A stretch of DNA of 64,000 nucleotides, from assembly GCA_963799845.1 (NCBI GenBank), contig CAWCYI010000006.1, forward strand, positions 1,408,001-1,472,000. Reading direction: 5' to 3'. Shown in pieces: positions 1-64,000 of this stretch. Positions within the stretch are counted from its first letter, which is position 1; each line of letters starts with the position of its first letter. Position numbers and translations under genes: made by a program. The notes under the pieces were generated by a model that was not told the origin of the DNA, did not search any database, and saw nothing but the letters and a program-made list of their open reading frames with translations. This DNA is from an uncultured Nitrososphaerota archaeon (GTDB lineage Archaea > Thermoproteota > Nitrososphaeria > Nitrososphaerales > CADDZS01).

Positions 1-1045
1 CCGACATCTGAAGAGCTCAGCGATCTTCGCTGAGGGCAAAGCCATCCACGAATTGATCGCCCTTGCTCTGAGAAGATCCGGTCTGATTTCGGTAGAGGGG
101 AGCGAAGTCGCTGTAGATCTTGAATTCAGCAGCGAGGCAAAGCTTCACGGCAGGATTGATGATTTATTGCTAATTAGAATCAGTGAGGCGGGGGACAACT
201 TCAAGCTTTTCATTCCACTCGAAATAAAGAGCGCGTCAACTCTTCCGGAGGAACCGAGGCAATCGCACTACTATCAGCTCTCAACTTACTTGCTTGCACA
301 AGACTATCCTCTGGGAGTATTGCTCTACTGGGCCAAGAGAGAAGGGAGAGTCAAGGCTTTCACCATCCCGAAAGATGAAGTGATGAACGTGGTTCTGAGG
401 GAGAGGGTCTTCGAGCTGCACGATGCCCTAAAGAAGGGAGATCTACCTCATAAGGAAGCTGCGGCCCTTCGCGATTATGGCCAGTGCGAACGTTGTGCTT
501 ACGTCGAGAGATGCAACCCATATCTCATAGACTCTATCCCCAAGAATTCGAAAATCGCTTTATTTGATCTCGACAGTACTGTCTTAGACACCTCGCAAAA
601 GAAGAGAATGATCATGCAAGAGCTCGGACTGCCGACGTCTACAAGGTCATCCGACATACATGATGAAGAGGTCAAGAAAAAATACTGGGAACTCATTGAC
701 AGTCCTCGTTTTGTCGAGCAGGATTCCGTAATTGTTCAGGGGCGAGAAAAGATCTACGAGCAACAAAAACTCGGTCGAATACCAATCGGAATCTCATCTG
801 CTCGACGCGATCATCTACTCGAAGCGACTCGCGCTCGGCTGGCAAATTTGGGTGTACCGATATTCCACTTGATCCTCCGCGAGCCTGGAAACTATGATAC
901 CGATGGTAAATTCAAAACGAAGTGGGCGATGAGGCTCGCGAAAAATTATGACATCGCTGAGTTCTTCGATCGAGATGCTGTAACTAGCTCTTTGGTAACG
1001 AAAGGAGTAGAGGCTTTCAAGAGTAGATCGGTTCAGGACAATTAG
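1..1045 (+). CDS. Cas4-like PD-(D/E)XK nuclease fused to a C-terminal HAD-like phosphatase domain (5' end outside the window)
   Basis: Frame open from base 2 (…EGKAIHE…). RecB-type motifs GRIDD, LEIKS, HYYQLSTY and a C-terminal CxxCxxxxxC (CERCAYVERC), then HAD motif I FDLDST, ISSAR, K and FFDRD. Confidence 0.8.
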   Translation, partial: RHLKSSAIFAEGKAIHELIALALRRSGLISVEGSEVAVDLEFSSEAKLHGRIDDLLLIRISEAGDNFKLFIPLEIKSASTLPEEPRQSHYYQLSTYLLAQDYPLGVLLYWAKREGRVKAFTIPKDEVMNVVLRERVFELHDALKKGDLPHKEAAALRDYGQCERCAYVERCNPYLIDSIPKNSKIALFDLDSTVLDTSQKKRMIMQELGLPTSTRSSDIHDEEVKKKYWELIDSPRFVEQDSVIVQGREKIYEQQKLGRIPIGISSARRDHLLEATRARLANLGVPIFHLILREPGNYDTDGKFKTKWAMRLAKNYDIAEFFDRDAVTSSLVTKGVEAFKSRSVQDN

Positions 1046-1103
1046 CATCATGTTACTAGATTTCGTTATCTAGTCCCACGATTCTGATCGTAATTGAGTG
1101 TGA

Positions 1104-1361
1104 TTGAAGCTTTTCGCGATAGAAGGAGTCCCGCAAGATCAACTCGATCTATGCGTTAACAAAATGAGCGAACTGATAAGGTGGTCCAAAGACCAGAAGA
1201 TCGACCGCTGGGCCTTCAGGTCGGCGCTCCTCAAAGCGCTTTACGATGACGCTGACGAATACTTTGAGTCAGGTGAGGGCACTTTCAGAGAGCTTGCAGC
1301 GTTCGACAATGGGGTTGCAACTGCTATGAAGAGCGCAAGGGATTCGAGAGTAAAGGATTGA
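1104..1361 (+). CDS. Small hypothetical protein
   Basis: 85-aa ORF with normal composition filling the gap between neighbours. Confidence 0.55.
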   Translation: MKLFAIEGVPQDQLDLCVNKMSELIRWSKDQKIDRWAFRSALLKALYDDADEYFESGEGTFRELAAFDNGVATAMKSARDSRVKD

Positions 1362-1369
1362 GGGCAAGA

Positions 1370-1852
1370 CTAACGAGGGACAATGTTTCTTTCCGTCGTA
1401 TCTCCGTCGTGCAGTCTGAGAAGGGATTCAATCTGATCGTATGGAGTCTCTTCAGAAGTACCGTCGATAACAGTCAGCCTGTACAAACTTGCCATTTCAT
1501 TTAGCTGCTTGCTGGATGATTTCACGACGACAAGGCAAGCGTCGGGAGTGCAGTCGTAGGTCTTCAACCGCAATTTTACAAATTCGATCTCCATCGCTCC
1601 GTTGGTGCCTTTCACTTGAAGTAACGAGTCGATGACTAGTTTTTCGCCACTGTCCCGCTTTGTACAGACAAAATCAAAAGTGTGCAGGTCGCCGCTGATG
1701 CCCCTAACCTTCGCCTCCGGCTTACACAAATATCCATAGCCTTCGAATAATTCAGTAATATGACCACGGTTTAGTCCGTGTATATCGGCTGCCGAGCTAT
1801 TCTCTTGGACTCCGATCAAGTCCCCACGCTCAGCTCTATTACTAATGGCCAA
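1370..1852 (-). CDS. Restriction-endonuclease-fold (Mrr-like PD-(D/E)XK) domain protein
   Basis: VRGISGDLHTFDFV…LVID matches the GxSGxxHxxD pattern of archaeal Mrr-like domains; the E-x-K motif is degenerate. Confidence 0.55.
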   Translation of the reverse strand: MAISNRAERGDLIGVQENSSAADIHGLNRGHITELFEGYGYLCKPEAKVRGISGDLHTFDFVCTKRDSGEKLVIDSLLQVKGTNGAMEIEFVKLRLKTYDCTPDACLVVVKSSSKQLNEMASLYRLTVIDGTSEETPYDQIESLLRLHDGDTTERNIVPR

Positions 1853-1991
1853 TGAACTCCACTTCTTTTGTAATTTATCAATCGTTGCAGTGATATTAAA
1901 CCATGGATTCCGAATCAGAAAAATTCGACAGATCCTTTTTTCTGTAAACGGTGAAACTGCCTATACGTGTGATCTCCAGTAATGGAAGATC

Positions 1992-2942
1992 ATGTCACAA
2001 GACGCTTCACCAATGACTTCGCCTGAAATGGAAACCAGGGCAAGAGAGATTCACTCGGCTCTGTCGAACAGCGATTCCCTTCGAATATTCAATCTGGCAG
2101 CGGACGGAATTGATGCTTCTACAAGTGTGTTGGAAAAACACCAGTTTACGAAGAAGCGATACTATGGGCGGCTAAAGGAACTAGTTGACTTGGGACTGAT
2201 TTTCAAAGAAAACGGCGAGTACAAACAGACAAAACTTGGTAGCATGGTTTTTGAAAATCAGGTCAAGAGCCTTGATCAGATCTTACTGGGCAAGTACAAT
2301 CCGGAAACAAGAAAAGATCCGAATAGCGAAGTAAATTCGAGAGAAGACGGGAATCTGCGGGAGGGGCTAATTACGCACCTAGAGGCATCAACCGAAGCAT
2401 CAAATCAGAAACCTGTAGAGTTTTTCGACAGCTGGAACGAGCTCAGCATGCACGTCGCGATAAAGTTCGAGACGATGAAAAAAGAGCTCTATGTCGCCAG
2501 CAGGTACGTGGATTTCAGAACGGCGGACTCCGCCTTGCGGGTCGCAAAGAGGGGCTGTAAGGTAAACATACTCCACAGCAACAGAAATGGTCTCTCGACT
2601 AAACTACAGTTGATGGGGAATCTTATGACGCATCCGAAAGCGCTGAGCGTATTCAAGGAACTCACCACTAACCCAAACGTAGTCTTGCGCGAGGCAACTA
2701 TACCGTTTAGCTTCCTCGTAATAGACGAGAAAAATGTGGGAATTGAAATTGTGAATCCCGAAGACCCGTACTCGTTCTTCTTCGGCCTCGAATTCGACAA
2801 TGAGGATCTGGCAAAGAAACTGATCACCCATTTTACGGAAATATCACGGAATGCGGAAAGAGATACAATTGCAGCAATCATAGAATCGAACAACGCATCT
2901 CTGGAAAAGCAGCCACAGCCTAGCAGTCAGATATTAAGCTAG
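1992..2942 (+). CDS. TrmB-like transcriptional regulator (N-terminal wHTH plus PLD-like sensor domain)
   Basis: wHTH (YYGRLKELVDLGLIFKENGEYKQTKLG); C-terminal ELYVAS…AKRGCKVNIL…SFLVIDEK pattern. Confidence 0.7.
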   Translation: MSQDASPMTSPEMETRAREIHSALSNSDSLRIFNLAADGIDASTSVLEKHQFTKKRYYGRLKELVDLGLIFKENGEYKQTKLGSMVFENQVKSLDQILLGKYNPETRKDPNSEVNSREDGNLREGLITHLEASTEASNQKPVEFFDSWNELSMHVAIKFETMKKELYVASRYVDFRTADSALRVAKRGCKVNILHSNRNGLSTKLQLMGNLMTHPKALSVFKELTTNPNVVLREATIPFSFLVIDEKNVGIEIVNPEDPYSFFFGLEFDNEDLAKKLITHFTEISRNAERDTIAAIIESNNASLEKQPQPSSQILS

Positions 2943-3235
2943 CAACAATTCAATCTGGCAAGTGGTCCATCCAGAGACGCTCGTAGCCAGAACTACAGGA
3001 AAAAATTCACGATCAATCGAAATTGACCCTATAGGATCAATGGTATCAAAAACAATCGACGACTACTGTATCCGGCTCGTTTGTATTTTGCCTTAATCTA
3101 TTGGCCAAAGTCTTCGGGAGCAGCCTGTACCTATCCTGCTCAGACCGTGGGCCGGAATCGAGCTTTCCCTAAAAATAGACTTGGCCTGAGCTTTTCCACT
3201 ATAAAATAACATGCCATATATTCACATGTTCACAC

Positions 3236-4618
3236 GTGAGGAATCGCCGAAAAAATCAGTTCAACGGGATAATACCTATAAAGAATCTGATTGATTTTAC
3301 CGGAACAATGTTCCTTCCGCGATCTTCTGATCCGTCGCAGGAAGAGGCTCAAATCGATCCAAAATCTTATCCGGAAAACTCGTCACCGGGCGAGATGGCG
3401 TTGCTGGATTGCGTTGACAGAGGGTTAGGAATATTTACCAGTGACCAGCAGCGCGAGGTCTATTGGCGGAATGAACTTCTTAAGAAAATGGAAGAAAACG
3501 GTTCAACCGAAAAGAACATTCTCAAAGATCCGGAGGGGTTTCAGAGAGTTATCGAAGATACCTTCGGATTGGGAGCCTGGGCGATTGAGCGGGCGATTAC
3601 CAAGGACGTCAGGAAGCAGTTTGATATTGAATCATCGGAATCTCGAAACCTTGTTTCGGCAATCAATGCTGCGGGCCGGAAGATTTCGGGAGATCAGCAG
3701 GGAAGATCGCAAGTCAAAAATTCCAGCCTTACAGACGTTTCGCAAAAACAGTCGCCACTTTATCACATAAAGGCATTCGCGGTCCTTGCCCGCTCAGAAT
3801 ATAGGGTAACGATGTTTGTCTGGGCCCTGACAACCGCCTACCTGCTAGCTACAGATCTGAAACCGAACCTCGCGCAGCTTGGCGAACTCGTTGTCGCATG
3901 GTATTTTCTGTGCCTCGGAGTTTACGTTTTCAATGCGCTCACGGACGTTGACGAAGACCGTATAGATCACCCCAATAGGCCAATGCCTTCAGGCAAGGTT
4001 TCGATACGTGATGGCTGGATAGTCTTTGGCGCCTCGATAGCAATTGCGTTTGTTGCAAGTTTTTTCATCAACGCGATCTGTTTCATTATGATTCTCGGAA
4101 CTTTCGTGCTGGGAATCGCATACTCGCATCCAAGCATTAGGGCAAAACGGCGATTCCCCCCCAAGATGATTGTTTCAGTTTTGGGAGCAGTGTCTGTCAG
4201 TCTTTGTGGCGGCATCGTGGCGGGGAATGTGGACGGAGCAGTCTATTTTTCTGCGATTTTCTTCGGTCTTTTTGCGATGGTGACTTTGCTGCTCGGTGAC
4301 CTTTCGGATATACCAGGCGACACGGCCTCGGGCATTCGCTCGCTTCCGGTTGTAATCGGGGCACAAAATTCGATATTCGTGATTGCCCTAATCCCACTCG
4401 CAATCGCTTTCATCGGCGTCGCTTTTTTCCGGATGGCGAACCTGAACCCGCTCTTCCCCGTGCTGATTGTAGTAATTGCGGCGTATAGCTCCCTGAGTAT
4501 CATTTCATTGCTCGGGAAATATAATGACTATACTTTCATTAGGCAGGTGAAATCTCGGATGAGGGTCGTCCACTTTATCATCCAGCTTTCCCTAATCGTT
4601 GGATTGCTTGTACTTTAG
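3236..4618 (+). CDS. UbiA-family prenyltransferase with an N-terminal DUF3227-like soluble domain (start possibly ATG 3308)
   Basis: NALTDVDEDRIDHPNR and GDLSDIPGD aspartate-rich motifs, many TM helices; N-terminal LDCVDRGL…DPEGF…AIERAI domain. Confidence 0.85.
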   Translation: MRNRRKNQFNGIIPIKNLIDFTGTMFLPRSSDPSQEEAQIDPKSYPENSSPGEMALLDCVDRGLGIFTSDQQREVYWRNELLKKMEENGSTEKNILKDPEGFQRVIEDTFGLGAWAIERAITKDVRKQFDIESSESRNLVSAINAAGRKISGDQQGRSQVKNSSLTDVSQKQSPLYHIKAFAVLARSEYRVTMFVWALTTAYLLATDLKPNLAQLGELVVAWYFLCLGVYVFNALTDVDEDRIDHPNRPMPSGKVSIRDGWIVFGASIAIAFVASFFINAICFIMILGTFVLGIAYSHPSIRAKRRFPPKMIVSVLGAVSVSLCGGIVAGNVDGAVYFSAIFFGLFAMVTLLLGDLSDIPGDTASGIRSLPVVIGAQNSIFVIALIPLAIAFIGVAFFRMANLNPLFPVLIVVIAAYSSLSIISLLGKYNDYTFIRQVKSRMRVVHFIIQLSLIVGLLVL

Positions 4619-4665
4619 CAAGATTTTAGGAATATTTAGCAAATCTTTCGAAGCAACCGTCCGTG

Positions 4666-4705
4666 AACGGTATAAGCATCCAATCCACAAATGCTGTATA
4701 CCGTT
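4666..4705. terminator. Hairpin between convergent genes (candidate bidirectional terminator)
   Basis: aacggtataagcat…atgctgtataccgtt, 14-bp inverted repeat with one bulge. Confidence 0.45.
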
Positions 4706-5032
4706 TAGATTACCGTAACGCGCTGTATCTTTTGTCTGGCTCCGTCGATAGCCTTGACGATCTCAGTCGTAGAAAAAGTCTAACTCGAATGAAATGTTAA
4801 TCTCCTGAACTATCGCTCTCTCCACTCCAGCTGCGCTCTCGCGATACAATCCTCTCAAAGCGGCGACGAAATTTTCGGGATCGTTGGGAATGTCGGCCCT
4901 CTTTATGTGCCCTATCTTCTGTAGATGCCAGTAGACAAGATTCTTTACATTTGGTCCGACTCTGTCAAGCCCCCTGTCGATGCAAGCCATGATTTGATCG
5001 TCACATGGAATGGACTTTTCTATGACGGACAT
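4705..5032 (-). CDS. Stand-alone DUF3227-like protein (apparent frameshift in a T5 run near 4775)
   Basis: CIDRGL…VYWHL…DPENF…VERAI; removing one T extends it with FSTTEIVKAIDGARQKI, which aligns with the UbiA N-terminal domain. Confidence 0.7.
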
Positions 5033-5227
5033 TTGATTGAGAAGTAGCTCACTGCTTATAGAAGTCTAACGTTACTAGGACATCGGTTGACGAGTTACAT
5101 TCCTCACATCAGAGACTAATCACGTTCGTTACTTTACGAAAGAGTTCTCAGCACAGGATACTTTTTCCATTATATCGTAACCCGCAATAAATTGGGGCAT
5201 AGGCCGAAATTAAAACAAAAAGTCAGG

Positions 5228-5380
5228 TTATTCTCTTTCCAATTCTCCGTTCATGACTCTCTTTATTGTGGACGCGGCACTTCCGAAAGTCTCGTCAAGG
5301 TCCCTTTCGTGCTCGATTATTATCCTCGCTGCAATTTCGCCAAAGGAATCCGTTAGCCGAGCTTTTTTGGTCTCTTCCAT
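5228..5380 (-). CDS. Small hypothetical protein (50 aa, not in the ORF track)
   Basis: Hand translation MEETKKARLTDSFGEIAARIIIEHERDLDETFGSAASTIKRVMNGELERE*. Confidence 0.4.
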   Translation of the reverse strand: MEETKKARLTDSFGEIAARIIIEHERDLDETFGSAASTIKRVMNGELERE

Positions 5381-5419
5381 GTTTAAGCTCCGCGCACTCT
5401 TTGAATTAGTTTGTAATAT

Positions 5420-5600
5420 GGTTCTATTGAATCTCTCGGTGTTCTTTTGGTTGTTGAAAACCAGTTAGCCTACGACTCAACTTACTCGCATCGACTTTCA
5501 GGATTACCGCTTCTTTATTGGATTCCTGTACCATTGCTTCAATTGCGAGTCCTTTCGACTGGGCGAACCTCACCCAACCTTTGCGAGATTGGTTCATCAC
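5420..5600 (-). ncRNA. Putative omega/reRNA overlapping the tnpB 3' end
   Basis: Low-information C-terminal extension after RuvC-III; GGTAATCCTGAAAGTCGATGCGAGTAAGTTGA…AGAAC resembles archaeal IS1341 right ends as I recall them. Boundaries approximate. Confidence 0.55.
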
Positions 5601-6653
5601 CGCAACCAGATCGCGGTTGAACCATTTCTCACAATTCTGACACCAGAGGTGGCGCTTTCTTTCCCTGCTATCTTGGAGTCTCTCCCCGCATTGATAGCAT
5701 CTCGAACTTGTGCCCCTAGTCTCAGATTTTGTCAAGTGGATTATCGGGACTCCACCCCAAGCTGCTTTGTATTCTATCTGACGTTTGATTTCAGCAAAAG
5801 GCCGGTGATTATTCATCTGTCGTCTATAGTCTTTACCCTGCCAGTTCCCTTTGCGGTACATCGAGCGAATATTATTTATGTCCTCGAAGGTAATCGCTGA
5901 TCTTCTCTCAAGCGCATCGAGTACGACTGCCTTTGAGATGACATGCAGAATCCTCTTCACCCGCTCAGTTTTTCTCTTGCCGTATTTTGCTGCGAGCTCG
6001 CGCCTGATCCTGAAATCATTTCTCTTGAAGGACTTCACAGCATCCTTCGTTGTTTCCCCGATCTCAATTACCTGGCTCATGTCATAGTAAGTTACCTTCT
6101 CAGAATTTCCGCCAGTAAGGTTTCTGAGATTCCTATCAACCTCGACTGCGTTTCTTATTTCGAGTTCGGGCACGTCTTTGGAAATGCAAAGGGAGAGAGA
6201 AGATTCAGTCAGCGTGAACGAATTGACTCTCACATCAGTATCTGAAAGGACTTGAAGAGTGTGCCTGGTGAGAGGAATCCAATCGACTTTTCTATTACCT
6301 AAAGGAATTCTCAGCTTGCCGTTGATAATCTTGAAGCCGTAGCAGGAAACGAGGATTAGTTTCTTGAGATATGGATTCTTTGTGTGAAAGCCGCGCCTGA
6401 TAGATTTCTTCCTTGCGGCCAAGATGCCACTGGCTTTCGAATTCGCACAAAGTTTGTGATAAGAGGGAACGTTGTATTGTAGATTCTTGTAGCTGAAATT
6501 ACAGAGCTTCTTCATTGTGGAAACGTCATTGGCAAGGCCGATCCTGATGCAGTCGTTGACCATCTGTCTGAAATTTTGCATTAAACTGAGAATCTCAAGC
6601 GAAGGTTTGTACAACTGTTTTGTTGATTTCCTAGCTAGCAAAGAGGGTTTCAT
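5424..6653 (-). mobile_element. tnpB: TnpB RNA-guided endonuclease (IS200/IS605/IS1341-type, no transposase)
   Basis: RuvC-I VDRN, RuvC-II FEDI, EIKRQIEYKA, TSSRCYQCG…CQNC zinc finger, RuvC-III RDLVAVMN. Confidence 0.92.
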
Positions 6654-6714
6654 CGAGCAAACCTACTGAAATTTATGGGTTTCATCGTAAGTCGCTGAGC
6701 AACCAAGCGACCAA

Positions 6715-6755
6715 TTTCAACAATCAAAAGAAATACCGAGAGATTCAACAGAACC
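6715..6755 (+). repeat. Inverted copy of the tnpB right end (partner 5420-5459)
   Basis: tttcaacaatcaaaagaaataccgagagattcaacagaacc versus reverse complement tttcaacaaccaaaagaacaccgagagattcaatagaacc, 37/41 identical by hand alignment. Confidence 0.85.
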
Positions 6756-6980
6756 TGATATTATAGTATTTTGAAAGAATGCACAATTTGCGAATTGGTA
6801 ACAATATGATCCAAGTTCATTGGGCAAGAATTGGGGTGGGTGAAAAATCAAGTTGCACGGGACGGGACTGCAACAGGGCGGTTAGCTTGACGTTACTAAA
6901 TGATTGTTAGGCAAGCGCACACTTAAATAGGTAGGCTCGGCGTACTATTCCCTTTGAGCCTAAGAAGTGGTGTTGATTTG

Positions 6981-7184
6981 ATGGAACAGCAAAGTCAATA
7001 TGAGGCCAGCAGTGCTTCCGTTAAGATGGAAACTTGCCCTGAATGCGGTGGCTCCTTCACCCAAAAGGGCTATCTTGACCACCTTTTTGCGAAGAGAGAC
7101 TGTATGCGAAAGTACTGGGAAGAAGAAGAGAAAAACCACATTTCTCGGCTTCGACACAGGACTGCTCGCAGCATCGTTAGGTAA
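6981..7184 (+). CDS. Small zinc-finger protein
   Basis: CPECGGSF…YLDH…C, C2H2/C2HC-like. Confidence 0.6.
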   Translation: MEQQSQYEASSASVKMETCPECGGSFTQKGYLDHLFAKRDCMRKYWEEEEKNHISRLRHRTARSIVR

Positions 7185-7332
7185 GATAGATCGGGCGTTT
7201 TTTAGCCCACTTCTTTTTCCTTTCGACAAACTTTCACTTTAGCTTGTATTTCCTTCACATGACTACTTTCTTGATCCTTTAGATTTCTTGTTCAGGAAAC
7301 TGCTATTAGCATGGGAATGAGAAAAAAGGACC

Positions 7333-7773
7333 ATGGCAGCACAAAGAAAAGTCGATGTTGTTTGGGATGGAGACCTGCTGAATGGGAACGGTCGTGTCAA
7401 GATAGCGTCCGGCGCCATACCAGAATTTCCGGTAACTTGGGCGTCAAGGACAGAACAACCCGCGGGAAAAACCAGCCCCGAGGAGCTTTTGGCCGCTGCT
7501 CACGCAAGTTGCTTTGCAATGGCATTTTCTGCCACGCTGGCGAGAAATCGTACGCCCCCAAAAAGACTCCAAGTCACCGCCACCTCCACATTTGACAAGG
7601 TCGGCGACGGATGGAAAGTAACCAAAATGGAGCTGAACGTCGTAGGTAATGTACCTGGCCTGGATCAGCAGAAATTCTCCGAGCTCGCGATAGCGGGAGA
7701 AAAGGGATGTCCAATATCGAACGCCCTAAGAAATAACGTTGAGATTACGGTTAATTCTAAATTAGAGCAATGA
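7333..7773 (+). CDS. osmC: OsmC-family peroxiredoxin
   Basis: TSPEELLAAAHASCFAMA and GCPISNAL. Confidence 0.93.
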   Translation: MAAQRKVDVVWDGDLLNGNGRVKIASGAIPEFPVTWASRTEQPAGKTSPEELLAAAHASCFAMAFSATLARNRTPPKRLQVTATSTFDKVGDGWKVTKMELNVVGNVPGLDQQKFSELAIAGEKGCPISNALRNNVEITVNSKLEQ

Positions 7774-7788
7774 GTTCAAGTCCTGCGC

Positions 7789-8476
7789 CTAAGTTGCCTT
7801 GGCCTCTTCTTCAAGTTTCAGGAGTTTGGCCGGATCTCCGAGGACGAGAAGGGTGTCGTTCTCCCTTGGGGTGAAGGAGGGATTGTAAGCGTCCTTTACC
7901 ACGAGATCATCCCTAACGACACCGATAACGGCGGCAAATTTCGAGACTTCCTGCAATCCCTTTCCATGACATAGTCAAGCCCGATATCCTCAAGCTTCTG
8001 TGCGACATGTTTTCCAAGATGGCTGTATCCGAACACGATGACGTGGTTTTTCAACCTCGTAATCATCTTCCCGTCCGCCTCAGCCTTTGCCAGATCACCA
8101 TTCACGATGTTACTGACAGCCCCCTGCAATATCGATGCGCCGGCACCCACTGACACAATTATCATTATAATTAGGAGAACCGCCTCGCCGCCGGCATCGT
8201 GATAAAGTTCCCGTTGTTCGGAACATAGAGGCCGATCGTCGTAATCGTCGATACGGAAGCGAGCAACGCGCTGAGAAGCGGAAGATGACCATAGTAAGAG
8301 AAGATCGCAGCACCCGACAGAAACATTCCCATCAATATTACGAGCTGGCGATAGATCGCCTTCAGGAAAACAACCGGCCCGTAGATTGATTGGTAAAAAA
8401 AGAAAAGTTAGTTTGCGACTCTCCTTTTTCTTCGCTTGATCGGTCCGGTAGCGAAAATATCGTCGCTAGCACTCAT
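7789..8476 (-). pseudogene. K+ channel/TrkA (RCK) protein pseudogene
   Basis: In-frame TAA after codon 22; pore helix STITTIGLY; frameshift; TrkA-N start HVIVFGYSHLG joined directly to a TrkA-C end (NDTLLVLGD), so most of the RCK domain is deleted. Confidence 0.75.
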
Positions 8477-8530
8477 TTACTGAAAACAATTTTTTGTAAA
8501 ACTATTACATCTTTCGGGAAAATTACAAAC

Positions 8531-9490
8531 TCAGTAGTAACGCGTCTTCTGTTTGGTTGATTTCCCTATGTAGTGCCCAGCGACCAAGCCCGCAACCGCC
8601 CCTCCAAGATGCGCAAATACGTCGACCCCTCCGGTGAAAGTGCTGATGATGAAGATGAACAGGAACCAAATTACAAGCGATTGATTGAATTTGCCGTTTC
8701 GGGCGTGATCAACTGTCACGGCACCCGCCAATAATCCAAATATTCCGCCGGAAGCTCCAAAACTTATCGTGGGTCCAGGAAAAAGGAAGAGGCTTAGTAC
8801 GTTTCCCACTACGCCGGTCAATATGAATACATAGTAATATTCCCTTGCAGTATAGGAAGCACGGAAAAGGCCATCGAGCCAAATAACTGCAAAGGCGTTG
8901 AAAGCTACGTCGGTAAGCCCGGAGAGGCCCGGAACGACTACGATCATGGAAGTGAAAATCGGTACGATCCATCCGGTGAACACTATCACATTGAACTGGG
9001 CTAGAAAATACACCAGCGGAGTCTGACCGTTAGAGAAATATGGAGCGCTCGGAGCATAATATATCGAGATAAAATATAGGGGGATCCCGATCAGAAGACC
9101 GGCGACAATCGCTATCGCAAGGTTTCTTCCCTGCTTTGATACGTTGATCGTAAAGCCGCCTTGACGCTGCGGCGAACTGTCGCTCCTAGAGTAGTAGCCT
9201 CCCCCCGTGGAGTAATATGGACTCGCAGTCGAATTCGGGATATTCCTGCGAAGCGGACTGCTCTTGCAAAGATGGTTCTCGGGGAGTCGATGCTCGTAGC
9301 AAAAGTCCTGCCCGCAATACCTGCATCGAAAATAGTACGCGTCCTCGCCCACGAGCGGTTTGGAGCAGTACGAACACTTCTTGACATCCGCTGATACGGC
9401 CTTGTCTGAACTGACAAGCTGGACTCCGCAGCTCTTGCAATAAGCTGCGTCGTCGGGATTCTCCATCCCGCAGTTCTGGCAGATGATCAA
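8531..9490 (-). CDS. Rhomboid intramembrane serine protease with zinc-ribbon and AN1-type zinc finger
   Basis: GASGG and HLGG catalytic motifs; CxxC…CxxC and CRYCGQDFCYEHRLPENHLC. Confidence 0.92.
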   Translation of the reverse strand: MIICQNCGMENPDDAAYCKSCGVQLVSSDKAVSADVKKCSYCSKPLVGEDAYYFRCRYCGQDFCYEHRLPENHLCKSSPLRRNIPNSTASPYYSTGGGYYSRSDSSPQRQGGFTINVSKQGRNLAIAIVAGLLIGIPLYFISIYYAPSAPYFSNGQTPLVYFLAQFNVIVFTGWIVPIFTSMIVVVPGLSGLTDVAFNAFAVIWLDGLFRASYTAREYYYVFILTGVVGNVLSLFLFPGPTISFGASGGIFGLLAGAVTVDHARNGKFNQSLVIWFLFIFIISTFTGGVDVFAHLGGAVAGLVAGHYIGKSTKQKTRYY

Positions 9491-9519
9491 GGGCGGACGC
9501 TCTCTAAAAAATGGTGAAA

Positions 9520-10788
9520 TTACGCCGGTACTTTCCTAGCCAGTTTCTTCTTAATTTTGAGCTTGGAAGCAGCAGCTGCTATTCGGTCGATTGCTTCGTT
9601 AATCCTTTCGGTCCCGAGGGAAATTCTGATGTGGCCTTCGGCGTGATACGCGATTCCCGGAGCGCAGGCAACTCCAGCTTCTTCAAGCAGGTACTTGCAG
9701 AACTCCATCGAACTCATGCCGAATGACGAGATGTCAGGGAGGATCAGGTTCGTTCCTTCGGGCTTTACAACATGCATGCCCTCTACAGAGTTCAATCTGT
9801 CGATCGCGTAATCTCTCCCTTTTTGAAGCTTGGATATAGTCTCATAGAGGTGTCTATCCTCGAACTCTTCCCGAAGTGCGGGGATAGCGCCTTTCTGTAA
9901 CAAACTTGGAATTCCCATGCTTGAGAATGCGTGAATCATTTCCATCCCGCTGATTATCTCTTCCGGACCCGTCGCAAAGCCGAGACGGTAGTTTATCATG
10001 TTGAATATCTTGGAAAAAGAAGAGATTGAAATTAGGCGATCTCGGATTTCCCTGAAGCGGCACATCGGAACGTATGGACGTCCATCGTAGACCATTCTTT
10101 CGTACACCTGATCGTGCATGACGTAAATGTCGTGTTTATTCGCGAGCTCGACGATTCCAGCGAGCTCATCCTCGGTGAGAACGCGTCCGGTCGGATTCTC
10201 GGGATTGCAAACCGTGATCAACTTCGTCTTTTTGGTCACGAGCTTCTCAAAATCTTTCTTTTCATGGTAGTAATTGTTCTTCGGATCCAGCTTCGCAAAC
10301 ACCGGTTTTCCCCTTGCGAGTCTTACCGGAATGTCGAAAAAGAATGTGGGAGTCGGAACGATTACCTCGTCCCCCGGATCGAGAAGCGCGGCCATCAGAT
10401 AGTACTCCGCCTGCATGCTTCCCGAAGTCACGATAATCTCGTTCTCCCAGTTAACCTTGAAATCGTACAACCGCTGGAACCTTCCGGCAATCGCCTGTCT
10501 GAGCTCCGGAATGCCGAGAAACGGAGCTTCCTGCTTTATCGCGGCATCCCTGAAAGTCCTCCCTGTTTCCGCGAGAACTTCCTCCGGAACTTTGCTTGAA
10601 ATTATGCTTTCGGCGCAAAAAATTACATCCTTCCCCTGGGCTTCCATTTTCTGACCCATCTCTGCAATTACGACGGTCCCAAACGGCTCTCCGGTTTCCT
10701 CCATGCTCCGGTACTGACCCAACAACTCTTCTACCTGCGAGGCTAGAACGTGTTTGGATGACTTCAATTTCCTTTTTTGCACGGGCAA
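9520..10788 (-). CDS. Class I/II PLP-dependent aminotransferase (AspAT-like)
   Basis: NPENPTG, DQVY, SFSKIFNMINYRLG. Confidence 0.92.
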   Translation of the reverse strand: MPVQKRKLKSSKHVLASQVEELLGQYRSMEETGEPFGTVVIAEMGQKMEAQGKDVIFCAESIISSKVPEEVLAETGRTFRDAAIKQEAPFLGIPELRQAIAGRFQRLYDFKVNWENEIIVTSGSMQAEYYLMAALLDPGDEVIVPTPTFFFDIPVRLARGKPVFAKLDPKNNYYHEKKDFEKLVTKKTKLITVCNPENPTGRVLTEDELAGIVELANKHDIYVMHDQVYERMVYDGRPYVPMCRFREIRDRLISISSFSKIFNMINYRLGFATGPEEIISGMEMIHAFSSMGIPSLLQKGAIPALREEFEDRHLYETISKLQKGRDYAIDRLNSVEGMHVVKPEGTNLILPDISSFGMSSMEFCKYLLEEAGVACAPGIAYHAEGHIRISLGTERINEAIDRIAAAASKLKIKKKLARKVPA

Positions 10789-10879
10789 AACGATCGCGAT
10801 CTAAACTAGGGAAAAACTCACCTTTAAACAGTTAACATTAGAAAGCTCTTATCAATTCTCGATATATTATTTCGAGATC

Positions 10880-11383
10880 GTGGCCTCCGAACCGAACCTC
10901 CTCAATCCTCCCGCCACTATTAGAGCGGTGATCTGCTACCTGCGGCGCGGAGACGATTTTCTTTTGCTCTTGAAAGCTTCGGGAAGATTTGGAGGGGGAT
11001 TTTGGAATGCGCCCGGAGGGAAGATCGACGAAGGGGAGAGTCCTGAAGATGCCGCTAAGCGAGAAGTCTTTGAGGAAACCGGACTAACGATCATACGTCT
11101 TGAAAAGATGGGTTTTCTCGAATTTTTCTTTGGCCCCGGAAAGTCGAGGCCAGACTGGACGGCCGAGGTCTTTGTCAGCTGCGATTTCTTAGGCGAGCAG
11201 CGTGAAAGCAAAGAAGGCAGGCTGGAATGGTTCTCCAGAGAAAAGCTGCCAATGGATCAGATGTGGGAAGACGACAGGTACTGGCTCCCTTTACTGGTGG
11301 AAGGTGTAAAGTTTCACGGCCGGTTTGAATTCACGGCAGACTCGAAGAAACTTATTCGTCATGAAATAAGTGGACTATTGTAA
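10880..11383 (+). CDS. Nudix hydrolase, MutT/MTH1-like 8-oxo-dGTPase
   Basis: Nudix box GGKIDEGESPEDAAKREVFEETG; MWEDDRYWLP. Confidence 0.9.
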   Translation: MASEPNLLNPPATIRAVICYLRRGDDFLLLLKASGRFGGGFWNAPGGKIDEGESPEDAAKREVFEETGLTIIRLEKMGFLEFFFGPGKSRPDWTAEVFVSCDFLGEQRESKEGRLEWFSREKLPMDQMWEDDRYWLPLLVEGVKFHGRFEFTADSKKLIRHEISGLL

Positions 11384-11901
11384 GCTACTCTTTTTCATCG
11401 ACATGTAAGCGGCTCTGAACTCATAGTAATGTATTGCGTTCTCCGAGATCTTTTCGATCTCTTGTTCTGTTACAGATCGTTTCACTTTCGCAGGCGAACC
11501 GAGCGCGAGCGTGTTTTCAGGAATCTCCGCTTCCTGGACTATGAGCGAACCAGCGCCGATTATGCAGTTATCTCCGATTCTTGACCCGTTTAGAATGATC
11601 GCCCCCATTCCGATAAGGCAGTTTGATCCGATCTGAGATCCGTGGACTATTGCACCATGCCCGACGGAAACGCTGTCGCCGATTACGCATGGAAATCCCG
11701 CATCGGTATGAACAGAACAGTTGTCCTGAATATTTGATCGAAATCCAATTTGTATTCTTTCAGATTCAGCCCTGACTGAAGAGCCGAACCATACAGAGTC
11801 TGCCCTCGCCGATATCAACGTCACCGACGATTGTGGCCGTGTCAGCCACAAAGCAATCTCTCGCAATCCGGGGGCTTTTCCCGCCGTACTCCATGATTGT
11901 C
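11375..11901 (-). CDS. Gamma carbonic anhydrase-family protein (5' part frameshifted)
   Basis: NIQDNCSVH, VGHGAIVHG hexapeptide repeats; true N-terminus MEYGGKSP/IARDCFVADTATIVGDV lies in other frames. Confidence 0.85.
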
Positions 11902-12114
11902 AATGTTGCGATTTTTGAAACAATGCCTGCTTAAAATCTATGAGCCGAATACAAAAAACTCCAGAGAACCAGTATTAAGAAGCCGATCAGAATAATCCAG
12001 AACAGGGCTTTTGTCTGTCTCGTCTGGGATCTTGAACGCTGCAAGTAAACCTGTAGAATGGCCGGAAGCCGAGGACTATTTTAACTTGATTGACATAGAG
12101 CGAAGCAAGAGTAG

Positions 12115-12315
12115 TTGTTGCAATTTGTATTTACTATTCCATCGTGGAACCCCGGAAATCCTTCGTACGCCGCGACCCTGACGATCAGCGCATTGCTAGT
12201 CCTTCTGATCCTCGGAATCTGTTTCATGATAGCGATGAGAAATCCCGGGTATATGCGAGAGAAAAAGAAAGTTCAGGATTTACCAAAGGCGTTTTCAATC
12301 GCTTCGTCAAGCTGA
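12115..12315 (+). CDS. Small single-pass membrane protein
   Basis: One hydrophobic helix followed by basic residues; overlaps the 3' end of the convergent gene. Confidence 0.4.
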   Translation: MLQFVFTIPSWNPGNPSYAATLTISALLVLLILGICFMIAMRNPGYMREKKKVQDLPKAFSIASSS

Positions 12316-12674
12316 GAAAAACTGCTCGGAACTCCTCTGTAAATTTTCACGCCGTTAACGCGAAACTCCGGCATTTGATTAGGCGATCTCCCTCTGAATC
12401 CCATCACCTTTTCGAACACTCTGTTGGGGGATCTTTCGAAAACTCTGATCTCAACTGCTCGACCATAAGCCCGCTGGAAATCGAGAGCTATCAAAGCGAT
12501 CCGGTAGTAAACGTCCTGTGAAGAATTCTCGGCCTGATCGGATTGCACCCGTGAAACAGAACCTTTAGTCTTCGATTCAACGAGGGCCTGTACGTTTTTG
12601 AGAATGGATTCGAACCTCTCAGGATCTAGACCAATGATATCCAACTTGAGCCGAACGCGAGCAGTCTTGGCCAT
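12273..12674 (-). CDS. Hypothetical protein, possible thioredoxin-like fold lacking CxxC
   Basis: PEFRVNGVKIYRGVP resembles the thioredoxin cis-Pro strand. Confidence 0.55.
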   Translation of the reverse strand: MAKTARVRLKLDIIGLDPERFESILKNVQALVESKTKGSVSRVQSDQAENSSQDVYYRIALIALDFQRAYGRAVEIRVFERSPNRVFEKVMGFRGRSPNQMPEFRVNGVKIYRGVPSSFSQLDEAIENAFGKS

Positions 12675-12729
12675 TCTCAGTCCCAGTTTTACAACATTAG
12701 GTTTGAAATAGTTTACCTACACTCTCAAT

Positions 12730-12900
12730 TCATTCCGTGTGCCTTGACTTTTTCACGTCGCCGCGACTAAGCTTCAATACCTTGCCTTTTTTGACTAGAC
12801 GAACAATAATTCTCCCATATGGGACAAATTGCTCAATTATTCCGTGATCATTTTCATCACTAACATAGACTGTATCACCCAGACTCAGTCGCACCCTCAT
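12730..12900 (-). CDS. Small basic KOW/SH3-like protein (56 aa, not in the ORF track)
   Basis: Hand translation MRVRLSLGDTVYVSDENDHGIIEQFVPYGRIIVRLVKKGKVLKLSRGDVKKSRHTE*. Confidence 0.55.
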   Translation of the reverse strand: MRVRLSLGDTVYVSDENDHGIIEQFVPYGRIIVRLVKKGKVLKLSRGDVKKSRHTE

Positions 12901-13053
12901 CACACCCAAATTAGATGAACCCCGGAACTTCCGAACTTTGGAAATGATGCAAGAGAGGTATCATCTCGCTTATAGGATTTGCTCCAATTTGTTCCATGAT
13001 GTTGAAAGTTTCGAAAAATTTTTTCGAGCGGTTGACAATCCGTTGACAAGGCC

Positions 13054-13530
13054 TTGATCATTTACATCCTTCGACATGGAGAAGCCGAGCCCAAGTCTAG
13101 TCACGTTTCGGACGAGGAAAGGCATCTAACAACACTCGGATCGTCTCGACTAAGAAAGAATTTGGTAATTGCAAAGCAGGTAGGAACTGAAATAGATTTG
13201 ATACTGACGAGCCCTCTGGTCAGGGCAAAGGAATCGGCCGAAATTGCCGGGGACGTTTTCGCAATCGAAAAATACGAGATCGAAGAGTCGCTCGAACCGA
13301 CAAGAACTCCTTACGAGGTCTTCCAGAGTCTCGCAAGATACGCGCAGGTCGGTCGAGTATTGCTTGTGACTCACCAACCACTTGCCTCGAGCTTGATGGC
13401 TGCACTTCTCAACTGGGATGAAAGTTTTCTTGCATTCCCCACCGGGACTATTGCCAAAATTGAGGTGAAGGATCTAAGAAGCAGTCCTCAGGGCACTCTC
13501 CAGTATCTTCTGCCGCCTCCGAACAAGTAG
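13054..13530 (+). CDS. sixA: SixA-like phosphohistidine phosphatase
   Basis: ILRHGEA, LTSPLVRAKESA, LLVTHQP. Confidence 0.88.
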   Translation: MIIYILRHGEAEPKSSHVSDEERHLTTLGSSRLRKNLVIAKQVGTEIDLILTSPLVRAKESAEIAGDVFAIEKYEIEESLEPTRTPYEVFQSLARYAQVGRVLLVTHQPLASSLMAALLNWDESFLAFPTGTIAKIEVKDLRSSPQGTLQYLLPPPNK

Positions 13531-13560
13531 AGTTTATCCGTCGGTAGATCCGGCATCGAA

Positions 13561-13938
13561 TTGTCTTGCCGAAAAATGAGCTTACATAGAAACATCTGCG
13601 ACAAAATCAGATCATCCAACTCCAAGATCAGACATGTCGGTTACTACGATCCTTTCGGAAGGATTCTGTATGACAGCATCAGGCCGAATACGAAGCCGAT
13701 GGAAGGAACTGAAGAGATGCACATCTTAAACGGAACGGTCGCGACCACATTGAATTTATGGAGCCCAGCGAGTCCCCTGATTGGCAGGGTTCAGGCCTTC
13801 ATCATAATTCGTAAGAAGCTGACTGCTCTGATTTATCCACATGAGAAGGGTAGGTATTTCCTAATCGTTTTTGAGGCGGATATCGCCCTTTCAGAAATCG
13901 GGAAAGTAAGATCGTCGCTCGATGGTGAACTCGAATAA
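13561..13938 (+). CDS. Roadblock/longin-like hypothetical protein (DUF6659-like)
   Basis: CDKI…IRHVGYYD.FGR pattern typical of a thaumarchaeal family. Confidence 0.55.
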   Translation: MSCRKMSLHRNICDKIRSSNSKIRHVGYYDPFGRILYDSIRPNTKPMEGTEEMHILNGTVATTLNLWSPASPLIGRVQAFIIIRKKLTALIYPHEKGRYFLIVFEADIALSEIGKVRSSLDGELE

Positions 13939-14022
13939 GAAACTCCGGAAAGATTTCCGGCAGAGTTCATCGAGGGTTAATCTGGAGCAAAAAATAGGGA
14001 GTAGACCTTTGCTGGAAAAGGT

Positions 14023-14178
14023 CTAGATTCGCTTGATCATTCCGTCCATTTGCTCTTCGGTTATCGTCATACCCGGATGAGCATCGGCGGCGTGCATCGA
14101 GGCGTGTTTCTTCACATCGGCATCGCCCGCGGGAGAGACAAGAGTCCAGCCGCAGTCACATGAGACCATCGAAGCCAT
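14023..14178 (-). CDS. Small metal-binding protein (DUF1059-like)
   Basis: CDCGW…HASMHAADAH…MIK. Confidence 0.7.
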   Translation of the reverse strand: MASMVSCDCGWTLVSPAGDADVKKHASMHAADAHPGMTITEEQMDGMIKRI

Positions 14179-14302
14179 TGCTGCCAGTCGAAATCTTGGG
14201 AGAGACAGATAAGCCTTTGCCAACATTCGTTCGCTGTTCCGTTCAAGGGACCAGATCAGTGCAATAGGCCTTGCGGAAGCTTCAGGACAAAATCGGTGAC
14301 GA

Positions 14303-14534
14303 TGGTGCCGGGGACGGGATTCGATCCCGCGACCCCCAGATCTCTTATCGCTTTCGAAGGATTATGAGTCACACCCTCTTACACTGGCGCGAACTTCATC
14401 TATTCGAATCACCGGTATGAGGGTTTTAGCCCTTTATTTTCTCGTGATCCTCAGAGGCTGGTGCTCTAACCAGGCTGAGCTATCGGGACGATAACATTCC
14501 TCGTCAGAATGTATTTCCGCATCGCCACCCCGGC
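14303..14534 (-). tRNA. tRNA-Met(CAT), elongator type, with three introns (8/9: 14482-14526; 30/31: 14370-14457; 37/38: 14342-14362)
   Basis: Spliced sequence GCCGGGG TA GCTC AGCCTGGTTA GAGC A CCAGA CTCATAA TCTGG GGGTC GCGGG ATCGAAT CCCGT CCCCGGC ACCA folds as a cloverleaf; each junction has a BHB motif; CCA is encoded. Confidence 0.93.
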
Positions 14535-14606
14535 CTTGAGGCCCCCGGCATTTTGGGCATTCCTCTTCTCGGCGTTAATAAGCGTGGCGAGGTACAAGCT
14601 ACGCTG

Positions 14607-15582
14607 TTACGGTGCGGACAAAGCCCTGCCGCAATTGTGACAGAATCTTTCGTCCTGCGAAACAGGCGTTCCGCAGGAAGGACAGAAGTTATTTCTCTGG
14701 GGAGTTAACTGTCCAAAATATCCCATCGGCTGCGGCTTCATGTTATCATACAGAGACGGAGGTCTCGGCATAGATCGAACCTGCGACTGACTGTAGGAAG
14801 AATACAAAACCACCATCGATGCCGACACCAGTGGAAATTCTAGCGCGAGAATAAAATTCTGGGCCGCGTTGACAGCAAGCATCGAGGTTGAATCAGATAG
14901 TGGCAGAAGGCCGACTATGGAACTAATCAACAGAGCAACGATGTAAATGATAATTTGAATTCCGATAACTAGGAGGAAGGTCTTCCCCCACTTGCCAGAG
15001 ATCAAATTCCTGCTTCTCCCGAACGCAGCTGAGGGGAGACTTGTCTTCGATTACCGACGCGGCCAAACTGAGATAAAGCAATGTTCCAAAAACCAGCGGT
15101 CCAACAATCAAAATGATGCTGGCTTCAACTATCACGACCGCAAGAAAAGTCGTTACTGCAAGGTTGACAAGATTTATTCGATTTGTCGAAGTGAAAGTTA
15201 TTTTTTGGTTTTTGCCGAACGATTGACAGATTTTCCAAACGCCGATCCCAGCCGCGAAGTAAAGAATGAACCAAGTGACAAGAAAGTTAGCAGCCGTATA
15301 TTCCAGGTACATGAAAACCGAACTCATCGCATCCAGAAGCTGCGTCTGGGTCAACGTTGCTACATTCGAGGGAATAGTGTAGGATGGGGTCACGTAGGAA
15401 ATGTATGTCGAAACTATCGCGACTAAAACACCAAAACCCGCAAAGACCGGAAGCAGCTGAAGATAATTTTTCCTCGCGAGATCGAACGATTTGCTGAAAG
15501 ATTCGCCAAGCGAAAGCTCGCGGGAGTACTCTCCCTGATCGGGGGGCTCACCGGTCATGCGAAAATCATCTCTAGTTTCCAA
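14607..15582 (-). CDS. Multi-pass membrane protein with C-terminal zinc ribbon (frameshift in a C4 run near 15035)
   Basis: Two overlapping ORFs join as …DKSPSAAFGRSRNLISGKWGK…; ends with CPSCG…FCHNCG. Confidence 0.75.
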
Positions 15583-15857
15583 GATACAGTTTGAAGTACA
15601 AGCTTTTTGAATTTAACCGCAAGCTAGATGATTGTCGCGATGTTAGCTTCGAGCTTCTAGTCCTGTTGCGCAATAATCTGGAGAGCGGGTCCCATCCATT
15701 TCTTGGAATGCCGACATCTTCAATTCTATATTCTTTTGGAGTCTTCAATTACTAGTTTTCATTGATTCATAAAGAAAAATTACTTTCATACTTCCTATAG
15801 CTCGACTGTAGATAGCTCCGATGCTTTCGGCCTCTTTTCAACTATTTCGATTCCGCA

Positions 15858-17369
15858 TCAAGCTTTGTTTATCAAGACTGGCTTGTCTTCGAGAGGCTTT
15901 TCGACAAACTCCTCATGCAGCGCCGAAACAGCCCTGTTGCGATCCTTGTCCTTGATCACGAATGAAATATTGATCTCGGATGAACCCTGCGCGATCATCC
16001 TGATATTGATGCCCTGTTTTGCTACAGTGCTGAAAACTCTCCCGGCTATTCCCGGAGTTCCTATCATGCCGCGGCCCAAGACGGCGACAATTGAAACATC
16101 GTCCTCGTACTCAACCTTGCTGAATTTCGTATTGCTCTCTCTCCCAAAGGTATTTTTCGAAGAACCTGAAACCTCCGGATCTTCCATCAAAAGATCTTTT
16201 TTGAGTGCCCTGACTATTTTCGGCAGCTCGTTTCTCCGGATTACAAGCGAGACATTGTTTTCGGAGACCGATTGGGACATCATTAGAATTCCGACTCCGT
16301 GCTCCTTCAATATCTCGAATATCTTTACGGCAGTGCCCGGACTCCCAACTATGCTCGTCCCGCTGATGCTGACCACCCCAACGTTTGTCAGAGAACCCAC
16401 GGCCTTCACCCCTGTTTTGACACCATTTGCGACACTATCCGTAGAGAGAATCAGCGTGCCGGGAACTTCCGGATTGAACGTGTTCTTTATCCTGACTGGG
16501 ATCCCCTTCCTCGCCGCAGGCTCAAGAGCCCGCGGCTGCATGGCCTTTGCGCCGAACGCGGTCATCTCCATCGCTTCAAGATAGGAAATCTGTTCGAGAA
16601 TCCTTGCGTTATGAATTATACGAGGATCGGCGCTCATGATGCCGTCCACGTCGGTCCAGAGCAGGACTTCGTCAGCATCGATCGCTGCCGCAATCAAGGT
16701 CGCAGTATAATCAGATCCTCCACGCCCTAGAGTGATTACCTCGTGCCCTTCCAGAGTCTCCGCAATATAGCCGGTGACAACTGGAATAACGCCTCCCACA
16801 ATCAGAGGTAGCAGGGAAGCTTTCAGTTTTTCATTTGTAATTTTCATCATCGGTTCCGCGGAACCGAAAGTTTCGTCGGTAACTATACCAGCCTCGCCAC
16901 CAACTAGGTACTTGGTTTTGAGGCCAATGCTCGAAAGTGCAGCGTTTACTATAGACGTTGAGAGCTTTTCTCCGAAGGACAGAAAGTAGTCCAAAGATCT
17001 GGGACTCAAGTCCCGAAGCAGAGAAATGCCGAGGAGCACCTTATCGATCTCGTCGAATCGCTCAGCGGCCCATTCATTGCACTGTCGTCTTAGTTCCCTA
17101 TTATCGACCGTTTGATCAATAGCTTTCTCGATACTTGCGCGAATTTCGGAAATGGTTTTCCTCGCCTTTTCAAGATCACCTTTTTTCGCTTGCTCGATCG
17201 CTTTCAGGAGGTGGTCTGTAGTATCACCCATCGCTGAACAGACCACTATTAGATTCGATTGTTCAGAATATTTCTTGACAATTGAAACACTCTGCAACAT
17301 CTCTTTGGATCCACCCAAGGAGGAACCTCCAAACTTCATGACGTATGTTTTTTTATGATCTTGACTCAA
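15858..17369 (-). CDS. lysC: Aspartate kinase with two ACT domains
   Basis: KFGGSS, VVCSAMGDTTD, TLGRGGSDYTA, WTDVDGIMSADPR. Confidence 0.95.
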   Translation of the reverse strand: MSQDHKKTYVMKFGGSSLGGSKEMLQSVSIVKKYSEQSNLIVVCSAMGDTTDHLLKAIEQAKKGDLEKARKTISEIRASIEKAIDQTVDNRELRRQCNEWAAERFDEIDKVLLGISLLRDLSPRSLDYFLSFGEKLSTSIVNAALSSIGLKTKYLVGGEAGIVTDETFGSAEPMMKITNEKLKASLLPLIVGGVIPVVTGYIAETLEGHEVITLGRGGSDYTATLIAAAIDADEVLLWTDVDGIMSADPRIIHNARILEQISYLEAMEMTAFGAKAMQPRALEPAARKGIPVRIKNTFNPEVPGTLILSTDSVANGVKTGVKAVGSLTNVGVVSISGTSIVGSPGTAVKIFEILKEHGVGILMMSQSVSENNVSLVIRRNELPKIVRALKKDLLMEDPEVSGSSKNTFGRESNTKFSKVEYEDDVSIVAVLGRGMIGTPGIAGRVFSTVAKQGINIRMIAQGSSEINISFVIKDKDRNRAVSALHEEFVEKPLEDKPVLINKA

Positions 17370-17390
17370 TTCAGAGAACTCCCGAGCGCA

Positions 17391-18290
17391 TCAGACGCCG
17401 CGCGGGTATGAACCCAGTACTTTCAATTCCTCAGTTTGATATCGAAGGTCTTCAATGGCCTTTCGACAATTTTCATCCTTGACATGCCCCGCAAAATCGA
17501 CATAGAAATAATACTCCCACGGCTTCCCTCTGATGGGTCTGGATTCAATTCTGTCAACATTAATCGCTCGAGAAGACAGAGCGGTGAGTGCTCTAACAAG
17601 GCAACCGGGCTCGTGTTTAGTCGCAAAAATTGCTGAAGTCTTGTCGTTGCCGGTTGGCATATTCAATTCATCGCTGTCTCTCTCCGCTTTTTCTACGACG
17701 ACGAATCTGGTCCGGTTTGAAGGGTCGTCCTCGATCCCTCTGGCAACGAGCGTCATTCCGTATATTTCGCTGGCGAGTTCGCTTGCAATTCCGGCCACGT
17801 CCTTCAAACTCTGCTCTTTGATCATCTTGACCGAGCCGGCAGTGTCATAAACTGGAACTTGTTCCCAGCGATTTCCCTCTCTTTCCAGATACTCTTTGCA
17901 CTGAGCGAGCGCCTGCGGGTGGGACATCACCTTCGTTATATTGTTCAGCGAAGTATCCCTGTGAATTATGAGGCAGTGGTCTACGGGAACGCTAATTTCA
18001 CCGACGATTCTAACATTCCTGCTGATCAGAAGGTCGATTGTCTCCCCTACACTCCCGGCCGTGCTATTCTCGATGGGGACGACCGCGAAATCGGGTATGT
18101 TATCTCCATTTCCAGAGAGCGCCCAGAAAACTCGCTGCAATGTGGGAAGCGTAAAGACCTGCTTAGCAGCTTCCTTGCCGAAGAAAAAATACACTGCTTG
18201 CTGGCTATAAGCACCTAGTTCTCCCTGAATTGCAACTGAAACCGTAGGTTTTTTCACTAACAGTTTTTTCGATGTAACTATGGAACTCAT
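17391..18290 (-). CDS. pheA: Prephenate dehydratase
   Basis: GELGAYS, PIENSTAGSV, SHPQALAQC, NRTRF, IESRP. Confidence 0.95.
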   Translation of the reverse strand: MSSIVTSKKLLVKKPTVSVAIQGELGAYSQQAVYFFFGKEAAKQVFTLPTLQRVFWALSGNGDNIPDFAVVPIENSTAGSVGETIDLLISRNVRIVGEISVPVDHCLIIHRDTSLNNITKVMSHPQALAQCKEYLEREGNRWEQVPVYDTAGSVKMIKEQSLKDVAGIASELASEIYGMTLVARGIEDDPSNRTRFVVVEKAERDSDELNMPTGNDKTSAIFATKHEPGCLVRALTALSSRAINVDRIESRPIRGKPWEYYFYVDFAGHVKDENCRKAIEDLRYQTEELKVLGSYPRGV

Positions 18291-18823
18291 GTCGAAGCTA
18301 CCAACCTCTGTCTCAATCTCTCGCGGACACGCCCCAGCCTGCCGCCGGAAACGAGAAGATCTCTTTCTTCACCGCTCATCAATATTTTCTTCTCAAATTG
18401 GGCGCCGCCTCTGTCTATCCTAACTACCAGTTTTTTCAGATCGATGTCCAGCTTGTCTCCAAGCTTGATGTCGGCCGTACTGTCCACCTTCACGACGCAG
18501 AAGGCGTTGTTTATCGAATTTCGGAAGAAAATATCCGGAAAAGATTCGGCGACAACCGCGTTCACATTGTTGTACTGGATCGCGTACACCGCCTGTTCTC
18601 TGCTTGATCCGCAACCGAAATTCTTTCCAGCTGCGACGATGTTATCTTTTTTCGAGTTAGCTCTGCAGGTCTTTATGAAATCCGGGCTGTACCTCTCGAA
18701 AGCATAATCGGCGAAGAATTTCTTGTCCCAGGCCTCTTGAAGTAAGTATGCGGGGATAATGTAGTCGGTGTTGATGTCATCGCCGAATTTTACGGTGACA
18801 GTTCCCTCGATAAGCTGATTCAA
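18287..18823 (-). CDS. leuD: 3-isopropylmalate dehydratase small subunit
   Basis: DDINTDYIIP, NFGCGSSREQA, IFFRNSIN. Confidence 0.92.
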   Translation of the reverse strand: MNQLIEGTVTVKFGDDINTDYIIPAYLLQEAWDKKFFADYAFERYSPDFIKTCRANSKKDNIVAAGKNFGCGSSREQAVYAIQYNNVNAVVAESFPDIFFRNSINNAFCVVKVDSTADIKLGDKLDIDLKKLVVRIDRGGAQFEKKILMSGEERDLLVSGGRLGRVRERLRQRLVAST

Positions 18824-20211
18824 GTGTAGTAACTCCTCGGGTCAGCTATTTTTCCCTCGATCGCGCTTGCGGCGGCAGTCGCTGGCGAGGAGAGATAGAT
18901 GAAGGCATCCGGCGAACCCATTCTCCCCTTGTAATTGCGATTGGAAGTACTGAGACAGCGATCTCCCGGTGAGAGAACGCCCATGTGTTTCCCAAAGCAG
19001 GGGCCGCAGTTTGACGATTCGATATTCGCTCCGGCGTCGGCAAAAATCTTGAGAATCCCTTCGTCCATCGCCCAGTTGTAGACCAGCCTAGAAGCCGGAA
19101 TCACGAGCAGGTTGACATTTTGGTGCACCTTTCGCCCTTTCAGTATGCGAGCAGCCTCAACGAGATCGGAGTGTCTTGCATTCGTGCAAGAGCCGATGAA
19201 GACAACATTGATCTCGTCGCTGATTTCGCTTGCCGGCTTCGAATTCGCAGGGGAATGCGGAAGAGCAACCTGTGGCTCGATATTGCCCGCGTCCAATTCC
19301 ATCAAAGAAGAGTAATCGGCTTCTGCGTCACTTTTTACAAATCTAGAACCGCGCTCGAAACTCGACGACAGTTCGCTCGCGAGCTCGGGATGCCTCGCAA
19401 TCGTGTCTTTCATGAATTCGGACGTTATCTCATCGGGATTGATAATGCCGGTTCTCGCGCTCATCTCAACCGACATGTTGCACATCGTGAACCGTCCGTC
19501 CATGCCCATCCTCCTTATCGTGTCACCGGAATACTCGGCTACCTTCTTCGAGCAGCCTCCTTCTTTCACCGTGCCTAAAATTTGTAAGATCAGATCTTTC
19601 GCAGAAACGCCGGGACGAAAATCGCCAGATATTTCAAACTTGTACGTCTCCGGGACAAAGAAATCGTAGATTTCACCCGTTGCAAGAGCGTATTCCGCTT
19701 CGGTTGTCCCGATTCCAAATCCGAGGGCACCAATCGCGCCAACAGTGTCAGTATGACTGTCTGTCGCAACAACTACCTCCCCGGGCCTTACGAATCCCTC
19801 TTCGGTGACGACGGTGTGTTCTATCCCGTCGCCTTCCTTGTACATCTTTATCCCCTGCTCCGAAGCAAAGCGCTTCATGAGATTTACTCCCTGCGCGACT
19901 TTAACGGAGCAGGACGGAACGGTGTGATCTGGGATGAAACACACTCTTGCGGGATCGAAAACTCGCAGCTTGAATTTTCCCTCTCCCGGCGGGCCGAAGA
20001 CCATGATTTCCTTTTGCGACCCGCTTGATCCGGCCTCGGAATAAACCGACTCGAAATCGTCCTCGAAATTGATTATCGCCGGAGGTGCGATAACTTCATT
20101 GAAATACAGCTTGTCAATCGGAAGAACGTCGATCAAATCCCCTGCCCGGACGTCTTTTCCAGCAGCTCGCGAAACAATCTTTTCAACGATTGTTTGATGT
20201 CGATCTAGCAT
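18820..20211 (-). CDS. leuC: 3-isopropylmalate dehydratase large subunit
   Basis: DSHT, IGSCTN, CGPCFG, STSNRNYKGRMG. Confidence 0.93.
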   Translation of the reverse strand: MLDRHQTIVEKIVSRAAGKDVRAGDLIDVLPIDKLYFNEVIAPPAIINFEDDFESVYSEAGSSGSQKEIMVFGPPGEGKFKLRVFDPARVCFIPDHTVPSCSVKVAQGVNLMKRFASEQGIKMYKEGDGIEHTVVTEEGFVRPGEVVVATDSHTDTVGAIGALGFGIGTTEAEYALATGEIYDFFVPETYKFEISGDFRPGVSAKDLILQILGTVKEGGCSKKVAEYSGDTIRRMGMDGRFTMCNMSVEMSARTGIINPDEITSEFMKDTIARHPELASELSSSFERGSRFVKSDAEADYSSLMELDAGNIEPQVALPHSPANSKPASEISDEINVVFIGSCTNARHSDLVEAARILKGRKVHQNVNLLVIPASRLVYNWAMDEGILKIFADAGANIESSNCGPCFGKHMGVLSPGDRCLSTSNRNYKGRMGSPDAFIYLSSPATAAASAIEGKIADPRSYYT

Positions 20212-21908
20212 CTCTCAGAATACCTCCAGCTCAAAGCCACGCGCCAGTCAGGCAGAGTGTATTTTTCGGATTTACTTCTGAATATCAGCTTGTAACGATA
20301 TCCGTCTATCAACGCTTTGATGCTGGCATCCAATACGTCTTCAGACACTGCCGTGGTAGCCCAAGTTGTCGAGGGCGAAGTTCCCGTGAACGTCAATTCC
20401 TCATCAGAGAATTCAGTTCTTGCTCGGGCGGTTGCGGCCGTCCCGCTAAGAGAATCGACGATGTTCAGTGAGTAGCTGATCAGCTTCAGATTCTTGAGTT
20501 CGGGGAACTCTTGCTCGAGACATTTCCTCAACGCAAGATCTATGGCGTGGATGGGACCCACTCCCTTTTCCGTTGCGGAGAGGGTCCTTTCGTATTTCCC
20601 TTCCTTGTCCCCCACGCGGACTTCTATAGTTCCAATTACCGAAGAATCATTGATCGATCGCGAAGTACTTGTTTCCCATTTCGTCACCTGAAACGGCCAT
20701 ATCGCAAAGCCGAGAGAGTCAAGAATCAACAGATGAAGACTCGCTTTTGCATTTTCAAACTTGCAACCGAATGCCTCCAGCTCTCGCATTCGGGTAAGCA
20801 CTTTTCTCGCAACATCCTCCCTTTCCTTCGTGTAAAGCCCCAACTCCCACATCTCATTCTTAACTAGGGAAGCATCGTCTACTCCGAGTAATCGATTGTT
20901 TCCAACAAGAGCCGGATTCACTGCTTCGTAGGTTTCCGAGCTTTTCGTTACGTCGGCGATGTGCGACGGATCAGAATGTGCGAACGCCAGGGTTCCCACG
21001 AATGGCTGACGGGGCTGAGAAAAACCGGAGGCTGAGGCCACTTTTTCGGAGAGAGTTTTCAACGAAATCAATTGCTGATCTCTTGGAGCCGATGAATTTA
21101 GTGCCTCGTAGCCAAGCTTAAGCATCAAGACCGGAAGAAGCTGGCAAAGGTCGGCATTCCCGGATCGGTCCCCCATTCCATTTACGGTGCCCTGAACGTG
21201 CGTCACTCCAGATTGAACCGCGGCGATGGTATTCGCTACTGCTAAACCAAGATCATTGTGGCAGTGAATTCCTAGAGTAATATTCTCCTTCGAGGAGAAA
21301 TGAGAATTGACGAGTTTCACTGCTTTCGAGACTTGCTCGGGGAATGAACCTCCCCGCGAATCGGAGAGGACTAATTTGGTTACCCCAGCGTCAACCGCCG
21401 TTTCAAGGATACTCAGCGCATAAGAAGTATCTTCAAAAAAGCCGTCGAAAAAGTGCTGCGCGTATAGAAGAATTTCTTTTCGTAACTTCTTCAGCGATGA
21501 GAGCTGTTTTTTCAGCTGTCGAAGGTTTGCCTCCGGTTCAATCTTCTTGTGAGAGAAACCTTCGGATAAATGTGACTGCCAGCAGTTTGCCCTAAGACTG
21601 ACATGCCTCACCCAATCTTCGGAAAGCCCTTGATGAGAGCTTACGTCAGAGAAAATCGATTCCGGGAGGAAAACAACTTGTTCAGCCCGCCCCTTCAGAA
21701 TTGAACGCACTTTCTTCAGGTACTCGAGGTCGTTTGGGTTTTCACCCGAAAAAGAAGACTCGATAAACGAAACTCCAAGCTCGTCAAGTTGACTCGCGAT
21801 AGACAGCTTCTCGCCGATGGAGAAAGAAACGCCGAATGTACGCTCCCTCAAAGTAGCGTCGAGAACTTTCAGTTTCTTTGTCGACTTTGAAGGGGAGGTA
21901 CTCTTCAT
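20205..21908 (-). CDS. Citramalate synthase (CimA)-like DRE-TIM protein with a degenerate N-terminal active-site motif
   Basis: GIHCHNDLGLAVAN, VQGTVNGMGDRSGNADL and a LeuA/CimA allosteric domain (GVGPIHAID); DATLRERTFG replaces DTTLRDGxQ. Confidence 0.8.
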   Translation of the reverse strand: MKSTSPSKSTKKLKVLDATLRERTFGVSFSIGEKLSIASQLDELGVSFIESSFSGENPNDLEYLKKVRSILKGRAEQVVFLPESIFSDVSSHQGLSEDWVRHVSLRANCWQSHLSEGFSHKKIEPEANLRQLKKQLSSLKKLRKEILLYAQHFFDGFFEDTSYALSILETAVDAGVTKLVLSDSRGGSFPEQVSKAVKLVNSHFSSKENITLGIHCHNDLGLAVANTIAAVQSGVTHVQGTVNGMGDRSGNADLCQLLPVLMLKLGYEALNSSAPRDQQLISLKTLSEKVASASGFSQPRQPFVGTLAFAHSDPSHIADVTKSSETYEAVNPALVGNNRLLGVDDASLVKNEMWELGLYTKEREDVARKVLTRMRELEAFGCKFENAKASLHLLILDSLGFAIWPFQVTKWETSTSRSINDSSVIGTIEVRVGDKEGKYERTLSATEKGVGPIHAIDLALRKCLEQEFPELKNLKLISYSLNIVDSLSGTAATARARTEFSDEELTFTGTSPSTTWATTAVSEDVLDASIKALIDGYRYKLIFRSKSEKYTLPDWRVALSWRYSERC

Positions 21909-21939
21909 TTTCCAAACGTTCCGGTTTGCCAGCTGGAGC

Positions 21940-23097
21940 TTATCTTCGTCCCTTACTCTTTCTCGAACTACTCTTGGATTTTGTCGATTTTGCTTTCGGA
22001 GCTTTCTTCGATGGCCGGCCGGAGAACGCAGCAGTTTGCAGCTTTGACCAGCTAACGGCTTTACCCGAACCTGACGTCTCTTCAGGCCACATCATTTGGC
22101 GAAGCCTTCGTCCAACTTGCTCAATCGGATGGGCGTCGAGCTCATCCAGATATTTTTCGAATGCACGGGCTTTTTCATTTTGGTATGAATTAACCCACCT
22201 CTCGGCAAAGGCACCCGACTGGATGTCTCGGAGCGCATTCCGCATTCGCTCTTTGGTCTCCTGGTTGATAACGTTCCCGCCTACTGTCAAACCGCCGTAT
22301 CGCGCGGTCTCGCTCACTCCCCGGTACATCCCAGCAATTCCGTATCGCTGAATCAAATCAACAATTAGCTTGAGTTCATGCAGGCATTCAAAATAAGCGA
22401 TTTCGGGTTGGTATCCGTTTTCGACCAAGACTTCGAACGCGTTTCTAATCAGACGGTCTGCGCCCCCGCAAAGATCGACCTGCTCGCCGAACCAATCCGA
22501 TTCTGTTTCTTCCTTGAAAGTAGTTTTTATCACACCGGCTCTGGTGCTACCGATACCCTTGGCGAATTCCAGGGTCCTCTGCCAAGCTCTACCAGTGGCA
22601 TCTTGGTGGACTGCTACAACCGATGGGGTTCCAAATCCTTGAAGGTAAACTTCTCTTACTCGCTGTCCTGGCGCCTTTGGAGCTACCATGAACACGTCAA
22701 TATCACTCGCTGGTTTGACCCAGCCCCAGTGGATAGCTGCTCCGTGAGAGAACCCAAGGGCTTTGCCGGTTGTTACGTAGGGAGCTATTTCCCGGTAAAC
22801 GTCACCCTGAACCATGTCGGGAACCAGGATGTGAATAATATCCGCCACCCTGGCCGCCTCCGCCACTTCGAGAACTTTGTGGCCGTCGGCCCTTGCCAGA
22901 TCCCAGGATTTTCCGTCCCTTCGCAGACCGACGACAACCTTGAAACCCGAGTCGCTCAGGTTGCTTGACTGTGCCCTTCCCTGGATTCCGTATCCGAGAA
23001 CGGCGATGGTTTCATTTTTTTGGACTTCCGACGTCGTTACATCCTTTTCGTAATAGGCGACAGCTTGACCAGCAATCTGCCCTAAATTAGACATCAT
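21940..23097 (-). CDS. ilvC: Ketol-acid reductoisomerase
   Basis: GYGIQG, FSHG, APKAPG, EETESDWFGEQ, AYFECLHE. Confidence 0.95.
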   Translation of the reverse strand: MMSNLGQIAGQAVAYYEKDVTTSEVQKNETIAVLGYGIQGRAQSSNLSDSGFKVVVGLRRDGKSWDLARADGHKVLEVAEAARVADIIHILVPDMVQGDVYREIAPYVTTGKALGFSHGAAIHWGWVKPASDIDVFMVAPKAPGQRVREVYLQGFGTPSVVAVHQDATGRAWQRTLEFAKGIGSTRAGVIKTTFKEETESDWFGEQVDLCGGADRLIRNAFEVLVENGYQPEIAYFECLHELKLIVDLIQRYGIAGMYRGVSETARYGGLTVGGNVINQETKERMRNALRDIQSGAFAERWVNSYQNEKARAFEKYLDELDAHPIEQVGRRLRQMMWPEETSGSGKAVSWSKLQTAAFSGRPSKKAPKAKSTKSKSSSRKSKGRR

Positions 23098-23113
23098 CTT
23101 AACATCCTCTCTT

Positions 23114-24067
23114 TCAATAAACACGAGTTACCCAGTCATCGTGGCCAAAAGTCATTTTGCCCAATACGAGAGCAGAGTATCCCTCAGACAGCGTCTTCGA
23201 AATAGGCCCGGCATTCCCGTCACCGATTATTTTTCTATCTACGCTGATAACCGGAGCCACGCCCGCCGCAGTTCCTGTTAGAAAAACTTCGTCAGCTATG
23301 TACAGCTCCGATCTAGCTACGTCTCTCTCAATGACATCCATCCGATTTTCTTTAGCCAATTCCATAATCGTGTTTCGAGTAATTCCGTCTAGGATGGATG
23401 CTCCAGTAGGTGGAGTGTATATTTTGCCCTTCTTGACCACGAAGATGTTTTCGCCAGTTCCTTCGGAGACCTTTCCCCCAGAATTGAGCATTATAGCTTC
23501 GTCATAACCGTTCTTGGCTGCTTCCCTTTTCGCAAAAACCGAGTTTACATAATTGCCGCAAATTTTTGCCATGGGAGGAGTCACAGGATCGTATAGCCGC
23601 GTCCAAGAAGAGATGCAAACGTCCAGGCCGGGCTTTCCGAAGTAGTGCTTAAACGGGAACGCAATGATTGCAGCTTCGATCGGATAATTAATGAAACCCA
23701 AGTTTATTCCGGAAAAACCAACGAACATGATCGGTCGTATGTAACAATCTTCCCTTATCTTGTTAGCTCGGAGGAGCGAGAGACATGCTTCCTCCAGCTC
23801 ACTGACAGTATATTTTGATTCGATGTCACAAATTCGCGCCGAATTCAGGAGCCTTTCAAAATGGTCTCGTAATCTGAATATGTGAAGGTTTGAATGAACC
23901 CCATACCCTCTAATCCCTTCAAAGACGCCAGTCCCGTAATGCAGGGCATGTGTCATCAGGGGAATTTTACCCTGATCCCATCCTACGACCTTCCCGTTCA
24001 TCCAGACGAATTCTGTCTTTTGTATTTCCGGTTTGGTTATCTCTTCCGACTCTAGTTCCACTACCAT
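23114..24067 (-). CDS. ilvE: Branched-chain amino acid aminotransferase
   Basis: LHYGTGVFEG, AKICGNY, EGTGEN, LDGITR, TGTAA. Confidence 0.95.
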   Translation of the reverse strand: MVVELESEEITKPEIQKTEFVWMNGKVVGWDQGKIPLMTHALHYGTGVFEGIRGYGVHSNLHIFRLRDHFERLLNSARICDIESKYTVSELEEACLSLLRANKIREDCYIRPIMFVGFSGINLGFINYPIEAAIIAFPFKHYFGKPGLDVCISSWTRLYDPVTPPMAKICGNYVNSVFAKREAAKNGYDEAIMLNSGGKVSEGTGENIFVVKKGKIYTPPTGASILDGITRNTIMELAKENRMDVIERDVARSELYIADEVFLTGTAAGVAPVISVDRKIIGDGNAGPISKTLSEGYSALVLGKMTFGHDDWVTRVY

Positions 24068-25191
24068 TTTAGAAGCACATCCTCCTTTACTCTCCCAATG
24101 TTACCGTCATCAATCCATTCTCCCGTCTGTTTTCGTATTTCCGCGCAAATCGCCTGAGTGACCTGAGCAGTCTTGGAATTGCCGCCGATGTCCTGAGTCT
24201 TAACTCCAGACCCCGTCACTATCGAGATTGCAGATTCCAAGCATTTCGAAGCTGCGGCGGAATTTACATCCGGCTTCTTTGACGTGAGCCAATCAAGCAT
24301 CATCTTGACAGTAAAGAGCATCGAAAGCGGGTTTGCGATTCCTTTTCCGGCAATGTCGGGGGCGCATCCGTGCACTGGTTCGAACAGAGCGAAATCATCA
24401 CCCAAGTTTCCAGAGGGAGCGAGGCCGAGGCCGCCCACTACTTGGGATGCCTCGTCAGACAGGATATCCCCGTACATATTCGATGTAACTATCACGTCAA
24501 AAGAATCAGGATTTCGAACAAGATTCATCGCCGCAGTGTCAACATACATTGATGAGAATTTTACCGATGGAAAATTCTTGGAGACTGCGTCGCATGATCT
24601 CAGAAAAAGTCCGTCTGACTTTGGTAGCACATTGGATTTTTGCACACAAACGACACTTGACTCTCTAGCCCTCTTTTCCTCTGCTGACCTGCCTGCCTCG
24701 CGAGATAAAGCGATCTCGAACGCAACTCTTGCTATCCTCTTACTCGCCTCTTCCGTCACGACTTTCAAGGCAATTGCCTTCCTGCCTTCCATTTCCTCGA
24801 ATTCGCGGGAGACGTAAAGGTCCTCCGTATTTTCCCTAACAATAACGAGGTCAACGCCGCGAAACTTGCTATCAATAAAGCGATAGTTCTTTGCCGGTCT
24901 GATGTTGGCAAAGAGTTTGAGTTGCTGTCTCAAGTAAATGACTGTCTCGAGCGCGGTCTCCCCCACGGGAGCTTTCAGGCAGATGTCAGACTCTCTAATT
25001 GTCGAGTAACTGGATTTTGGCATTGCCTCCCCTAAATCGCGGCGTGCCCTGTCGCCAGCAGGGGCAGGAACGAACTCGAATCCTATCTTGAAGCATTCAC
25101 CCAAAGTTTCGAGAACTGATCTTGCAGAGGAGAATATTTCTGGCCCAATTCCATCGCCTTCAATATAGGAAATTCGGAATGCTCTCGACAT
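24061..25191 (-). CDS. leuB: 3-isopropylmalate dehydrogenase
   Basis: GDGIGPE, RENTEDLY, NMYGDILSD, EPVHGCAPDIAG. Confidence 0.92.
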   Translation of the reverse strand: MSRAFRISYIEGDGIGPEIFSSARSVLETLGECFKIGFEFVPAPAGDRARRDLGEAMPKSSYSTIRESDICLKAPVGETALETVIYLRQQLKLFANIRPAKNYRFIDSKFRGVDLVIVRENTEDLYVSREFEEMEGRKAIALKVVTEEASKRIARVAFEIALSREAGRSAEEKRARESSVVCVQKSNVLPKSDGLFLRSCDAVSKNFPSVKFSSMYVDTAAMNLVRNPDSFDVIVTSNMYGDILSDEASQVVGGLGLAPSGNLGDDFALFEPVHGCAPDIAGKGIANPLSMLFTVKMMLDWLTSKKPDVNSAAASKCLESAISIVTGSGVKTQDIGGNSKTAQVTQAICAEIRKQTGEWIDDGNIGRVKEDVLLKW

Positions 25192-25210
25192 TCTTACTTT
25201 CATTCCATGA

Positions 25211-26752
25211 TTAGGATGTTGTGATTTGAGGCTTGTGCGAAGCTCGGGCCTTTCGGAGCATGACTTCATTGATTCCGCTGAGGACGGCGTCCACGCTGGT
25301 CATGACGATGTCCGTCCCCGTCGAGGATGCCGTGGTCAAATTGCCGTCTTCGTCCTCAATCTTGACAAGAACTTCAGCTTCAGCATCGGTTCCGCCAGTA
25401 ATCGCCTCCAGCTTGTATTCGCGGAGTTTGATTTTCGTGAACTTGTCTGTGACTTTTTGAATTGCATTAAAGACGGCGTCCACAGGTCCGGTGCCGGTTT
25501 CCGCCACCGTCATTGTCTGTTCATCGCCAATTGTCAGCCTTACCGAAGCCGTGGGTACCGTTTTTATCCCCGTTATCACCGCGAGATCAGTTATCTTCAG
25601 AAACGGATTTCCTCTCTCAAGCCCGATGACTTCTCTTGCGATCCGATCAAGGTCAACGTCCGTTACGTTCTTCCCCTGATCACCGATTATCTTCACGCGT
25701 TGGACGATCCTCTTGATTTCCTCTCGCGTTGTTTCGATGCCCAAGCTCTGGAGCTGGGAAGCCACACCGTGCGAACCCGCGTGCTTTCCAGCCTGGATTC
25801 TGCGCCTCGCACCCACCAGCTCTGGTTCCATCGGCTCATAGGTCGCTGGCAGATTCAGTACGCCATGGGTGTGAATGCCAGATTCGTGGCCAAACGCGTT
25901 CTCACCGACAATTGCTTTGTTAGGCTGAACGAATATCCCGGTTTCTTTAGAAACAAGCCTCGAAGTAGAATACAAAAGCTTCGTGTTTATTCCAGTCTCA
26001 AAGTTGTAAAGCCTGGAAGCCGCCATAACAAATTCCTCTAACGCCGCGTTGCCCGCTCTTTCTCCGAGTCCGTTGACGGTCACGTGGGCCTGATCTGCGC
26101 CCGAGTTAATTCCGGCGAGGCTGTTCGCAACTGCGAGGCCGTAGTCGTCGTGGCAGTGCGTGCTTAGAGGTACAGAGACATTTGATCCTATGAATCGAAT
26201 CAGGTCAGAATAACTCTCGGGAGTAGCAGTCCCAACGGTATCGGGGACGTCGATTCGCTCTGCTCCCGCTTCGACGACTCCTTTCAGCATCTGCGCAAGA
26301 AATGCTCTATCGGATCGGGTAGAGTCCTCTGCTGAAAACTCGACACGGATTCCATGCGACCTTGCGTATCCTACCCCTTCAATCGCAGCCTCCAACGCCT
26401 TCTCCCTAGTCATCTTCAGCTTGTACTGGAGGTGAAGATCGGAAGTGGCGATGAACAGGTGTCCGTAGGAAATATCGCAATCAATTAGCTTGTCAACATC
26501 GGATTTTTCGACCCTCGAAAGGGCACAGATCTGGGATTTCAGTCCCAGCCTGTTGATCGACTTTACCGATTCGAGTTCTCCATCGGAAACTATCGGGAAA
26601 CCAGCTTCAATCACGTCTACACCCAGTTCATCCAGTGCCCTCGCGATCTCGATTTTTTTCTCGACGGTAAGAGAAATACCGGGAGTCTGTTCTCCATCGC
26701 GCAGAGTCGTGTCAAATACCTTGACGCGTTTTCCTCTCGGTTTTTCAGACAT
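25211..26752 (-). CDS. leuA: 2-isopropylmalate synthase
   Basis: DTTLRDGEQ, HCHDD, GERAGN, HESGIH and an allosteric domain. Confidence 0.92.
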   Translation of the reverse strand: MSEKPRGKRVKVFDTTLRDGEQTPGISLTVEKKIEIARALDELGVDVIEAGFPIVSDGELESVKSINRLGLKSQICALSRVEKSDVDKLIDCDISYGHLFIATSDLHLQYKLKMTREKALEAAIEGVGYARSHGIRVEFSAEDSTRSDRAFLAQMLKGVVEAGAERIDVPDTVGTATPESYSDLIRFIGSNVSVPLSTHCHDDYGLAVANSLAGINSGADQAHVTVNGLGERAGNAALEEFVMAASRLYNFETGINTKLLYSTSRLVSKETGIFVQPNKAIVGENAFGHESGIHTHGVLNLPATYEPMEPELVGARRRIQAGKHAGSHGVASQLQSLGIETTREEIKRIVQRVKIIGDQGKNVTDVDLDRIAREVIGLERGNPFLKITDLAVITGIKTVPTASVRLTIGDEQTMTVAETGTGPVDAVFNAIQKVTDKFTKIKLREYKLEAITGGTDAEAEVLVKIEDEDGNLTTASSTGTDIVMTSVDAVLSGINEVMLRKARASHKPQITTS

Positions 26753-26753
26753 C

Positions 26754-27332
26754 TCAGAGACCTCTCCTAAGCGCAGTCAGACCGGTGCGAACGACTTCTT
26801 TCACGGCGCCGGATTTGGAAGCTTCTTCGATGAAATAATCAATTTTTTCAGGGATCGCGGTATATTCTACAACAAGGGAATCTTTTGCGAAATCGACGGC
26901 CTTTGCGCCAAGGTTGTTGGACAATTCTAGAATGCTGTTCCGACTCTTGTTGTCTCTCGTTTCGAACTTTACCAGGGCCAGTTCTCTTGCGACGGAGTCA
27001 TCGTGCGTCATAGTTCCAACTTCGATAACGTCAATCATTTTTTCCAGCTGCTTTACCAATAGTTGCAATGCTTGATCGTCTCCCTTAGGAATTATGGTCA
27101 TCCTCGCAAGGTCTGGTGACGAAGTTTCTCCAATGGATATGCTCGTGATGTTAAACCCCTTTGCCCTGAACATTCCAGAGATCCGATGAAGCACTCCACG
27201 TTGGTTCTCAACGATAGCGTAAACAATCTGTGTCGCCTGCTTTCTTTGCTCGCTCACGATTACTTCCTCACCGCTGGTGTTTGTGGGGATATGCGATGTA
27301 GACGCCGCAGCAGGTCTGGCCGACATACTCAT
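26754..27332 (-). CDS. ilvH: Acetolactate synthase small subunit
   Basis: VENQRGVLHRISGMF…FNI, RELALVK, EVVRTG. Confidence 0.93.
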   Translation of the reverse strand: MSMSARPAAASTSHIPTNTSGEEVIVSEQRKQATQIVYAIVENQRGVLHRISGMFRAKGFNITSISIGETSSPDLARMTIIPKGDDQALQLLVKQLEKMIDVIEVGTMTHDDSVARELALVKFETRDNKSRNSILELSNNLGAKAVDFAKDSLVVEYTAIPEKIDYFIEEASKSGAVKEVVRTGLTALRRGL

Positions 27333-29011
27333 GCAACCACCATGTCCTTTAGCGCAGTTCCAGGTACAACGAACGGGAAAACGTCCTCTTCAGGGGAGAT
27401 CGGGACATCGATTACGGTCGTTACATCGCTGCGAAGGCCGAGCTTAAGGGCTCTCGCAAATTCGTCGATCGACTGCGCTCTAAGTCCCTGCGCCCTGTAA
27501 GCCTCTGCAAGCTTGACGTAATCCGGAATTCCGTAAAGCTTGACACCGTGATACCTTCTCTGATAAAATAGCCGCTGCCACTGAGCGACCATGCCGAGCA
27601 TTGTGTTGTTCATTATTACAACTATGACCGGGATGTTGTCTAGGACTGATGTAGCGAGCGCCGCCTCTGTCATGTTAAAGCTGCCATCTCCGGCAATGTC
27701 CAGAACCGGCCTAGTGGGAGCCGCGACCTTCGCTCCTATAGCAGCTGGAAAACCAAAACCCATCGTTCCCAATCCCGTCGAACTGAAGAAAGTCCCCGGT
27801 TCAATTACATTGAAGTGAAGCGAGGCCCACATCTGGCACTGACCAACTTCGGTCGTTACAATCGCCGCGCTCGGCAGAATCTCTCGCAGTTTCTTGAGTA
27901 GGCTTAGAGCGTTCACATTGGACATGTCGACCTTCCACTCATTCTGACAGTTGTCCTTCACTTCGGCAAATTTTTTCCGCCAGGTCTGTATGTCGTTCTT
28001 TTTCGCTCTTCTAACTATAGACTCCACCATTGCGTGGAGGGACGGTTTGACATCCGCAACGATTCCAAGATCAGCTTTCTTGTTCTTGTTTATCTCAGAC
28101 GGATCTATGTCTACGTGGATAACCGTTGTCTTTGGTACGAAATCACTTACCTTGCCAGTAGATCGATCGGAAAACCTGGTACCGACGGCAAGAAGAACAT
28201 CAGCCTCCTGAATCAAGCGGTTTGCTTCAAGATGCCCGTGCATGCCGATTGGTCCAAGCGCGAGCGGGTGAGTCTCGTCAAATACACCCTTTCCCTTGAA
28301 AGTCGTCGCGACCGGGCACATCAGAATTTCGGCAAGAGCTTGAAGCTCCGCAAATGCTCCGGCTATTGCTACACCGCCACCAGCGAGGATCAGCGGCCGT
28401 TCTGCATTCAGTAGCGCGTCAACCGCTTTTTCGATTTTGATCGGATCCGGCAGAACGGCCGGGTTGTAGCCACGAAGGCTTACCTTCTCCGGAAAGATCA
28501 TCTCCGCCTCTCCGGTTTGAATGTCCTTGGGGATATCGATTAAAACCGGTCCGGGTCTTCCGCTGGATGAGATGTAAAACGCCTTTTTTACCATCTCGGG
28601 TATCTGCGCGGGATCAAGCGGCTGGAACGCGTATTTCGTAACAGGAGTCGCAACCCCCATAATGTCGCACTCCTGAAACGCATCTTTTCCTATACTAGTG
28701 GTTGCAACCTGCCCAGTAATCGCAACGATCGGGATTGAATCCATGTACGCTGTCGCAATCCCAGTGACCAGATTCGTGGCCCCGGGGCCTGAAGTCGCAA
28801 GGCAGACGCCGGGCCGCCTCGACACCCTGGCAAAACCGTCGGCCATGTGCGCCGCGAGCTGTTCGTGTCTAACAAGTATGTGCCTGATCTCCGAGCTGTA
28901 AAGATCGTCGTAGATTGGAAGATTTGCTCCTCCAGGCATTCCAAACAGTACGTTAGTACCTTCTTGTTGTAGCGCTTTGATTAGCGCCTTCGATCCGCTT
29001 AGTTTCGACAC
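27329..29011 (-). CDS. ilvB: Acetolactate synthase large subunit
   Basis: RHEQ, TSGPGATN, GDGSF…NN TPP motif. Confidence 0.95.
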   Translation of the reverse strand: MSKLSGSKALIKALQQEGTNVLFGMPGGANLPIYDDLYSSEIRHILVRHEQLAAHMADGFARVSRRPGVCLATSGPGATNLVTGIATAYMDSIPIVAITGQVATTSIGKDAFQECDIMGVATPVTKYAFQPLDPAQIPEMVKKAFYISSSGRPGPVLIDIPKDIQTGEAEMIFPEKVSLRGYNPAVLPDPIKIEKAVDALLNAERPLILAGGGVAIAGAFAELQALAEILMCPVATTFKGKGVFDETHPLALGPIGMHGHLEANRLIQEADVLLAVGTRFSDRSTGKVSDFVPKTTVIHVDIDPSEINKNKKADLGIVADVKPSLHAMVESIVRRAKKNDIQTWRKKFAEVKDNCQNEWKVDMSNVNALSLLKKLREILPSAAIVTTEVGQCQMWASLHFNVIEPGTFFSSTGLGTMGFGFPAAIGAKVAAPTRPVLDIAGDGSFNMTEAALATSVLDNIPVIVVIMNNTMLGMVAQWQRLFYQRRYHGVKLYGIPDYVKLAEAYRAQGLRAQSIDEFARALKLGLRSDVTTVIDVPISPEEDVFPFVVPGTALKDMVVA

Positions 29012-29031
29012 TTCTTATCTATACTCCACTA

Positions 29032-29100
29032 CGATTCTTCCCCCAGAGAGATTCTTTATTTTGAAAAAGAATAACGCTGGGGTCTATGCCACGAGAATCG
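29032..29100 (-). promoter_or_regulatory. Long leader hairpin containing a U-tract (candidate attenuator)
   Basis: Nested helices CGATTCT/AGAATCG, CCCCAG/CTGGGG and ATTCTTT/AAAGAAT. Confidence 0.6.
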
Positions 29101-29182
29101 GCAAGCCTAACACTCCGAAGGACAAGCAAATTTGTCCCTCAAACGAAAAAACGGAAATGACGCCAGATTGCTTGCCGGGCAT
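29084..29182 (-). CDS. Putative ilv/leu operon leader peptide (32 aa)
   Basis: MPGKQSGVISVFSFEGQICLSFGVLGLPILVA*; 11/32 residues are Ile/Leu/Val, 6 of the last 9; lies between a TATA box and ilvB. Confidence 0.6.
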   Translation of the reverse strand: MPGKQSGVISVFSFEGQICLSFGVLGLPILVA

Positions 29183-29212
29183 TTCTTACTGATTGTTTGC
29201 ATAATTCTTGTA

Positions 29213-29224
29213 ATTATTTAAAAG
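29213..29224 (-). promoter_or_regulatory. TATA box of the ilv/leu operon
   Basis: CTTTTAAATAAT about 35 nt upstream of the leader ATG. Confidence 0.5.
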
Positions 29225-29392
29225 TACCGAGTAAGGATTTGAGAATCCTTTAGAGATGATTCCCCAGCAGAATCTTTGAGGACTAGTCATGTTACATCGT
29301 GAATAGTCCTCGGATTATCGCTGATGATTGGCCCATGCTTCGTGAAAATAGTTTAACTCTTTTAACCTCACTTCGTACGCAAAATTACGATC

Positions 29393-30316
29393 TTGAGCTA
29401 TTCTGGCGGTTCAGGCAAGTCGTTTGGGAGCAAGGGGTTTTCCTCCCAAAAGAAGGAAAGAAAGAAGAAACAGGAATACCACAAGCACCGGTTAAAATTT
29501 ATCCCTGAGGAACACTTGAGCTTTGAACAGCTCAAGGAACGAGTTTCAACCGGGTTAGACCGGCTTGGAAACCAAGTTTTTTCATTCGAACCCGGCGGGT
29601 ACAGTTTTCACAACTGGATGACGAGCATTAATTTGCTGCTAGATGATTTTGAAGAAAAATGTGGACCCGTGAATCTGCCACGAGAATATTTTGACGCTCG
29701 GCTTGAGATGAGCGCGGAACTCCAAAAACCCGTTGATACCACGGAAGCGGATACAGAAATTCAGCGCCTAGAAAAAGAAATTTTGTCAAATGAGGAAAAT
29801 ATTTCAGAGATTGCTCGAAGGTCTCAGAAGGAAGCGGTGGAGGAAAGACATCAAGATGATTCTAAAATTCAGCGCCTGAAGAAAGAGCGGACGCAAACCG
29901 ATATTGAAATAGAAAAGGCGAAGGCCGACCTTGACGAGCAAAAGAGAAAGGCAAACCAATCCTTGTTCAAACGACTGTTTTCCAGTTCTGAAGCAGTCAG
30001 AGTGGCTCAGGAGAAACTGGATTCCCTCACTGCCCGCCGGGAGGAAATTGAGGAAAATATGAAAATGCTGGAAGAGGATCGCTCAGAAAGACAGGGTGTG
30101 ATAAAGAATTTCGATCATGAGATCTCGGAGTTGCGGTTAACACTAGAAGACTTGAGAAGAAATCTAGGGGAAGTGGAAAGTAAGAAACAGGAAGCGATGC
30201 AGCTCAGCGATAAGAGGAGGGAAGTGACGAAATCAATGTCGATCATTATATCCTCACTTCATCTTAGCGAGCACTCAGAGAACTCTTCAAACGAAGAAGA
30301 TGAAAAGACTGTTTGA
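29393..30316 (+). CDS. Coiled-coil hypothetical protein
   Basis: Long E/K/R/Q-rich heptad region interrupted by SLFKRLFS. Confidence 0.75.
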   Translation: MSYSGGSGKSFGSKGFSSQKKERKKKQEYHKHRLKFIPEEHLSFEQLKERVSTGLDRLGNQVFSFEPGGYSFHNWMTSINLLLDDFEEKCGPVNLPREYFDARLEMSAELQKPVDTTEADTEIQRLEKEILSNEENISEIARRSQKEAVEERHQDDSKIQRLKKERTQTDIEIEKAKADLDEQKRKANQSLFKRLFSSSEAVRVAQEKLDSLTARREEIEENMKMLEEDRSERQGVIKNFDHEISELRLTLEDLRRNLGEVESKKQEAMQLSDKRREVTKSMSIIISSLHLSEHSENSSNEEDEKTV

Positions 30317-30380
30317 ATAAGACCTAGTTCTATTCAGAATTCGTTATGATTGTCCCAAGTTTGGGCAAGGTTGCAAATTA

Positions 30381-30426
30381 TAAAAAAGAAGGGTGCCTAG
30401 TAATCCAAGGTTTGCGGAATTACTAG
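30381..30426 (-). terminator. Hairpin plus U-tract downstream of the TRAM gene
   Basis: ctagtaattcc…ggattactag stem followed by cttctttttt on the minus strand. Confidence 0.5.
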
Positions 30427-30481
30427 ATTGAAGTAATCTTCTGTATTTTGGACGCCGCAGAGGGGGGAGATTTTGTCTAGT

Positions 30482-30847
30482 CTAGGCAGAAGTGTCGTCA
30501 TTGTCCGCCGTTGACTCGGTCATCGAATCTCCAGAGCCTGAAGATTCGCTCGCAGAAGAGTCTGAACTTGCCGCAGCACTACCGGTAACGACCGTGGCGC
30601 TGGCAAATCTTGGACCGACTCGATCCACTTTGATCTTGACCTTCTGTCCTACCTTTGCTCCTTGTACAAAGATCACGAAACCTTGGACTTTTGCGACTCC
30701 GTCGCCACGTCTTGAAAGTTCAGTGACTTCTACGTCGTATTCCTTACCTACTTCGACAGGCTTCGGACCCATAGGAGGCCTTCCTCCACCGAATCCGCCC
30801 CTGTTTCCACCGTAACCGCCTCTGTCGCGGTCTCTACCGTAGCTCAT
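30482..30847 (-). CDS. Single TRAM-domain RNA-binding protein with Gly/Arg-rich N-terminus
   Basis: PVEVGKEYDVEV…GDGVAKVQGFVIFV…GQKVKIKV. Confidence 0.92.
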   Translation of the reverse strand: MSYGRDRDRGGYGGNRGGFGGGRPPMGPKPVEVGKEYDVEVTELSRRGDGVAKVQGFVIFVQGAKVGQKVKIKVDRVGPRFASATVVTGSAAASSDSSASESSGSGDSMTESTADNDDTSA

Positions 30848-31079
30848 GTTAGTTACGCTCGAAACACCACTTTTTCTGCCACGATATAAGGAAAGCTACT
30901 CCATTCTCAAGTAGATTTACATGATTTTCTCAGATAATAAGGTCGAATTTTTGTGAATTCTATATAGGCCACTTTCATGAGGAAAATCGCGACATTTGAA
31001 TGAGCGGATTCTGGATCTGAACGGAATATGGAAAACGTGTAAATATCAAAACGCGCGTACTTACCGAGTTGAACGGAAA

Positions 31080-31217
31080 ATGAAATACGCATGTACGAAG
31101 TGTGAGCGGACCTTCAATAATAGAGGGGATGCGGACACACACGAAAACGAATCTGGGCACAAGGTCGAGCTTCGAACTGGTGAGACCTATTGGGGAGCCC
31201 ATCTGGTTGCAGTTTAA
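31080..31217 (+). CDS. Small C2H2 zinc-finger protein
   Basis: YACTKCERTF…HENESGH. Confidence 0.7.
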   Translation: MKYACTKCERTFNNRGDADTHENESGHKVELRTGETYWGAHLVAV

Positions 31218-31267
31218 CTGACGGAGTTTCTCCGGCTTTTTGCGAACGGCGTACTGGTTCGTTATTT

Positions 31268-31297
31268 GTGGGTTCCAAACCCCACGCCCCCTTTTTT
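31268..31297 (+). terminator. Hairpin plus T6
   Basis: gtggg…cccac followed by tttttt. Confidence 0.5.
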
Positions 31298-31356
31298 AGA
31301 TTAAGCGGATTTTTCGATGCGCAAGACTAAAACGACTGAAATGCCCTTTCGATTCT

Positions 31357-33129
31357 GTGATCTCTTCCACCGTCTCGCCGTCTGAGAAATCTCGGCCGGA
31401 TCTTCCGATTTTCTCGATCCTCGACTCGATCGATTTTGAAGATCACTTTGTTCTTCTAGGTGATGTCGGCACCGGCAAGACAACCGTAACGCCGATCCAC
31501 GAGTTCAACAAGAACCAAAAGAAAAGAGAAATCGTCATCCGAGAACCATCGAGGGCCTCGTGCAACGCGCTGTATTACTCTCTGCAGGCGCTTTACCCGG
31601 AACTCAAGGACGATCTTGCGGTGATTACGAAGGACACTAAAATCAATGTAGACCGCGGAAGGATTCGGATTGTAACCGACGGTGTCCTCCTCAGGATGCT
31701 CGCCGAAAATTCCCTTAGAGATGTCTCAATTTACTTCGATGAAAGCCATCAGATGACGTCCCAGCTCGAGCTCTGCATGTCTCTTGCAATGAAGAATTCG
31801 TCCGGCAGAGGAAACTTGTTCCGGGTTATGAGCGCGACCATCGACCCGGCCGAGTTTTTGTCCTTCATGGGGATCAAGAATCTCTACACGATTTCAGGCA
31901 GGAGATATCCAGTCTCGATCGAGCTCGAAATGGCGAAGGACAATTTCGAGATGCAGGACAAGCTCGCATCTTACCTCTATTCGCAACCCGAGAGTGAATC
32001 GTGGCTTGTATTCCTTCCTACCAGGCGCCTCGTTGAAAAATACGCAAAGAGCTACGGCGGCGTTTACCTCCACGGCGGACTCGAGGGTGCCGAGGTCAAC
32101 AAGATCCAGCAGAGGGCGGAGATAGACAAGAACCTGAAGATTTTTGCGACAAACGTCGTCGCCTCTTCAGTCAACATTTACGTGGACAATGTCTTGATCT
32201 TCAACGAGACAATTGAAGGCAGAGACAAGTTAGGGCACAAAGTACTCGAATACAAATCGATTGACAATAATTCCCTTCTGCAGATGATCGGGAGGATTGG
32301 GAGGTTCAAGCCGGGCAGGGCCGTGATCTTAAGCGACGTTCCTATCCCCAAGACCATTTCTCCCAAGAAGGTGTACAAGTCTCTCGAAAGGGAAACACCG
32401 TTTGACCTTGTTCTACTGATGTCCAAGTACGGGTTGAAGCTAACAGATCTCGAGTTCATGTCCAAACTTAATCTAGATGAAATTGCCTTCGCGGAAAATT
32501 GGCTCTTCGAAATCGGTGCGATCCAAAAGGAGATGCACACGATAACCGAAAAAGGTGTCCTGATGAGCGAAATCCCCTACGATCCCGATTTCGCCCACAT
32601 GATCTCGGAAGCAATCGTCCGCGGAAACAATGGGGTAGCGAGATTTCTGCTGGCGGCGGGCTCGTTCGGGGATTCTCTCAATCATGCGTTCAGAACCGAG
32701 ATGGAGGCGCAGGCGAGCGAGTTTCTCTACGCGTTCGACAAGACGAGCGAGCTTGGAGTCAAGGCAAAACTGCTCCAGAAATACTCCGAGGATCGCGAAG
32801 GATTATTTCTCTCGAAGCTCGTAGACAATGGCATATATCCTCGGTTTCTTGAGGAGGCGTGGAAGAACTATGATGCAGCTCGCGATTCGCTCAACGACAT
32901 CATCAAGAGAGAGGGAAAGGAGATACCAAAAGAAGTAGTCTCTGAGATTGACTCTTCAAAGCTAGAGGAGTATCTCAAAGACTGTCTGACCTTCGAGCAC
33001 TACTATCTCCACGAGGCAAAGGAGTTCGGCCTCGACGACCTGAGGATTGAGGGCGACTTTTACGCGAGGAGTATAACAATGAACTTCAGGAAGATCCTGT
33101 ATGACGTAGTCGCGATTGAACCGAACTAA
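31357..33129 (+). CDS. Minimal DEAH/RHA (HrpA-like) helicase
   Basis: GTGKT, EPSR, TDGVLLR, DESH, MSAT, GRRYPV, LVFLP, ATNVVASS, QMIGRIGR and an HA2-like ITEKGVLMSEIPYDPDFAHMI. Confidence 0.88.
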   Translation: MISSTVSPSEKSRPDLPIFSILDSIDFEDHFVLLGDVGTGKTTVTPIHEFNKNQKKREIVIREPSRASCNALYYSLQALYPELKDDLAVITKDTKINVDRGRIRIVTDGVLLRMLAENSLRDVSIYFDESHQMTSQLELCMSLAMKNSSGRGNLFRVMSATIDPAEFLSFMGIKNLYTISGRRYPVSIELEMAKDNFEMQDKLASYLYSQPESESWLVFLPTRRLVEKYAKSYGGVYLHGGLEGAEVNKIQQRAEIDKNLKIFATNVVASSVNIYVDNVLIFNETIEGRDKLGHKVLEYKSIDNNSLLQMIGRIGRFKPGRAVILSDVPIPKTISPKKVYKSLERETPFDLVLLMSKYGLKLTDLEFMSKLNLDEIAFAENWLFEIGAIQKEMHTITEKGVLMSEIPYDPDFAHMISEAIVRGNNGVARFLLAAGSFGDSLNHAFRTEMEAQASEFLYAFDKTSELGVKAKLLQKYSEDREGLFLSKLVDNGIYPRFLEEAWKNYDAARDSLNDIIKREGKEIPKEVVSEIDSSKLEEYLKDCLTFEHYYLHEAKEFGLDDLRIEGDFYARSITMNFRKILYDVVAIEPN

Positions 33130-33914
33130 CTTGTGGAGATTTTTACCCGCGAATACGTCCTGTATGCGAGAGCAAAGAGAGCTGCAGTCTCAACAATAAG
33201 TACCAGAGTCTCGACCGGCTTCCAGGTATCCAGGAAATAGGCTGGGTTGCCGAGACCTGCCCTGATTCCATCGCTAATGTAAGTCAGAGGGTTGATGTAG
33301 GAGACCACTCGAAGCGGCAACGGCGTCACCGAGGTTATCGGGTAAAATACATCAGAAACAAAATTGATCACAAACAGAATAATTATCTGGATGGAATTGT
33401 ACATCTGGCTTGTCTTCACCTTGGCTGCGATGTAGAGCATCGTGGAACAAAAGAAAATCGCGCCGACCACGAGGTTCAGCAGAACTAGGCCCAGACCCTC
33501 GAATGAGAAAAAGATGTGAGTTCCCAACGGAATTGAGATTCCGATCATAATTGCCGCTCCGACGAAGGAGGCTGTAGTCGTCGCGATAATTATCCCGACG
33601 AGGTACTGGCTCCGCGTAAAGGGTCCTGAGAGGATCTGCGAAAACATGCCAAATTTTCGATCGAGCCACAGCATGCTTCCCCCAATCGTCCCTGCCATCA
33701 CGGTCTGAAACGCGACGATGCCGGGAGCAAGGTACGAGGTGTAGTTGAAGGTAACACCATTAACGGAAAAGTCGGAGACAATCGAGACAAACATCGAGCC
33801 AAGAAAGATCAGATACATTGCCGGCAGTCCAATGATAACGACGAGGCTCGCCGGGTCCATGTTCACTTTCAAATTTCGCCACGCGAGACGTATAGAGTTG
33901 GGGATCTGACTCAA
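33126..33914 (-). CDS. ABC-2 type permease
   Basis: YLAPGI, six TM helices, NPLTYISDGIR. Confidence 0.9.
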   Translation of the reverse strand: MSQIPNSIRLAWRNLKVNMDPASLVVIIGLPAMYLIFLGSMFVSIVSDFSVNGVTFNYTSYLAPGIVAFQTVMAGTIGGSMLWLDRKFGMFSQILSGPFTRSQYLVGIIIATTTASFVGAAIMIGISIPLGTHIFFSFEGLGLVLLNLVVGAIFFCSTMLYIAAKVKTSQMYNSIQIIILFVINFVSDVFYPITSVTPLPLRVVSYINPLTYISDGIRAGLGNPAYFLDTWKPVETLVLIVETAALFALAYRTYSRVKISTS

Positions 33915-34930
33915 TAGGTACTCTCGCCCTCATCGGGGGACACGGTCTGAATGAATACGTCTTCCAGCGTGCTCTTTCTGATGTTCAGCCACTCGAGCTT
34001 TGCTTTCTGATCTGAAGTTAGAGCGATCATCGTCTCGATCACTTTTTCTGGATTTTTTGCGACGATGATTGCAGGTTCAGTTCCTTCCGGCTCTCTCGTG
34101 ATCTCTACTTCGGGATGTATTTTTTTCAATTGGGAGAAGAAGATTTCATACGACGGTGGCTTTCCATCCACTGGCGAGAGGATCAGCTCGATCGCTTTAG
34201 TCTCACCGTAGCGGCGTTTCAAATTTTCGGCTGTATCGAGAGCGAGCAGTCGACCCTTGTCCATGATTGCGATGCGGTCGCACAAATAGTCTGCCTCCTC
34301 CAGATTGTGGGTCGTGAACAAAATCGTGAGGTTCTCGTTTTTCGCTTTATCCTTCAAGAGATCGAGAATGCGACGGCGCATGATTGGGTCGAGGCCTACT
34401 GTGGGTTCGTCCAGAAATAGCAGATCCATAGGGTGTAGGAACTCCCTCGCGACCTGTACCCTTCTCTTCTGACCTCCGGAGAGCTCTGTCGCGGAAGTTT
34501 TCAGGAAATCTTCCAGCCCAAAGATCTTTACGAGTTCATCTCGTTTTTTCTCCCTGACTGGTTTCGGGACACCCCATAGAAAGCCGTAAAGATCGAAATT
34601 CTGCTTCACGGTCGTGAACTCAAACGAGACTTCTTGCTGGACGACGCCGATCCTCTTTCTGATCTCTTGCCCGCGTTTGGTTACATCAAAACCCAAGACA
34701 GAAATCTTCCCTTTAGTGGGCTGGAGCAAAGTTGTCAGAACTTTTATCGTCGATGTTTTACCGGCCCCGTTTTTGCCAAGAAGTCCGAAGATCTCGCCTT
34801 TCTTAACTTGAAACGAGATGTCGTTTACAACGTACTCCTTGCCGTTGTAAGTATGAGAAAAACCTTCGACCGAAATGGCGTTCTCATAGTCAACTAAGTT
34901 CGGCGAGTCGACAGACTCCTGCAAGGCCAT
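33911..34930 (-). CDS. ABC transporter ATP-binding protein (DrrA-like)
   Basis: GKNGAGKT, LSGGQ, FLDEPT, TTH. Confidence 0.93.
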   Translation of the reverse strand: MALQESVDSPNLVDYENAISVEGFSHTYNGKEYVVNDISFQVKKGEIFGLLGKNGAGKTSTIKVLTTLLQPTKGKISVLGFDVTKRGQEIRKRIGVVQQEVSFEFTTVKQNFDLYGFLWGVPKPVREKKRDELVKIFGLEDFLKTSATELSGGQKRRVQVAREFLHPMDLLFLDEPTVGLDPIMRRRILDLLKDKAKNENLTILFTTHNLEEADYLCDRIAIMDKGRLLALDTAENLKRRYGETKAIELILSPVDGKPPSYEIFFSQLKKIHPEVEITREPEGTEPAIIVAKNPEKVIETMIALTSDQKAKLEWLNIRKSTLEDVFIQTVSPDEGESTY

Positions 34931-34986
34931 TCGGTAACAATTCCACGGAGAGACTAAAGTGAATGAAATTGTGATTTAATTATTGC

Positions 34987-35460
34987 TCACGTAAGTTGGT
35001 CGTCCAAAGTCAACCTGTAGTAGTACCAATCGCTCAGTCTCCTCGCTCCTTGTTTCTCGTAAAATCTAATCGCGTTCTTGTTCCACGTGAGTACGGCCCA
35101 CTCCATCCTGCCGCAATCCTCTCTCTTGGCTTCACGCACGCATCTCAAGAAGAGATTCCACCCAATTCCCATCTTCCGGTGCTCTTCAAGTACGAAAATG
35201 TCTTCAAGGTAGAGAGTTCTCTTTGCAAGAAACGATGAATACGTGTAATAGTACATCGCATAGCCGACAACGTCTTTGTCTTTTTGATCTATAGCAACGA
35301 AAGTTTCTAGCCACTTTTTAGAGAAAATGTCATCGATAATTCTGCGTCTCGCGTCATTATCTGGAGGATCGAGATGTTCAAAATCTGCCAGAGCGACAAG
35401 AAGATTGAGGAGTTGAGACGAATCTTTCCGTTTGGCTCGACGTATCGAGTAGCGGCCCAT
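34987..35460 (-). CDS. GNAT acetyltransferase (SSAT-like)
   Basis: LYLEDIFV…RKMGIG, WAVLTWNKNAIRFY. Confidence 0.9.
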   Translation of the reverse strand: MGRYSIRRAKRKDSSQLLNLLVALADFEHLDPPDNDARRRIIDDIFSKKWLETFVAIDQKDKDVVGYAMYYYTYSSFLAKRTLYLEDIFVLEEHRKMGIGWNLFLRCVREAKREDCGRMEWAVLTWNKNAIRFYEKQGARRLSDWYYYRLTLDDQLT

Positions 35461-35574
35461 TTCGGTCTCTTTTGAGGGCCAGACTGTTAAACAATATTTT
35501 CTTCGATTTTTTTCTCTCAATATCTGAAATACGACTGCCAAGGTACCCCGCAAAGATTCAGCCCTGATCTGAGA

Positions 35575-35619
35575 TTAAAGAAGAGGCGGGCTAACCGATC
35601 GAGCAGTGGCCGGCTAGCC
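35575..35619 (-). terminator. GC-rich hairpin plus pyrimidine tract
   Basis: ggctagccgg…tcggttagcc followed by tcttcttt. Confidence 0.45.
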
Positions 35620-35656
35620 AACGATAAGTCTGAATTTTTCTGATCCAGATGCGCGC

Positions 35657-36556
35657 CTAGCTGACTTTGATTCTGACGCTAGCTTTGTTGAGGGATGCGT
35701 CAGTTGCTACTAAGGGCTGACCCCCTTTGACAGCTGTGGTGGGGATTTGAACCGGTACTGAAAATGATCCAGTGCCATCTGTTGTAGCAGTTGCCGTCAA
35801 GGCTGCACCGTTCAGAGTGAAACTGACACTACTACCTGCGGCGAATCCCGTACCAGTGACGGTGATTGTAGCTCCAGGTGCTGCGGTCGTCGGACTGGCG
35901 GTGATATGAGGGTTAACGATGAATGCTCTCTGGGCATTGTTGGTTCCATCGCTAGCAGAGACCTCTTGGCTGCCTTGAGGAACTGCGGGGACTGCAAACG
36001 TGGTAACGAAACCTCCAGTGGTACTAGATGTAGGCGTAGCCTCTGCCACTCCCGAGAAGTAAACTGTTACTGTCACACTTGGAAGGAATCCAGTACCAGT
36101 GACAGTCAGCATGGTTCCGACTATCCGCGGCTTGCCTCCGGTTGTCAAGACAATCTTCGCCGCGGTTCCAATCATTAGAGTATTCGTAGCCTGTAGACCC
36201 TTGGCATCAGTCGCAACAACAGGATATGACCCGACGGCAGTTCCTTTGGGAACGATGAAACTTGTTACAAAGCCCCCTGTAGAGTTAACTGGAACTTTTG
36301 AATCAACTGTTATTCCGTTGAATGTGATTGTGACTGTAGAACCAGCAGTGAAACGCAAGCCCGTTACTTTGACTGATTTTCCGGGCTCGCTGTTGAACGG
36401 CCTCAATATTATTTTTGGAGCAGTGGCCGCGAGCGGACTCGCAGAATATGCCGATGCCGAGATCGGCACTACAAACACCGATGTAAGATACACCGCCGCA
36501 ACAACCATGGCGAAATACAATCCAACACTTCTTCTCGACCGCAATACCTGATTCAT
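35657..36556 (-). CDS. Secreted protein with three tandem Ig-like (IPT/TIG-type) repeats
   Basis: Signal peptide; repeated VTGxGF…STGGF…VP…GxxxVxAxD units. Confidence 0.8.
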   Translation of the reverse strand: MNQVLRSRRSVGLYFAMVVAAVYLTSVFVVPISASAYSASPLAATAPKIILRPFNSEPGKSVKVTGLRFTAGSTVTITFNGITVDSKVPVNSTGGFVTSFIVPKGTAVGSYPVVATDAKGLQATNTLMIGTAAKIVLTTGGKPRIVGTMLTVTGTGFLPSVTVTVYFSGVAEATPTSSTTGGFVTTFAVPAVPQGSQEVSASDGTNNAQRAFIVNPHITASPTTAAPGATITVTGTGFAAGSSVSFTLNGAALTATATTDGTGSFSVPVQIPTTAVKGGQPLVATDASLNKASVRIKVS

Positions 36557-36934
36557 AATCGTTCGTCTCTTGTCTCAATGAGAAGAGTGAATTAATTATT
36601 TACACCTATTGATAGATTCTACTTATTGGAAAATCAAATTTTACGATAGAGAGCATTTCGATTATCGATACATCCCTTTCGGTAATCGAGTGACTTTTCT
36701 AATTATTTTGTTGTTTTGGTGTTTCATTTGTCAATTTTACGTTATAGTAAAAGTTTCAATTGTCACGAGCGTGGAAGTTGCGGTCATGATCGTGATTGGG
36801 AATGATTTCACTCGAAAATCGGGTTCGTCGAACTGAAATCAGCTAACTAGTTGCTCTCAGAGATCTAACAGAAAAGATTAACATGCAATGAGGCGTCCAG
36901 TAGAAGGCACCACAGTACATCGTGCGGTGAACCA

Positions 36935-37429
36935 ATGTCGGAAAATGAGACTCCTCCCAGACCAAGAAGAAGCCGAGGATCGAGGACCGCTCGAATTGTT
37001 AGAGATCCGATCACGGGCAAAGACGCGCCCACCGAAAAACGCGAGGAAAATATGGATTTTATCAGCAAGAAGCTCGCGAAGCTCGATACTCGGAGGCAGG
37101 ATCTTGCCAAGCGATTGGACGAGGCACAGAAATCTGCCGACTATGAAAATTTCCAGAGAATTGGCAATAGCTACCTAGGGACTATCCTCGAAAGCATAAA
37201 CCTCTACATTGATCTAATCAAGGAAATAAGCTCTGAGCCGGTGTCCAGCGAGCTGAAAACAGAGTTCTCTGACATTGTGAAAAAGGGCAGCAACACTAAG
37301 GGCATAGAGGGCCAGTCCGAGTGGATCTCGAACGACGTGTCCCCGCTATATGAAAAAGTCCGCCAGATCTGCGCGTGCGTTTACGCAGCCGTGGCAAAAA
37401 TCGATCAGGAAGCCAACAAGATATCCTAG
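36935..37429 (+). CDS. Hypothetical helical protein
   Basis: 164-aa ORF with an upstream GGTGA SD-like motif. Confidence 0.65.
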   Translation: MSENETPPRPRRSRGSRTARIVRDPITGKDAPTEKREENMDFISKKLAKLDTRRQDLAKRLDEAQKSADYENFQRIGNSYLGTILESINLYIDLIKEISSEPVSSELKTEFSDIVKKGSNTKGIEGQSEWISNDVSPLYEKVRQICACVYAAVAKIDQEANKIS

Positions 37430-37623
37430 CGTCTAATGCCTGCTTCCCTTAGCATTTCTCTGCCGCGAATTTCAGCGTCTTTCCAGTGAACAGGACAGCG
37501 AGTTATCGACTCTCCGTTTACATCGGCCCAGAGCCATCCCTTCGAGTAAAGTATCTGAGCGCTACTCCTAGCAGAAATTCCGCAAATGTCGCAGTGAAGT
37601 TCCAAAAGTTCTTCGGTTGGCAT
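37426..37623 (-). CDS. Small putative zinc-binding protein
   Basis: CDIC…GW…CPVH. Confidence 0.6.
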   Translation of the reverse strand: MPTEELLELHCDICGISARSSAQILYSKGWLWADVNGESITRCPVHWKDAEIRGREMLREAGIRR

Positions 37624-37942
37624 AGGTCTGCGAATTTGGGGCGCAGTAAAAAACTTTGTTACCCATCGTCAGGCCAAAATATTTCTCCTACTGAAATCGT
37701 AACAAAGAATGGAAGAACGGTTGGATCCTAATTTACTATTGATTTTTTTATCGAAGAAATCCGAAATAGCATATCTAGTTTCGCCAAGTTTAAACCCAAT
37801 TACAATGAATGCTAGGCCGTGAGGAATTAAGTGCTGCTTAAAATGGATTGTAATTTTCAAGGATTAGACCTCGTAGAAACTTGATCAGATCGCGTCGGGA
37901 ATCCATTACCTTTAAGACAAACTTTTCGACTTGTTGAAGAAT

Positions 37943-38371
37943 ATGGCAGCCGGGCCGCACGGAGAGGACTTGAAGGGGAACACGCTTCGAGTCTATACGT
38001 ACCTCTTCAAGGTGCGCAAGTCCGGTATCAGGGAGGCCCAGAGATCGCTCGGGTTCAAGAGTGCCTCGCTCGCCCAATACCATCTGGACAAACTGGTAGA
38101 TCTCGGGCTTGCTGGAAAGGACGAACTGGGTAATTACGTCCTCGCCAAGGAGGTCAAAATCGAGGCTCTCGAGCAGTTCCTGAAAATCGGGACATACATC
38201 ATCCCCCGATTTGTCCTGTACTCAATCATGCTTTCGATACTCTTTGGATATTTCATCATCAGCCCCGAGGCTGGAATCTCCAGGGTAAGCGTCTGGGCAT
38301 ACATTTTCGCTGTCGTCGGCCTCGTGATAACTTGGTACGAGACTATCAGAGCTTGGAGAAGGTCGCCGTAA
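37943..38371 (+). CDS. Membrane-anchored HTH transcriptional regulator
   Basis: GIREAQRSLGFKSASLAQYHLDKLVDLGL plus two TM helices. Confidence 0.85.
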   Translation: MAAGPHGEDLKGNTLRVYTYLFKVRKSGIREAQRSLGFKSASLAQYHLDKLVDLGLAGKDELGNYVLAKEVKIEALEQFLKIGTYIIPRFVLYSIMLSILFGYFIISPEAGISRVSVWAYIFAVVGLVITWYETIRAWRRSP

Positions 38372-38436
38372 CTGTAAGGTTAAAAAACTCGGAAAATTAT
38401 GGGTCACTCGCCCTATTTGGAGATGCCAAACTCATC

Positions 38437-38733
38437 GTGTCCACAGCAGCTGAAAAGCGGGAAAAGCGTAGAATCGAAAATGAAGAAAAAGTTCAGAAAG
38501 CCCTAGGGACTCTACAGCAGATTGTAGAGAGTAACATCACTCCACGGAATATTCGCAAGATCGTAAAGGACGCGATCAATATGTTGAATGATACAAAGAT
38601 ATCGATCGGAGTTCGCGCTGCAAATTCCATCTCGATTCTGGAGGAGGTCAGCCAGGATCCCAATATGCCGTCTTTCAGCCGGGTTACTATATGGTCGGCG
38701 GTCTCCACGCTGGAATCCGTTAGAGAGTCATAA
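38437..38733 (+). CDS. UPF0147 family protein
   Basis: TPRNIRK…VRAANSISILEEVSQDPNMPSFSRVTIW. Confidence 0.9.
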   Translation: MSTAAEKREKRRIENEEKVQKALGTLQQIVESNITPRNIRKIVKDAINMLNDTKISIGVRAANSISILEEVSQDPNMPSFSRVTIWSAVSTLESVRES

Positions 38734-38807
38734 ATTTTACTTTCGGATAACGCGCCAAAACAGATCTCTTTTATCCATGGGGCATACTATCCAAATCGCT
38801 TGGCGCA

Positions 38808-41309
38808 TTGAAGTTCAGCAATGCAACATTTCTTGCTATTGCGATTCTCCTTTTCATATATCAGCCGCTCCCCTCGATCAACCAATTAGGGCATCGTCCC
38901 GTTAATTTCACCGGAGTTGTGATAACTAGTCCAGTTCCTGGAGCTCCCGGCGGAAATCTCCCCGCGCGGTTCGAGAGTCTGGTTGCTCCCGGAAATTCTT
39001 CGATCCCAGTCGCAAATTTTGACGAACAGCTTGGTATGACGTTCACTCAGAATTTTAGCGTCCTTTCATACAATGTCACGGCTGTCAAGCAGCAGGATCT
39101 GAACGGATTCGGACCTGCTTACTTGCTCAATGGACTTTCGAATCTCGGCTATTGGTACCAGGTAGGGATTTCGTGGGACTGGCCGTTCCTTGGCGGTGGC
39201 CACTCTTCCGGTTTTGGGTTCAACTTCGAAGTGTTTTCATTCAACGGATCGTCGATATTTCCGCAAAACGCCGGGGGGCTGGTCAACTTTTCAGGGTCAG
39301 TGAATCCTGGGGACAACGTAGGCTTGTCTTTGATGTTCAATGGAGCCAACGTAACGATGCAGGCGGTAGACTGGGAAACCAGCGCCGTCGCAAACATCGG
39401 TTACAGCTCTTTTGGAGCGAATCAATTCGTCGGCTCTCCGCATTCTATTTCGAACCTGAAAGGATTTTTCACCGGACTAATGACCGAGCAGTATCACGTC
39501 GGCCAGTTCAACGGAAGCGAGCGGAAGGTCACTTATTCCGGTTTGAACGTTTCCTCCGCGTGGATGTGGGTCGACGAATTCAACGCAAACACCAGTAGTG
39601 TGCTATTTTTGGGTAGCACGCCGACCCCTGTTTCCTACACATCGAATCCAAACCAGTTCCGGGACTTTTTTTACAAGGGGTCGACGGTTATCTCCAATGC
39701 TCACGAATTCATTACCGGAACTTCTGGATCTGTATTGTTAACGGTCAGCTACTCTGAGATCGGCGGTGAATCTTTCGTAGCTCCAAAGCTCACATACGTC
39801 ACAAACGGGACAATTGAATCCGTCGATCTCGGAACAACTCCGACCACTTACTTGGCGGATAACGGTAGTACCTGGGGTGTCTCGGTCAATATACCAGGAC
39901 AGTCATCTGGAGAGAGATGGACCACATCAGACACGACCTCCGGCGTAGCAACAGGTCTCAATCCGATCAAAATAGTGTACTATCATCAGTATCTTGAGAT
40001 ATTTTCCTTCGCTGTCTTGGGTGGAGGATCAGGGTTTGAATCGCCCAACCTGACTTTTGTGAACTATGGGCGGTCGAATGCAATTATTTTAGGAAACGAG
40101 GGGTTAGGAATCTGGATGGACGCTGGATCCGCGTGGAACGCTTCGAATCTGCTCGGTGGATCTACTTCGCAAGAGAGGTGGGTAAGCAACGACACGATTG
40201 GTACCGCCGTTTCATCTCAGAACATATCGATGGATTACGTTCACCAGAACTTGATCGCGGTGGGCTTCAATGTTGTGGGCGGAGGAACTGGATTCACGGC
40301 GCCCCAAATAGTGTCGAGATCTCTCAACGGGCCGGTTAACGCCACATTATCCACAGTGCCTGTCACAATATGGCTAAACACTGGTGCGCGGTGGAGGGTC
40401 AATAGCATTCTTGAGGGTTCGACTCCCTCCCAGCGATGGGAGACTCCCGTCAGCGCCGGCCTTGTTAATCTTTCTAACATCTTCCCTGCTTACTATCATC
40501 AGAGTTTTGTGTCCCTGGGTTACTCAATCGTTGGTGGGGGCTCGGGCTTTACGCCTCCAAGAATAAATCTGACGACGTTTGGCGACCGGTTGAACATCGC
40601 TCTAAACTCATCCGTCTGGGTGGATTATGGCAGTCTCTACAGTTACCCCCGGATGCTGGAGGGCTCGAATGACTTTCAGAGGTGGATTGCAAATTCCATA
40701 AACGGTACGATTTTATCCCAGGGTTCGGTTACTGCGAAGTACCAAACTCAGTACTTGGTCGATATCGAGCTACAGTCGGCGGGAGGGGGGAACGTAGCGC
40801 CGGCTTCCGGCTGGTATAACGCGTCGTCAGTCTTGCCACTGTCTGCCGTGAGCGATCCAGGATGGAAGTTTATCGGTTGGTCAGGTAAAGGTGCGGAACC
40901 GTATTCTGGGAACTCCTCAAATGTGTCAGTTATCTTGGGATCCGCAATAACCGAGGTAGCAACTTTCTACCCGGGCTTCACTATTTCCTCAGGCCCGGGC
41001 GGGTCTGTCGTATACAGTTTCGATGGAAAAGTTGGGACGATCAGCGGCGGAAGCTCGACGACGATTTTTGTCCCGCCTCTGACCGAGGTCGGCCTTTCGG
41101 CCACTTCTTCGTCCCTTGATTTGTTCACGAGTTGGCGGGGCGAGATCAACTCGGGCAGAGAGTCCATCACGGTTCTTGTTGACTCACCTGAGGCGATTCG
41201 GGCAACGTTCGGGTTCAATTATCTGATAGTCCTCGTCGTTGTAATTGTCGCAGCTTTGGTTCTGGCGGCCGGTATTTTCTCAATTTTGAAGAGATACAGG
41301 TCCAGATAG
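38808..41309 (+). CDS. Membrane-anchored surface protein: thermopsin/G1-like N-terminal domain, about four YYHQ…ERW repeats, InlB B-repeat-like units
   Basis: Signal peptide; WYQVG…LMTE; repeated YxHQ…VGGGSG…W.D.G…RW; GWKFIGWSG; C-terminal TM followed by KR. Confidence 0.7.
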   Translation: MKFSNATFLAIAILLFIYQPLPSINQLGHRPVNFTGVVITSPVPGAPGGNLPARFESLVAPGNSSIPVANFDEQLGMTFTQNFSVLSYNVTAVKQQDLNGFGPAYLLNGLSNLGYWYQVGISWDWPFLGGGHSSGFGFNFEVFSFNGSSIFPQNAGGLVNFSGSVNPGDNVGLSLMFNGANVTMQAVDWETSAVANIGYSSFGANQFVGSPHSISNLKGFFTGLMTEQYHVGQFNGSERKVTYSGLNVSSAWMWVDEFNANTSSVLFLGSTPTPVSYTSNPNQFRDFFYKGSTVISNAHEFITGTSGSVLLTVSYSEIGGESFVAPKLTYVTNGTIESVDLGTTPTTYLADNGSTWGVSVNIPGQSSGERWTTSDTTSGVATGLNPIKIVYYHQYLEIFSFAVLGGGSGFESPNLTFVNYGRSNAIILGNEGLGIWMDAGSAWNASNLLGGSTSQERWVSNDTIGTAVSSQNISMDYVHQNLIAVGFNVVGGGTGFTAPQIVSRSLNGPVNATLSTVPVTIWLNTGARWRVNSILEGSTPSQRWETPVSAGLVNLSNIFPAYYHQSFVSLGYSIVGGGSGFTPPRINLTTFGDRLNIALNSSVWVDYGSLYSYPRMLEGSNDFQRWIANSINGTILSQGSVTAKYQTQYLVDIELQSAGGGNVAPASGWYNASSVLPLSAVSDPGWKFIGWSGKGAEPYSGNSSNVSVILGSAITEVATFYPGFTISSGPGGSVVYSFDGKVGTISGGSSTTIFVPPLTEVGLSATSSSLDLFTSWRGEINSGRESITVLVDSPEAIRATFGFNYLIVLVVVIVAALVLAAGIFSILKRYRSR

Positions 41310-41441
41310 TATGCAGGTCAGTTTTTCTCCCTCGTCAATTAGGTCATTTCCTTTCACGCAACTTAATCTAGGAGAGATTTGGGATGCATTAAGGAAAAAC
41401 TGTAAATTCTCTCCAAAGAAGAGTCTCCATTTAAGATCTTT

Positions 41442-41777
41442 ATGGGAAAAAAATTACTTTTAGTATCATTAGTATTCGTGGTCGTGGGTCTTGTTTTGCT
41501 CGTTTATCCGGACCCTCAATTTCGCGCGATCTTCAGCGGCGGGAGTACGAGCGGCTTTCCGACAACTTTTACTTCTTCTAGGTTTACATTCAACGGGACG
41601 ATCCCGGGGAATTTTACGTTTCCGGGCGCAGGAAACTTCACGCGTAGAGCTGGGTCAACCGCAGCACTCATCAATACAAACAATGAAATTGTAAGCTTGC
41701 TTGGAGCGGGCCTCGTCGCCGTTGGAGTGGTTTTCGTCGTCGTAGAATTGTTTCTCACTCCAGGGCGCTTGAAATAA
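41442..41777 (+). CDS. Small two-TM membrane protein
   Basis: Two hydrophobic helices flanking a G/F/T-rich loop. Confidence 0.7.
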   Translation: MGKKLLLVSLVFVVVGLVLLVYPDPQFRAIFSGGSTSGFPTTFTSSRFTFNGTIPGNFTFPGAGNFTRRAGSTAALINTNNEIVSLLGAGLVAVGVVFVVVELFLTPGRLK

Positions 41778-41816
41778 AACGGAATTTTGTATTTACTTGC
41801 GAAGTGAACCCACGCG

Positions 41817-42533
41817 TTGCAACAGATTCAAAAATCGACTTATTCCGAAAAGGCAATTGAAGTTATCGATCTGATAAAGAAGTACGGGTCTGGCGAGAGC
41901 CTTACTTTTGCTCTTAAGAATGTGAGCTTCTCGATCGCCCAGGGAGAGTTTGTGTCGATAATCGGACCTTCTGGTTCCGGCAAGAGTACGCTTCTGAACT
42001 TGATGGGCGCACTGGACAGGCCCTCGTCTGGAAAGGTCCTGATCGATGGAGTGGATCTTTCAAAGCAATCCAACTCGTCTCTCGCGAAACTCCGCAACAA
42101 GAAGATTGGATTCGTGTTCCAGTCGTTCAATCTGCTCAATAGGATGACGGTTCAAGGTAATGTTGAGCTACCCCTGACGATAGCTGGAGCATCCCCAAAG
42201 GACCGGAAAGAGAAGGCACTACATGTGTTAGGTCAGTTTGGGATAGCTGGAAAGGCTACCCACAAGCCAGCCACTTTGAGTGGAGGAGAGCAACAAAGAG
42301 TGGCAGTTGCCCGCGCGCTGGTCACGAATCCCTCGATTATCTTGGCTGATGAGCCCACCGGGAACCTCGATACGAAAAACACTGAGATAATGATGGAAGT
42401 TCTGGAAGAGTTGCATGAAAAGACTCACAAGACAATTGTGATGATCACCCACAATACCTTGCTTGCAAACAGGACTCAGCGAGCGATTTCAATCAGAGAC
42501 GGAGAGATTGTGGATGGCGAAGAAGAAGCATGA
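41817..42533 (+). CDS. ABC ATPase (LolD/MacB type)
   Basis: GPSGSGKS, GFVFQSFNL, LSGGEQQRVA, ADEPTGNLD. Confidence 0.93.
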   Translation: MQQIQKSTYSEKAIEVIDLIKKYGSGESLTFALKNVSFSIAQGEFVSIIGPSGSGKSTLLNLMGALDRPSSGKVLIDGVDLSKQSNSSLAKLRNKKIGFVFQSFNLLNRMTVQGNVELPLTIAGASPKDRKEKALHVLGQFGIAGKATHKPATLSGGEQQRVAVARALVTNPSIILADEPTGNLDTKNTEIMMEVLEELHEKTHKTIVMITHNTLLANRTQRAISIRDGEIVDGEEEA

Positions 42534-44548
42534 AAGCAAAAATCATTGCCGTTTTCCTCATGGGGCTGTTCCTGATAACCGCGCTTCCGGTTCTCGAGAA
42601 TCACGCTAGTGCCCAGACTCAGGGCTTTCAGATAATTAGCGCCCAATGGGGTACTTCGACCACAACCGCCGAGGCGGGGCCAGGCGATCAGGACGTACCG
42701 CTGACTTTGACTGTTCAATATGTTTACCCCTACAGTGCATTATACGCACAATTTGAGTCGAAGTTGCCGAGTGGATTCAGTGTAACGTCGGCAGGAATAT
42801 CCTCCCAATCGGGTGGCAATTCGACTCTGTACTACACCAACAAGTTGGTTCAAGGCCAGATCTTCCAATTGCAGATGTACCTAAATCTCGCTGAGAATGT
42901 CTCGATAGGGAAGTACAGTTTTCCCACCACGATTACCTGGAGCGCTGTTTTAACAAATTCCACGAACGAACCGGAGGTCTCCCTGAACCAGAGTACTACA
43001 TTTGCAGTCACAGTTGAAGGAGATTCAAAGCTGGCATTTTCTTCCCCGAACAGGGGACTCGTTTCGGGACAAATCAACAATGTAACTCTAGATTTGACAA
43101 ACTCGGGTACTGGAAATGTTTCCAATGTCTTGACAACAATTACCTCAAGCAATCCACAAACTATCAGTGTGTTAAGCGGGATCCCACAGACTTCGGAGCT
43201 TGACGCCGGCGGCTCTGTTTCATATACTGTTGAATTGTTCGTCGCTTCTTCGGCCGTTGGGTCTTCTGTTTCGCTTTCACTCAGTACGACGTATCTTGAC
43301 GCTTATGGCAATCAACAATCTGCCTCCCAATCGCTCGGATTGTTTGTTGCTTCTTCAACTGCCACTCCCACATTGGTATACAGGTCGCTGCAAAATTCGT
43401 TGACGCCGGGACAGGTCAATAATATCACCCTGAACGTCACGAACGAAGGCAATGTGGAATTGTCTGGAATCTCGACTCAGGTCGGCAGTTCCTCCCAGAG
43501 TGTGAGCGTTCTTTCCCAGCCCGGGGTAATACAGAGTTTGACGCAGGGATCCAGCTCCTCGTTTGATGTCGGGCTCTTCGTCTCCGGGTCGGCTTCCAAC
43601 ACGCCGGTAACGCTGACAATCTCCGCAACTTATTCGATCGCAGGACCGAACAATACGGGATCGGTCTCCCAGACTCTTGGACTCTATGTCTCCAGCCAAC
43701 AGAGCGCGACTGGAGCTTCAACTATTTCTGTATCCACTGTTTCTAACGATTTGAAAACGGGGCAAGAGTCTCTGGTGTCTTTTAGGATAAACAACGCGGG
43801 ATCGGTTCCGATATATTATCCCAGTCTGTCTATATCCGTTACTTCGCCGCTCGTGGTCATATCAAACTCGTCATACGCGATACCAGGTGGCCAGATTCCT
43901 GCGAATGGCGCTGTAATCTATGAGGTGACCATACTAACCTCACCGTCAGCGACAATCGGTGTTTACGAAGGTACGCTCTCGGTAAATTACTCGAACCAAT
44001 ATGGGATCGCGAATTCGCAGTCCGTACAGGTCGGATTTGTTCTTACCGGGACAATTGAACTGGTGATCCAAGACGAGTCGATAACCGCGGGTACCGGTAA
44101 TCTCACTGTAAGTGGAACATTGCTGGACGAAGGGACTGCCTCGGCGTATTATGCGAGCGTGGCGGGTTACCTGAACTCGAGCTCACATGCAGGGCCTTTG
44201 TCGTACGTAGGAGAGATCGATCCGAACACCCCGGTACCGTTCACAACAACTATTCCTTATACGGCGACAGCACCATTGCGACAGACCGTTGGCATTCTGG
44301 TTACTTACAAAGACAGTTTTGGCAATAACCTGACCTCAAAGAGCAGCGAGAGCACCACAATAACTCCCGCAGTATCCGTAGCCCCGTCAACGGGAACTAC
44401 GACTAGCTCGAGTGGTCAGGGACTGGTCGTTGCCGTATTCTATGCGATCATAATAGTTGTGATCATAGCAGTTGTGGCCGGTGTAGTTCTCGTGAGGAGA
44501 CGACGCCCTAAAAGCGACGTCGTCACTCAGGATTCAAAGGTCGTCTGA
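42530..44548 (+). CDS. COG1361-like S-layer-domain membrane-anchored protein
   Basis: Signal peptide; repeated Ig-like NxG…Y.D.YG units; YVGEIDPNTPVPF; C-terminal TM followed by RRRR. Confidence 0.8.
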   Translation: MKAKIIAVFLMGLFLITALPVLENHASAQTQGFQIISAQWGTSTTTAEAGPGDQDVPLTLTVQYVYPYSALYAQFESKLPSGFSVTSAGISSQSGGNSTLYYTNKLVQGQIFQLQMYLNLAENVSIGKYSFPTTITWSAVLTNSTNEPEVSLNQSTTFAVTVEGDSKLAFSSPNRGLVSGQINNVTLDLTNSGTGNVSNVLTTITSSNPQTISVLSGIPQTSELDAGGSVSYTVELFVASSAVGSSVSLSLSTTYLDAYGNQQSASQSLGLFVASSTATPTLVYRSLQNSLTPGQVNNITLNVTNEGNVELSGISTQVGSSSQSVSVLSQPGVIQSLTQGSSSSFDVGLFVSGSASNTPVTLTISATYSIAGPNNTGSVSQTLGLYVSSQQSATGASTISVSTVSNDLKTGQESLVSFRINNAGSVPIYYPSLSISVTSPLVVISNSSYAIPGGQIPANGAVIYEVTILTSPSATIGVYEGTLSVNYSNQYGIANSQSVQVGFVLTGTIELVIQDESITAGTGNLTVSGTLLDEGTASAYYASVAGYLNSSSHAGPLSYVGEIDPNTPVPFTTTIPYTATAPLRQTVGILVTYKDSFGNNLTSKSSESTTITPAVSVAPSTGTTTSSSGQGLVVAVFYAIIIVVIIAVVAGVVLVRRRRPKSDVVTQDSKVV

Positions 44549-44568
44549 TCGCAGAGAGCGGACTTAAC

Positions 44569-45918
44569 TTGAAGATCAAGGATCAATTCCTGTTCGCGCT
44601 CAGGGCGATGTCTGATCGACGACTCAGGACTACGCTCACGATTATCGGAATCCTGATCGGTCCCGCGACAATAGTCGCACTGGATGCGGCAACGCAGGGT
44701 TACAGCAATGCATCCACGGCTCAGTTCAACAAGCTCGGTGCCACGACATTATTTCTTAGTCCATCTGGTAGAGGTTTCAGCCTCACGCAATCGGATCTTC
44801 CGAGCATTTCAAATCTGGCCGGCGTCTCGGTCGCAGTTCCGTACCAGATGCTAAGCGGGACTATCACCCAGGGAGGGGGTTCCGTTTCCGTGCAGATAAT
44901 CGCGGCCGATCTGTCAAAGCTTACGGCTGTGTTTCCAAGCCTCTCCATAGATGAGGGCTCTCTACCGACCAGCACGGATTTAGCTGGTGCGATAATAGGT
45001 AACTCGATTGCGTTCCCCAATTTGGCTGACGCGACCAACGTGACGGTGAATCAGATTCTTAGCGTGTCCGGCGTCGGGCGCGGCTTTAGCTTTGGACCTA
45101 ATTTTGGGTTTGGCTCGACGAGCAATACTGCCTCGTCGACAAAATCGTTCATAGTTCGAGGCGTCTACAACTCGTTCGGGCAGGGATTTTTTATCAATCC
45201 TGACGACGACGTGTTTGTGTCGCTTGCGACCGGTGAGGCGCTACTCCACAGTTACGACTATACGGGAGTCATGGTAGTAGCACAGAGTCCGGCACTGGTT
45301 GATCAGGTAACTTCTGAACTCACCGCATTATACGGGAGCGACGCAAGAATAACCTCAGTAAGCTCTATTCTCTCAACGATTACATCCGTAACCCAGTCCA
45401 CGGGGACTCTTCTGGAGGCGGTTGGAAGTATCTCGGTCCTCGTGGCGTTCATTGCCATCATGACAACCGAGTTCACATCTGTCATTGAGAGGACAAAAGA
45501 AATTGGGATACTGAAGGCGCTCGGGGCAAACTCGCGTACGATAATGTTCAACTTTATCTCCGAGGCCCTCGCGACCGGATTTATCGGCGGAATTATAGGG
45601 GCGGCCGTCGGTTCCGGACTCTCTTTTTTCATCATCGGTTTGCTGGCGAGCCGCTCGGCTATCCCAAGCGCTAGTAGAACTTCAGGAACCGGAGCCGGTG
45701 CGAGGTTTAGCTCGGGCGGTGCGGGTCTTGCCGTTTCTTTAGGCAGTCCCAGCACTTCTTCAAGCACTGCCTCGACCGTGGCGATAACACCAGTGTTGAC
45801 GCCTGAATTGATCTTGCTAGCGATTGCTCTCGCAACTGTGGTCGGGGGATTAGCGGGGATATTGCCTGCCTGGAGAGCATCAAGAATGAATCCGGTCGAT
45901 GCGCTACGTTCCGCCTAG
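44569..45918 (+). CDS. MacB/FtsX-family ABC permease
   Basis: RTTLTIIGILIG, ERTKEIGILKALGA, PAWRASRMNPVDALR. Confidence 0.92.
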   Translation: MKIKDQFLFALRAMSDRRLRTTLTIIGILIGPATIVALDAATQGYSNASTAQFNKLGATTLFLSPSGRGFSLTQSDLPSISNLAGVSVAVPYQMLSGTITQGGGSVSVQIIAADLSKLTAVFPSLSIDEGSLPTSTDLAGAIIGNSIAFPNLADATNVTVNQILSVSGVGRGFSFGPNFGFGSTSNTASSTKSFIVRGVYNSFGQGFFINPDDDVFVSLATGEALLHSYDYTGVMVVAQSPALVDQVTSELTALYGSDARITSVSSILSTITSVTQSTGTLLEAVGSISVLVAFIAIMTTEFTSVIERTKEIGILKALGANSRTIMFNFISEALATGFIGGIIGAAVGSGLSFFIIGLLASRSAIPSASRTSGTGAGARFSSGGAGLAVSLGSPSTSSSTASTVAITPVLTPELILLAIALATVVGGLAGILPAWRASRMNPVDALRSA

Positions 45919-46002
45919 ATGGCCCAAGATTGCTTTTCCTCGTAAGAGAGCGTTCAGGCGATATTATTATTGAGGACGCGGACGGTGGTCGTTGCAATAT
46001 CC

Positions 46003-46332
46003 ATGGATGCGTTCGAGCGACTGCTTTGGTGGCTGTTCGCGGGAAGCACGGGAGCAAAAACTAGGCTTCTCGTGCTCGAAGCGATCAAGGAGCAACCCCG
46101 GAACGCGCAGCAGCTGTCCCAACTGCTTCGACTAGACTACACGACTGTAAGGCATCATCTGGGAGTCCTTGAGAAAAACAGGCTCGTCCTGACGGAAGGT
46201 GACAAGTACGGCAAGTTGTACTTTCTTTCGGAAATGATGGAAGCAAACTGGGAGAAACTGCAGGAAATCAAAGCAAAAACCAGCGGCGAAGGCAACCGTG
46301 GAAAATTGAAGAGCGAAGAAAAAAAAGAGTAG
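46003..46332 (+). CDS. ArsR-like wHTH regulator
   Basis: LLWWLFAGSTG…NAQQLS…DYTTVRHHL…YGKLYF. Confidence 0.88.
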   Translation: MDAFERLLWWLFAGSTGAKTRLLVLEAIKEQPRNAQQLSQLLRLDYTTVRHHLGVLEKNRLVLTEGDKYGKLYFLSEMMEANWEKLQEIKAKTSGEGNRGKLKSEEKKE

Positions 46333-46336
46333 AATT

Positions 46337-46792
46337 TTGATGGGCCAGGAAAAAAATGAGAATACTCCCAAGAAGGGTAGAATGATGAGCAAACTCTGGG
46401 TACCGATCGTGATCTTCATTGGGACCTTGATCGGCATACTATCATACGAACTTGCCAGCGAAAGCGCAGAATTTCCTCGCTTCAATCGGTTTGGCCCGCC
46501 GGTTGGTCCGGACCTATACTTGGAATTTCACGTCATATTGTCGACCATTGGAATGGCGTTGCTCGTCGCGCTGATTTTGGTATACGCGAGGACCTATCTT
46601 CAGACGAAAGCCAATTTCATTCTGGGGCTGCTGGTCGTCCTGTTTGCCCTCCTCCTCCAAGCAGTCCTGTCGTATCCCGTTCTCCTCGAGTTTGAAGTCG
46701 CCCCGGGCTTTGCCATCGCGTTCTTTTCGCCGGTTGCGGACGTGTTTATGATAATTGCCTATACCGTGTTCCTCTATCTGAGTCTCGAATGA
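46337..46792 (+). CDS. Four-TM membrane protein
   Basis: Hydrophobic helices; family usually found next to this HTH. Confidence 0.75.
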   Translation: MMGQEKNENTPKKGRMMSKLWVPIVIFIGTLIGILSYELASESAEFPRFNRFGPPVGPDLYLEFHVILSTIGMALLVALILVYARTYLQTKANFILGLLVVLFALLLQAVLSYPVLLEFEVAPGFAIAFFSPVADVFMIIAYTVFLYLSLE

Positions 46793-46891
46793 TTTAGCTA
46801 ATTAGCGAGAGGAAAGCTGGTATTTCCAGTTCGCGAAGGGCTTGAGGTGTGTCGGCGCATCTTAATATAGCCCGCGTGCCCACGTGTGGGT

Positions 46892-47123
46892 ATGAGTGTT
46901 GTAGTTGAGGCCGACGAGCGTGGAAGAATTCTGCTACCAGCAGAAATCAGGCGCAAAATTCACACTAAAAGGTTCAAAGTCACAATGAAACAAAACCACG
47001 TTGAGCTGCAGCCTCTAAAAAGCGTCGAAGAGCTGAAAAGGGAAATACAAAGACATCATTAAGTCCGACTGGGAGGAGCTTGAGGAGAGGTCAGAAGATT
47101 TTGTCTCGAAGGGACGAAGGTAA
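46892..47123 (+). CDS. vapB: AbrB/MazE-type VapB antitoxin (frameshift in an A4 run near 47037; missed by the ORF track)
   Basis: MSVVVEADERGRILLPAEIRRK…; removing one A gives …LKGKYKDIIKSDWEELEERSEDFVSKGRR*. Confidence 0.8.
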
Positions 47124-47139
47124 TAATCTGGATTCTGTA

Positions 47140-47577
47140 ATGCTTTCAGATACTGATTTGTTTTTCTTTTATCTGAAAGGAGGTAAGTTCTCTTCCCAAG
47201 CAGAAATTGCAATCAAACGCGCAACATCAGGAAGTCTTGAATTGAGAACTTCTTCAGAAGTTTATGACGATGCTATCTCGGCCATGAGGGCAGACGGCGT
47301 TCCTCTCAGTAAGGTTCGTGATTTTATCTCGGACATGAAGTCAATTCCTCATAAGCCCTTGCCGATGAGTGCAGAAATTGCTGAAGAAGCTTTAGTGTTG
47401 TACCTGAAGCATGGAGGAAGACGAAAGCTAAGCTATTTTGATTCCTTCCATGTTGCTACTGCGAGAAGGTACGCACTTAATTTTCTTACCAGCGACAAAT
47501 ACGTATTAGAGCATGCCAGCACATTTGAAATAAAAGCGACTAGTCTTTCGTTTCTGTCTTCAAAAGCGCAGGCTTGA
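47140..47577 (+). CDS. vapC: PIN-domain VapC toxin
   Basis: SDTD, SEVYDD, SYFDSFHVATA, LTSD. Confidence 0.88.
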   Translation: MLSDTDLFFFYLKGGKFSSQAEIAIKRATSGSLELRTSSEVYDDAISAMRADGVPLSKVRDFISDMKSIPHKPLPMSAEIAEEALVLYLKHGGRRKLSYFDSFHVATARRYALNFLTSDKYVLEHASTFEIKATSLSFLSSKAQA

Positions 47578-47627
47578 GGCAACCGGATCTACCCTTGCAG
47601 GCACTTATCTGACACCAGCCATACTCT

Positions 47628-50600
47628 TCAGTTTGGTTGCGATGGCAGGTAATAGCTTCGTCTGGACCTTCGCCTAAATGCAAGTAGCAACCCAGCGACA
47701 ATTACGGCGATCACTGCCACAATCACTACGATGTATCTGATGTCAAAGACCGGTGCACCAGGACTGAATCGTACAATCATTTTCTCCGTGCCATTGAGTG
47801 TGAGCAAGAATTTCACGTAGTAGTAATTTGAGTCCTGGAAGTATGACTGGTTGTGTGTTGCATTTCCGTTGATGATTACGCTCGGGACCAGTCCAGAAAC
47901 AATTGAGCTCTTTAGGACTTGGATTGTTGCGCTTGCGGTGGTTCCATTAACGCCGTTCAGATCAAACGACAATGCGTAGCCGCCGCCTGATTTCTGAAGA
48001 GTTACGTTCGACATCTGAGAAGCGATGATGTTGCCAGTTACCTCGATCGGAACGCTACCGGAAGCCGTCGACGCAAGGGCGGTAGTGTCGAGGATTGGAA
48101 TGAAGAGAGTCACCGTTGAATTACCGGAATAGTCAACTGGAGAAATTATTTCAGTCCCGTTTATCGAGGTTGAAGCGTTGTAACTTCCCGGGGAAAGCCC
48201 GCGGAAAATCGCGCGCCCGCTGGAATCTGTCGTCCCGTTCGCGGAATATGTTGAATTTTTCAATTCGATTAGAGAAGAGGAAATGGGTGTTTGACCAGGG
48301 CCGATCGTGTGGACTGTGAGGAATTCGTGGTTGACCGTAGATACGATCAGAGAAGCAGACGCATCCTGTCCCGCATCGTTTGTGATCCTGATCGTGATAA
48401 CGTGGATGCCGTCTGAAAGCGAGGTTGAGTTCCAAGCATAACTTGCACCAGAGACTGCTTGAGGACTCCCGTCGATGCTTAGGCTCTGGTTGCTTATCGC
48501 TTGCCCCGTCGAATTCCAGCGGATTACAACGTCTCCGCTTACCCTCGTGCCGTTCTGAATACCGGAAAACGATACCAGCGGCATATTCGGGTAAATGTCC
48601 TGTTGATTCCCGACGAGATTATTGCTCGATAATTCGGTGCTCTGCGAATTTACGAGATAAATCCCGTACTTGTTTGAAGAAAGTTCGTTTCTTGCAACGG
48701 TATTTGATGGAGAGCTGGAAATTACTATTCCGGCATCATTTCCGGTCGCGTTGTTCTGGTAAACAAGATTTTGACTCGAGCCCGTGGTAAGCAATATTCC
48801 AGCCCCGATCTTATCCGGAACCGTGCTGCCAGAGATCGAGTTCGACGTGATCGAGTTCTGCGAAGAATCGTTCGAGATATGAATGCCTCCCGCGAGCGAG
48901 CAAGTTTGCGTGGAAGAGCATTCCGTCCCGATCGATGAAATCCTGTTCTCCGTAACGGTGTTGTTTGTGCTCGAATTAAGCAGAATTCCATCGAACGAAT
49001 CCATGGAAATGTTGTTCTTATCCACTTGGTTTGTGCCGCCTCCGGCAAGTACTACGCCATTTAGGTCGCTACTCATGTTATTCAGATCAATTCTGTCGTG
49101 AGAAATTGACGAAGCAAAGACACCGTCGCCGGTGTTGTTGTTGAAAGTCATCATCGAGATCGAGGATCCTGTAACGTTTGAAAGAGTGAGGCCGTTACCG
49201 ATGTTTTTCGAATCAAAATTACTGATGATGATTGAGCCATTCAAGTTCGATTCGTCGATCCCATCACCTGCACTTGAAGAGTTCCCGTTTAGAGAAATGA
49301 AATTTCCAAGGATGCAGGAAGAATAAATGAAGCTGCTCGAGTTGTTAATGAATGAGACAACACATCCTCCTGACCCCACATATCCGCCCGAGATACTTAG
49401 GGCGGTATCATTGTTCTGCGATATCACGTCGTTTGTGACCAGAGCAAGGGAATTCTTGAATATCGCTCCGTAGCCGTTATGGCCGATAGTATCAGCAGAA
49501 AGCTGAACCTGAGAGTCGTTTTCTGAAAGAACGCCTATGCTGTTATTCTCGATCAGGGCGAGCTCAACAAATGCTATTGAAGAGTTAGTAACCGACCCTG
49601 TTACGTTCTGGTTCAAACCATTTATCTGTATTCCAACTCCGTTATAGAAAGCGGACGTAAGAATCAACTGAATTCCTCCGTAGCCCTGCCCTTGGTTTCC
49701 AGTTAGGTAAATTCCGACGGGGTTACTCGTCGCGATGTTAAGTAAGAGGGATGCATTCAGCAGATTGTCGAGATAGAAACCGAATTTTCCGTTGCCGGTC
49801 GCTGCATTTTCAGTGATTATTGCTTTCCGTGAGTTTTGCACGTTAAAGCCATCGACATTGTTGTCATTCGAGACGGATAGAGCGATGTCAGGAGGAAGCG
49901 AGCTTGAATCATTGTCGATCACGATACCGCTTTGGTGGTTTCCGTTCGTGACATCTGCAATCATAGTGATTCCCGGAGTTCCATTAACAGAAATTCCGTT
50001 GCCATCGTTCGAATTGGAATAAGTACCTTCGATCAAAGAACCCAACGTCGAAGGGGTGTTCAGGAATATTCCATCTCCGGAATTGCCTGAGACCCAGTCG
50101 TTTACTATAAAATAGATTGATGTAGCGCCGCCCGAAATTGAAATCGAAGTAGTGTTCCAGCCCGCAAATACGAAGGGATCGGTCGATGTTCCGTTTCCCT
50201 GGATGACTCCATTTTCAGCAGTGAACTGAGAGTCATTCGTAATTGAAATTGGTGAGTGAGTTTCTCCCTGGATGAAAAATGAGGTTGTAAGGTTCGCGTA
50301 ATTCCCAGCAGCGTCAAAGCCCTGGACGCTAACGAGATAGCTTCCCAGGCTCGCGTTTAGCGGGCTTGCTGTCCCGAAGAGATAGGGGCCAACAAAAGAT
50401 CCGGTGGAAGACGCATAAGTCAGCCGAATGAAATTTACGAGGAAAAGGAGCCCCCCATGGTTAAGATAGACAAATGTCACAACAGAACCTTGGGTTAAGA
50501 GGGAGCCGTTGGGGTAGGTAATTCTCGCCGAGACCATTGGTTCGCTTCCCCCATTAACTGAGATCGTAGAACTAGGGACCGTGATCGACCCCACGAGATT

Positions 50601-53420
50601 GAAGGGGGCAACTCGGATTACCGTTTCAGCTGTCCCGGCACTGCCCAGGCCGTTGTTCCCGCTGACACTTATCTCGTAAAAGCCGGTTGGAGAAGACTTC
50701 GCAAGCGGATACTTGCCGAGCCAAACCCCGGCAGTGGGATCATAAGTTAGCGGTAATGTTGCAATGACTTGAGAGCCATCCGAAATTGTAGCGGTAAAGG
50801 TTCCGGTACTCGCCTCAAGACCGCTACTGTATTCAGGAGTCGCCTTGACAGATATTGTGTCCCCCAAAACGTAGGTCGGCGAATCCGTACTCAAAACCAC
50901 GTTCAAGCCGACGTAGAGCCATCCATAGGTGCTTCCCAGATTGCCACTGGAATCTTTACCTGATACGTTCAAGACCCAGGAATCCTGGTCTACTCCCCGT
51001 GGAATTTTGAAGTGGGCAGTCCATCTTTGCGAAGTCGAATTGTAAGAAAGCTGAGTGCTCCCCTCGCTCTTCCCCATGGGCGAGTTCTCCGTGAACGTTG
51101 CCCTAAAATTACCCGTGGTTACACAACAGAGACCGTCGGGCGAAGTGATCGCAGCGGATATGTTTATTGTCTGACCCACGGTGAATTTTGCTGTCATGGC
51201 GGCGTTTGAAGCTGTCAGGTTGAAATACGGGGGAAGAAAGACCGATACCCCGTCCCCGACCGAAAATGTTGTTGTCCCCCAACCGGAAGACGATCCGGTC
51301 GTCACGAGAACCTTTGCCGTCCATTCACCCGGAGTGTCGGCCGATTTTATATTGTAGGAGCCACTCCATAACCCTGTACCAGGATCATCGGAAAATTGGA
51401 TTCCGTTCGCGATAGTTTCGCCTCCAGGCCCCGTAATGTTCGCTACAACGTTGCCACTGGAAACAATTCCACCATTCGCCGTCACGTTGGCGGTAAATCC
51501 GATTTGAGAACCGTATGCGAAACTCGATGCTAGTTGGCCGCTGAGGGAATTCTTAACGGAAACATCCAGCGATCCGCTCGGGGCGAGGTAATTTGCAAGC
51601 TCGCCGAGATTTGGAGAACCAAGCCCAGTCAGAGGGTCCCAGCCGACGCCAGCTGAGTACGGATTGTTGTTGCCGGAAGTTATATCGTGAAATGCCTTTG
51701 CATACTCCTGCTGATTGTTAAGAATCGCATACAGCTCGGGTGTGATGAGGCCCAGCCGTCCGCCAGCCTTTTGGTCTAAAAGTGCCATAGAACCGGCCCA
51801 ACTGGGGGAGCCCACGCTTGTCCCTCCTTCGATCTGATAGATCAATGAACCGGTCCCAATGTCAAACAAGGTTACGATAACGCCCGTTGCAGGATCGGCA
51901 TCCCACGCCACATCCGGAGAACCCTTCGTTCCCTGGGAGGAATCGAAGCCTGTACCGTGCTGCCATGGCGGAGTAGGAAATAGAGTACTGTAACCTCCGC
52001 CTGTACCCCAGGAATACTGATTGCTCCAGCTCCACGCAGTCTCCGAGCCGTATCCGCCTGTAGCATTTGAATAAGGAAACTGTATGGTCCCGGAAGTCGT
52101 GTTCATGTAAAGAGAAGTTCCTCCGACGCCTGTAACGTAAGGATCAGTGGATGGATAGATTGCTCCACCATATGGAAGGGACTCTCCGAAGCCCTGATCG
52201 TAAGCTCCCCAATCTCCACTGCTGGAGAATGCCGTGATGCCCTCGGCGGCCGCTTGCTGGAGCACCTGATCAACCCAGGGATACGATGCTCCTTCGATAG
52301 GAGCGATTGGGGAGGAAATTGCAAGACTATTCTCTTGTGTCCCCCAGCTCATGGATATTATGGAAGTTGAAGAGTTCATGACCGCCTGTTCAAGGGCATC
52401 GTAGAGAGGAAATGAGCTATTCGAACCGATGTAGAGGTTTATCGCTGCGTCAGGGGCCATCGCGTGTGCCCACTCCACGTCCAGAGCGATCTCCGGTTGC
52501 CACCCCTCCGTGATACCGTTGGAGTAATTGCACGGTCCGTCAACGCAGATCTGGTTCAGCGTCAACTGGGGCAGATTGAATTGGGTGCTGAAGTTGTCCA
52601 GCTCTTCTTGAATGTACGGATCGCCGTACGCGTCAACTATCGCAATAGTAATCCCCGTTCCCGTGTAACCTGCACTGAGAAGCGAGGATGAGTTGTATAT
52701 CTGATGTATTTCTGACGGCGTGTAGTAGATCGAATTTGAATCGCTTTGCTGCGGTTGCCCAGAGATCTTGCCAAATGTTCTGTACAATGGCACGGCAAAG
52801 TTCTGTCCTGATCCATAATTGGATAAGCCGGAAATTGACTGGACGAACGAATACTGACTCGGGAGCTCTGGCGATGTAAGGGGAGAGTAAAACGACTGGT
52901 TTGCAACTTTGAACGATTCGAGCGAGACGTGGAGAGCCCCGTCCGTTTCCAAGGCGTCTCCGCTAACCTGGAGAAGGTTTGGATTCGAATGGTCTTCAGT
53001 CACGCTGAGACCCTTTGAAGAAAAGTACGAAGTGAGCGAACTTATTTCAGCAGAATCAGGGCCGTAAAGTTCCGAATACTGACCTATACTTAGAAAGTGC
53101 CTGTATTGCGGGGATGCAGGATTGCTGATTTGGTTGATGTATTGCTGCAGTCCAAGCGCATTTCTCGAAGATATAAGGACACTAAACGATATGGGAGTTC
53201 TAGAAGGCAAAGCCGACTGAATTCTCGCCTCGGAGATCGGCGGCATTGAAATTGGAATACTTACAGAGCTTCCATTCAGGTTCGAGTTTGTCGACGGAGG
53301 AATCGTGATTGTACTTTGGCTTGAAAAAGCGGATGAGAAAAGAGAATTTTCAAAGGCGCCTGAAGCAGTCAAAAGCAGTGCAGCAAAAAGAGCGAACAGA
53401 GCCTTCCTTTGAGAATTCAT
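47628..53420 (-). CDS. S53 (sedolisin/kumamolisin) protease with Ig-like domains, NosD-type beta-helix and C-terminal membrane anchor
   Basis: Pro-domain NPASPQYRHFLS; EIALDVE, SSGD, GGTSVGSP, GWDPLTGLG; N/G/I parallel beta-helix repeats; TM followed by RRRSRR. Confidence 0.92.
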   Translation of the reverse strand: MNSQRKALFALFAALLLTASGAFENSLFSSAFSSQSTITIPPSTNSNLNGSSVSIPISMPPISEARIQSALPSRTPISFSVLISSRNALGLQQYINQISNPASPQYRHFLSIGQYSELYGPDSAEISSLTSYFSSKGLSVTEDHSNPNLLQVSGDALETDGALHVSLESFKVANQSFYSPLTSPELPSQYSFVQSISGLSNYGSGQNFAVPLYRTFGKISGQPQQSDSNSIYYTPSEIHQIYNSSSLLSAGYTGTGITIAIVDAYGDPYIQEELDNFSTQFNLPQLTLNQICVDGPCNYSNGITEGWQPEIALDVEWAHAMAPDAAINLYIGSNSSFPLYDALEQAVMNSSTSIISMSWGTQENSLAISSPIAPIEGASYPWVDQVLQQAAAEGITAFSSSGDWGAYDQGFGESLPYGGAIYPSTDPYVTGVGGTSLYMNTTSGTIQFPYSNATGGYGSETAWSWSNQYSWGTGGGYSTLFPTPPWQHGTGFDSSQGTKGSPDVAWDADPATGVIVTLFDIGTGSLIYQIEGGTSVGSPSWAGSMALLDQKAGGRLGLITPELYAILNNQQEYAKAFHDITSGNNNPYSAGVGWDPLTGLGSPNLGELANYLAPSGSLDVSVKNSLSGQLASSFAYGSQIGFTANVTANGGIVSSGNVVANITGPGGETIANGIQFSDDPGTGLWSGSYNIKSADTPGEWTAKVLVTTGSSSGWGTTTFSVGDGVSVFLPPYFNLTASNAAMTAKFTVGQTINISAAITSPDGLCCVTTGNFRATFTENSPMGKSEGSTQLSYNSTSQRWTAHFKIPRGVDQDSWVLNVSGKDSSGNLGSTYGWLYVGLNVVLSTDSPTYVLGDTISVKATPEYSSGLEASTGTFTATISDGSQVIATLPLTYDPTAGVWLGKYPLAKSSPTGFYEISVSGNNGLGSAGTAETVIRVAPFNLVGSITVPSSTISVNGGSEPMVSARITYPNGSLLTQGSVVTFVYLNHGGLLFLVNFIRLTYASSTGSFVGPYLFGTASPLNASLGSYLVSVQGFDAAGNYANLTTSFFIQGETHSPISITNDSQFTAENGVIQGNGTSTDPFVFAGWNTTSISISGGATSIYFIVNDWVSGNSGDGIFLNTPSTLGSLIEGTYSNSNDGNGISVNGTPGITMIADVTNGNHQSGIVIDNDSSSLPPDIALSVSNDNNVDGFNVQNSRKAIITENAATGNGKFGFYLDNLLNASLLLNIATSNPVGIYLTGNQGQGYGGIQLILTSAFYNGVGIQINGLNQNVTGSVTNSSIAFVELALIENNSIGVLSENDSQVQLSADTIGHNGYGAIFKNSLALVTNDVISQNNDTALSISGGYVGSGGCVVSFINNSSSFIYSSCILGNFISLNGNSSSAGDGIDESNLNGSIIISNFDSKNIGNGLTLSNVTGSSISMMTFNNNTGDGVFASSISHDRIDLNNMSSDLNGVVLAGGGTNQVDKNNISMDSFDGILLNSSTNNTVTENRISSIGTECSSTQTCSLAGGIHISNDSSQNSITSNSISGSTVPDKIGAGILLTTGSSQNLVYQNNATGNDAGIVISSSPSNTVARNELSSNKYGIYLVNSQSTELSSNNLVGNQQDIYPNMPLVSFSGIQNGTRVSGDVVIRWNSTGQAISNQSLSIDGSPQAVSGASYAWNSTSLSDGIHVITIRITNDAGQDASASLIVSTVNHEFLTVHTIGPGQTPISSSLIELKNSTYSANGTTDSSGRAIFRGLSPGSYNASTSINGTEIISPVDYSGNSTVTLFIPILDTTALASTASGSVPIEVTGNIIASQMSNVTLQKSGGGYALSFDLNGVNGTTASATIQVLKSSIVSGLVPSVIINGNATHNQSYFQDSNYYYVKFLLTLNGTEKMIVRFSPGAPVFDIRYIVVIVAVIAVIVAGLLLAFRRRSRRSYYLPSQPN

Positions 53421-53506
53421 CGAGCCTAGAGCTCGTTTGAGATTATTTAAGCCGAGTGGGAATGGGATTTGCTTATCTTAAGAAAATCTCGTTTCTAGAT
53501 TCGCTC

Positions 53507-53722
53507 TCACGATTTGAGAGTACCGAACTGCCAGCTGTTCTTCCCATACTTGCTCCTCCAGTCTGCTCTTTCCTGATGTCCGGGCATTTTTTGACTCATA
53601 TGGATCGCGAACCCCGTAGCGTTCTCATTGTGGATTCCGTCCCAAACCTTTTGACTACAATACGGGCATTTTCTCCAGATGCCATCTTCATTTTTTTCTA
53701 CGATGAATTCCGAGAACTCCAT
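53507..53722 (-). CDS. Small zinc-finger-like protein
   Basis: MEFSEF…CPYC…H…H…W. Confidence 0.55.
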   Translation of the reverse strand: MEFSEFIVEKNEDGIWRKCPYCSQKVWDGIHNENATGFAIHMSQKMPGHQERADWRSKYGKNSWQFGTLKS

Positions 53723-54111
53723 TTGTTTTCGCTGAACTCTTGAAACGACTGATAATCCGACGTCTTGATGACAGATAGCTCGCTCAAGCTTAAAGGATAG
53801 ATTGTTTCTTGGATAAAGATCAGCTGTACAGATGTGAAGCATATTAATTGTATTCAAGTTGAGGTAGTCTTTGCGATCCTTAATATTCTCCAAAACAGGC
53901 AACTGACCAAATGCGTCCGAATTCAAATTCAACGAACGAAATTCGCGGCATCCTCAAAAACTTGGGATTTGAATTTGAAAGAGAACATAGAGATCGTGAG
54001 ATCGGCGAATTCAGGTCGATTAGGAAAGAAGCACCTGATCAGGCTTCCCTTGCAAGAGATAGGCTATTCCCAAAGATTCTTCAAAAGCACTTTTCGAATC
54101 AGGAAATTATC

Positions 54112-54825
54112 TTGAACTTCAAGAAGCTTCAATCCATCGCCCGCCGGAGGCTGGGTCTAACAGGCGACGTCGAGTTCGTGCAGAAAGGGGGAGGGAAAGG
54201 AAGGATCCTCGCGACTTCGGTTGCGAATTCTTCGTTGGAAATGAAACACACCGTTACCTATTCTGACGCAGAATCCATAGATCCGGCGGACGTTTATCAC
54301 GAGTTGTGCAGAGCGAGACTCTACGAGCTTGGGTTCAGGACGGTTGAGAATGCCACACTGATGGCACTGAAAGATTGTGCGGGCGATGATCCGAAGTTTA
54401 TTTTCGACGCAAACTCCTCCGTCGTTATAGTTTCGGAGGTCTACGTCAGCTGGATGTTGTACACTTACTTTCCCGAAGAGTCTGAAAGCAGAAGACAGGA
54501 GATCGTTCTGAGGTTCAAATCATCCGATGCGCTCACGAGCCTTCACACGCAAATGGGATTCTGGGGAACCGCCGGAATCGCGTACTACAGACTTGCTTCT
54601 GAATGGACGGGCAAGACTTTTCCTTCAAAGCAGGTCGAAGCTGCGATCTCCCAGGCTGGTGATGGAAAATCTCTCGATGAAGAGTTAAAGAAGATCGAAG
54701 TTGTTATCGCTGAACTACCTAGGATCGGGAAACCGATTCATGCTTTCTCTGATTCTGACCAGCTGCAGATTATTTCCGTAATTGTGGATTTGTTCTCGGC
54801 AAAGACAGGGCTTGATTGTAGCTAA
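54112..54825 (+). CDS. Hypothetical protein with a zincin-like HExxR motif
   Basis: VYHELCRARL and downstream SEVYV; start at TTG 54112 inferred. Confidence 0.6.
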   Translation: MNFKKLQSIARRRLGLTGDVEFVQKGGGKGRILATSVANSSLEMKHTVTYSDAESIDPADVYHELCRARLYELGFRTVENATLMALKDCAGDDPKFIFDANSSVVIVSEVYVSWMLYTYFPEESESRRQEIVLRFKSSDALTSLHTQMGFWGTAGIAYYRLASEWTGKTFPSKQVEAAISQAGDGKSLDEELKKIEVVIAELPRIGKPIHAFSDSDQLQIISVIVDLFSAKTGLDCS

Positions 54826-54830
54826 AATAT

Positions 54831-56163
54831 TCACCCGAATGGTGAAATCGCCGTCGTGTTTAAATTATCGCTTTCGCTAAAAGGGGAAATAATCTGGATA
54901 ATGTACTGTCCTCCCGGGACAATGGACAGTGGAGAGTAAGGGGCAAAGAGGCTGTTGAGCGTCGAAATTCGTCCTGTGAATGTTAATTGGACTTCTTCTC
55001 CCGGCGTAACTACCAAACCGACCTGGGTGCCGTTTTGATCGAGCGAGGAGAGCAATGGCTGTACTACTAGTTTATCGCTCAAAACTAGGAAACTCGCGAC
55101 GGTTTGGAAACTGGAGGTGTAGTTCGGAACTGCTCCGGAGTCTAATTGTGGCAATCGAGCGTCTAGTTGCGGAGTTTGTCCCAGTCCAACCACCGCACTG
55201 GAGGTTCCGTTAAGACTCGCAGCATTGCTCTGAGAAATCTCCGTAATCGTCGTCACAGTTGTTATAGTTTCTACGGTCGTCTCGGCATTCCCGTTTTGGA
55301 CAATCGCCCCAAGCAAATTGATACCCGATATAGTCACGTTCGCAGTCCCCGTATTGTTCAAAACCAAAACCATTGCGTTTGTCGTTATCAGAGCCGTCAG
55401 AACCGTGATTTGATCAGCTAGTCTGCTAATACTAGAAGCGAACCAGGCCTGTGAATCTAACTCGATCGTCGATCCTATCCTCTGATAGGCCGAGATCGGA
55501 ACGGAAGCCGGAATAGCGATCGCTCTGGCAAAAGGAACGAGCTGCAGGGTCGTCGAGTTTCCAGTTTCCGTCGGAACTACAGACGGCGCGATATCAAGAA
55601 TGAATCCCGCAGTACCATTCGGTCCCAGTCTCAGCTCCGCCCTGAATTGGCTCAGTGACAGTTGTTGAAGATACATAGGCACTCACATTCCTTCCATAGT
55701 AAGTAACGCTCGCCGCCGTGATGCTGAAACTAGCAAAGTCGTATAGCCCGCTGGATAAGACCGAATTTCCAATAGTTACACTACGGTTTGCAAGAGACGC
55801 AAGATCGACAGTTCCCCCGGGTGCTGCAACAAGCCAGGTGGAGACGTTCAACTCTGTTGTGTGCACTTCGATATTCGAATAAGTAACGTAAACGTGGCTG
55901 ACGCCAACCGGTTCATTCAAATAATCAGTTATCTGAGTGACCAAATTTCCGGTTGGAATCGACGACGTGGAGAACTTAGTTGATGTCTCTACGCTGAGAG
56001 AAGTGGAAATAACCGTGGAAGTTTGAGTAGTCGTCCTGCTAGTTGTAATCGTAGATGTTCCATTTGGTAGTGTGGAATTTAGAGCACTTACTCCACCGAT
56101 TATCGCGGCAGCAACGAGAATGCCGACTACCGCCATAAGGATAAGTTTCCCGGAGCCGTTCAT
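54831..56163 (-). CDS. DUF4382-like membrane-anchored surface protein (frameshift near 55637)
   Basis: N-terminal TM, Thr-rich linker, QITD…HVYVTYSNIEVH…VDL; continues as ELRLGPNG…FILDI. Confidence 0.7.
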
Positions 56164-56338
56164 GAACGAATATTTCTCTTTCTATGTGGTTCTAACTATT
56201 CAATCTTAGGTATTGTAAGGAAAAAGCAATGATATTTTGAGAAAAAGGTATCCCAAAAAGATACTGAAAATAAAGTAAAAGGAGGAGGAATAGAATGGAT
56301 TTTTTCCATTCTTATTCGATTACATTTTCCTGTTTAGA

Positions 56339-57028
56339 TTATTTCTTCTTCCGCATTGTGAGGACAACGAGTACGATAGCAACGATTGCTATGATCAGGC
56401 CGATTGCGCCAACTGCAAGTGCTGTGCTGTCCGTAGTTGGACTTTCTGTAACAGTTGTTGCAGTGGTAACAACTGAGCTGAGAGTTGTAGTTGTTTGTAG
56501 TGCTTGTGTCACAGTCGTTGTTGCTGCCTGGACAACCGTGGTTGTTACTGGAGCCTGAACGACAGTAGTTGTAAACTGCTCTACTACCGTAGTCGTTGTT
56601 GCGGCGCCTGTAGTGGGTGGAGAGGTTCCGTTGACTTGGAATACGTTTGTTACAGTGTATGCAGGGCCCGTTACATTTGCTGCCCAGACTGCTTTAACCG
56701 TGTATGTACCACTTGTAGTACCAGCAACCGATGTCGCACTGTACGAACCGCTCACACCGACCGCCGCAGACAAATGATCAGTTAAGATACCATTTGGATC
56801 CGTGACAGAGATCGTTACGTAGGTTCCGCTAGGCGGTGCTGGAGTGACTGTTCCGGAAATAGTTATCGTGGTTCCAGAGTTGTAGAGCGTTTTGTCCGTT
56901 CCGACTGTCACGACGTAGCTTGTGGCCGACGCGAAAACAGGGGTAAGGAAGAGGAATGCCAAAAGCATTCCCGCTCCTGCTAGCCGAGCCGCGTCTCGCC
57001 TGTCAATCACGGAATTCAGTGTCTTCAT
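56339..57028 (-). CDS. SlaB-like membrane anchor/stalk protein
   Basis: Signal peptide, TDKTLY…ISGTV Ig domain, TTTVV stalk, TM followed by RKKK. Confidence 0.7.
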   Translation of the reverse strand: MKTLNSVIDRRDAARLAGAGMLLAFLFLTPVFASATSYVVTVGTDKTLYNSGTTITISGTVTPAPPSGTYVTISVTDPNGILTDHLSAAVGVSGSYSATSVAGTTSGTYTVKAVWAANVTGPAYTVTNVFQVNGTSPPTTGAATTTTVVEQFTTTVVQAPVTTTVVQAATTTVTQALQTTTTLSSVVTTATTVTESPTTDSTALAVGAIGLIIAIVAIVLVVLTMRKKK

Positions 57029-57047
57029 GTAAGATTACACCGAATCC

Positions 57048-59976
57048 TTAGACAGTGATTGCCACTGTTTGCGGTCCTGAGACAGTGATTCCGGCTGATG
57101 TGTAGGCTTGGACTGTTGCTGAGTATGTTCCCTTTGGAAGGACGACTGGTATCGGCAGAGTTGCCGAGCCCCCAGCTGCTATTGATCCAAAGTTCGCAAT
57201 TCCGATGTATACTGTTGCACCCGATGAGCTGTGCACGACAACGTACACGTACGCCGTGTATGAGGATGTGCCATTGTTCTTGATTGTTGCGTTGACTGCT
57301 GGTCCGGTTGGTCCCGTGACTTGAGCCGGTGCCGATGGGAAGACGAATGTTTGACCTGGTGGTGGTGGAACTACCGTGACTGTGACTGTTCCGCTAGCAG
57401 TTGCTGACAGACCAGCTATAGTCTTTGCAGATACGGATAGAGTCCATGTTCCTTCGGCCAAGTTGCTGATTGAGACTAGGTAGGTAACGCTACTTCCTAG
57501 TTTGTTTGTTCCTGATACGCTGATTTGACTGGCTGAGATTGCTGTTCCATTCGCTGTCGCTGTGACCGATGATGCATTGAGGTCGCCTTGAGCGGAAGTT
57601 ACGTTAACTTGCGCGGTCGACGACGTGGCAGACTCAAGTTTGATTGTTCCGAATACTGGAGCTGCAGTGTCTACCAACACTGTCCACGCTGGAGAGAGTG
57701 TAGTCAATGAGTTGCTATCAGTCACGTTGAAGGTGACTGTGTTGATTCCAACTGCAAGGACTAGTGGTACTGTCCAGACGATGTTGTGCTGCGAAGCAGT
57801 TGACACAGATTGCCATCCGCCAGTTCCTACCTTGTATCCAATTGTTGCGATGGTCGTAGAAGCAGACCCCGAGGTTGCGTTTGCAATGCCCTTGAAGGTT
57901 ACGAATGCTGTAGAGCTGTAGAGTACCTCCCGAAACGACTGCTGGTGAAGTGACGTTAATGGTTGGATACGCACTAACCGTCATCACCGAAGAGGTTCCT
58001 TGGACTGCTCTACCGTTCACGTTGGCTGAGGCCGTTATAGTCGCAGTTGTTCCAACTGTGCTCGGTAAAGTCCACAGAATAGCTCCAAAGCTGCTAGTGT
58101 TTGTCGATAGCTGTCCCGCAGAGATGTAAACTTGGGTTGCACTGAGAGCTCCGGATGAACCTGCCAAACCGATTTGGATTTGGTTGTTTGGTGCTACAGT
58201 CACCAAGTTGTTGTATGCGTCTGCGTATGCAACGTCAATGTATGCTGTGCTGCCGTTGACAATGAATTTGATGTTTGGACCAGTGTGTGGGAAATTCGCG
58301 GCTGCGATGTTGACGACCAGTGTCGAGATAGCACCAGCTACCGTAGTAACTGCTCCTGATACTACTGACGCAATTGTCGCAGTTGTAAGTATGGTAGTAG
58401 GGGCTGCTGCGGTTGCATTGAAGTAAGCAACACTATGCGCAGTAGTATTGACTGCTACCAACGACTCTACGCCGCCCGTGCTGTTAGATGTGAGAGTTAT
58501 CGCCGCAAGTCCGTTCGAGAACTTTGCATTGTAACTCGTTGATGTTGCGCATGGTGAAGTGCAGAGGTTGAGAGTTATTGGAACTCCCGATTGTGATTGA
58601 CTAAGTTGTTCTTGCACCAGAACCGTTTGACCTGCAGCAACGTTTGTCGCTGAAGTTGGTTTGGTTTGAGCTAGTGTGCCAAGCGTTCCTGTTATGATAT
58701 TCCCGCTTGTTCCAGTGTATTGTGTCGCTGAGATGAATATTGTGCCTGCGATTTCTCCTACTGCACCATAAACTGACGACTGCAGATAGGGGAATGGCAA
58801 CGCCAAGCTAGTCCCTGATGTCGGACATGTGAAGTGGCTGTTTCCAGCAACGACGGCTCCACATGATATTTCCGAATACAAGTTTGCTCCGGAGAGGAAT
58901 TGACCACCAACACCAGAAAGTGTGATGTTAGTTATTGTGACTGAGAATGCTACCGGGTTTGCGAAGGAATCTGATAGTGATGTCGATACCTCTGCTCCAG
59001 TTTCAGCATATAGTGTTGTACTGATCAGGTGTGGGGTTGTAAGATAGTCAGCTGGATAAGTCACGCTAGATACTGTGAAGTAGAACGATACTTTGGTCGG
59101 TGCGCCTGCTCCCGTTGTGATTGTTCCTGTTGCCGCAGTTGTAGCTGACGTGCCAATTGTCGCAACTACTGTTGTTGCATCTGGCGCGTGGTTACTGGGT
59201 GTGAATGTTGTTGAAGTTCCACTTGCAGTGGTGACTCCTGAAGTTGGACTCAGTGTAGCAGTGTATCCACTTGTTGGGTAAGCCGCGTTCGAGAAACTCC
59301 AAACGATTGGAACTCCCGCTTGACCCGAACTCAATGTGGCTGTCACAGTTAAAGCTGATCCACCTGCTGTGAATGTTGTAGTTACCGGGCTGACCGCTAC
59401 TGCGACTGTTGTTGTGAAGATGTTCCATTCTGTGAATGACCCTCCAGCGTAAGAAGCTGCACCGCTCGAGTCAATGACTAGAGTGGTGAAAGTTCCCTGA
59501 TTTGGAGGTTCAGTGGCAACTGGCGCCGCACCTGTCCAAGCCAGCGTTCCAAGTACAAGAGTGGCGGAGAAACCTGGTGGTAGACCAGAAGTTGCTCCGG
59601 CAGTGCACTGAACAGCAGTGGCAGATGTTACGCCTGGAGTCGCTAGACCACTTCCAACCGGTCCGCATGTGTTCGACCCTGCGAACGCCCAGTCAGCGGG
59701 TGCAAGTACCGTAATCGACGTAATTGCATACGCATTTGTGGACGGATTCGTCACCTTCACAGAGAAGGCGATCGGAGCGACACCCTGTATTACATCGGGA
59801 GTACCGACGACCGTAGGTGGGGCTCCATTTGCCGTTGGAGATGATATGCTTTTGACTGCTCCTGTCCGAGCTCCGCCTGTTGAGGCGAAAGCTGGTAAAA
59901 ACGCGAATGAGCTGCCGACTAGTAGAATAGTAACTACTAGAACAGATAGTCTTGTAGTGTCTTTATTATAGTTCAT
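57048..59976 (-). CDS. Large S-layer-like (SlaA-like) secreted glycoprotein (frameshift near 57927)
   Basis: Signal peptide; about 975 aa rich in T/S/A/G/V; many N-x-S/T sequons; A/T-biased third codon positions; the two ORFs join as VSGVLYSSTAFV. Confidence 0.75.
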
Positions 59977-60007
59977 AGAGCTTTCAAAGTTCACGAAACA
60001 GGTTTTT

Positions 60008-60027
60008 TGTATATATATCTTTTCCAC
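60008..60027 (-). promoter_or_regulatory. BRE plus TATA promoter of the S-layer operon
   Basis: GTGGAAAAGATATATATAC about 35 nt upstream of ATG 59976. Confidence 0.65.
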
Positions 60028-60154
60028 AGGAAGATCTGTGTTGAGAGATGAATTTTGGGATTAGGGCCGCGGTACGGAACACTCATCCAGAATCTCAATT
60101 ACATCTTATTTAGGACAATCACAAAATTCCTCTCAAACATAAGGGCAATTTCTC

Positions 60155-61990
60155 TCAAGTGAAGTTTTTGAGTTGGTAGATTCTCACATCGGGATTCTGG
60201 TACACTAGGGTAAGATTCGAATTGGAACTTGCCGGAAAGTTGTTCCAAGGGAACAAGTAAGGCACTGGGGGCAAATTGACAGTCAACACGTTTGTAACCA
60301 AAATGTAATTTGCACTCTCATTCTCAGCTATCGTGATCGCTTCCGAGGGAGTTCTGACATATTCATACAAGCTGGTTCTCCCGATAATGAGGTTAGTGTA
60401 CGTGTATCTCCAATCAGACACCGATAGGTACTTTGAATTATTCGGAGAGTTATCCTTGAGCCAATAAATTGAGCTATACACCGAAACCTGGGATTGCGAG
60501 ACAAGGCCGGAATCGGTAACGGAATCGGTGAAAACGGCCTGCCCCCAAGACCCTATCAGGATCGCACCAAATATGATAAGAATCAAGGCCGCTCTGGGAA
60601 TAGCACTTTCTTGCCTCCCGGACTTTCTCTGAACCATTGAAGATTTTCCTTTAGACTGCCTCGGAAAAAGACCGGAAAGTCCGTAGCCCGCCATCAGAGT
60701 CAAAGGAACAAGGGCCTCGTAAGAGAATCGCCATGCTGAGGTGTCGTTAGGTGCAGCGACGATTAAGGAGAAAAACCATACTATCGGAACAAAATAGATG
60801 GGATTTCTTGAGGGGAGGGCTCTGTACAAATAGAGTATTGATAGAATGAGCATTGCAATCAGGGCATAATCATCATAGACTTCTAGCGCGAGATAGCTAA
60901 GAACTGGGAGCGAAGAAAAGAGACTAGAAAGCGTCGTACTACCAGTAAGCAGGCCTCCGCCAGAGGAAGCTAGAGAAATAATCCTTTCCCCGAGGCCAGG
61001 AAACAAAATCAGCGGAATTACTGCGGGGGCCACAATTACTATTGCTGGAAACAAATATCCTTTTAGATTTTGGTGTTTGTCTTTGGCCATAAAATAATTC
61101 AGAACTGGCAAGAGTAGAATGGCAGGCAGTAGTGTAAGAAGAGTGTAGTGTGACATGTAGGCATTCACGACTGAGATCAGAAAGATGATCCAAGCCGCGG
61201 ATGACTTCCAATCACTGACTACAATACTTAGGGTAATCAGCAAAAACATTGCAGCGAGTATACCGTAGAAATTCGCAAACAACCCCGAGTCGAATACGCT
61301 GGCAAACCAGATTGTGCCGGAAAAAACATAGATCGCCGTCGTCACGAGGGCAGTCCGGGCATCCTGAAATATCTTCTTGGTTGATGAATAGAACAAGAGA
61401 GAAGATAGGACTACGAGTATGGCCATGGTCTGCCTTACAGTGACCAGAGGCTCTCCCCCGACGAATAGCAATCCCGAAGCTCACTGATAGTGTATCCCGT
61501 AGTACAAGATTCCGCTTGGAATCGAAGTGGTCGAGCCGGAGATCAGACCTTGGGCAAGCTGGACATGAATTGCGTAATCTTGACTTTGATATTCGGGGAA
61601 AATTGGGTATTTCGCAAAATAAAGGAGCAAGATTAGCGACTGCGCAAGAATGAATGCGACTAGAATAAAATCAAACTTTGTCGGTTTTGGAAAGCGAATG
61701 TCCCTCTTCCTCATGAATGACAGCAGCAGAGCTACTATCCCCGCGAGAATGATTCCGTAAAGAGTAAAGATGTCGATTCCTTTGAGTCCGCCCAATCCGG
61801 AAGTCCTGACAAGAAGGAAAATTGTATCGATCGACAGGCCTAGACCAAAAGCTAGTCCGATTCTTTCTACAACTGAGCTTTCCTTGCTCCACAGATGCAA
61901 AAGTTCCCCGAAACCAATCCCGGGCAGAAAAATCTCAGCGAGATATAGTAAGAATCCCGCGTAATTAGGTTCAGGAACCATTGGCTCCAT
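60155..61990 (-). CDS. Polytopic membrane protein, GT-C glycosyltransferase-like (in-frame TGA at 61481-61483)
   Basis: The two ORFs are in the same frame; SQDYAIH luminal motif, many TM helices, C-terminal IYWLKDNSP…LVYQNPDVRIY. Confidence 0.65.
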
Positions 61991-62047
61991 GAGCGTTTTT
62001 GTTAATTAACATAAATCTTCCCAGCAAAAAACCTGCATGTAAAACTG

Positions 62048-63358
62048 CTAGGGAATAGATATCTTGAGAATGGTTTTCTGCGAAATCACCACTCCAAAGG
62101 ATTCCACGAGGATTGTGGCAGAATAGTTTCCCGGCGCAATTGAAGTGAAAGTAAGCTGACCGGTCGATGTTGAGTCGGGATTAAAAATAAGCGCTGTGAT
62201 TGCTGACGTTATCAACCGGCCCGAACTGTCGTTCAGGAGCGCATACACGATACACTGCAAATGCGCGGGTAAGTTATTCGTATAGTTGAAGGTGATAATT
62301 GGAGCATTGTTTGCCACTGAAACCGAGGGTTGCTGGGCGAGGGTCAAGACCTGACTTTGAGAAATCTTGCTGAACACAATGCTCACGATCTTGTTGGTGT
62401 CATTAAGGGCAAGAGAACCCGAAGCCGGTACGTTCTTGTACGCAGAACTAAAATTTCCGTCGAAATTGTATGCCACGTTGAAACTATAGTTACCATTCGT
62501 CAGTTCTGAGTAATTGATTGTGTTAGACTCTGATGACTCAGTGATTCCGTTCATTGTAACAGACCAGTTCAATTTAGAAGCAAGACCTGATTCAACGAAC
62601 GTTACGTCGGAAAAGTTTTGCAATTTTTCAGTCGCAACTGAGCTCGTTGTAGATGAAACGGGAATCTGAATGATAAGGGTGGTGGATTGGTTATTAGAGC
62701 TAGAAACAATCACGGTCACCGAAGCTGGGATAGATTGACCCTGTTGAAATATTCGGGAAAAAGTTCCGAGATTATTTGTCTGAACAAAACCGTCAGACCA
62801 TTCGGCTTTGAAAATATAGGGCGACCTTGCGCCGTAGGCCGTTACACCAAACGCTACCAATGTTTCGTTTTGCGGCTCAGAAAACACCCTTGTAAAAAAC
62901 TCTGAGGCGTATATGCGAGATAGATTAATCGTAGTCGTGATCACAGACTGACCACTTGTTGTCGTTATAACCAACTGAGCCGTTGTAGTCGGTATTCCAA
63001 TTATTGCAATCTCACTGGAAAAATATTGAATGCCGATTATTCCGGCCATAACTGAAATGACAGCGACGACCGCTAGAATCTTGTTTCTTCGTGAAAATTC
63101 GAATCTGTTCGAGACAGGAAGAGTTGTAGATCGTTCATTGGGATACGGTTTATTGCCATATATCGCATAAGATACTATTTGAAGAACTACCCCTAATATC
63201 AGGGCATAAAATCCGTAAGTTGCGAGTGTGTTCGCATTACTTACAACCGCTAGGCTAAGATCAATTGCAGCCCAAACCAGAAGAATCATGAACGCAAGAA
63301 CAAATGGGACACCCCAGTTGTATTGAAGGAAAAACCACGCTTTTCTCTTTAGCGACAT
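62048..63358 (-). CDS. Membrane protein with extracellular Ig-like/thermopsin-type repeat
   Basis: Three TM helices; VTFVESGL…WSVTMNG…NGNYSF. Confidence 0.7.
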   Translation of the reverse strand: MSLKRKAWFFLQYNWGVPFVLAFMILLVWAAIDLSLAVVSNANTLATYGFYALILGVVLQIVSYAIYGNKPYPNERSTTLPVSNRFEFSRRNKILAVVAVISVMAGIIGIQYFSSEIAIIGIPTTTAQLVITTTSGQSVITTTINLSRIYASEFFTRVFSEPQNETLVAFGVTAYGARSPYIFKAEWSDGFVQTNNLGTFSRIFQQGQSIPASVTVIVSSSNNQSTTLIIQIPVSSTTSSVATEKLQNFSDVTFVESGLASKLNWSVTMNGITESSESNTINYSELTNGNYSFNVAYNFDGNFSSAYKNVPASGSLALNDTNKIVSIVFSKISQSQVLTLAQQPSVSVANNAPIITFNYTNNLPAHLQCIVYALLNDSSGRLITSAITALIFNPDSTSTGQLTFTSIAPGNYSATILVESFGVVISQKTILKISIP

Positions 63359-63523
63359 CTGGGTTGCGAAAAGTCTTGCGTACTTTTTCTTTAAATCAAT
63401 TCATCGGTAAACTGGGCGTCTATTATATGAGAGAATGCAGACAAAAGTTATTTCTGGGTCTTGAAAGATAGTGGAAATGACTTAATTTCTTTTTATGATA
63501 GCATGATATGGGGAATGCAATTC

Positions 63524-64000
63524 ATGATTTCAGGTCGAACAATCGTAGCTATCATTCCGGCTTTTAATGAGGAAAAGAGCATCGCGAAGGTTCTTCTAAC
63601 GACTGAGAAGTTCGTCGACCGAATTGTTGTTGTCGATGATGGATCAAAGAATCTCACCGGAGATATCGCAAAGCGGCTTGGATTTGAGACTTTGAGACAC
63701 GAATCAAATGAGGGTAAGGGGGCGGCGTTGAGAACTGGTATTGAGTACGCCCAGAAGAAACTCAAATTCGACATTCTTGTTACACTTGATTCTGACCTCC
63801 AGCACGATCCTTCGGAGATTCCACGCCTGATCGAGCCCATTATCGAGGATGCAGCCGACGTGGTAATTGGCGTCAGACCGATGGAGCCCGGAATTATGCC
63901 GAGAGAACGAATAGTTGGAAACAAGCTGTTGGATGCAATGTCCAATCAACAAGATGGGAAAAAGCACCGTGATACACAAAGTGGATTCAGAGCTTACGCA
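63524..64000 (+). CDS. GT2 glycosyltransferase (Dol-P-Man synthase-like), runs off the window
   Basis: IIPAFNEE, VVDDGS, NEGKGAAL, LDSDLQH, DTQSGFRAY. Confidence 0.92.
   Translation, partial: MISGRTIVAIIPAFNEEKSIAKVLLTTEKFVDRIVVVDDGSKNLTGDIAKRLGFETLRHESNEGKGAALRTGIEYAQKKLKFDILVTLDSDLQHDPSEIPRLIEPIIEDAADVVIGVRPMEPGIMPRERIVGNKLLDAMSNQQDGKKHRDTQSGFRAYA

What the first reader, a model, noticed from the sequence alone, without database searches (positions are those of the whole stretch)
14303..14534. tRNA-Met with three introns, including one at the very unusual 8/9 position, and a 7-nt exon
Seen: 154 of 232 nt are intronic. Intron 1 (45 nt, 8/9) forms a strict BHB: GC-CGGG-GT^G-GCGAT…ATCGT-CCCG-AT^A-GC, using the acceptor 5' strand as the central helix. 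Intron 2 (88 nt, 30/31) is also strict: GAG-CACC-AG^C-CTCT…AGAG-GGTG-TG^A-CTC. Intron 3 (21 nt, 37/38) has one mismatch in its central helix. Exon 3 is only ACTCATA. Established: multi-intron tRNAs occur in Thermoproteales and some other TACK archaea; I do not recall 8/9 among reported positions. Inference: splicing is ordered, because the CTC of exon 3 is used by both BHB2 and BHB3 and BHB1 excludes the acceptor stem. Standard scanners probably miss or mis-call this gene.
Basis: partly seen in the sequence, partly recalled or inferred. Interest (0 to 1): 0.75.

Follow-up and report, generated by a model that had tools for sequence, protein, structure and literature searches.

The report
Three-intron tRNA-Met with leader decoy
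This is a real methionine tRNA gene of a soil thaumarchaeon cut into four pieces by three introns, and wherever an intron sits at the odd 8/9 spot the gene also carries, just upstream, a spare copy of the tRNA's first seven bases that may help the splicing enzyme get at that intron.

Summary
On the minus strand, window 14534-14303, four exons (8, 24, 7, 39 nt) and three introns (45, 88, 21 nt) splice in silico into a perfect tRNA-Met(CAU) cloverleaf. ARAGORN and Rfam miss the gene. The junctions form two strict BHB motifs and one relaxed one. Four same-genus genomes keep the exons and the three positions while intron bodies differ. Four metatranscriptomes hold contigs covering only the unspliced precursor, and all 21 differences lie in introns. 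No spliced RNA was seen.

The 8/9 position is not unique. It is fixed in this tRNA in three uncultured Nitrososphaerales families, not found in the large cultivated ones, and recurs in a tRNA-Ser(UGA) gene of this genome.

New here: 25 of 25 tRNA-Met orthologs with an 8/9 intron, and 10 of 10 tRNA-Ser orthologs, carry a copy of acceptor bases 1-7 in the 5' leader. Of 21 orthologs without the intron, 20 lack it. I read the copy as a stand-in partner for the acceptor 3' strand that frees the true strand to form the BHB. This is inferred, and my folding test was not specific. Strictly ordered splicing is not required.

The parts
14575..14581 (-). TATA-like box TTATTAA, 25 nt upstream of the leader copy
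   Evidence: Read. The same spacing (23-29 nt, read by eye) separates a TATA-like box from the leader copy in relatives. No transcription start was measured.
14543..14549 (-). Leader copy GCCGGGG, identical to acceptor positions 1-7 and complementary to the acceptor 3' strand; proposed stand-in (decoy) strand
   Evidence: present in 25 of 25 orthologs with an 8/9 intron (21 at 7/7 identity, 4 at 6/7). At background level (<=4/7) in 20 of 21 orthologs without the intron. RNAfold pairs it with positions 66-72 at probability 1.0.
14535..14542 (-). Leader spacer (8 nt) between the copy and position 1
   Evidence: Spacer length and sequence vary among relatives (copy start lies 9-23 nt upstream of +1) while the copy is kept.
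14527..14534 (-). Exon 1, tRNA positions 1-8
   Evidence: Invariant GCCGGGGT in all 25 orthologs.
14482..14526 (-). Intron 1, 45 nt, between positions 8 and 9; strict BHB whose central helix is acceptor 3-6 paired with CCCG of the intron
   Evidence: H 4/4, h' 6, h 3. Length is 13-59 nt in relatives, always at the same position.
14458..14481 (-). Exon 2, positions 9-30 (D arm and 5' strand of the anticodon stem)
   Evidence: Conserved in relatives.
14370..14457 (-). Intron 2, 88 nt, between positions 30 and 31; strict BHB
   Evidence: H 4/4, h' 4, h 3. The central helix covaries among relatives (CACC:GGTG versus CGCC:GGCG). No Rfam family reaches its cut-off here.
14363..14369 (-). Exon 3, ACTCATA, positions 31-37 including anticodon CAT
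14342..14362 (-). Intron 3, 21 nt, canonical 37/38 position; relaxed BHB with one C-A mismatch
   Evidence: H 3/4. Present in the four same-genus genomes whose gene reaches this far and in G008; absent from genus g2.
14303..14341 (-). Exon 4, positions 38-73 plus encoded CCA (T arm and acceptor 3' strand CCCCGGC)
14289..14292 (-). TTTT run 11 nt after the CCA, a possible terminator
   Evidence: Read only; not tested.

Best explanation
This is a functional, elongator-type tRNA-Met(CAU) gene of an uncultured soil member of the Nitrososphaerales (Thaumarchaeota). It is transcribed as a precursor of about 250 nt. Three introns, at 8/9, 30/31 and 37/38, are cut out at bulge-helix-bulge motifs by the genome's two-subunit splicing endonuclease. 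The exons are then joined by RtcB, and RNase P removes a 15-nt leader.

The first seven bases of that leader repeat acceptor positions 1-7. I propose that this copy pairs with the acceptor 3' strand (66-72). That would leave the true 5' strand free to pair with the end of intron 1 and build the BHB. After splicing, the true strand would take over the acceptor stem.

Shown: the gene structure, the motifs, conservation of exons against divergent introns, presence of an unspliced precursor in RNA libraries, presence of the enzymes, and the strict association of the leader copy with 8/9 introns in two different tRNA genes. Inferred: the splicing itself, the transcription start, and the role of the copy. 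I put the gene-and-splicing part at about 0.9 and the stand-in role of the copy at about 0.45.
For: Gene and motifs: in-silico splicing gives a perfect tRNA-Met(cat) cloverleaf. There are two strict BHBs and one relaxed BHB, with a chance expectation of about 2e-10.

Comparative evidence:
- G004, G001 and G006 carry the whole gene with introns at the same three positions, conserved exons and different intron lengths (I1 23-56 nt, I2 55-94 nt, I3 16-21 nt). G005's contig ends inside I2.
- BHB1's central helix is 4/4 in 11 of 12 distinct orthologs and 3/4 in G008.
- BHB2's helix changes on both sides: CACC:GGTG in 5 orthologs, CGCC:GGCG in 7, with CGCC:GGTG in 2.

RNA evidence: in 4 of 4 metatranscriptome runs laid (four studies), contigs of 90-97% likeness cover only 14319-14540. 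They run unbroken through introns and exons. All 17 substitution places and 4 indel places lie in introns, which make up 154 of the 222 nt covered.

Machinery:
- Two PF01974 endonuclease paralogs are present. The 186-aa one matches chains 3p1z_B, 2cv8_A, 3ajv_B and 2zyz_B over its full length at E 3e-37 to 2e-33. These are crenarchaeal two-subunit enzymes by my recall.
- RtcB scores 575 bits and archaeal RNase P RNA scores 188.8 bits.

Isotype: the Nitrosopumilus orthologs are typed Met CAT at 85.8 bits by tRNAscan-SE 2.0 (supplement of PMC8450103).

Leader copy:
- It is present in 25 of 25 tRNA-Met orthologs with an 8/9 intron and at background in 20 of 21 without. Random 45-mers from the same loci reach >=6/7 in 152 of 5,000.
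- It can pair 7/7 with the acceptor 3' strand in 21 of 25 and 6/7 in 4 of 25.
- In the own genome, among the 34 tRNA-like loci I kept from the 68 hits, only the two with an 8/9 intron have a 7/7 leader copy. The other 32 score <=5/7, including two other genes whose acceptor strand is also GCCGGGG.
- The second gene, tRNA-Ser(UGA), shows intron plus exact copy in 10 of 10 family members found. Position 7 changes together in exon, copy and 3' strand: A/A/T in genus g1 and G/G/C in g2 and g3.
- A contig titled Bathyarchaeia shows the same pair of features.
- The spacer between copy and exon varies freely while the copy is kept.
- In family f4, the copy sits where the intron-less relative G069 has exon 1, behind the same promoter sequence.
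- RNAfold puts the acceptor stem at P about 1 and BHB1 at P 0 without the leader. With the leader, the copy takes the 3' strand at P 1.0.
Against: - No spliced junction, mature tRNA or circular intron was seen. The RNA contigs show only the unspliced form and no joints, and contigs cannot show absence.
- Two RNA contigs (X11, X20) end at 14540, six bases before position 1 and downstream of the copy. If that is the true 5' end of the transcript, the copy is not in the RNA and the stand-in idea fails.
- The folding test is not specific. The leader lowers the cost of forcing BHB1 in 24 of 25 tRNA-Met and 10 of 10 tRNA-Ser precursors. But a leader whose copy is shuffled (still G-rich) does nearly as well, with mean savings of 5.5 against 4.8 and 5.6 against 5.6 kcal/mol.
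- Even with the leader, BHB1 is not in the minimum-energy fold.
- Four copies mismatch at position 7.
- G052 keeps a 6/7 copy although it has no 8/9 intron.
- The orthologs are kin, so 25 of 25 may reflect few independent events.
- The G004 ortholog has a C2-A71 mismatch.
- Met versus Ile2 identity cannot be settled from sequence here.
Confidence: 0.8

Rival explanations
1. The leader copy is only a footprint of how the 8/9 intron arose. An insertion carrying its own copy of the 5' end, or a duplication, pushed exon 1 downstream, and the old exon 1 stayed behind the promoter. It has no role in splicing.
For: In family f4 the copy occupies exactly the place of exon 1 of the intron-less relative G069, behind the same promoter sequence. 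G052 has the copy without the intron, which could be an intermediate. The folding test gave no specific support for the exact copy.
Against: The copy is kept at 6-7 of 7 positions in 25 of 25 tRNA-Met and at 7/7 in 10 of 10 tRNA-Ser orthologs across several families, while the adjacent spacer changes in both length and sequence. In tRNA-Ser the copy has changed together with the exon and the 3' strand. A neutral relic should have decayed.
Confidence: 0.2
2. The upstream copy is the real exon 1, and the downstream GCCGGGG is intronic. A further mini-intron at 7/8 would be cut at a BHB-like hairpin formed by the palindrome CCGG in both copies, so the mature 5' end would be the transcript's own start.
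For: A motif with H 4/4 (CCGG:CCGG), bulges GG^G and GG^T and a 2-bp inner helix can be drawn between the copy and exon 1. The copy lies at the distance from the TATA-like box where intron-less relatives have position 1.
Against: The base after the copy is G, C or A in 24 of 25 tRNA-Met orthologs (T only in G102), so it does not supply U8. Position 7 of the copy is T or A, against C66, in G043, G015 and G102. The downstream copy with its T8 is invariant in 25 of 25 and 10 of 10 orthologs, including position 7, which would be an unconstrained bulge base if it were only a guide. It would also leave a one-base exon between two introns.
Confidence: 0.06
3. The gene encodes the AUA-reading tRNA-Ile2, whose C34 is converted to agmatidine, rather than elongator tRNA-Met.
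For: Both carry anticodon CAU, and sequence alone rarely separates them. No isotype-specific model could be run here.
Against: tRNAscan-SE 2.0 types the Nitrosopumilus orthologs (same exon 1 and same anticodon arm) as Met, 85.8 bits. The own genome holds another CAT-bearing tRNA-like locus with a different acceptor stem (GGGCCCG, contig C6, minus strand), which could be Ile2 or the initiator (read by eye and not analysed further).
Confidence: 0.12
4. The locus is a decaying pseudogene whose insertions are never removed.
For: Only unspliced RNA was seen. One relative (G004) has an acceptor-stem mismatch.
Against: Exons are invariant or nearly so across genera and families while introns diverge. 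All 21 variable places in the RNA contigs are intronic. BHB helices are kept, in part by compensatory change. A DNA search found only one copy of this gene in the genome, which is 87% complete.
Confidence: 0.03

Closest known systems
Multi-intron tRNA genes of Thermoproteales, for example the Pyrobaculum islandicum tRNA-Pro(UGG) with introns at 25/26, 37/38 and 56/57 (described in PMC4090602, section 4, read)
   Same: Three BHB-bounded introns in one tRNA gene, one canonical and two non-canonical. The host has a two-subunit endonuclease. The alternative folds needed for the non-canonical sites compete with the cloverleaf.
   Different: A different phylum-level lineage (Nitrososphaerales). One intron lies at 8/9, with the acceptor 5' strand as the central helix. 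The leader carries a conserved copy of that strand, which I did not find described in four of the five full-text searches.
Position 3/4 introns of certain Thermoproteales tRNAs ('extreme case', Sugahara et al. 2008 as cited in PMC4090602; the original paper is not held)
   Same: An intron whose splicing motif must use acceptor-stem bases and flanking sequence.
   Different: A different position. I could not see those sequences, so I cannot say whether they also carry a leader copy.
The Nitrosopumilus tRNA-Met(CAT) gene listed in the tRNAscan-SE 2.0 supplement (PMC8450103; strains SCM1, AR1, D3C and one further strain)
   Same: The orthologous gene, with the same exon 1, D arm and anticodon arm, and an insertion between ...CCAG and ACTCATA (30/31).
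   Different: It has only that one intron (about 39 nt). There is no 8/9 intron, no 37/38 intron and no leader copy. Nitrosopumilaceae-like family f12 scored 0 of 112 for the 8/9 pattern, and its leaders are at background level.
Split tRNA halves of Nanoarchaeum equitans, whose leader and trailer pair to build the splicing motif (PMC4090602, section 4)
   Same: Sequence outside the mature tRNA is kept because it shapes the precursor for the splicing endonuclease.
   Different: There the flanks form the motif itself and are cut off by the endonuclease. Here the leader copy would pair with the acceptor 3' strand, outside the motif, and would be removed by RNase P.
Heavily interrupted tRNA genes of Asgard archaea (bioRxiv 10.64898/2026.10.13.758758; passages read)
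   Same: Most tRNA genes are interrupted, standard annotation misses many of them, and one gene can hold up to five intervening sequences.
   Different: A different phylum. That census reports few insertions at acceptor or junction positions, and the word 'leader' does not occur in its text.

Membership tests
Archaeal tRNA gene with BHB (endonuclease-spliced) introns | Removing the insertions gives a canonical cloverleaf with a sensible anticodon | tested here: met
   ARAGORN calls the script-joined exons tRNA-Met(cat), with 7/4/5/5-bp stems.
Archaeal tRNA gene with BHB (endonuclease-spliced) introns | Each junction lies in a 3-nt bulge on either side of a 4-bp helix (strict hBHBh' or a relaxed form) | tested here: met
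   I1 4/4, I2 4/4, I3 3/4, each with flanking helices. Chance expectation is about 2e-10.
Archaeal tRNA gene with BHB (endonuclease-spliced) introns | The host encodes a splicing endonuclease able to cut non-canonical sites, plus an RtcB ligase | tested here: met
   There are two PF01974 paralogs, one matching crenarchaeal endonuclease chains at E about 1e-37. RtcB scores 575 bits. The subunit roles and the broad specificity are inferred, not assayed.
Archaeal tRNA gene with BHB (endonuclease-spliced) introns | Spliced product or excised introns seen in RNA | tested here: inconclusive
   Four RNA runs hold only unspliced contigs and no joints. Contigs cannot show absence.
Elongator tRNA-Met | Anticodon CAU, and not the initiator pattern (A1-U72, three G-C pairs at the base of the anticodon stem; pattern recalled) | tested here: met
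   Anticodon CAT, pair G1-C72, anticodon stem CCAGA/TCTGG.
Elongator tRNA-Met | Distinguished from tRNA-Ile2(CAU) | tested here: inconclusive
   Rests only on the ortholog label 'Met' given by tRNAscan-SE 2.0. No isotype model was run here.
Intron-encoded box C/D sRNA (as in the tRNA-Trp introns mentioned in PMC4090602) | A match to a C/D-box family, or C and D boxes in the intron | tested here: not met
   The best Rfam hit in the region is snoU54 at 14.5 bits against a 35-bit cut-off, E 3.5. It lies over I1/E2, not I2.

The most novel reading that the evidence does not exclude
Introns placed at 8/9 can persist only together with a cis-acting stand-in for the acceptor 5' strand in the pre-tRNA leader. 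The stand-in holds the acceptor 3' strand while the true strand builds the splicing motif. This would be a previously undescribed class of precursor-only tRNA element, a built-in RNA chaperone. It would explain how endonuclease-spliced introns can sit where their motif competes with the acceptor stem. It would also predict where such introns can and cannot be gained.
Probability: 0.45. Interest if true: 0.75.

Novelty: new variant of a known kind. Interest (0 to 1): 0.62.

Why it matters
Multi-intron tRNA genes are known, so the gene itself adds a member and a position, not a principle.

The leader copy is what would matter. It offers a concrete, testable answer to an old puzzle: how a splicing motif can form when it needs bases that are locked in the very stable acceptor stem. 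It also gives annotators a simple flag for hidden 8/9 introns, namely a repeat of bases 1-7 just upstream.

This genome also shows how badly standard tools fail on such lineages. Only 12 tRNA hits pass the Rfam cut-off in 4.6 Mb, so completeness and codon-usage inferences from MAG tRNA counts are unreliable there.

Tried and rejected
- Literature on position 8/9: the paper tools cannot search for a slash, so '8/9' could not be looked up. Sugahara 2008, Tocchini-Valentini 2011, Marck and Grosjean 2003 and Hallam 2006 are not held. Whether 8/9 is already listed in SPLITSdb or GtRNAdb therefore stays open.
- The tRNAscan-SE 2.0 supplement holds only the genes that differ between versions, not an intron-position table.
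- The genome-contig scan stopped at its 120-locus limit, and most of its hits were bacterial tRNAs with a chance GGGGT upstream. I used only the archaeal rows.
- The spliced-alignment script placed the T-loop intron of genera g2 and g3 at 56/57 with a poor motif. Reading by eye puts it at 59/60, as in L115; this was not rechecked by script. The G054 row aligned poorly (28/29 and 41/42) and was dropped.
- The first version of the copy table picked wrong exon starts and wrong 3' strands in several rows. It was replaced.
- Minimum-energy folding does not predict any of the three BHBs. Forced-motif energies gave no clear splicing order, and the shuffled-copy control removed the specificity of the leader test.
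- A box C/D RNA in intron 2 was considered and not supported.
- Earlier notes of this scan held nothing on this genome or this sequence. The eight notes returned for 'tRNA intron BHB' concern other kinds of introns.
- RNA runs: no joined form was found.

Full report
**What is there.** The finding lies on the minus strand. From 14534 down to 14303 the sequence divides as follows:
- exon 1: 8 nt, GCCGGGGT
- intron 1: 45 nt
- exon 2: 24 nt
- intron 2: 88 nt
- exon 3: 7 nt, ACTCATA
- intron 3: 21 nt
- exon 4: 39 nt, ending in an encoded CCA

Joining the exons inside a script gives 78 nt, which ARAGORN folds into a complete cloverleaf and calls tRNA-Met(cat). On the unspliced DNA, ARAGORN finds no tRNA anywhere in the window. 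Rfam finds nothing at gathering thresholds, and its tRNA model reaches 14.2 bits against a cut-off of 29.

**The junctions.** Each junction sits after the second base of a 3-nt bulge, and the two bulges flank a 4-bp helix.
- Intron 1 has 4 of 4 central pairs (acceptor bases 3-6 with CCCG near the intron's end), an inner helix of 6 pairs and an outer helix of 3.
- Intron 2 has 4 of 4, with helices of 4 and 3.
- Intron 3 has 3 of 4 (one C-A mismatch), with helices of 2 and 2.

In shuffled copies of the same sequence, a strict motif occurs at 3e-4 of all possible junction pairs and a relaxed one at 2.3e-3. The three observed motifs, at junctions dictated by the cloverleaf, are therefore far beyond chance.

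**Who carries it.** The window lies in a 4.6-Mb, nine-contig assembly that is 87% complete. Contigs of two same-genus genomes carry public titles reading 'Nitrososphaerales archaeon'. The best DNA holders among sequencing runs are labelled soil metagenomes. The genome holds the machinery needed:
- Two paralogs of the splicing endonuclease. The 186-aa one matches, over its full length, chains of solved endonucleases at E 3e-37 to 2e-33. I recall these as the catalytic subunits of crenarchaeal two-subunit enzymes. The 232-aa paralog is more distant.
- One RtcB ligase.
- An archaeal RNase P RNA.

**Relatives.** The full gene is present in same-genus genomes G004, G001 and G006. G005 has it up to a contig end inside intron 2. 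The introns are at the same three positions, the exons are conserved, and the intron bodies differ in length and sequence.

In the same family, genus g2 (G007, G010, G011) has introns at 8/9 and 30/31 plus one in the T loop, and lacks 37/38. G008 (genus g3) has all four. I read the T-loop site as 59/60 by eye.

Across other families of the order, a short 30/31 intron is nearly universal. Its central helix changes on both sides: CACC:GGTG in 5 orthologs, CGCC:GGCG in 7, the G-U intermediate in 2, and 3 of 4 pairs in 4 orthologs of family f4.

G001 is marked unpublished.

**How unusual is 8/9?** A pattern search over 401 genomes of the order, allowing 9-39 nt between exon 1 and exon 2, matched 20 genomes: 15 of 15 in family f14, 2 of 9 in f4 and 3 of 12 in f1. 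It matched none of 112 in f12, 112 in f15, 97 in f9 or 11 in f8. Five further f1 genomes have the intron at 44-59 nt, beyond that gap limit.

The cultivated Nitrosopumilus strains listed in the tRNAscan-SE 2.0 supplement have only the 30/31 insertion in this gene. A 2014 review names many non-canonical positions, and 3/4 as the extreme, but not 8/9. Its figure is not held. The original catalogues are also not held.

So 8/9 is uncommon in what I could read. Yet it is old and fixed in three uncultured families, which is probably why reference databases built on cultivated strains would not show it.

Neither three nor four introns is a record. tRNAscan-SE 2.0 notes that Thaumarchaeota carry multiple non-canonical introns and that archaeal genes hold up to three. 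A 2026 preprint reports up to five in Asgard archaea.

**RNA.** I laid four metatranscriptome runs from four studies on 14150-14700. In all four, contigs of 90-97% likeness cover only 14319-14540 and nothing outside the gene. They run without a break through intron 1, exon 2, intron 2, exon 3 and, in one run, intron 3 into exon 4.

All 17 places with substitutions and all 4 places with indels lie inside the introns as delimited above. Introns are 154 of the 222 nt covered, so this would happen by chance about 5e-4 of the time (my arithmetic).

This shows that relatives transcribe the unspliced precursor and that their exons are under constraint. It does not show splicing: no joints were found, and contigs would not be expected to capture a 75-nt modified tRNA. 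Two of the contigs (X11, and X20 with an adapter directly attached) end at 14540, six bases before position 1. I cannot explain this.

**The leader copy.** The 15 nt before position 1 begin with GCCGGGG (14549-14543), an exact repeat of acceptor positions 1-7. It starts 25 nt after a TTATTAA box.

I compared 25 orthologs that have an 8/9 intron (8 from f1, 15 from f14, 2 from f4) with 21 that do not (seven families). All 25 have the repeat 9-23 nt upstream of position 1, at 7/7 identity in 21 and 6/7 in 4. Of the 21 without the intron, 20 score 3-4 of 7, which is background. The exception is G052, of family f4, at 6/7. Random 45-mers from the same loci reach 6/7 or more in 152 of 5,000.

The repeat can pair with the acceptor 3' strand at 7 of 7 positions in 21 of 25 orthologs and at 6 of 7 in 4. 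The spacer between repeat and exon differs freely in length and sequence.

In family f4, the repeat sits exactly where the intron-less relative G069 has exon 1, behind the same promoter sequence. This suggests that the repeat lies at the transcript's 5' end. A contig titled Bathyarchaeia, with a different set of other introns, also has an 8/9 intron and a 6/7 repeat at -12.

**A second, independent gene.** I scanned the whole genome for T arms followed by an acceptor 3' strand and looked upstream for the matching 5' strand. From the 68 hits I kept 34 by eye as tRNA-like. Only two have a 7/7 repeat in the leader: this gene and a locus on contig C4 (146870-146716, minus strand). The other 32 score 5/7 or less, and the 5' strand of their D arm directly follows position 9. 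They include two other genes whose acceptor strand is also GCCGGGG.

The C4 locus turned out to be a tRNA-Ser(UGA) gene with introns at 8/9 (14 nt), 29/30 (33 nt) and 37/38 (21 nt). ARAGORN calls the joined exons tRNA-Ser(tga). Neither ARAGORN nor Rfam had listed it.

Its orthologs in 10 of the 12 family genomes searched all have the 8/9 intron and an exact repeat; no ortholog was found in the other two. Position 7 has changed together in exon 1, in the repeat and in base 66. It is A, A, T in genus g1 and G, G, C in genera g2 and g3.

**How it most likely works.** BHB1 needs acceptor bases 3-6, yet those bases form a seven-pair G-C-rich stem with positions 66-72. RNAfold gives that stem a probability near 1 and BHB1 a probability of 0 when the precursor starts at position 1. 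With the leader, the repeat takes over 66-72 at probability 1.0.

I therefore propose that the repeat is a stand-in for the acceptor 5' strand. It would occupy the 3' strand, and clamp the two ends of the precursor, while the true strand folds back on intron 1 to present the motif to the endonuclease. After ligation the true strand, now continuous with the D arm, would displace the repeat, and RNase P would remove the leader.

This accounts for several things:
- why all seven positions are conserved, not just bases 3-6
- why position 7, which is a bulge base in BHB1, covaries with base 66
- why the repeat is found only with introns whose motif consumes acceptor bases

The model's weaknesses are real. 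The start of transcription is inferred only. Two RNA contigs end downstream of the repeat. My energy test is not specific: forcing BHB1 costs 11.2 kcal/mol above the optimum without the leader and 5.0 with it in this gene. The leader helps in 24 of 25 and 10 of 10 precursors. But a leader with the seven bases shuffled, which is still G-rich, helps almost as much.

**Order of splicing.** In the folding model the cost of forcing BHB3 drops from 9.4 to 4.6 kcal/mol once intron 2 is removed. BHB1 costs 3.7-5.0 in every context and BHB2 costs 10-12 in every context.

That fits 'intron 2 before intron 3' as a tendency. It gives no reason for intron 1 to be first or last. Relaxed motifs would allow either order, and nothing here measures it.

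**Verdict.** It is a new member of the known class of multi-intron archaeal tRNA genes. Its 8/9 position is rare in print but entrenched in uncultured Nitrososphaerales. The added finding, a conserved leader repeat of the acceptor strand that accompanies every 8/9 intron seen here in two different tRNAs, appears in none of the papers I could search. It gives a testable mechanism.

Noticed in passing
Own genome G000, contig C4, 146716-146898 minus strand (locus L184/L185); outside the window: A second hidden three-intron gene, tRNA-Ser(UGA), with introns at 8/9 (14 nt), 29/30 (33 nt) and 37/38 (21 nt) and a leader repeat of its acceptor strand 28 nt upstream. ARAGORN and Rfam both miss it. The 10 family orthologs found (of 12 family genomes searched) share both the intron and the repeat.
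   Followed up: yes
L013 (G008, same family, genus g3), minus strand around locus position 1510: The orthologous tRNA-Met gene there has four insertions: 8/9 (59 nt), 30/31 (121 nt), 37/38 (26 nt) and one in the T loop (48 nt, read by eye as 59/60). That is one more than the 'up to three' stated for archaeal tRNA genes in the tRNAscan-SE 2.0 paper, though a 2026 preprint reports up to five in Asgard archaea.
   Followed up: partly
Whole genome G000: Nearly the whole tRNA set is interrupted. 33 of the 34 tRNA-like loci I kept are 90-229 nt from position 1 to the discriminator, and only one is 76 nt. Only 12 Rfam tRNA hits pass the cut-off in 4.6 Mb. ARAGORN's 29 calls include several doubtful isotypes and introns.
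   Followed up: partly
window 14540 (minus strand, six bases before tRNA position 1): RNA contigs of two runs from different studies (X11, and X20 with an adapter attached) end at exactly this base, downstream of the leader repeat. It could be a processing site, a start site or an assembly effect.
   Followed up: no
L183/L012 (G052, family f4): This relative has the leader repeat (GCCGGGT, 6/7) and spacer but no 8/9 intron. It reflects either a precise intron loss or the state that preceded intron gain.
   Followed up: no
L041 (public contig titled uncultured Bathyarchaeia): Its tRNA-Met gene has an 18-nt 8/9 intron and a leader repeat. It has no 30/31 intron, and has further insertions in the variable region and the T loop. 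This suggests that the 8/9-plus-repeat arrangement reaches beyond one order, if the title is right.
   Followed up: no
L002 (G004, same genus): The ortholog's acceptor 3' strand reads CCCCGAC, giving a C2-A71 mismatch. This could be a variant, an assembly error or a decaying copy.
   Followed up: no
window 14607-15005, minus strand: The ORF just upstream of the tRNA gene ends in a zinc-ribbon domain (Pfam Zn_Ribbon_1, E 1e-8). The same C-terminal coding motif precedes the tRNA gene in G004, G006 and G005, so the neighbourhood is conserved within the genus.
   Followed up: no

Follow-up and report, generated by a model that had tools for sequence, protein, structure and literature searches.

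The locus and its leader frame

The window considered here, a stretch of 64,000 nt of DNA from an uncultured archaeon of the phylum Nitrososphaerota, carries on its minus strand a set of biosynthetic genes headed by ilvB, 5' of which lies a divergent intergenic region of 381 nt. The following features were located in and around this region:

15858 to 27332, minus strand: ten more genes, ilvN to aspartate kinase, packed with overlaps or gaps of at most 31 nt
27329 to 29011, minus strand: ilvB, acetolactate synthase large subunit, with a GTG start (TIGR00118, 715.5 bits against a cut-off of 538)
29023 to 29029, minus strand: GTGGAGT, containing a Shine-Dalgarno-like GGAG, 12 nt 5' of the ilvB start codon
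29084 to 29182, minus strand: 32-codon leader frame (uORF), ATG to TAG, between the TATA box and ilvB; unannotated
29087 to 29116, minus strand: Ile/Leu/Val tail of the frame, codons 23-32, GVLGLPILVA, which includes GCTTGCCG (29106-29099) and GGCAT (29090-29086)
29215 to 29222, minus strand: TATA box TTTAAATA, part of the operon promoter

By NCBIfam assignment, the genes after ilvB are, in order, ilvN, leuA, a leuB-type dehydrogenase, ilvE, ilvC, a citramalate-synthase-like gene, leuC-type and leuD-type genes, pheA and aspartate kinase, with the leuB-type and citramalate-synthase-like assignments scoring under the curated cut-offs. An earlier description of this DNA from its letters alone (the sequence-only reading) had placed ilvB at the head of 11 genes; ilvB and ten packed biosynthetic genes are indeed present, and we infer that the 11 form a single transcript. 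The same reading had recognized an unannotated 32-codon ORF with 11 Ile/Leu/Val residues and a TATA box ahead of it. The ORF proved exact at 29182-29084, and the box TTTAAATA lies at the place named, 29222-29215, with a gap of 32 nt to the leader ATG (29182). It is conserved in the family to which the genome belongs (13 genomes, with ten leader sequences available for covariation), (C/T)TTAAATA being present in all nine full-length leaders 15-32 nt 5' of the first ATG; the family alignment includes one row from a locus designated L004, and no claim depends on that row alone. Across the order, a TATA-like box (at least 7 of 8 matches) was found 5' of the leader frame in 30 of 37 loci, and 25 of these 30 have a box-to-ATG gap of 22-32 nt; the ordinary genes of the relatives have the same TATA-to-ATG layout as the leader frame.

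Archaeal transcription starts roughly 22-27 nt past the TATA box, and given the promoter spacing of the leader frame, the transcript is predicted to begin a few nt 5' of its ATG. The leader fits the layout of leaderless archaeal mRNAs, with the TATA box 22-32 nt 5' of the ATG and without a Shine-Dalgarno sequence; judged from this layout, the frame would be leaderless or nearly so and would be the first thing read on the mRNA. A GGAG-like word is present before ilvB in most members of the family.

The frame translates as MPGKQSGVISVFSFEGQICLSFGVLGLPILVA, followed by TAG at 29086-29084, and its 32 residues comprise 11 Ile/Leu/Val and 3 Phe, with 6 Ile/Leu/Val in the last ten. It is open in 9/9 full-length family members despite variation in its length (31, 32, 33, 34, 35 and 37 codons). 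The peptide has no match among 15 billion predicted proteins and none in Pfam, and ten leader peptides from different families were likewise absent from the 15-billion collection (0/10); they have never been called as genes, which suggests that functional mini-frames escape gene callers as an entire class. A cmscan search of 28500-29900 against Rfam (E up to 10) returned no leader family, only two chance matches to microRNAs. The leader element is single-copy in the genome.

Contigs of close relatives (approximately 95% identical) that lie over the leader were recovered from four metatranscriptome runs belonging to three studies. These cover 28998-29173, 29015-29199 and 29025-29175, and a further one, 28839-29130, spans the ilvB start; as RNA libraries can contain DNA, this coverage is best described as fitting transcription of the leader together with ilvB. 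Ten in-frame variants were found in the contigs, five of them synonymous third-position changes, and codon 30 reads CTC, GTC or ATC, encoding Leu, Val or Ile. The contigs (151-199 nt, depth 2-3) include none over 29200-29446, and three end at 28998-29025, which is uninformative on where transcripts start or end.

Ile/Leu/Val-ending frames across the order

A short frame may stand open by chance within a structured intergenic region, and the tail of the window's frame is, taken alone, not extreme: a score of 6/10 is reached by 38 of 2773 upstream frames of the same genome. The case against chance therefore comes from comparison with relatives and not from the within-genome tail score. IlvB was sought in 61 genomes of the same order, 51 of which were positive, and 50 loci (30 and then 20 more upstream stretches) were examined. 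A formal tail test was applied to 46 of them, with L004, whose upstream sequence is only 153 nt long, and three f13 family loci set aside. To be counted, a locus had to have an ATG frame that is at least 12 codons long, stops 15-130 nt ahead of ilvB and has 6 or more Ile/Leu/Val among its ten final codons. Such a frame is present in 33 of the 46 loci, and a stricter score of 7 is reached in 25. With 300 dinucleotide shuffles, the corresponding means were 0.92 loci (maximum 5) at threshold 6 and 0.18 (maximum 3) at threshold 7, and the reverse strand gave 3/46 and 1/46, respectively. The three f13 loci, read later, also have a Leu/Val-rich frame, in one case starting with ATG (score 7) and in two with TTG. 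As the genomes are related and the samples not independent, the fairer figure is the count of families: 15 of the 18 that carry ilvB have at least one locus with a score of 6 or more, and the remaining three reach 5. The expectation raised by the sequence-only reading, that relatives would also carry Ile/Leu/Val-ending ORFs before ilvB, is upheld by both counts. On this comparative evidence the frame is not a product of chance, an explanation to which we accord next to no probability; besides the order-wide count, it would leave the frame specificity of the Ile/Leu/Val richness and the conserved position of a hairpin at the stop codon, both described below, without a cause.

Inspection by eye revealed the same order of elements in almost every family, viz. 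a short Leu/Val/Ile-ending frame, its stop and a hairpin, in sequences that differ. Endings in relatives include ...DLLLLVVLLD, ...LAPLVLVVV, ...SLVIVILIK, ...VLPLVVLL and ...LILVIILLL; the sequence of the leader peptide thus differs between families and the composition of its tail is kept. The richness is confined to one reading frame, with the true frame being Ile/Leu/Val-rich in 33 of 37 loci and each shifted frame in 0/37. Within this set, which was selected for a tail score of at least 5 such that the level but not the shape of its composition is biased, the frequency of Ile/Leu/Val (families weighted equally) is 0.94, 0.92 and 0.85 at codons -2, -3 and -4 and 0.44 at the last codon. Order-wide, the tail residues are 38% Leu, 24% Val, 9% Ile, 1.1% Phe and 0% Met, and the near absence of Phe and Met argues that the tails do not reflect general hydrophobicity or U-richness. 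The sequence-only reading had also linked the three Phe codons of the frame to pheA in the operon. Both are present, but with Phe so rare in the tails of the order the link is not conserved, and Phe sensing tied to pheA was set aside on this ground.

The hydrophobic C-terminus of the peptide and its fixed gene neighbourhood would also suit a small hydrophobic protein acting in trans, either as a membrane peptide or as a partner of acetolactate synthase. This we regard as very unlikely, given that only composition and not sequence is conserved between families, that conservation within the genus is at the level of nucleotides, and that no family match to the peptide was found; moreover, some frames have 14-18 codons with tails of approximately 8-10 hydrophobic residues, which is too short for a membrane span.

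No comparable leader was found upstream of hisG or of the two ilvD-like genes of the same genome, a search of this 87%-complete genome gave no hit to the trpE chorismate-binding family, and a genome-wide screen for frames rich in a single amino acid gave nothing convincing. The second leuA-like genes of five relatives have ordinary leaderless promoters and no leader.

Helices in the leader RNA

The leader RNA contains the following elements, of which two helices are conserved, one formed directly past the stop codon and the other enclosing the frame:

29041 to 29082, minus strand: hairpin abutting the stop codon, 42 nt, two-tier, with outer stem CCCCAG/CTGGGG and inner stem ATTCTTT/AAAGAAT
29063 to 29074, minus strand: U/C-rich tract TTATTCTTTTTC, within the 5' arm of the post-stop hairpin
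29117 to 29140, minus strand: local hairpin GAGGGACAA/TTGTCCTTC, located mid-frame, where the sequence varies
29154 to 29182, minus strand: 29-nt 5' block, conserved, running from the start codon to codon 10 and forming the 5' arm of the enclosing helix

The post-stop hairpin begins 1 nt past the stop codon, and the segment containing it folds at -18.6 kcal/mol (z = -4.4). In the family, its outer stem is nearly invariant and of the CCCAGC/GCTGGG type, and its inner stem varies in sequence and length between genera, always pairing and always with the pyrimidine-rich arm 5'. For the equivalent post-stop segments of the order, z is negative in 35 of 37 loci and under -2 in 22 of them (median -2.6), and the first paired base lies no more than 3 nt past the end of the stop in 33 of 37. 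A hairpin abutting the stop codon is an order-wide property. Start codons follow the G run of the hairpin in most family members, as noted by eye. A second mini-frame past the hairpin, with that G run as its ribosome-binding site, was considered and set aside as its frame, length and relation to ilvB vary (by eye), and K-turn and T-box-like readings of the hairpins were dismissed by eye since the motifs do not fit.

The 29-nt 5' block is identical in five of the six members of the genus, including the window, and in the sixth it is cut by the contig end; in the same genus the IlvB proteins are only 83-97% identical. Within this block, CGGCAAGC (29177-29170) is the perfect complement of GCTTGCCG (29106-29099), and ATGCC (29182-29178) pairs with GGCAT (29090-29086), which places the start codon opposite the final sense codon and the stop's first base. 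The two pairings together join the start codon and codons 2-4 to the Ile/Leu/Val tail and close the entire frame into a single long, irregular hairpin. For the leader as a whole, the folding energy is -57.4 kcal/mol (z = -2.5, 200 shuffles). In the family, the 5' block pairs with the tail of its own frame at -21 to -28 kcal/mol, and 92.6% of cells in the enclosing helix and the post-stop outer stem are paired, compared with 30-47% when the partners are slid. The search for covarying helices that the sequence-only reading had suggested gave a divided answer: in the CGGCAAGC/GCTTGCCG helix two pairs have changes in both partners (C-G to A-U or G-U), but the family helices are mostly invariant, with only 2 of 19 pairs covarying, a count reached by 131 of 500 shuffles. 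Order-wide, pairing between start region and tail is weak, with a median z of -0.87 (below 0 in 28 of 35 loci, below -2 in 7 of 35). In a second family, 7 of 14 leaders pair their 5' end with the segment directly past the stop, using three different sequence pairs. No conserved downstream partner was found for the 5' block, the best duplexes lying at differing places between genomes. Its CCCGGC, which resembles the CCCAGC arm of the hairpin, could pair with GCTGGG in one genus and one further member only (by eye), and this pairing was not retained. A metagenome pattern scan for more members of the family returned at least 116 stretches, and ilvB or the leader was present in none of the matches listed.

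The sequence-only reading had further proposed competing helices, between which ribosome stalling on the Ile/Leu/Val codons would switch and so control read-through into the operon. Each of these helices is present as it described, and CGGCAAGC/GCTTGCCG is conserved across the family as noted above; the remaining pairings are confined to the two or three closest genomes. They comprise GGCAAGCAA, which can pair with TTGCTTGTC (29129-29121) through nine pairs, one of them G-U, the closure of CGATTCT (29100-29094) with the complementary AGAATCG (29038-29032), and the GAGGGACAA/TTGTCCTTC hairpin, which occurs only in the window and its two closest relatives, other family members having a different local hairpin at its place. 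Alignment folding of the family with the tail masked yielded no alternative helix that is conserved, nor were antiterminator and terminator helices that exclude one another found to be conserved.

The 5' block and the outer stem are conserved as sequence beyond the needs of pairing, which could indicate protein sites: an operator 3' of the TATA box (e.g., of the Lrp type), or an RNA-binding protein on the two hairpins, with the frame being incidental. Archaeal repressors usually bind operators lying across the transcript start. We nevertheless consider this quite improbable, because it leaves unexplained why the frame is upheld through changes in length, why 15 of 18 families, unrelated in sequence, have an Ile/Leu/Val tail specific to the frame, and why the hairpin keeps its place with respect to the stop; the varying spacing of the hairpin arms and the compensating changes of the inner stem, in addition, point to RNA and not to a DNA palindrome.

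In the window, the post-stop hairpin is followed by GAAGAATCG and has no U run, and a terminator scan of the same strand found no hairpin-plus-U terminator before ilvB. Order-wide, a run of 4 T directly past the hairpin occurs in 1 of 37 loci and a run of 5 T anywhere in the spacer in 8 of 37; U-rich stretches do follow the hairpin in some families, but T-rich stretches were rejected as terminators since they are not general. At the place of TTATTCTTTTTC, other family members have a pyrimidine-rich 5' arm (from the alignment rows), and a run of 5 T is limited to the three closest genomes. The end of the hairpin lies 11 nt from GTGGAGT in the window. When the leader was folded with a ribosome modelled at different positions, along the lines that the sequence-only reading had advised, the region -16 to +3 of ilvB had a mean unpaired probability of 0.58-0.62 in all five modelled ribosome states. 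Masking of the ilvB ribosome-binding site by ribosome-dependent refolding was likewise rejected, with no change observed in ten loci.

A proposed sensor and its relation to known attenuators

The reading that we favour, with a probability of approximately 60%, is that the element is a cis-acting translated ilv/leu leader which gauges the supply of charged Leu-, Val- and Ile-tRNA by the time that a ribosome spends on the last codons of the frame. A ribosome starting at the 5' AUG would have to open the enclosing helix, and would meet the Ile/Leu/Val codons last. With Ile/Leu/Val-tRNA scarce, it would wait at codons -2 to -8 from the stop, keeping the enclosing helix open while the stop-abutting hairpin stays folded; with these tRNAs plentiful, it would reach the stop and the outer stem of the post-stop hairpin would melt. 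Upon departure of the ribosome, the enclosing helix could re-close over the start codon, leading to fewer further rounds of translation, and the state of the hairpin would set the traffic of polymerase or ribosomes into ilvB.

Counted from the P site, the footprint of an archaeal ribosome covers approximately 12 nt on the trailing side and 15 nt on the leading side. During a wait on codons -2 to -4, a ribosome would thus reach about as far as the stop, leaving the hairpin, 0-3 nt further on, intact and in contact with it, and one with the stop codon in its A site would have to unwind about 5 of the 6 outer pairs in the window. Set against the position of the hairpin, this footprint implies that the design could tell a ribosome stalled on Ile/Leu/Val from one that has finished.

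The direction of the response constrains how the hairpin might act. With amino acids in good supply, a ribosome at the stop would melt it; the hairpin must therefore have a positive effect, and simple steric models have the wrong sign; we know of no archaeal precedent for a hairpin acting positively in such control. The possibility that we prefer for this family, although we rate it well short of even odds, is that the folded hairpin hides the U/C-rich tract TTATTCTTTTTC from the archaeal termination machinery, such that the folded state would permit read-through and the melted state would cause premature termination; a terminating ribosome would expose the tract. For families with U-rich stretches past the hairpin, it is equally possible that the hairpin serves as a terminator and that a ribosome occupying the final Ile/Leu/Val codons covers the base of its stem. 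More doubtful still is the fuller proposal of an archaeal form of leader-peptide attenuation, in which the arrival of the ribosome at the stop, and not a choice between terminator and antiterminator, would set a hairpin that hides or exposes a U-rich tract to intrinsic or aCPSF1/FttA termination.

It is also conceivable, but unlikely, that the leader is constitutive, i.e., translated without sensing anything. The frame would then load a ribosome on the leaderless 5' end, the helices would protect the mRNA or pass ribosomes to ilvB by unfolding or re-initiation, and the Ile/Leu/Val richness would be a by-product of a U- and G-rich 3' arm. The failure to find a switch structure with the tail masked is in keeping with this, as are frames that are open and nearly leaderless even where the tails of a family score 5 or less (f8), and in one family (L038) a Shine-Dalgarno-like word for ilvB lies inside the post-stop hairpin, where a terminating ribosome would open the ilvB site. 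Against the by-product argument, composition alone gives no NUN periodicity: 0 of 37 shifted frames reach 6/10, and Phe and Met are nearly absent. Families whose helices and peptides are unrelated all have frames ending in Leu/Val/Ile. Furthermore, were ilvB to depend on passage through Ile/Leu/Val codons, its synthesis would fall in shortage, which is the wrong direction.

A textbook form of bacterial control, leader-peptide attenuation needs ribosomes close behind the polymerase, and among the branched-chain operons of enterobacteria it governs ivbL-ilvBN, ilvL-ilvGMEDA and leuL-leuABCD. Like those attenuators, the archaeal leader has a short 5'-leader frame before the first gene, rich in the pathway's own codons and set within RNA helices. 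Unlike them, the frame is nearly leaderless and without a Shine-Dalgarno sequence, its regulatory codons form part of the 3' arm of a helix that encloses it from end to end, the hairpin that comes next begins at the stop and has no U run after it, no mutually exclusive pair of terminator and antiterminator is conserved, no Rfam family matches, and the host is an archaeon; to our knowledge, the archaeal polymerase does not use hairpin terminators. Among classical hallmarks of attenuators, a short 5'-leader frame (with its translation predicted) and a cluster of pathway codons are thus found, and an intrinsic terminator and exclusive helices are missing, so that the element looks like a leader that works as a leader-peptide sensor yet fails two defining tests of a bacterial attenuator.

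In translational attenuation, of the ermC/cat type or as in the actinobacterial LEU element, a hairpin hides a ribosome-binding site and is opened by a stalled leader ribosome; the ilvB ribosome-binding region here, in contrast, is equally accessible in all modelled states. With tnaC of Escherichia coli, which operates with Rho, free amino acid is sensed through the nascent peptide at the stop codon. The putative aCPSF1/FttA-type output would be analogous in that a ribosome held at the end of the leader decides the access of a factor to stop-adjacent RNA, but the likely signal in the archaeal leader is tRNA charging at Ile/Leu/Val codons, and the factor site is hypothetical.

Another close bacterial counterpart is the ilvBNC attenuator of Corynebacterium glutamicum, said to have been described by Morbach and colleagues in 2000. 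A later article states the principle of leader-peptide attenuation and describes the ilvBNC leader peptide as having Leu and Val control codons and being made without a ribosome-binding site, with three overlapping hairpins (anti-antiterminator, antiterminator and a proven terminator) that compete for a shared GCC triplet (PMC11857589). Compared with this attenuator, the archaeal leader shares the Leu/Val codons, the lack of a ribosome-binding site, the adjacent hairpins and an initiation region that would be open only transiently, by which translation and transcription would be coordinated; it differs in having two hairpins without overlap and no evident terminator. That leader-peptide attenuation is barely documented in archaea, as the sequence-only reading put it, accords with our literature search, which gave bacterial attenuators only and which a paper in a subscription journal could have escaped. 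In PMC2965389, archaea appear in the reference list alone, and in PMC13158618 attenuation is cited with bacterial references (Corynebacterium and E. coli).

If the fuller proposal of an archaeal form of leader-peptide attenuation is true, the leader would be the first ribosome-mediated amino-acid sensor in Archaea and would provide direct functional evidence for a regulatory use of archaeal transcription-translation coupling. Kept in 15 of 18 families of an archaeal order, it would offer a concrete element, open to mutation, for asking if ribosomes in archaea send a signal to transcription or to translation further downstream, and for studying the regulation of archaeal termination. It would also bear on the tuning of the branched-chain pathway in autotrophic archaea, which must make these amino acids.

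The survey was extended outside the order to 47 loci of the phylum, 38 of which could be parsed, 14 of the 38 being from one further family of the order; in most of these 38 loci another gene precedes ilvB. One family in this survey has a frame ending in ...VVILK together with a hairpin and without an ATG, and in another a frame of 12 codons, MLVFRLVVVLKR, lies 6 nt ahead of ilvB.

The interior of the leader frame and the segment before ilvB

Two elements were recognized in the window, one inside the 32-codon leader frame that precedes ilvB and one between the hairpin following that frame and the gene.

29146-29151, minus strand: run of six T within the leader frame, codons 11-13 (GTT TTT TCG)
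29012-29040, minus strand, and the corresponding position in L003-L010 (ilvB upstream loci of relatives): mini-frame of 2-10 codons overlapping the Shine-Dalgarno-like GGAG word, present in most family members

Two of the Phe codons that the sequence-only reading had counted in the leader peptide owe their presence to the six-T run, which resembles a termination or pause signal of archaea. The run recurs within the leader frame of the two closest relatives of the window, there as five T, and is absent from the remaining members of the family. In most family members, an ATG, TTG or GTG located 0-10 nt past the G run of the hairpin opens the mini-frame, which was found to end exactly at the ilvB start in one genome and to run in frame into ilvB in three; its occurrence between the G run and ilvB could be due to chance.

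ilvB leaders in other families

Within the order Nitrososphaerales, the leaders of family f12 carry elements of their own beyond the stop codon.

L030, L053, L058-L061 and L063 (f12): stop codon, next a word that is the complement of the mRNA 5' end, and after it an A/U-only hairpin
L093, L094 and L096 (from further families of the phylum): mini-frame located some 45-90 nt before ilvB, ending ...(T/S)LQV(E/D/R)-stop and bearing the nucleotide word CCCTCCAAGT

The f12 hairpin, AATTTTAA-cac(a)-TTAAAATT, is conserved and lies immediately 5' of the GGAG of ilvB. The LQV mini-frame is a different conserved frame ending before ilvB, shared by three genomes of two families, and L094 has in addition a 12-codon MLVFRLVVVLKR frame 6 nt upstream of the gene. 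Outside the order, L076 and L077 of family f38 have an open frame with the ending ...VVILK-stop and, directly after it, a 10-bp GCGCCTTAAG/CTTAAGGCGC hairpin that precedes ilvB; this frame has no ATG and would have to begin at TTG, GTG or another codon.

Upstream genes and host genome

Three genes were annotated upstream of the leader.

29393-30316, plus strand: coiled-coil-like protein of 307 aa that matches SMC only weakly
30482-30847, minus strand: TRAM-domain RNA chaperone-like protein, an upstream neighbour of the leader
31357-33129, plus strand: HrpB-like DEAH helicase, likewise an upstream neighbour

The host genome comprises 4.6 Mb on 9 contigs, with a completeness of 87% and a contamination of 4.9%. 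It exceeds most sampled genomes of the order two- to threefold in size, and its family is represented by only 13 genomes in the collection.
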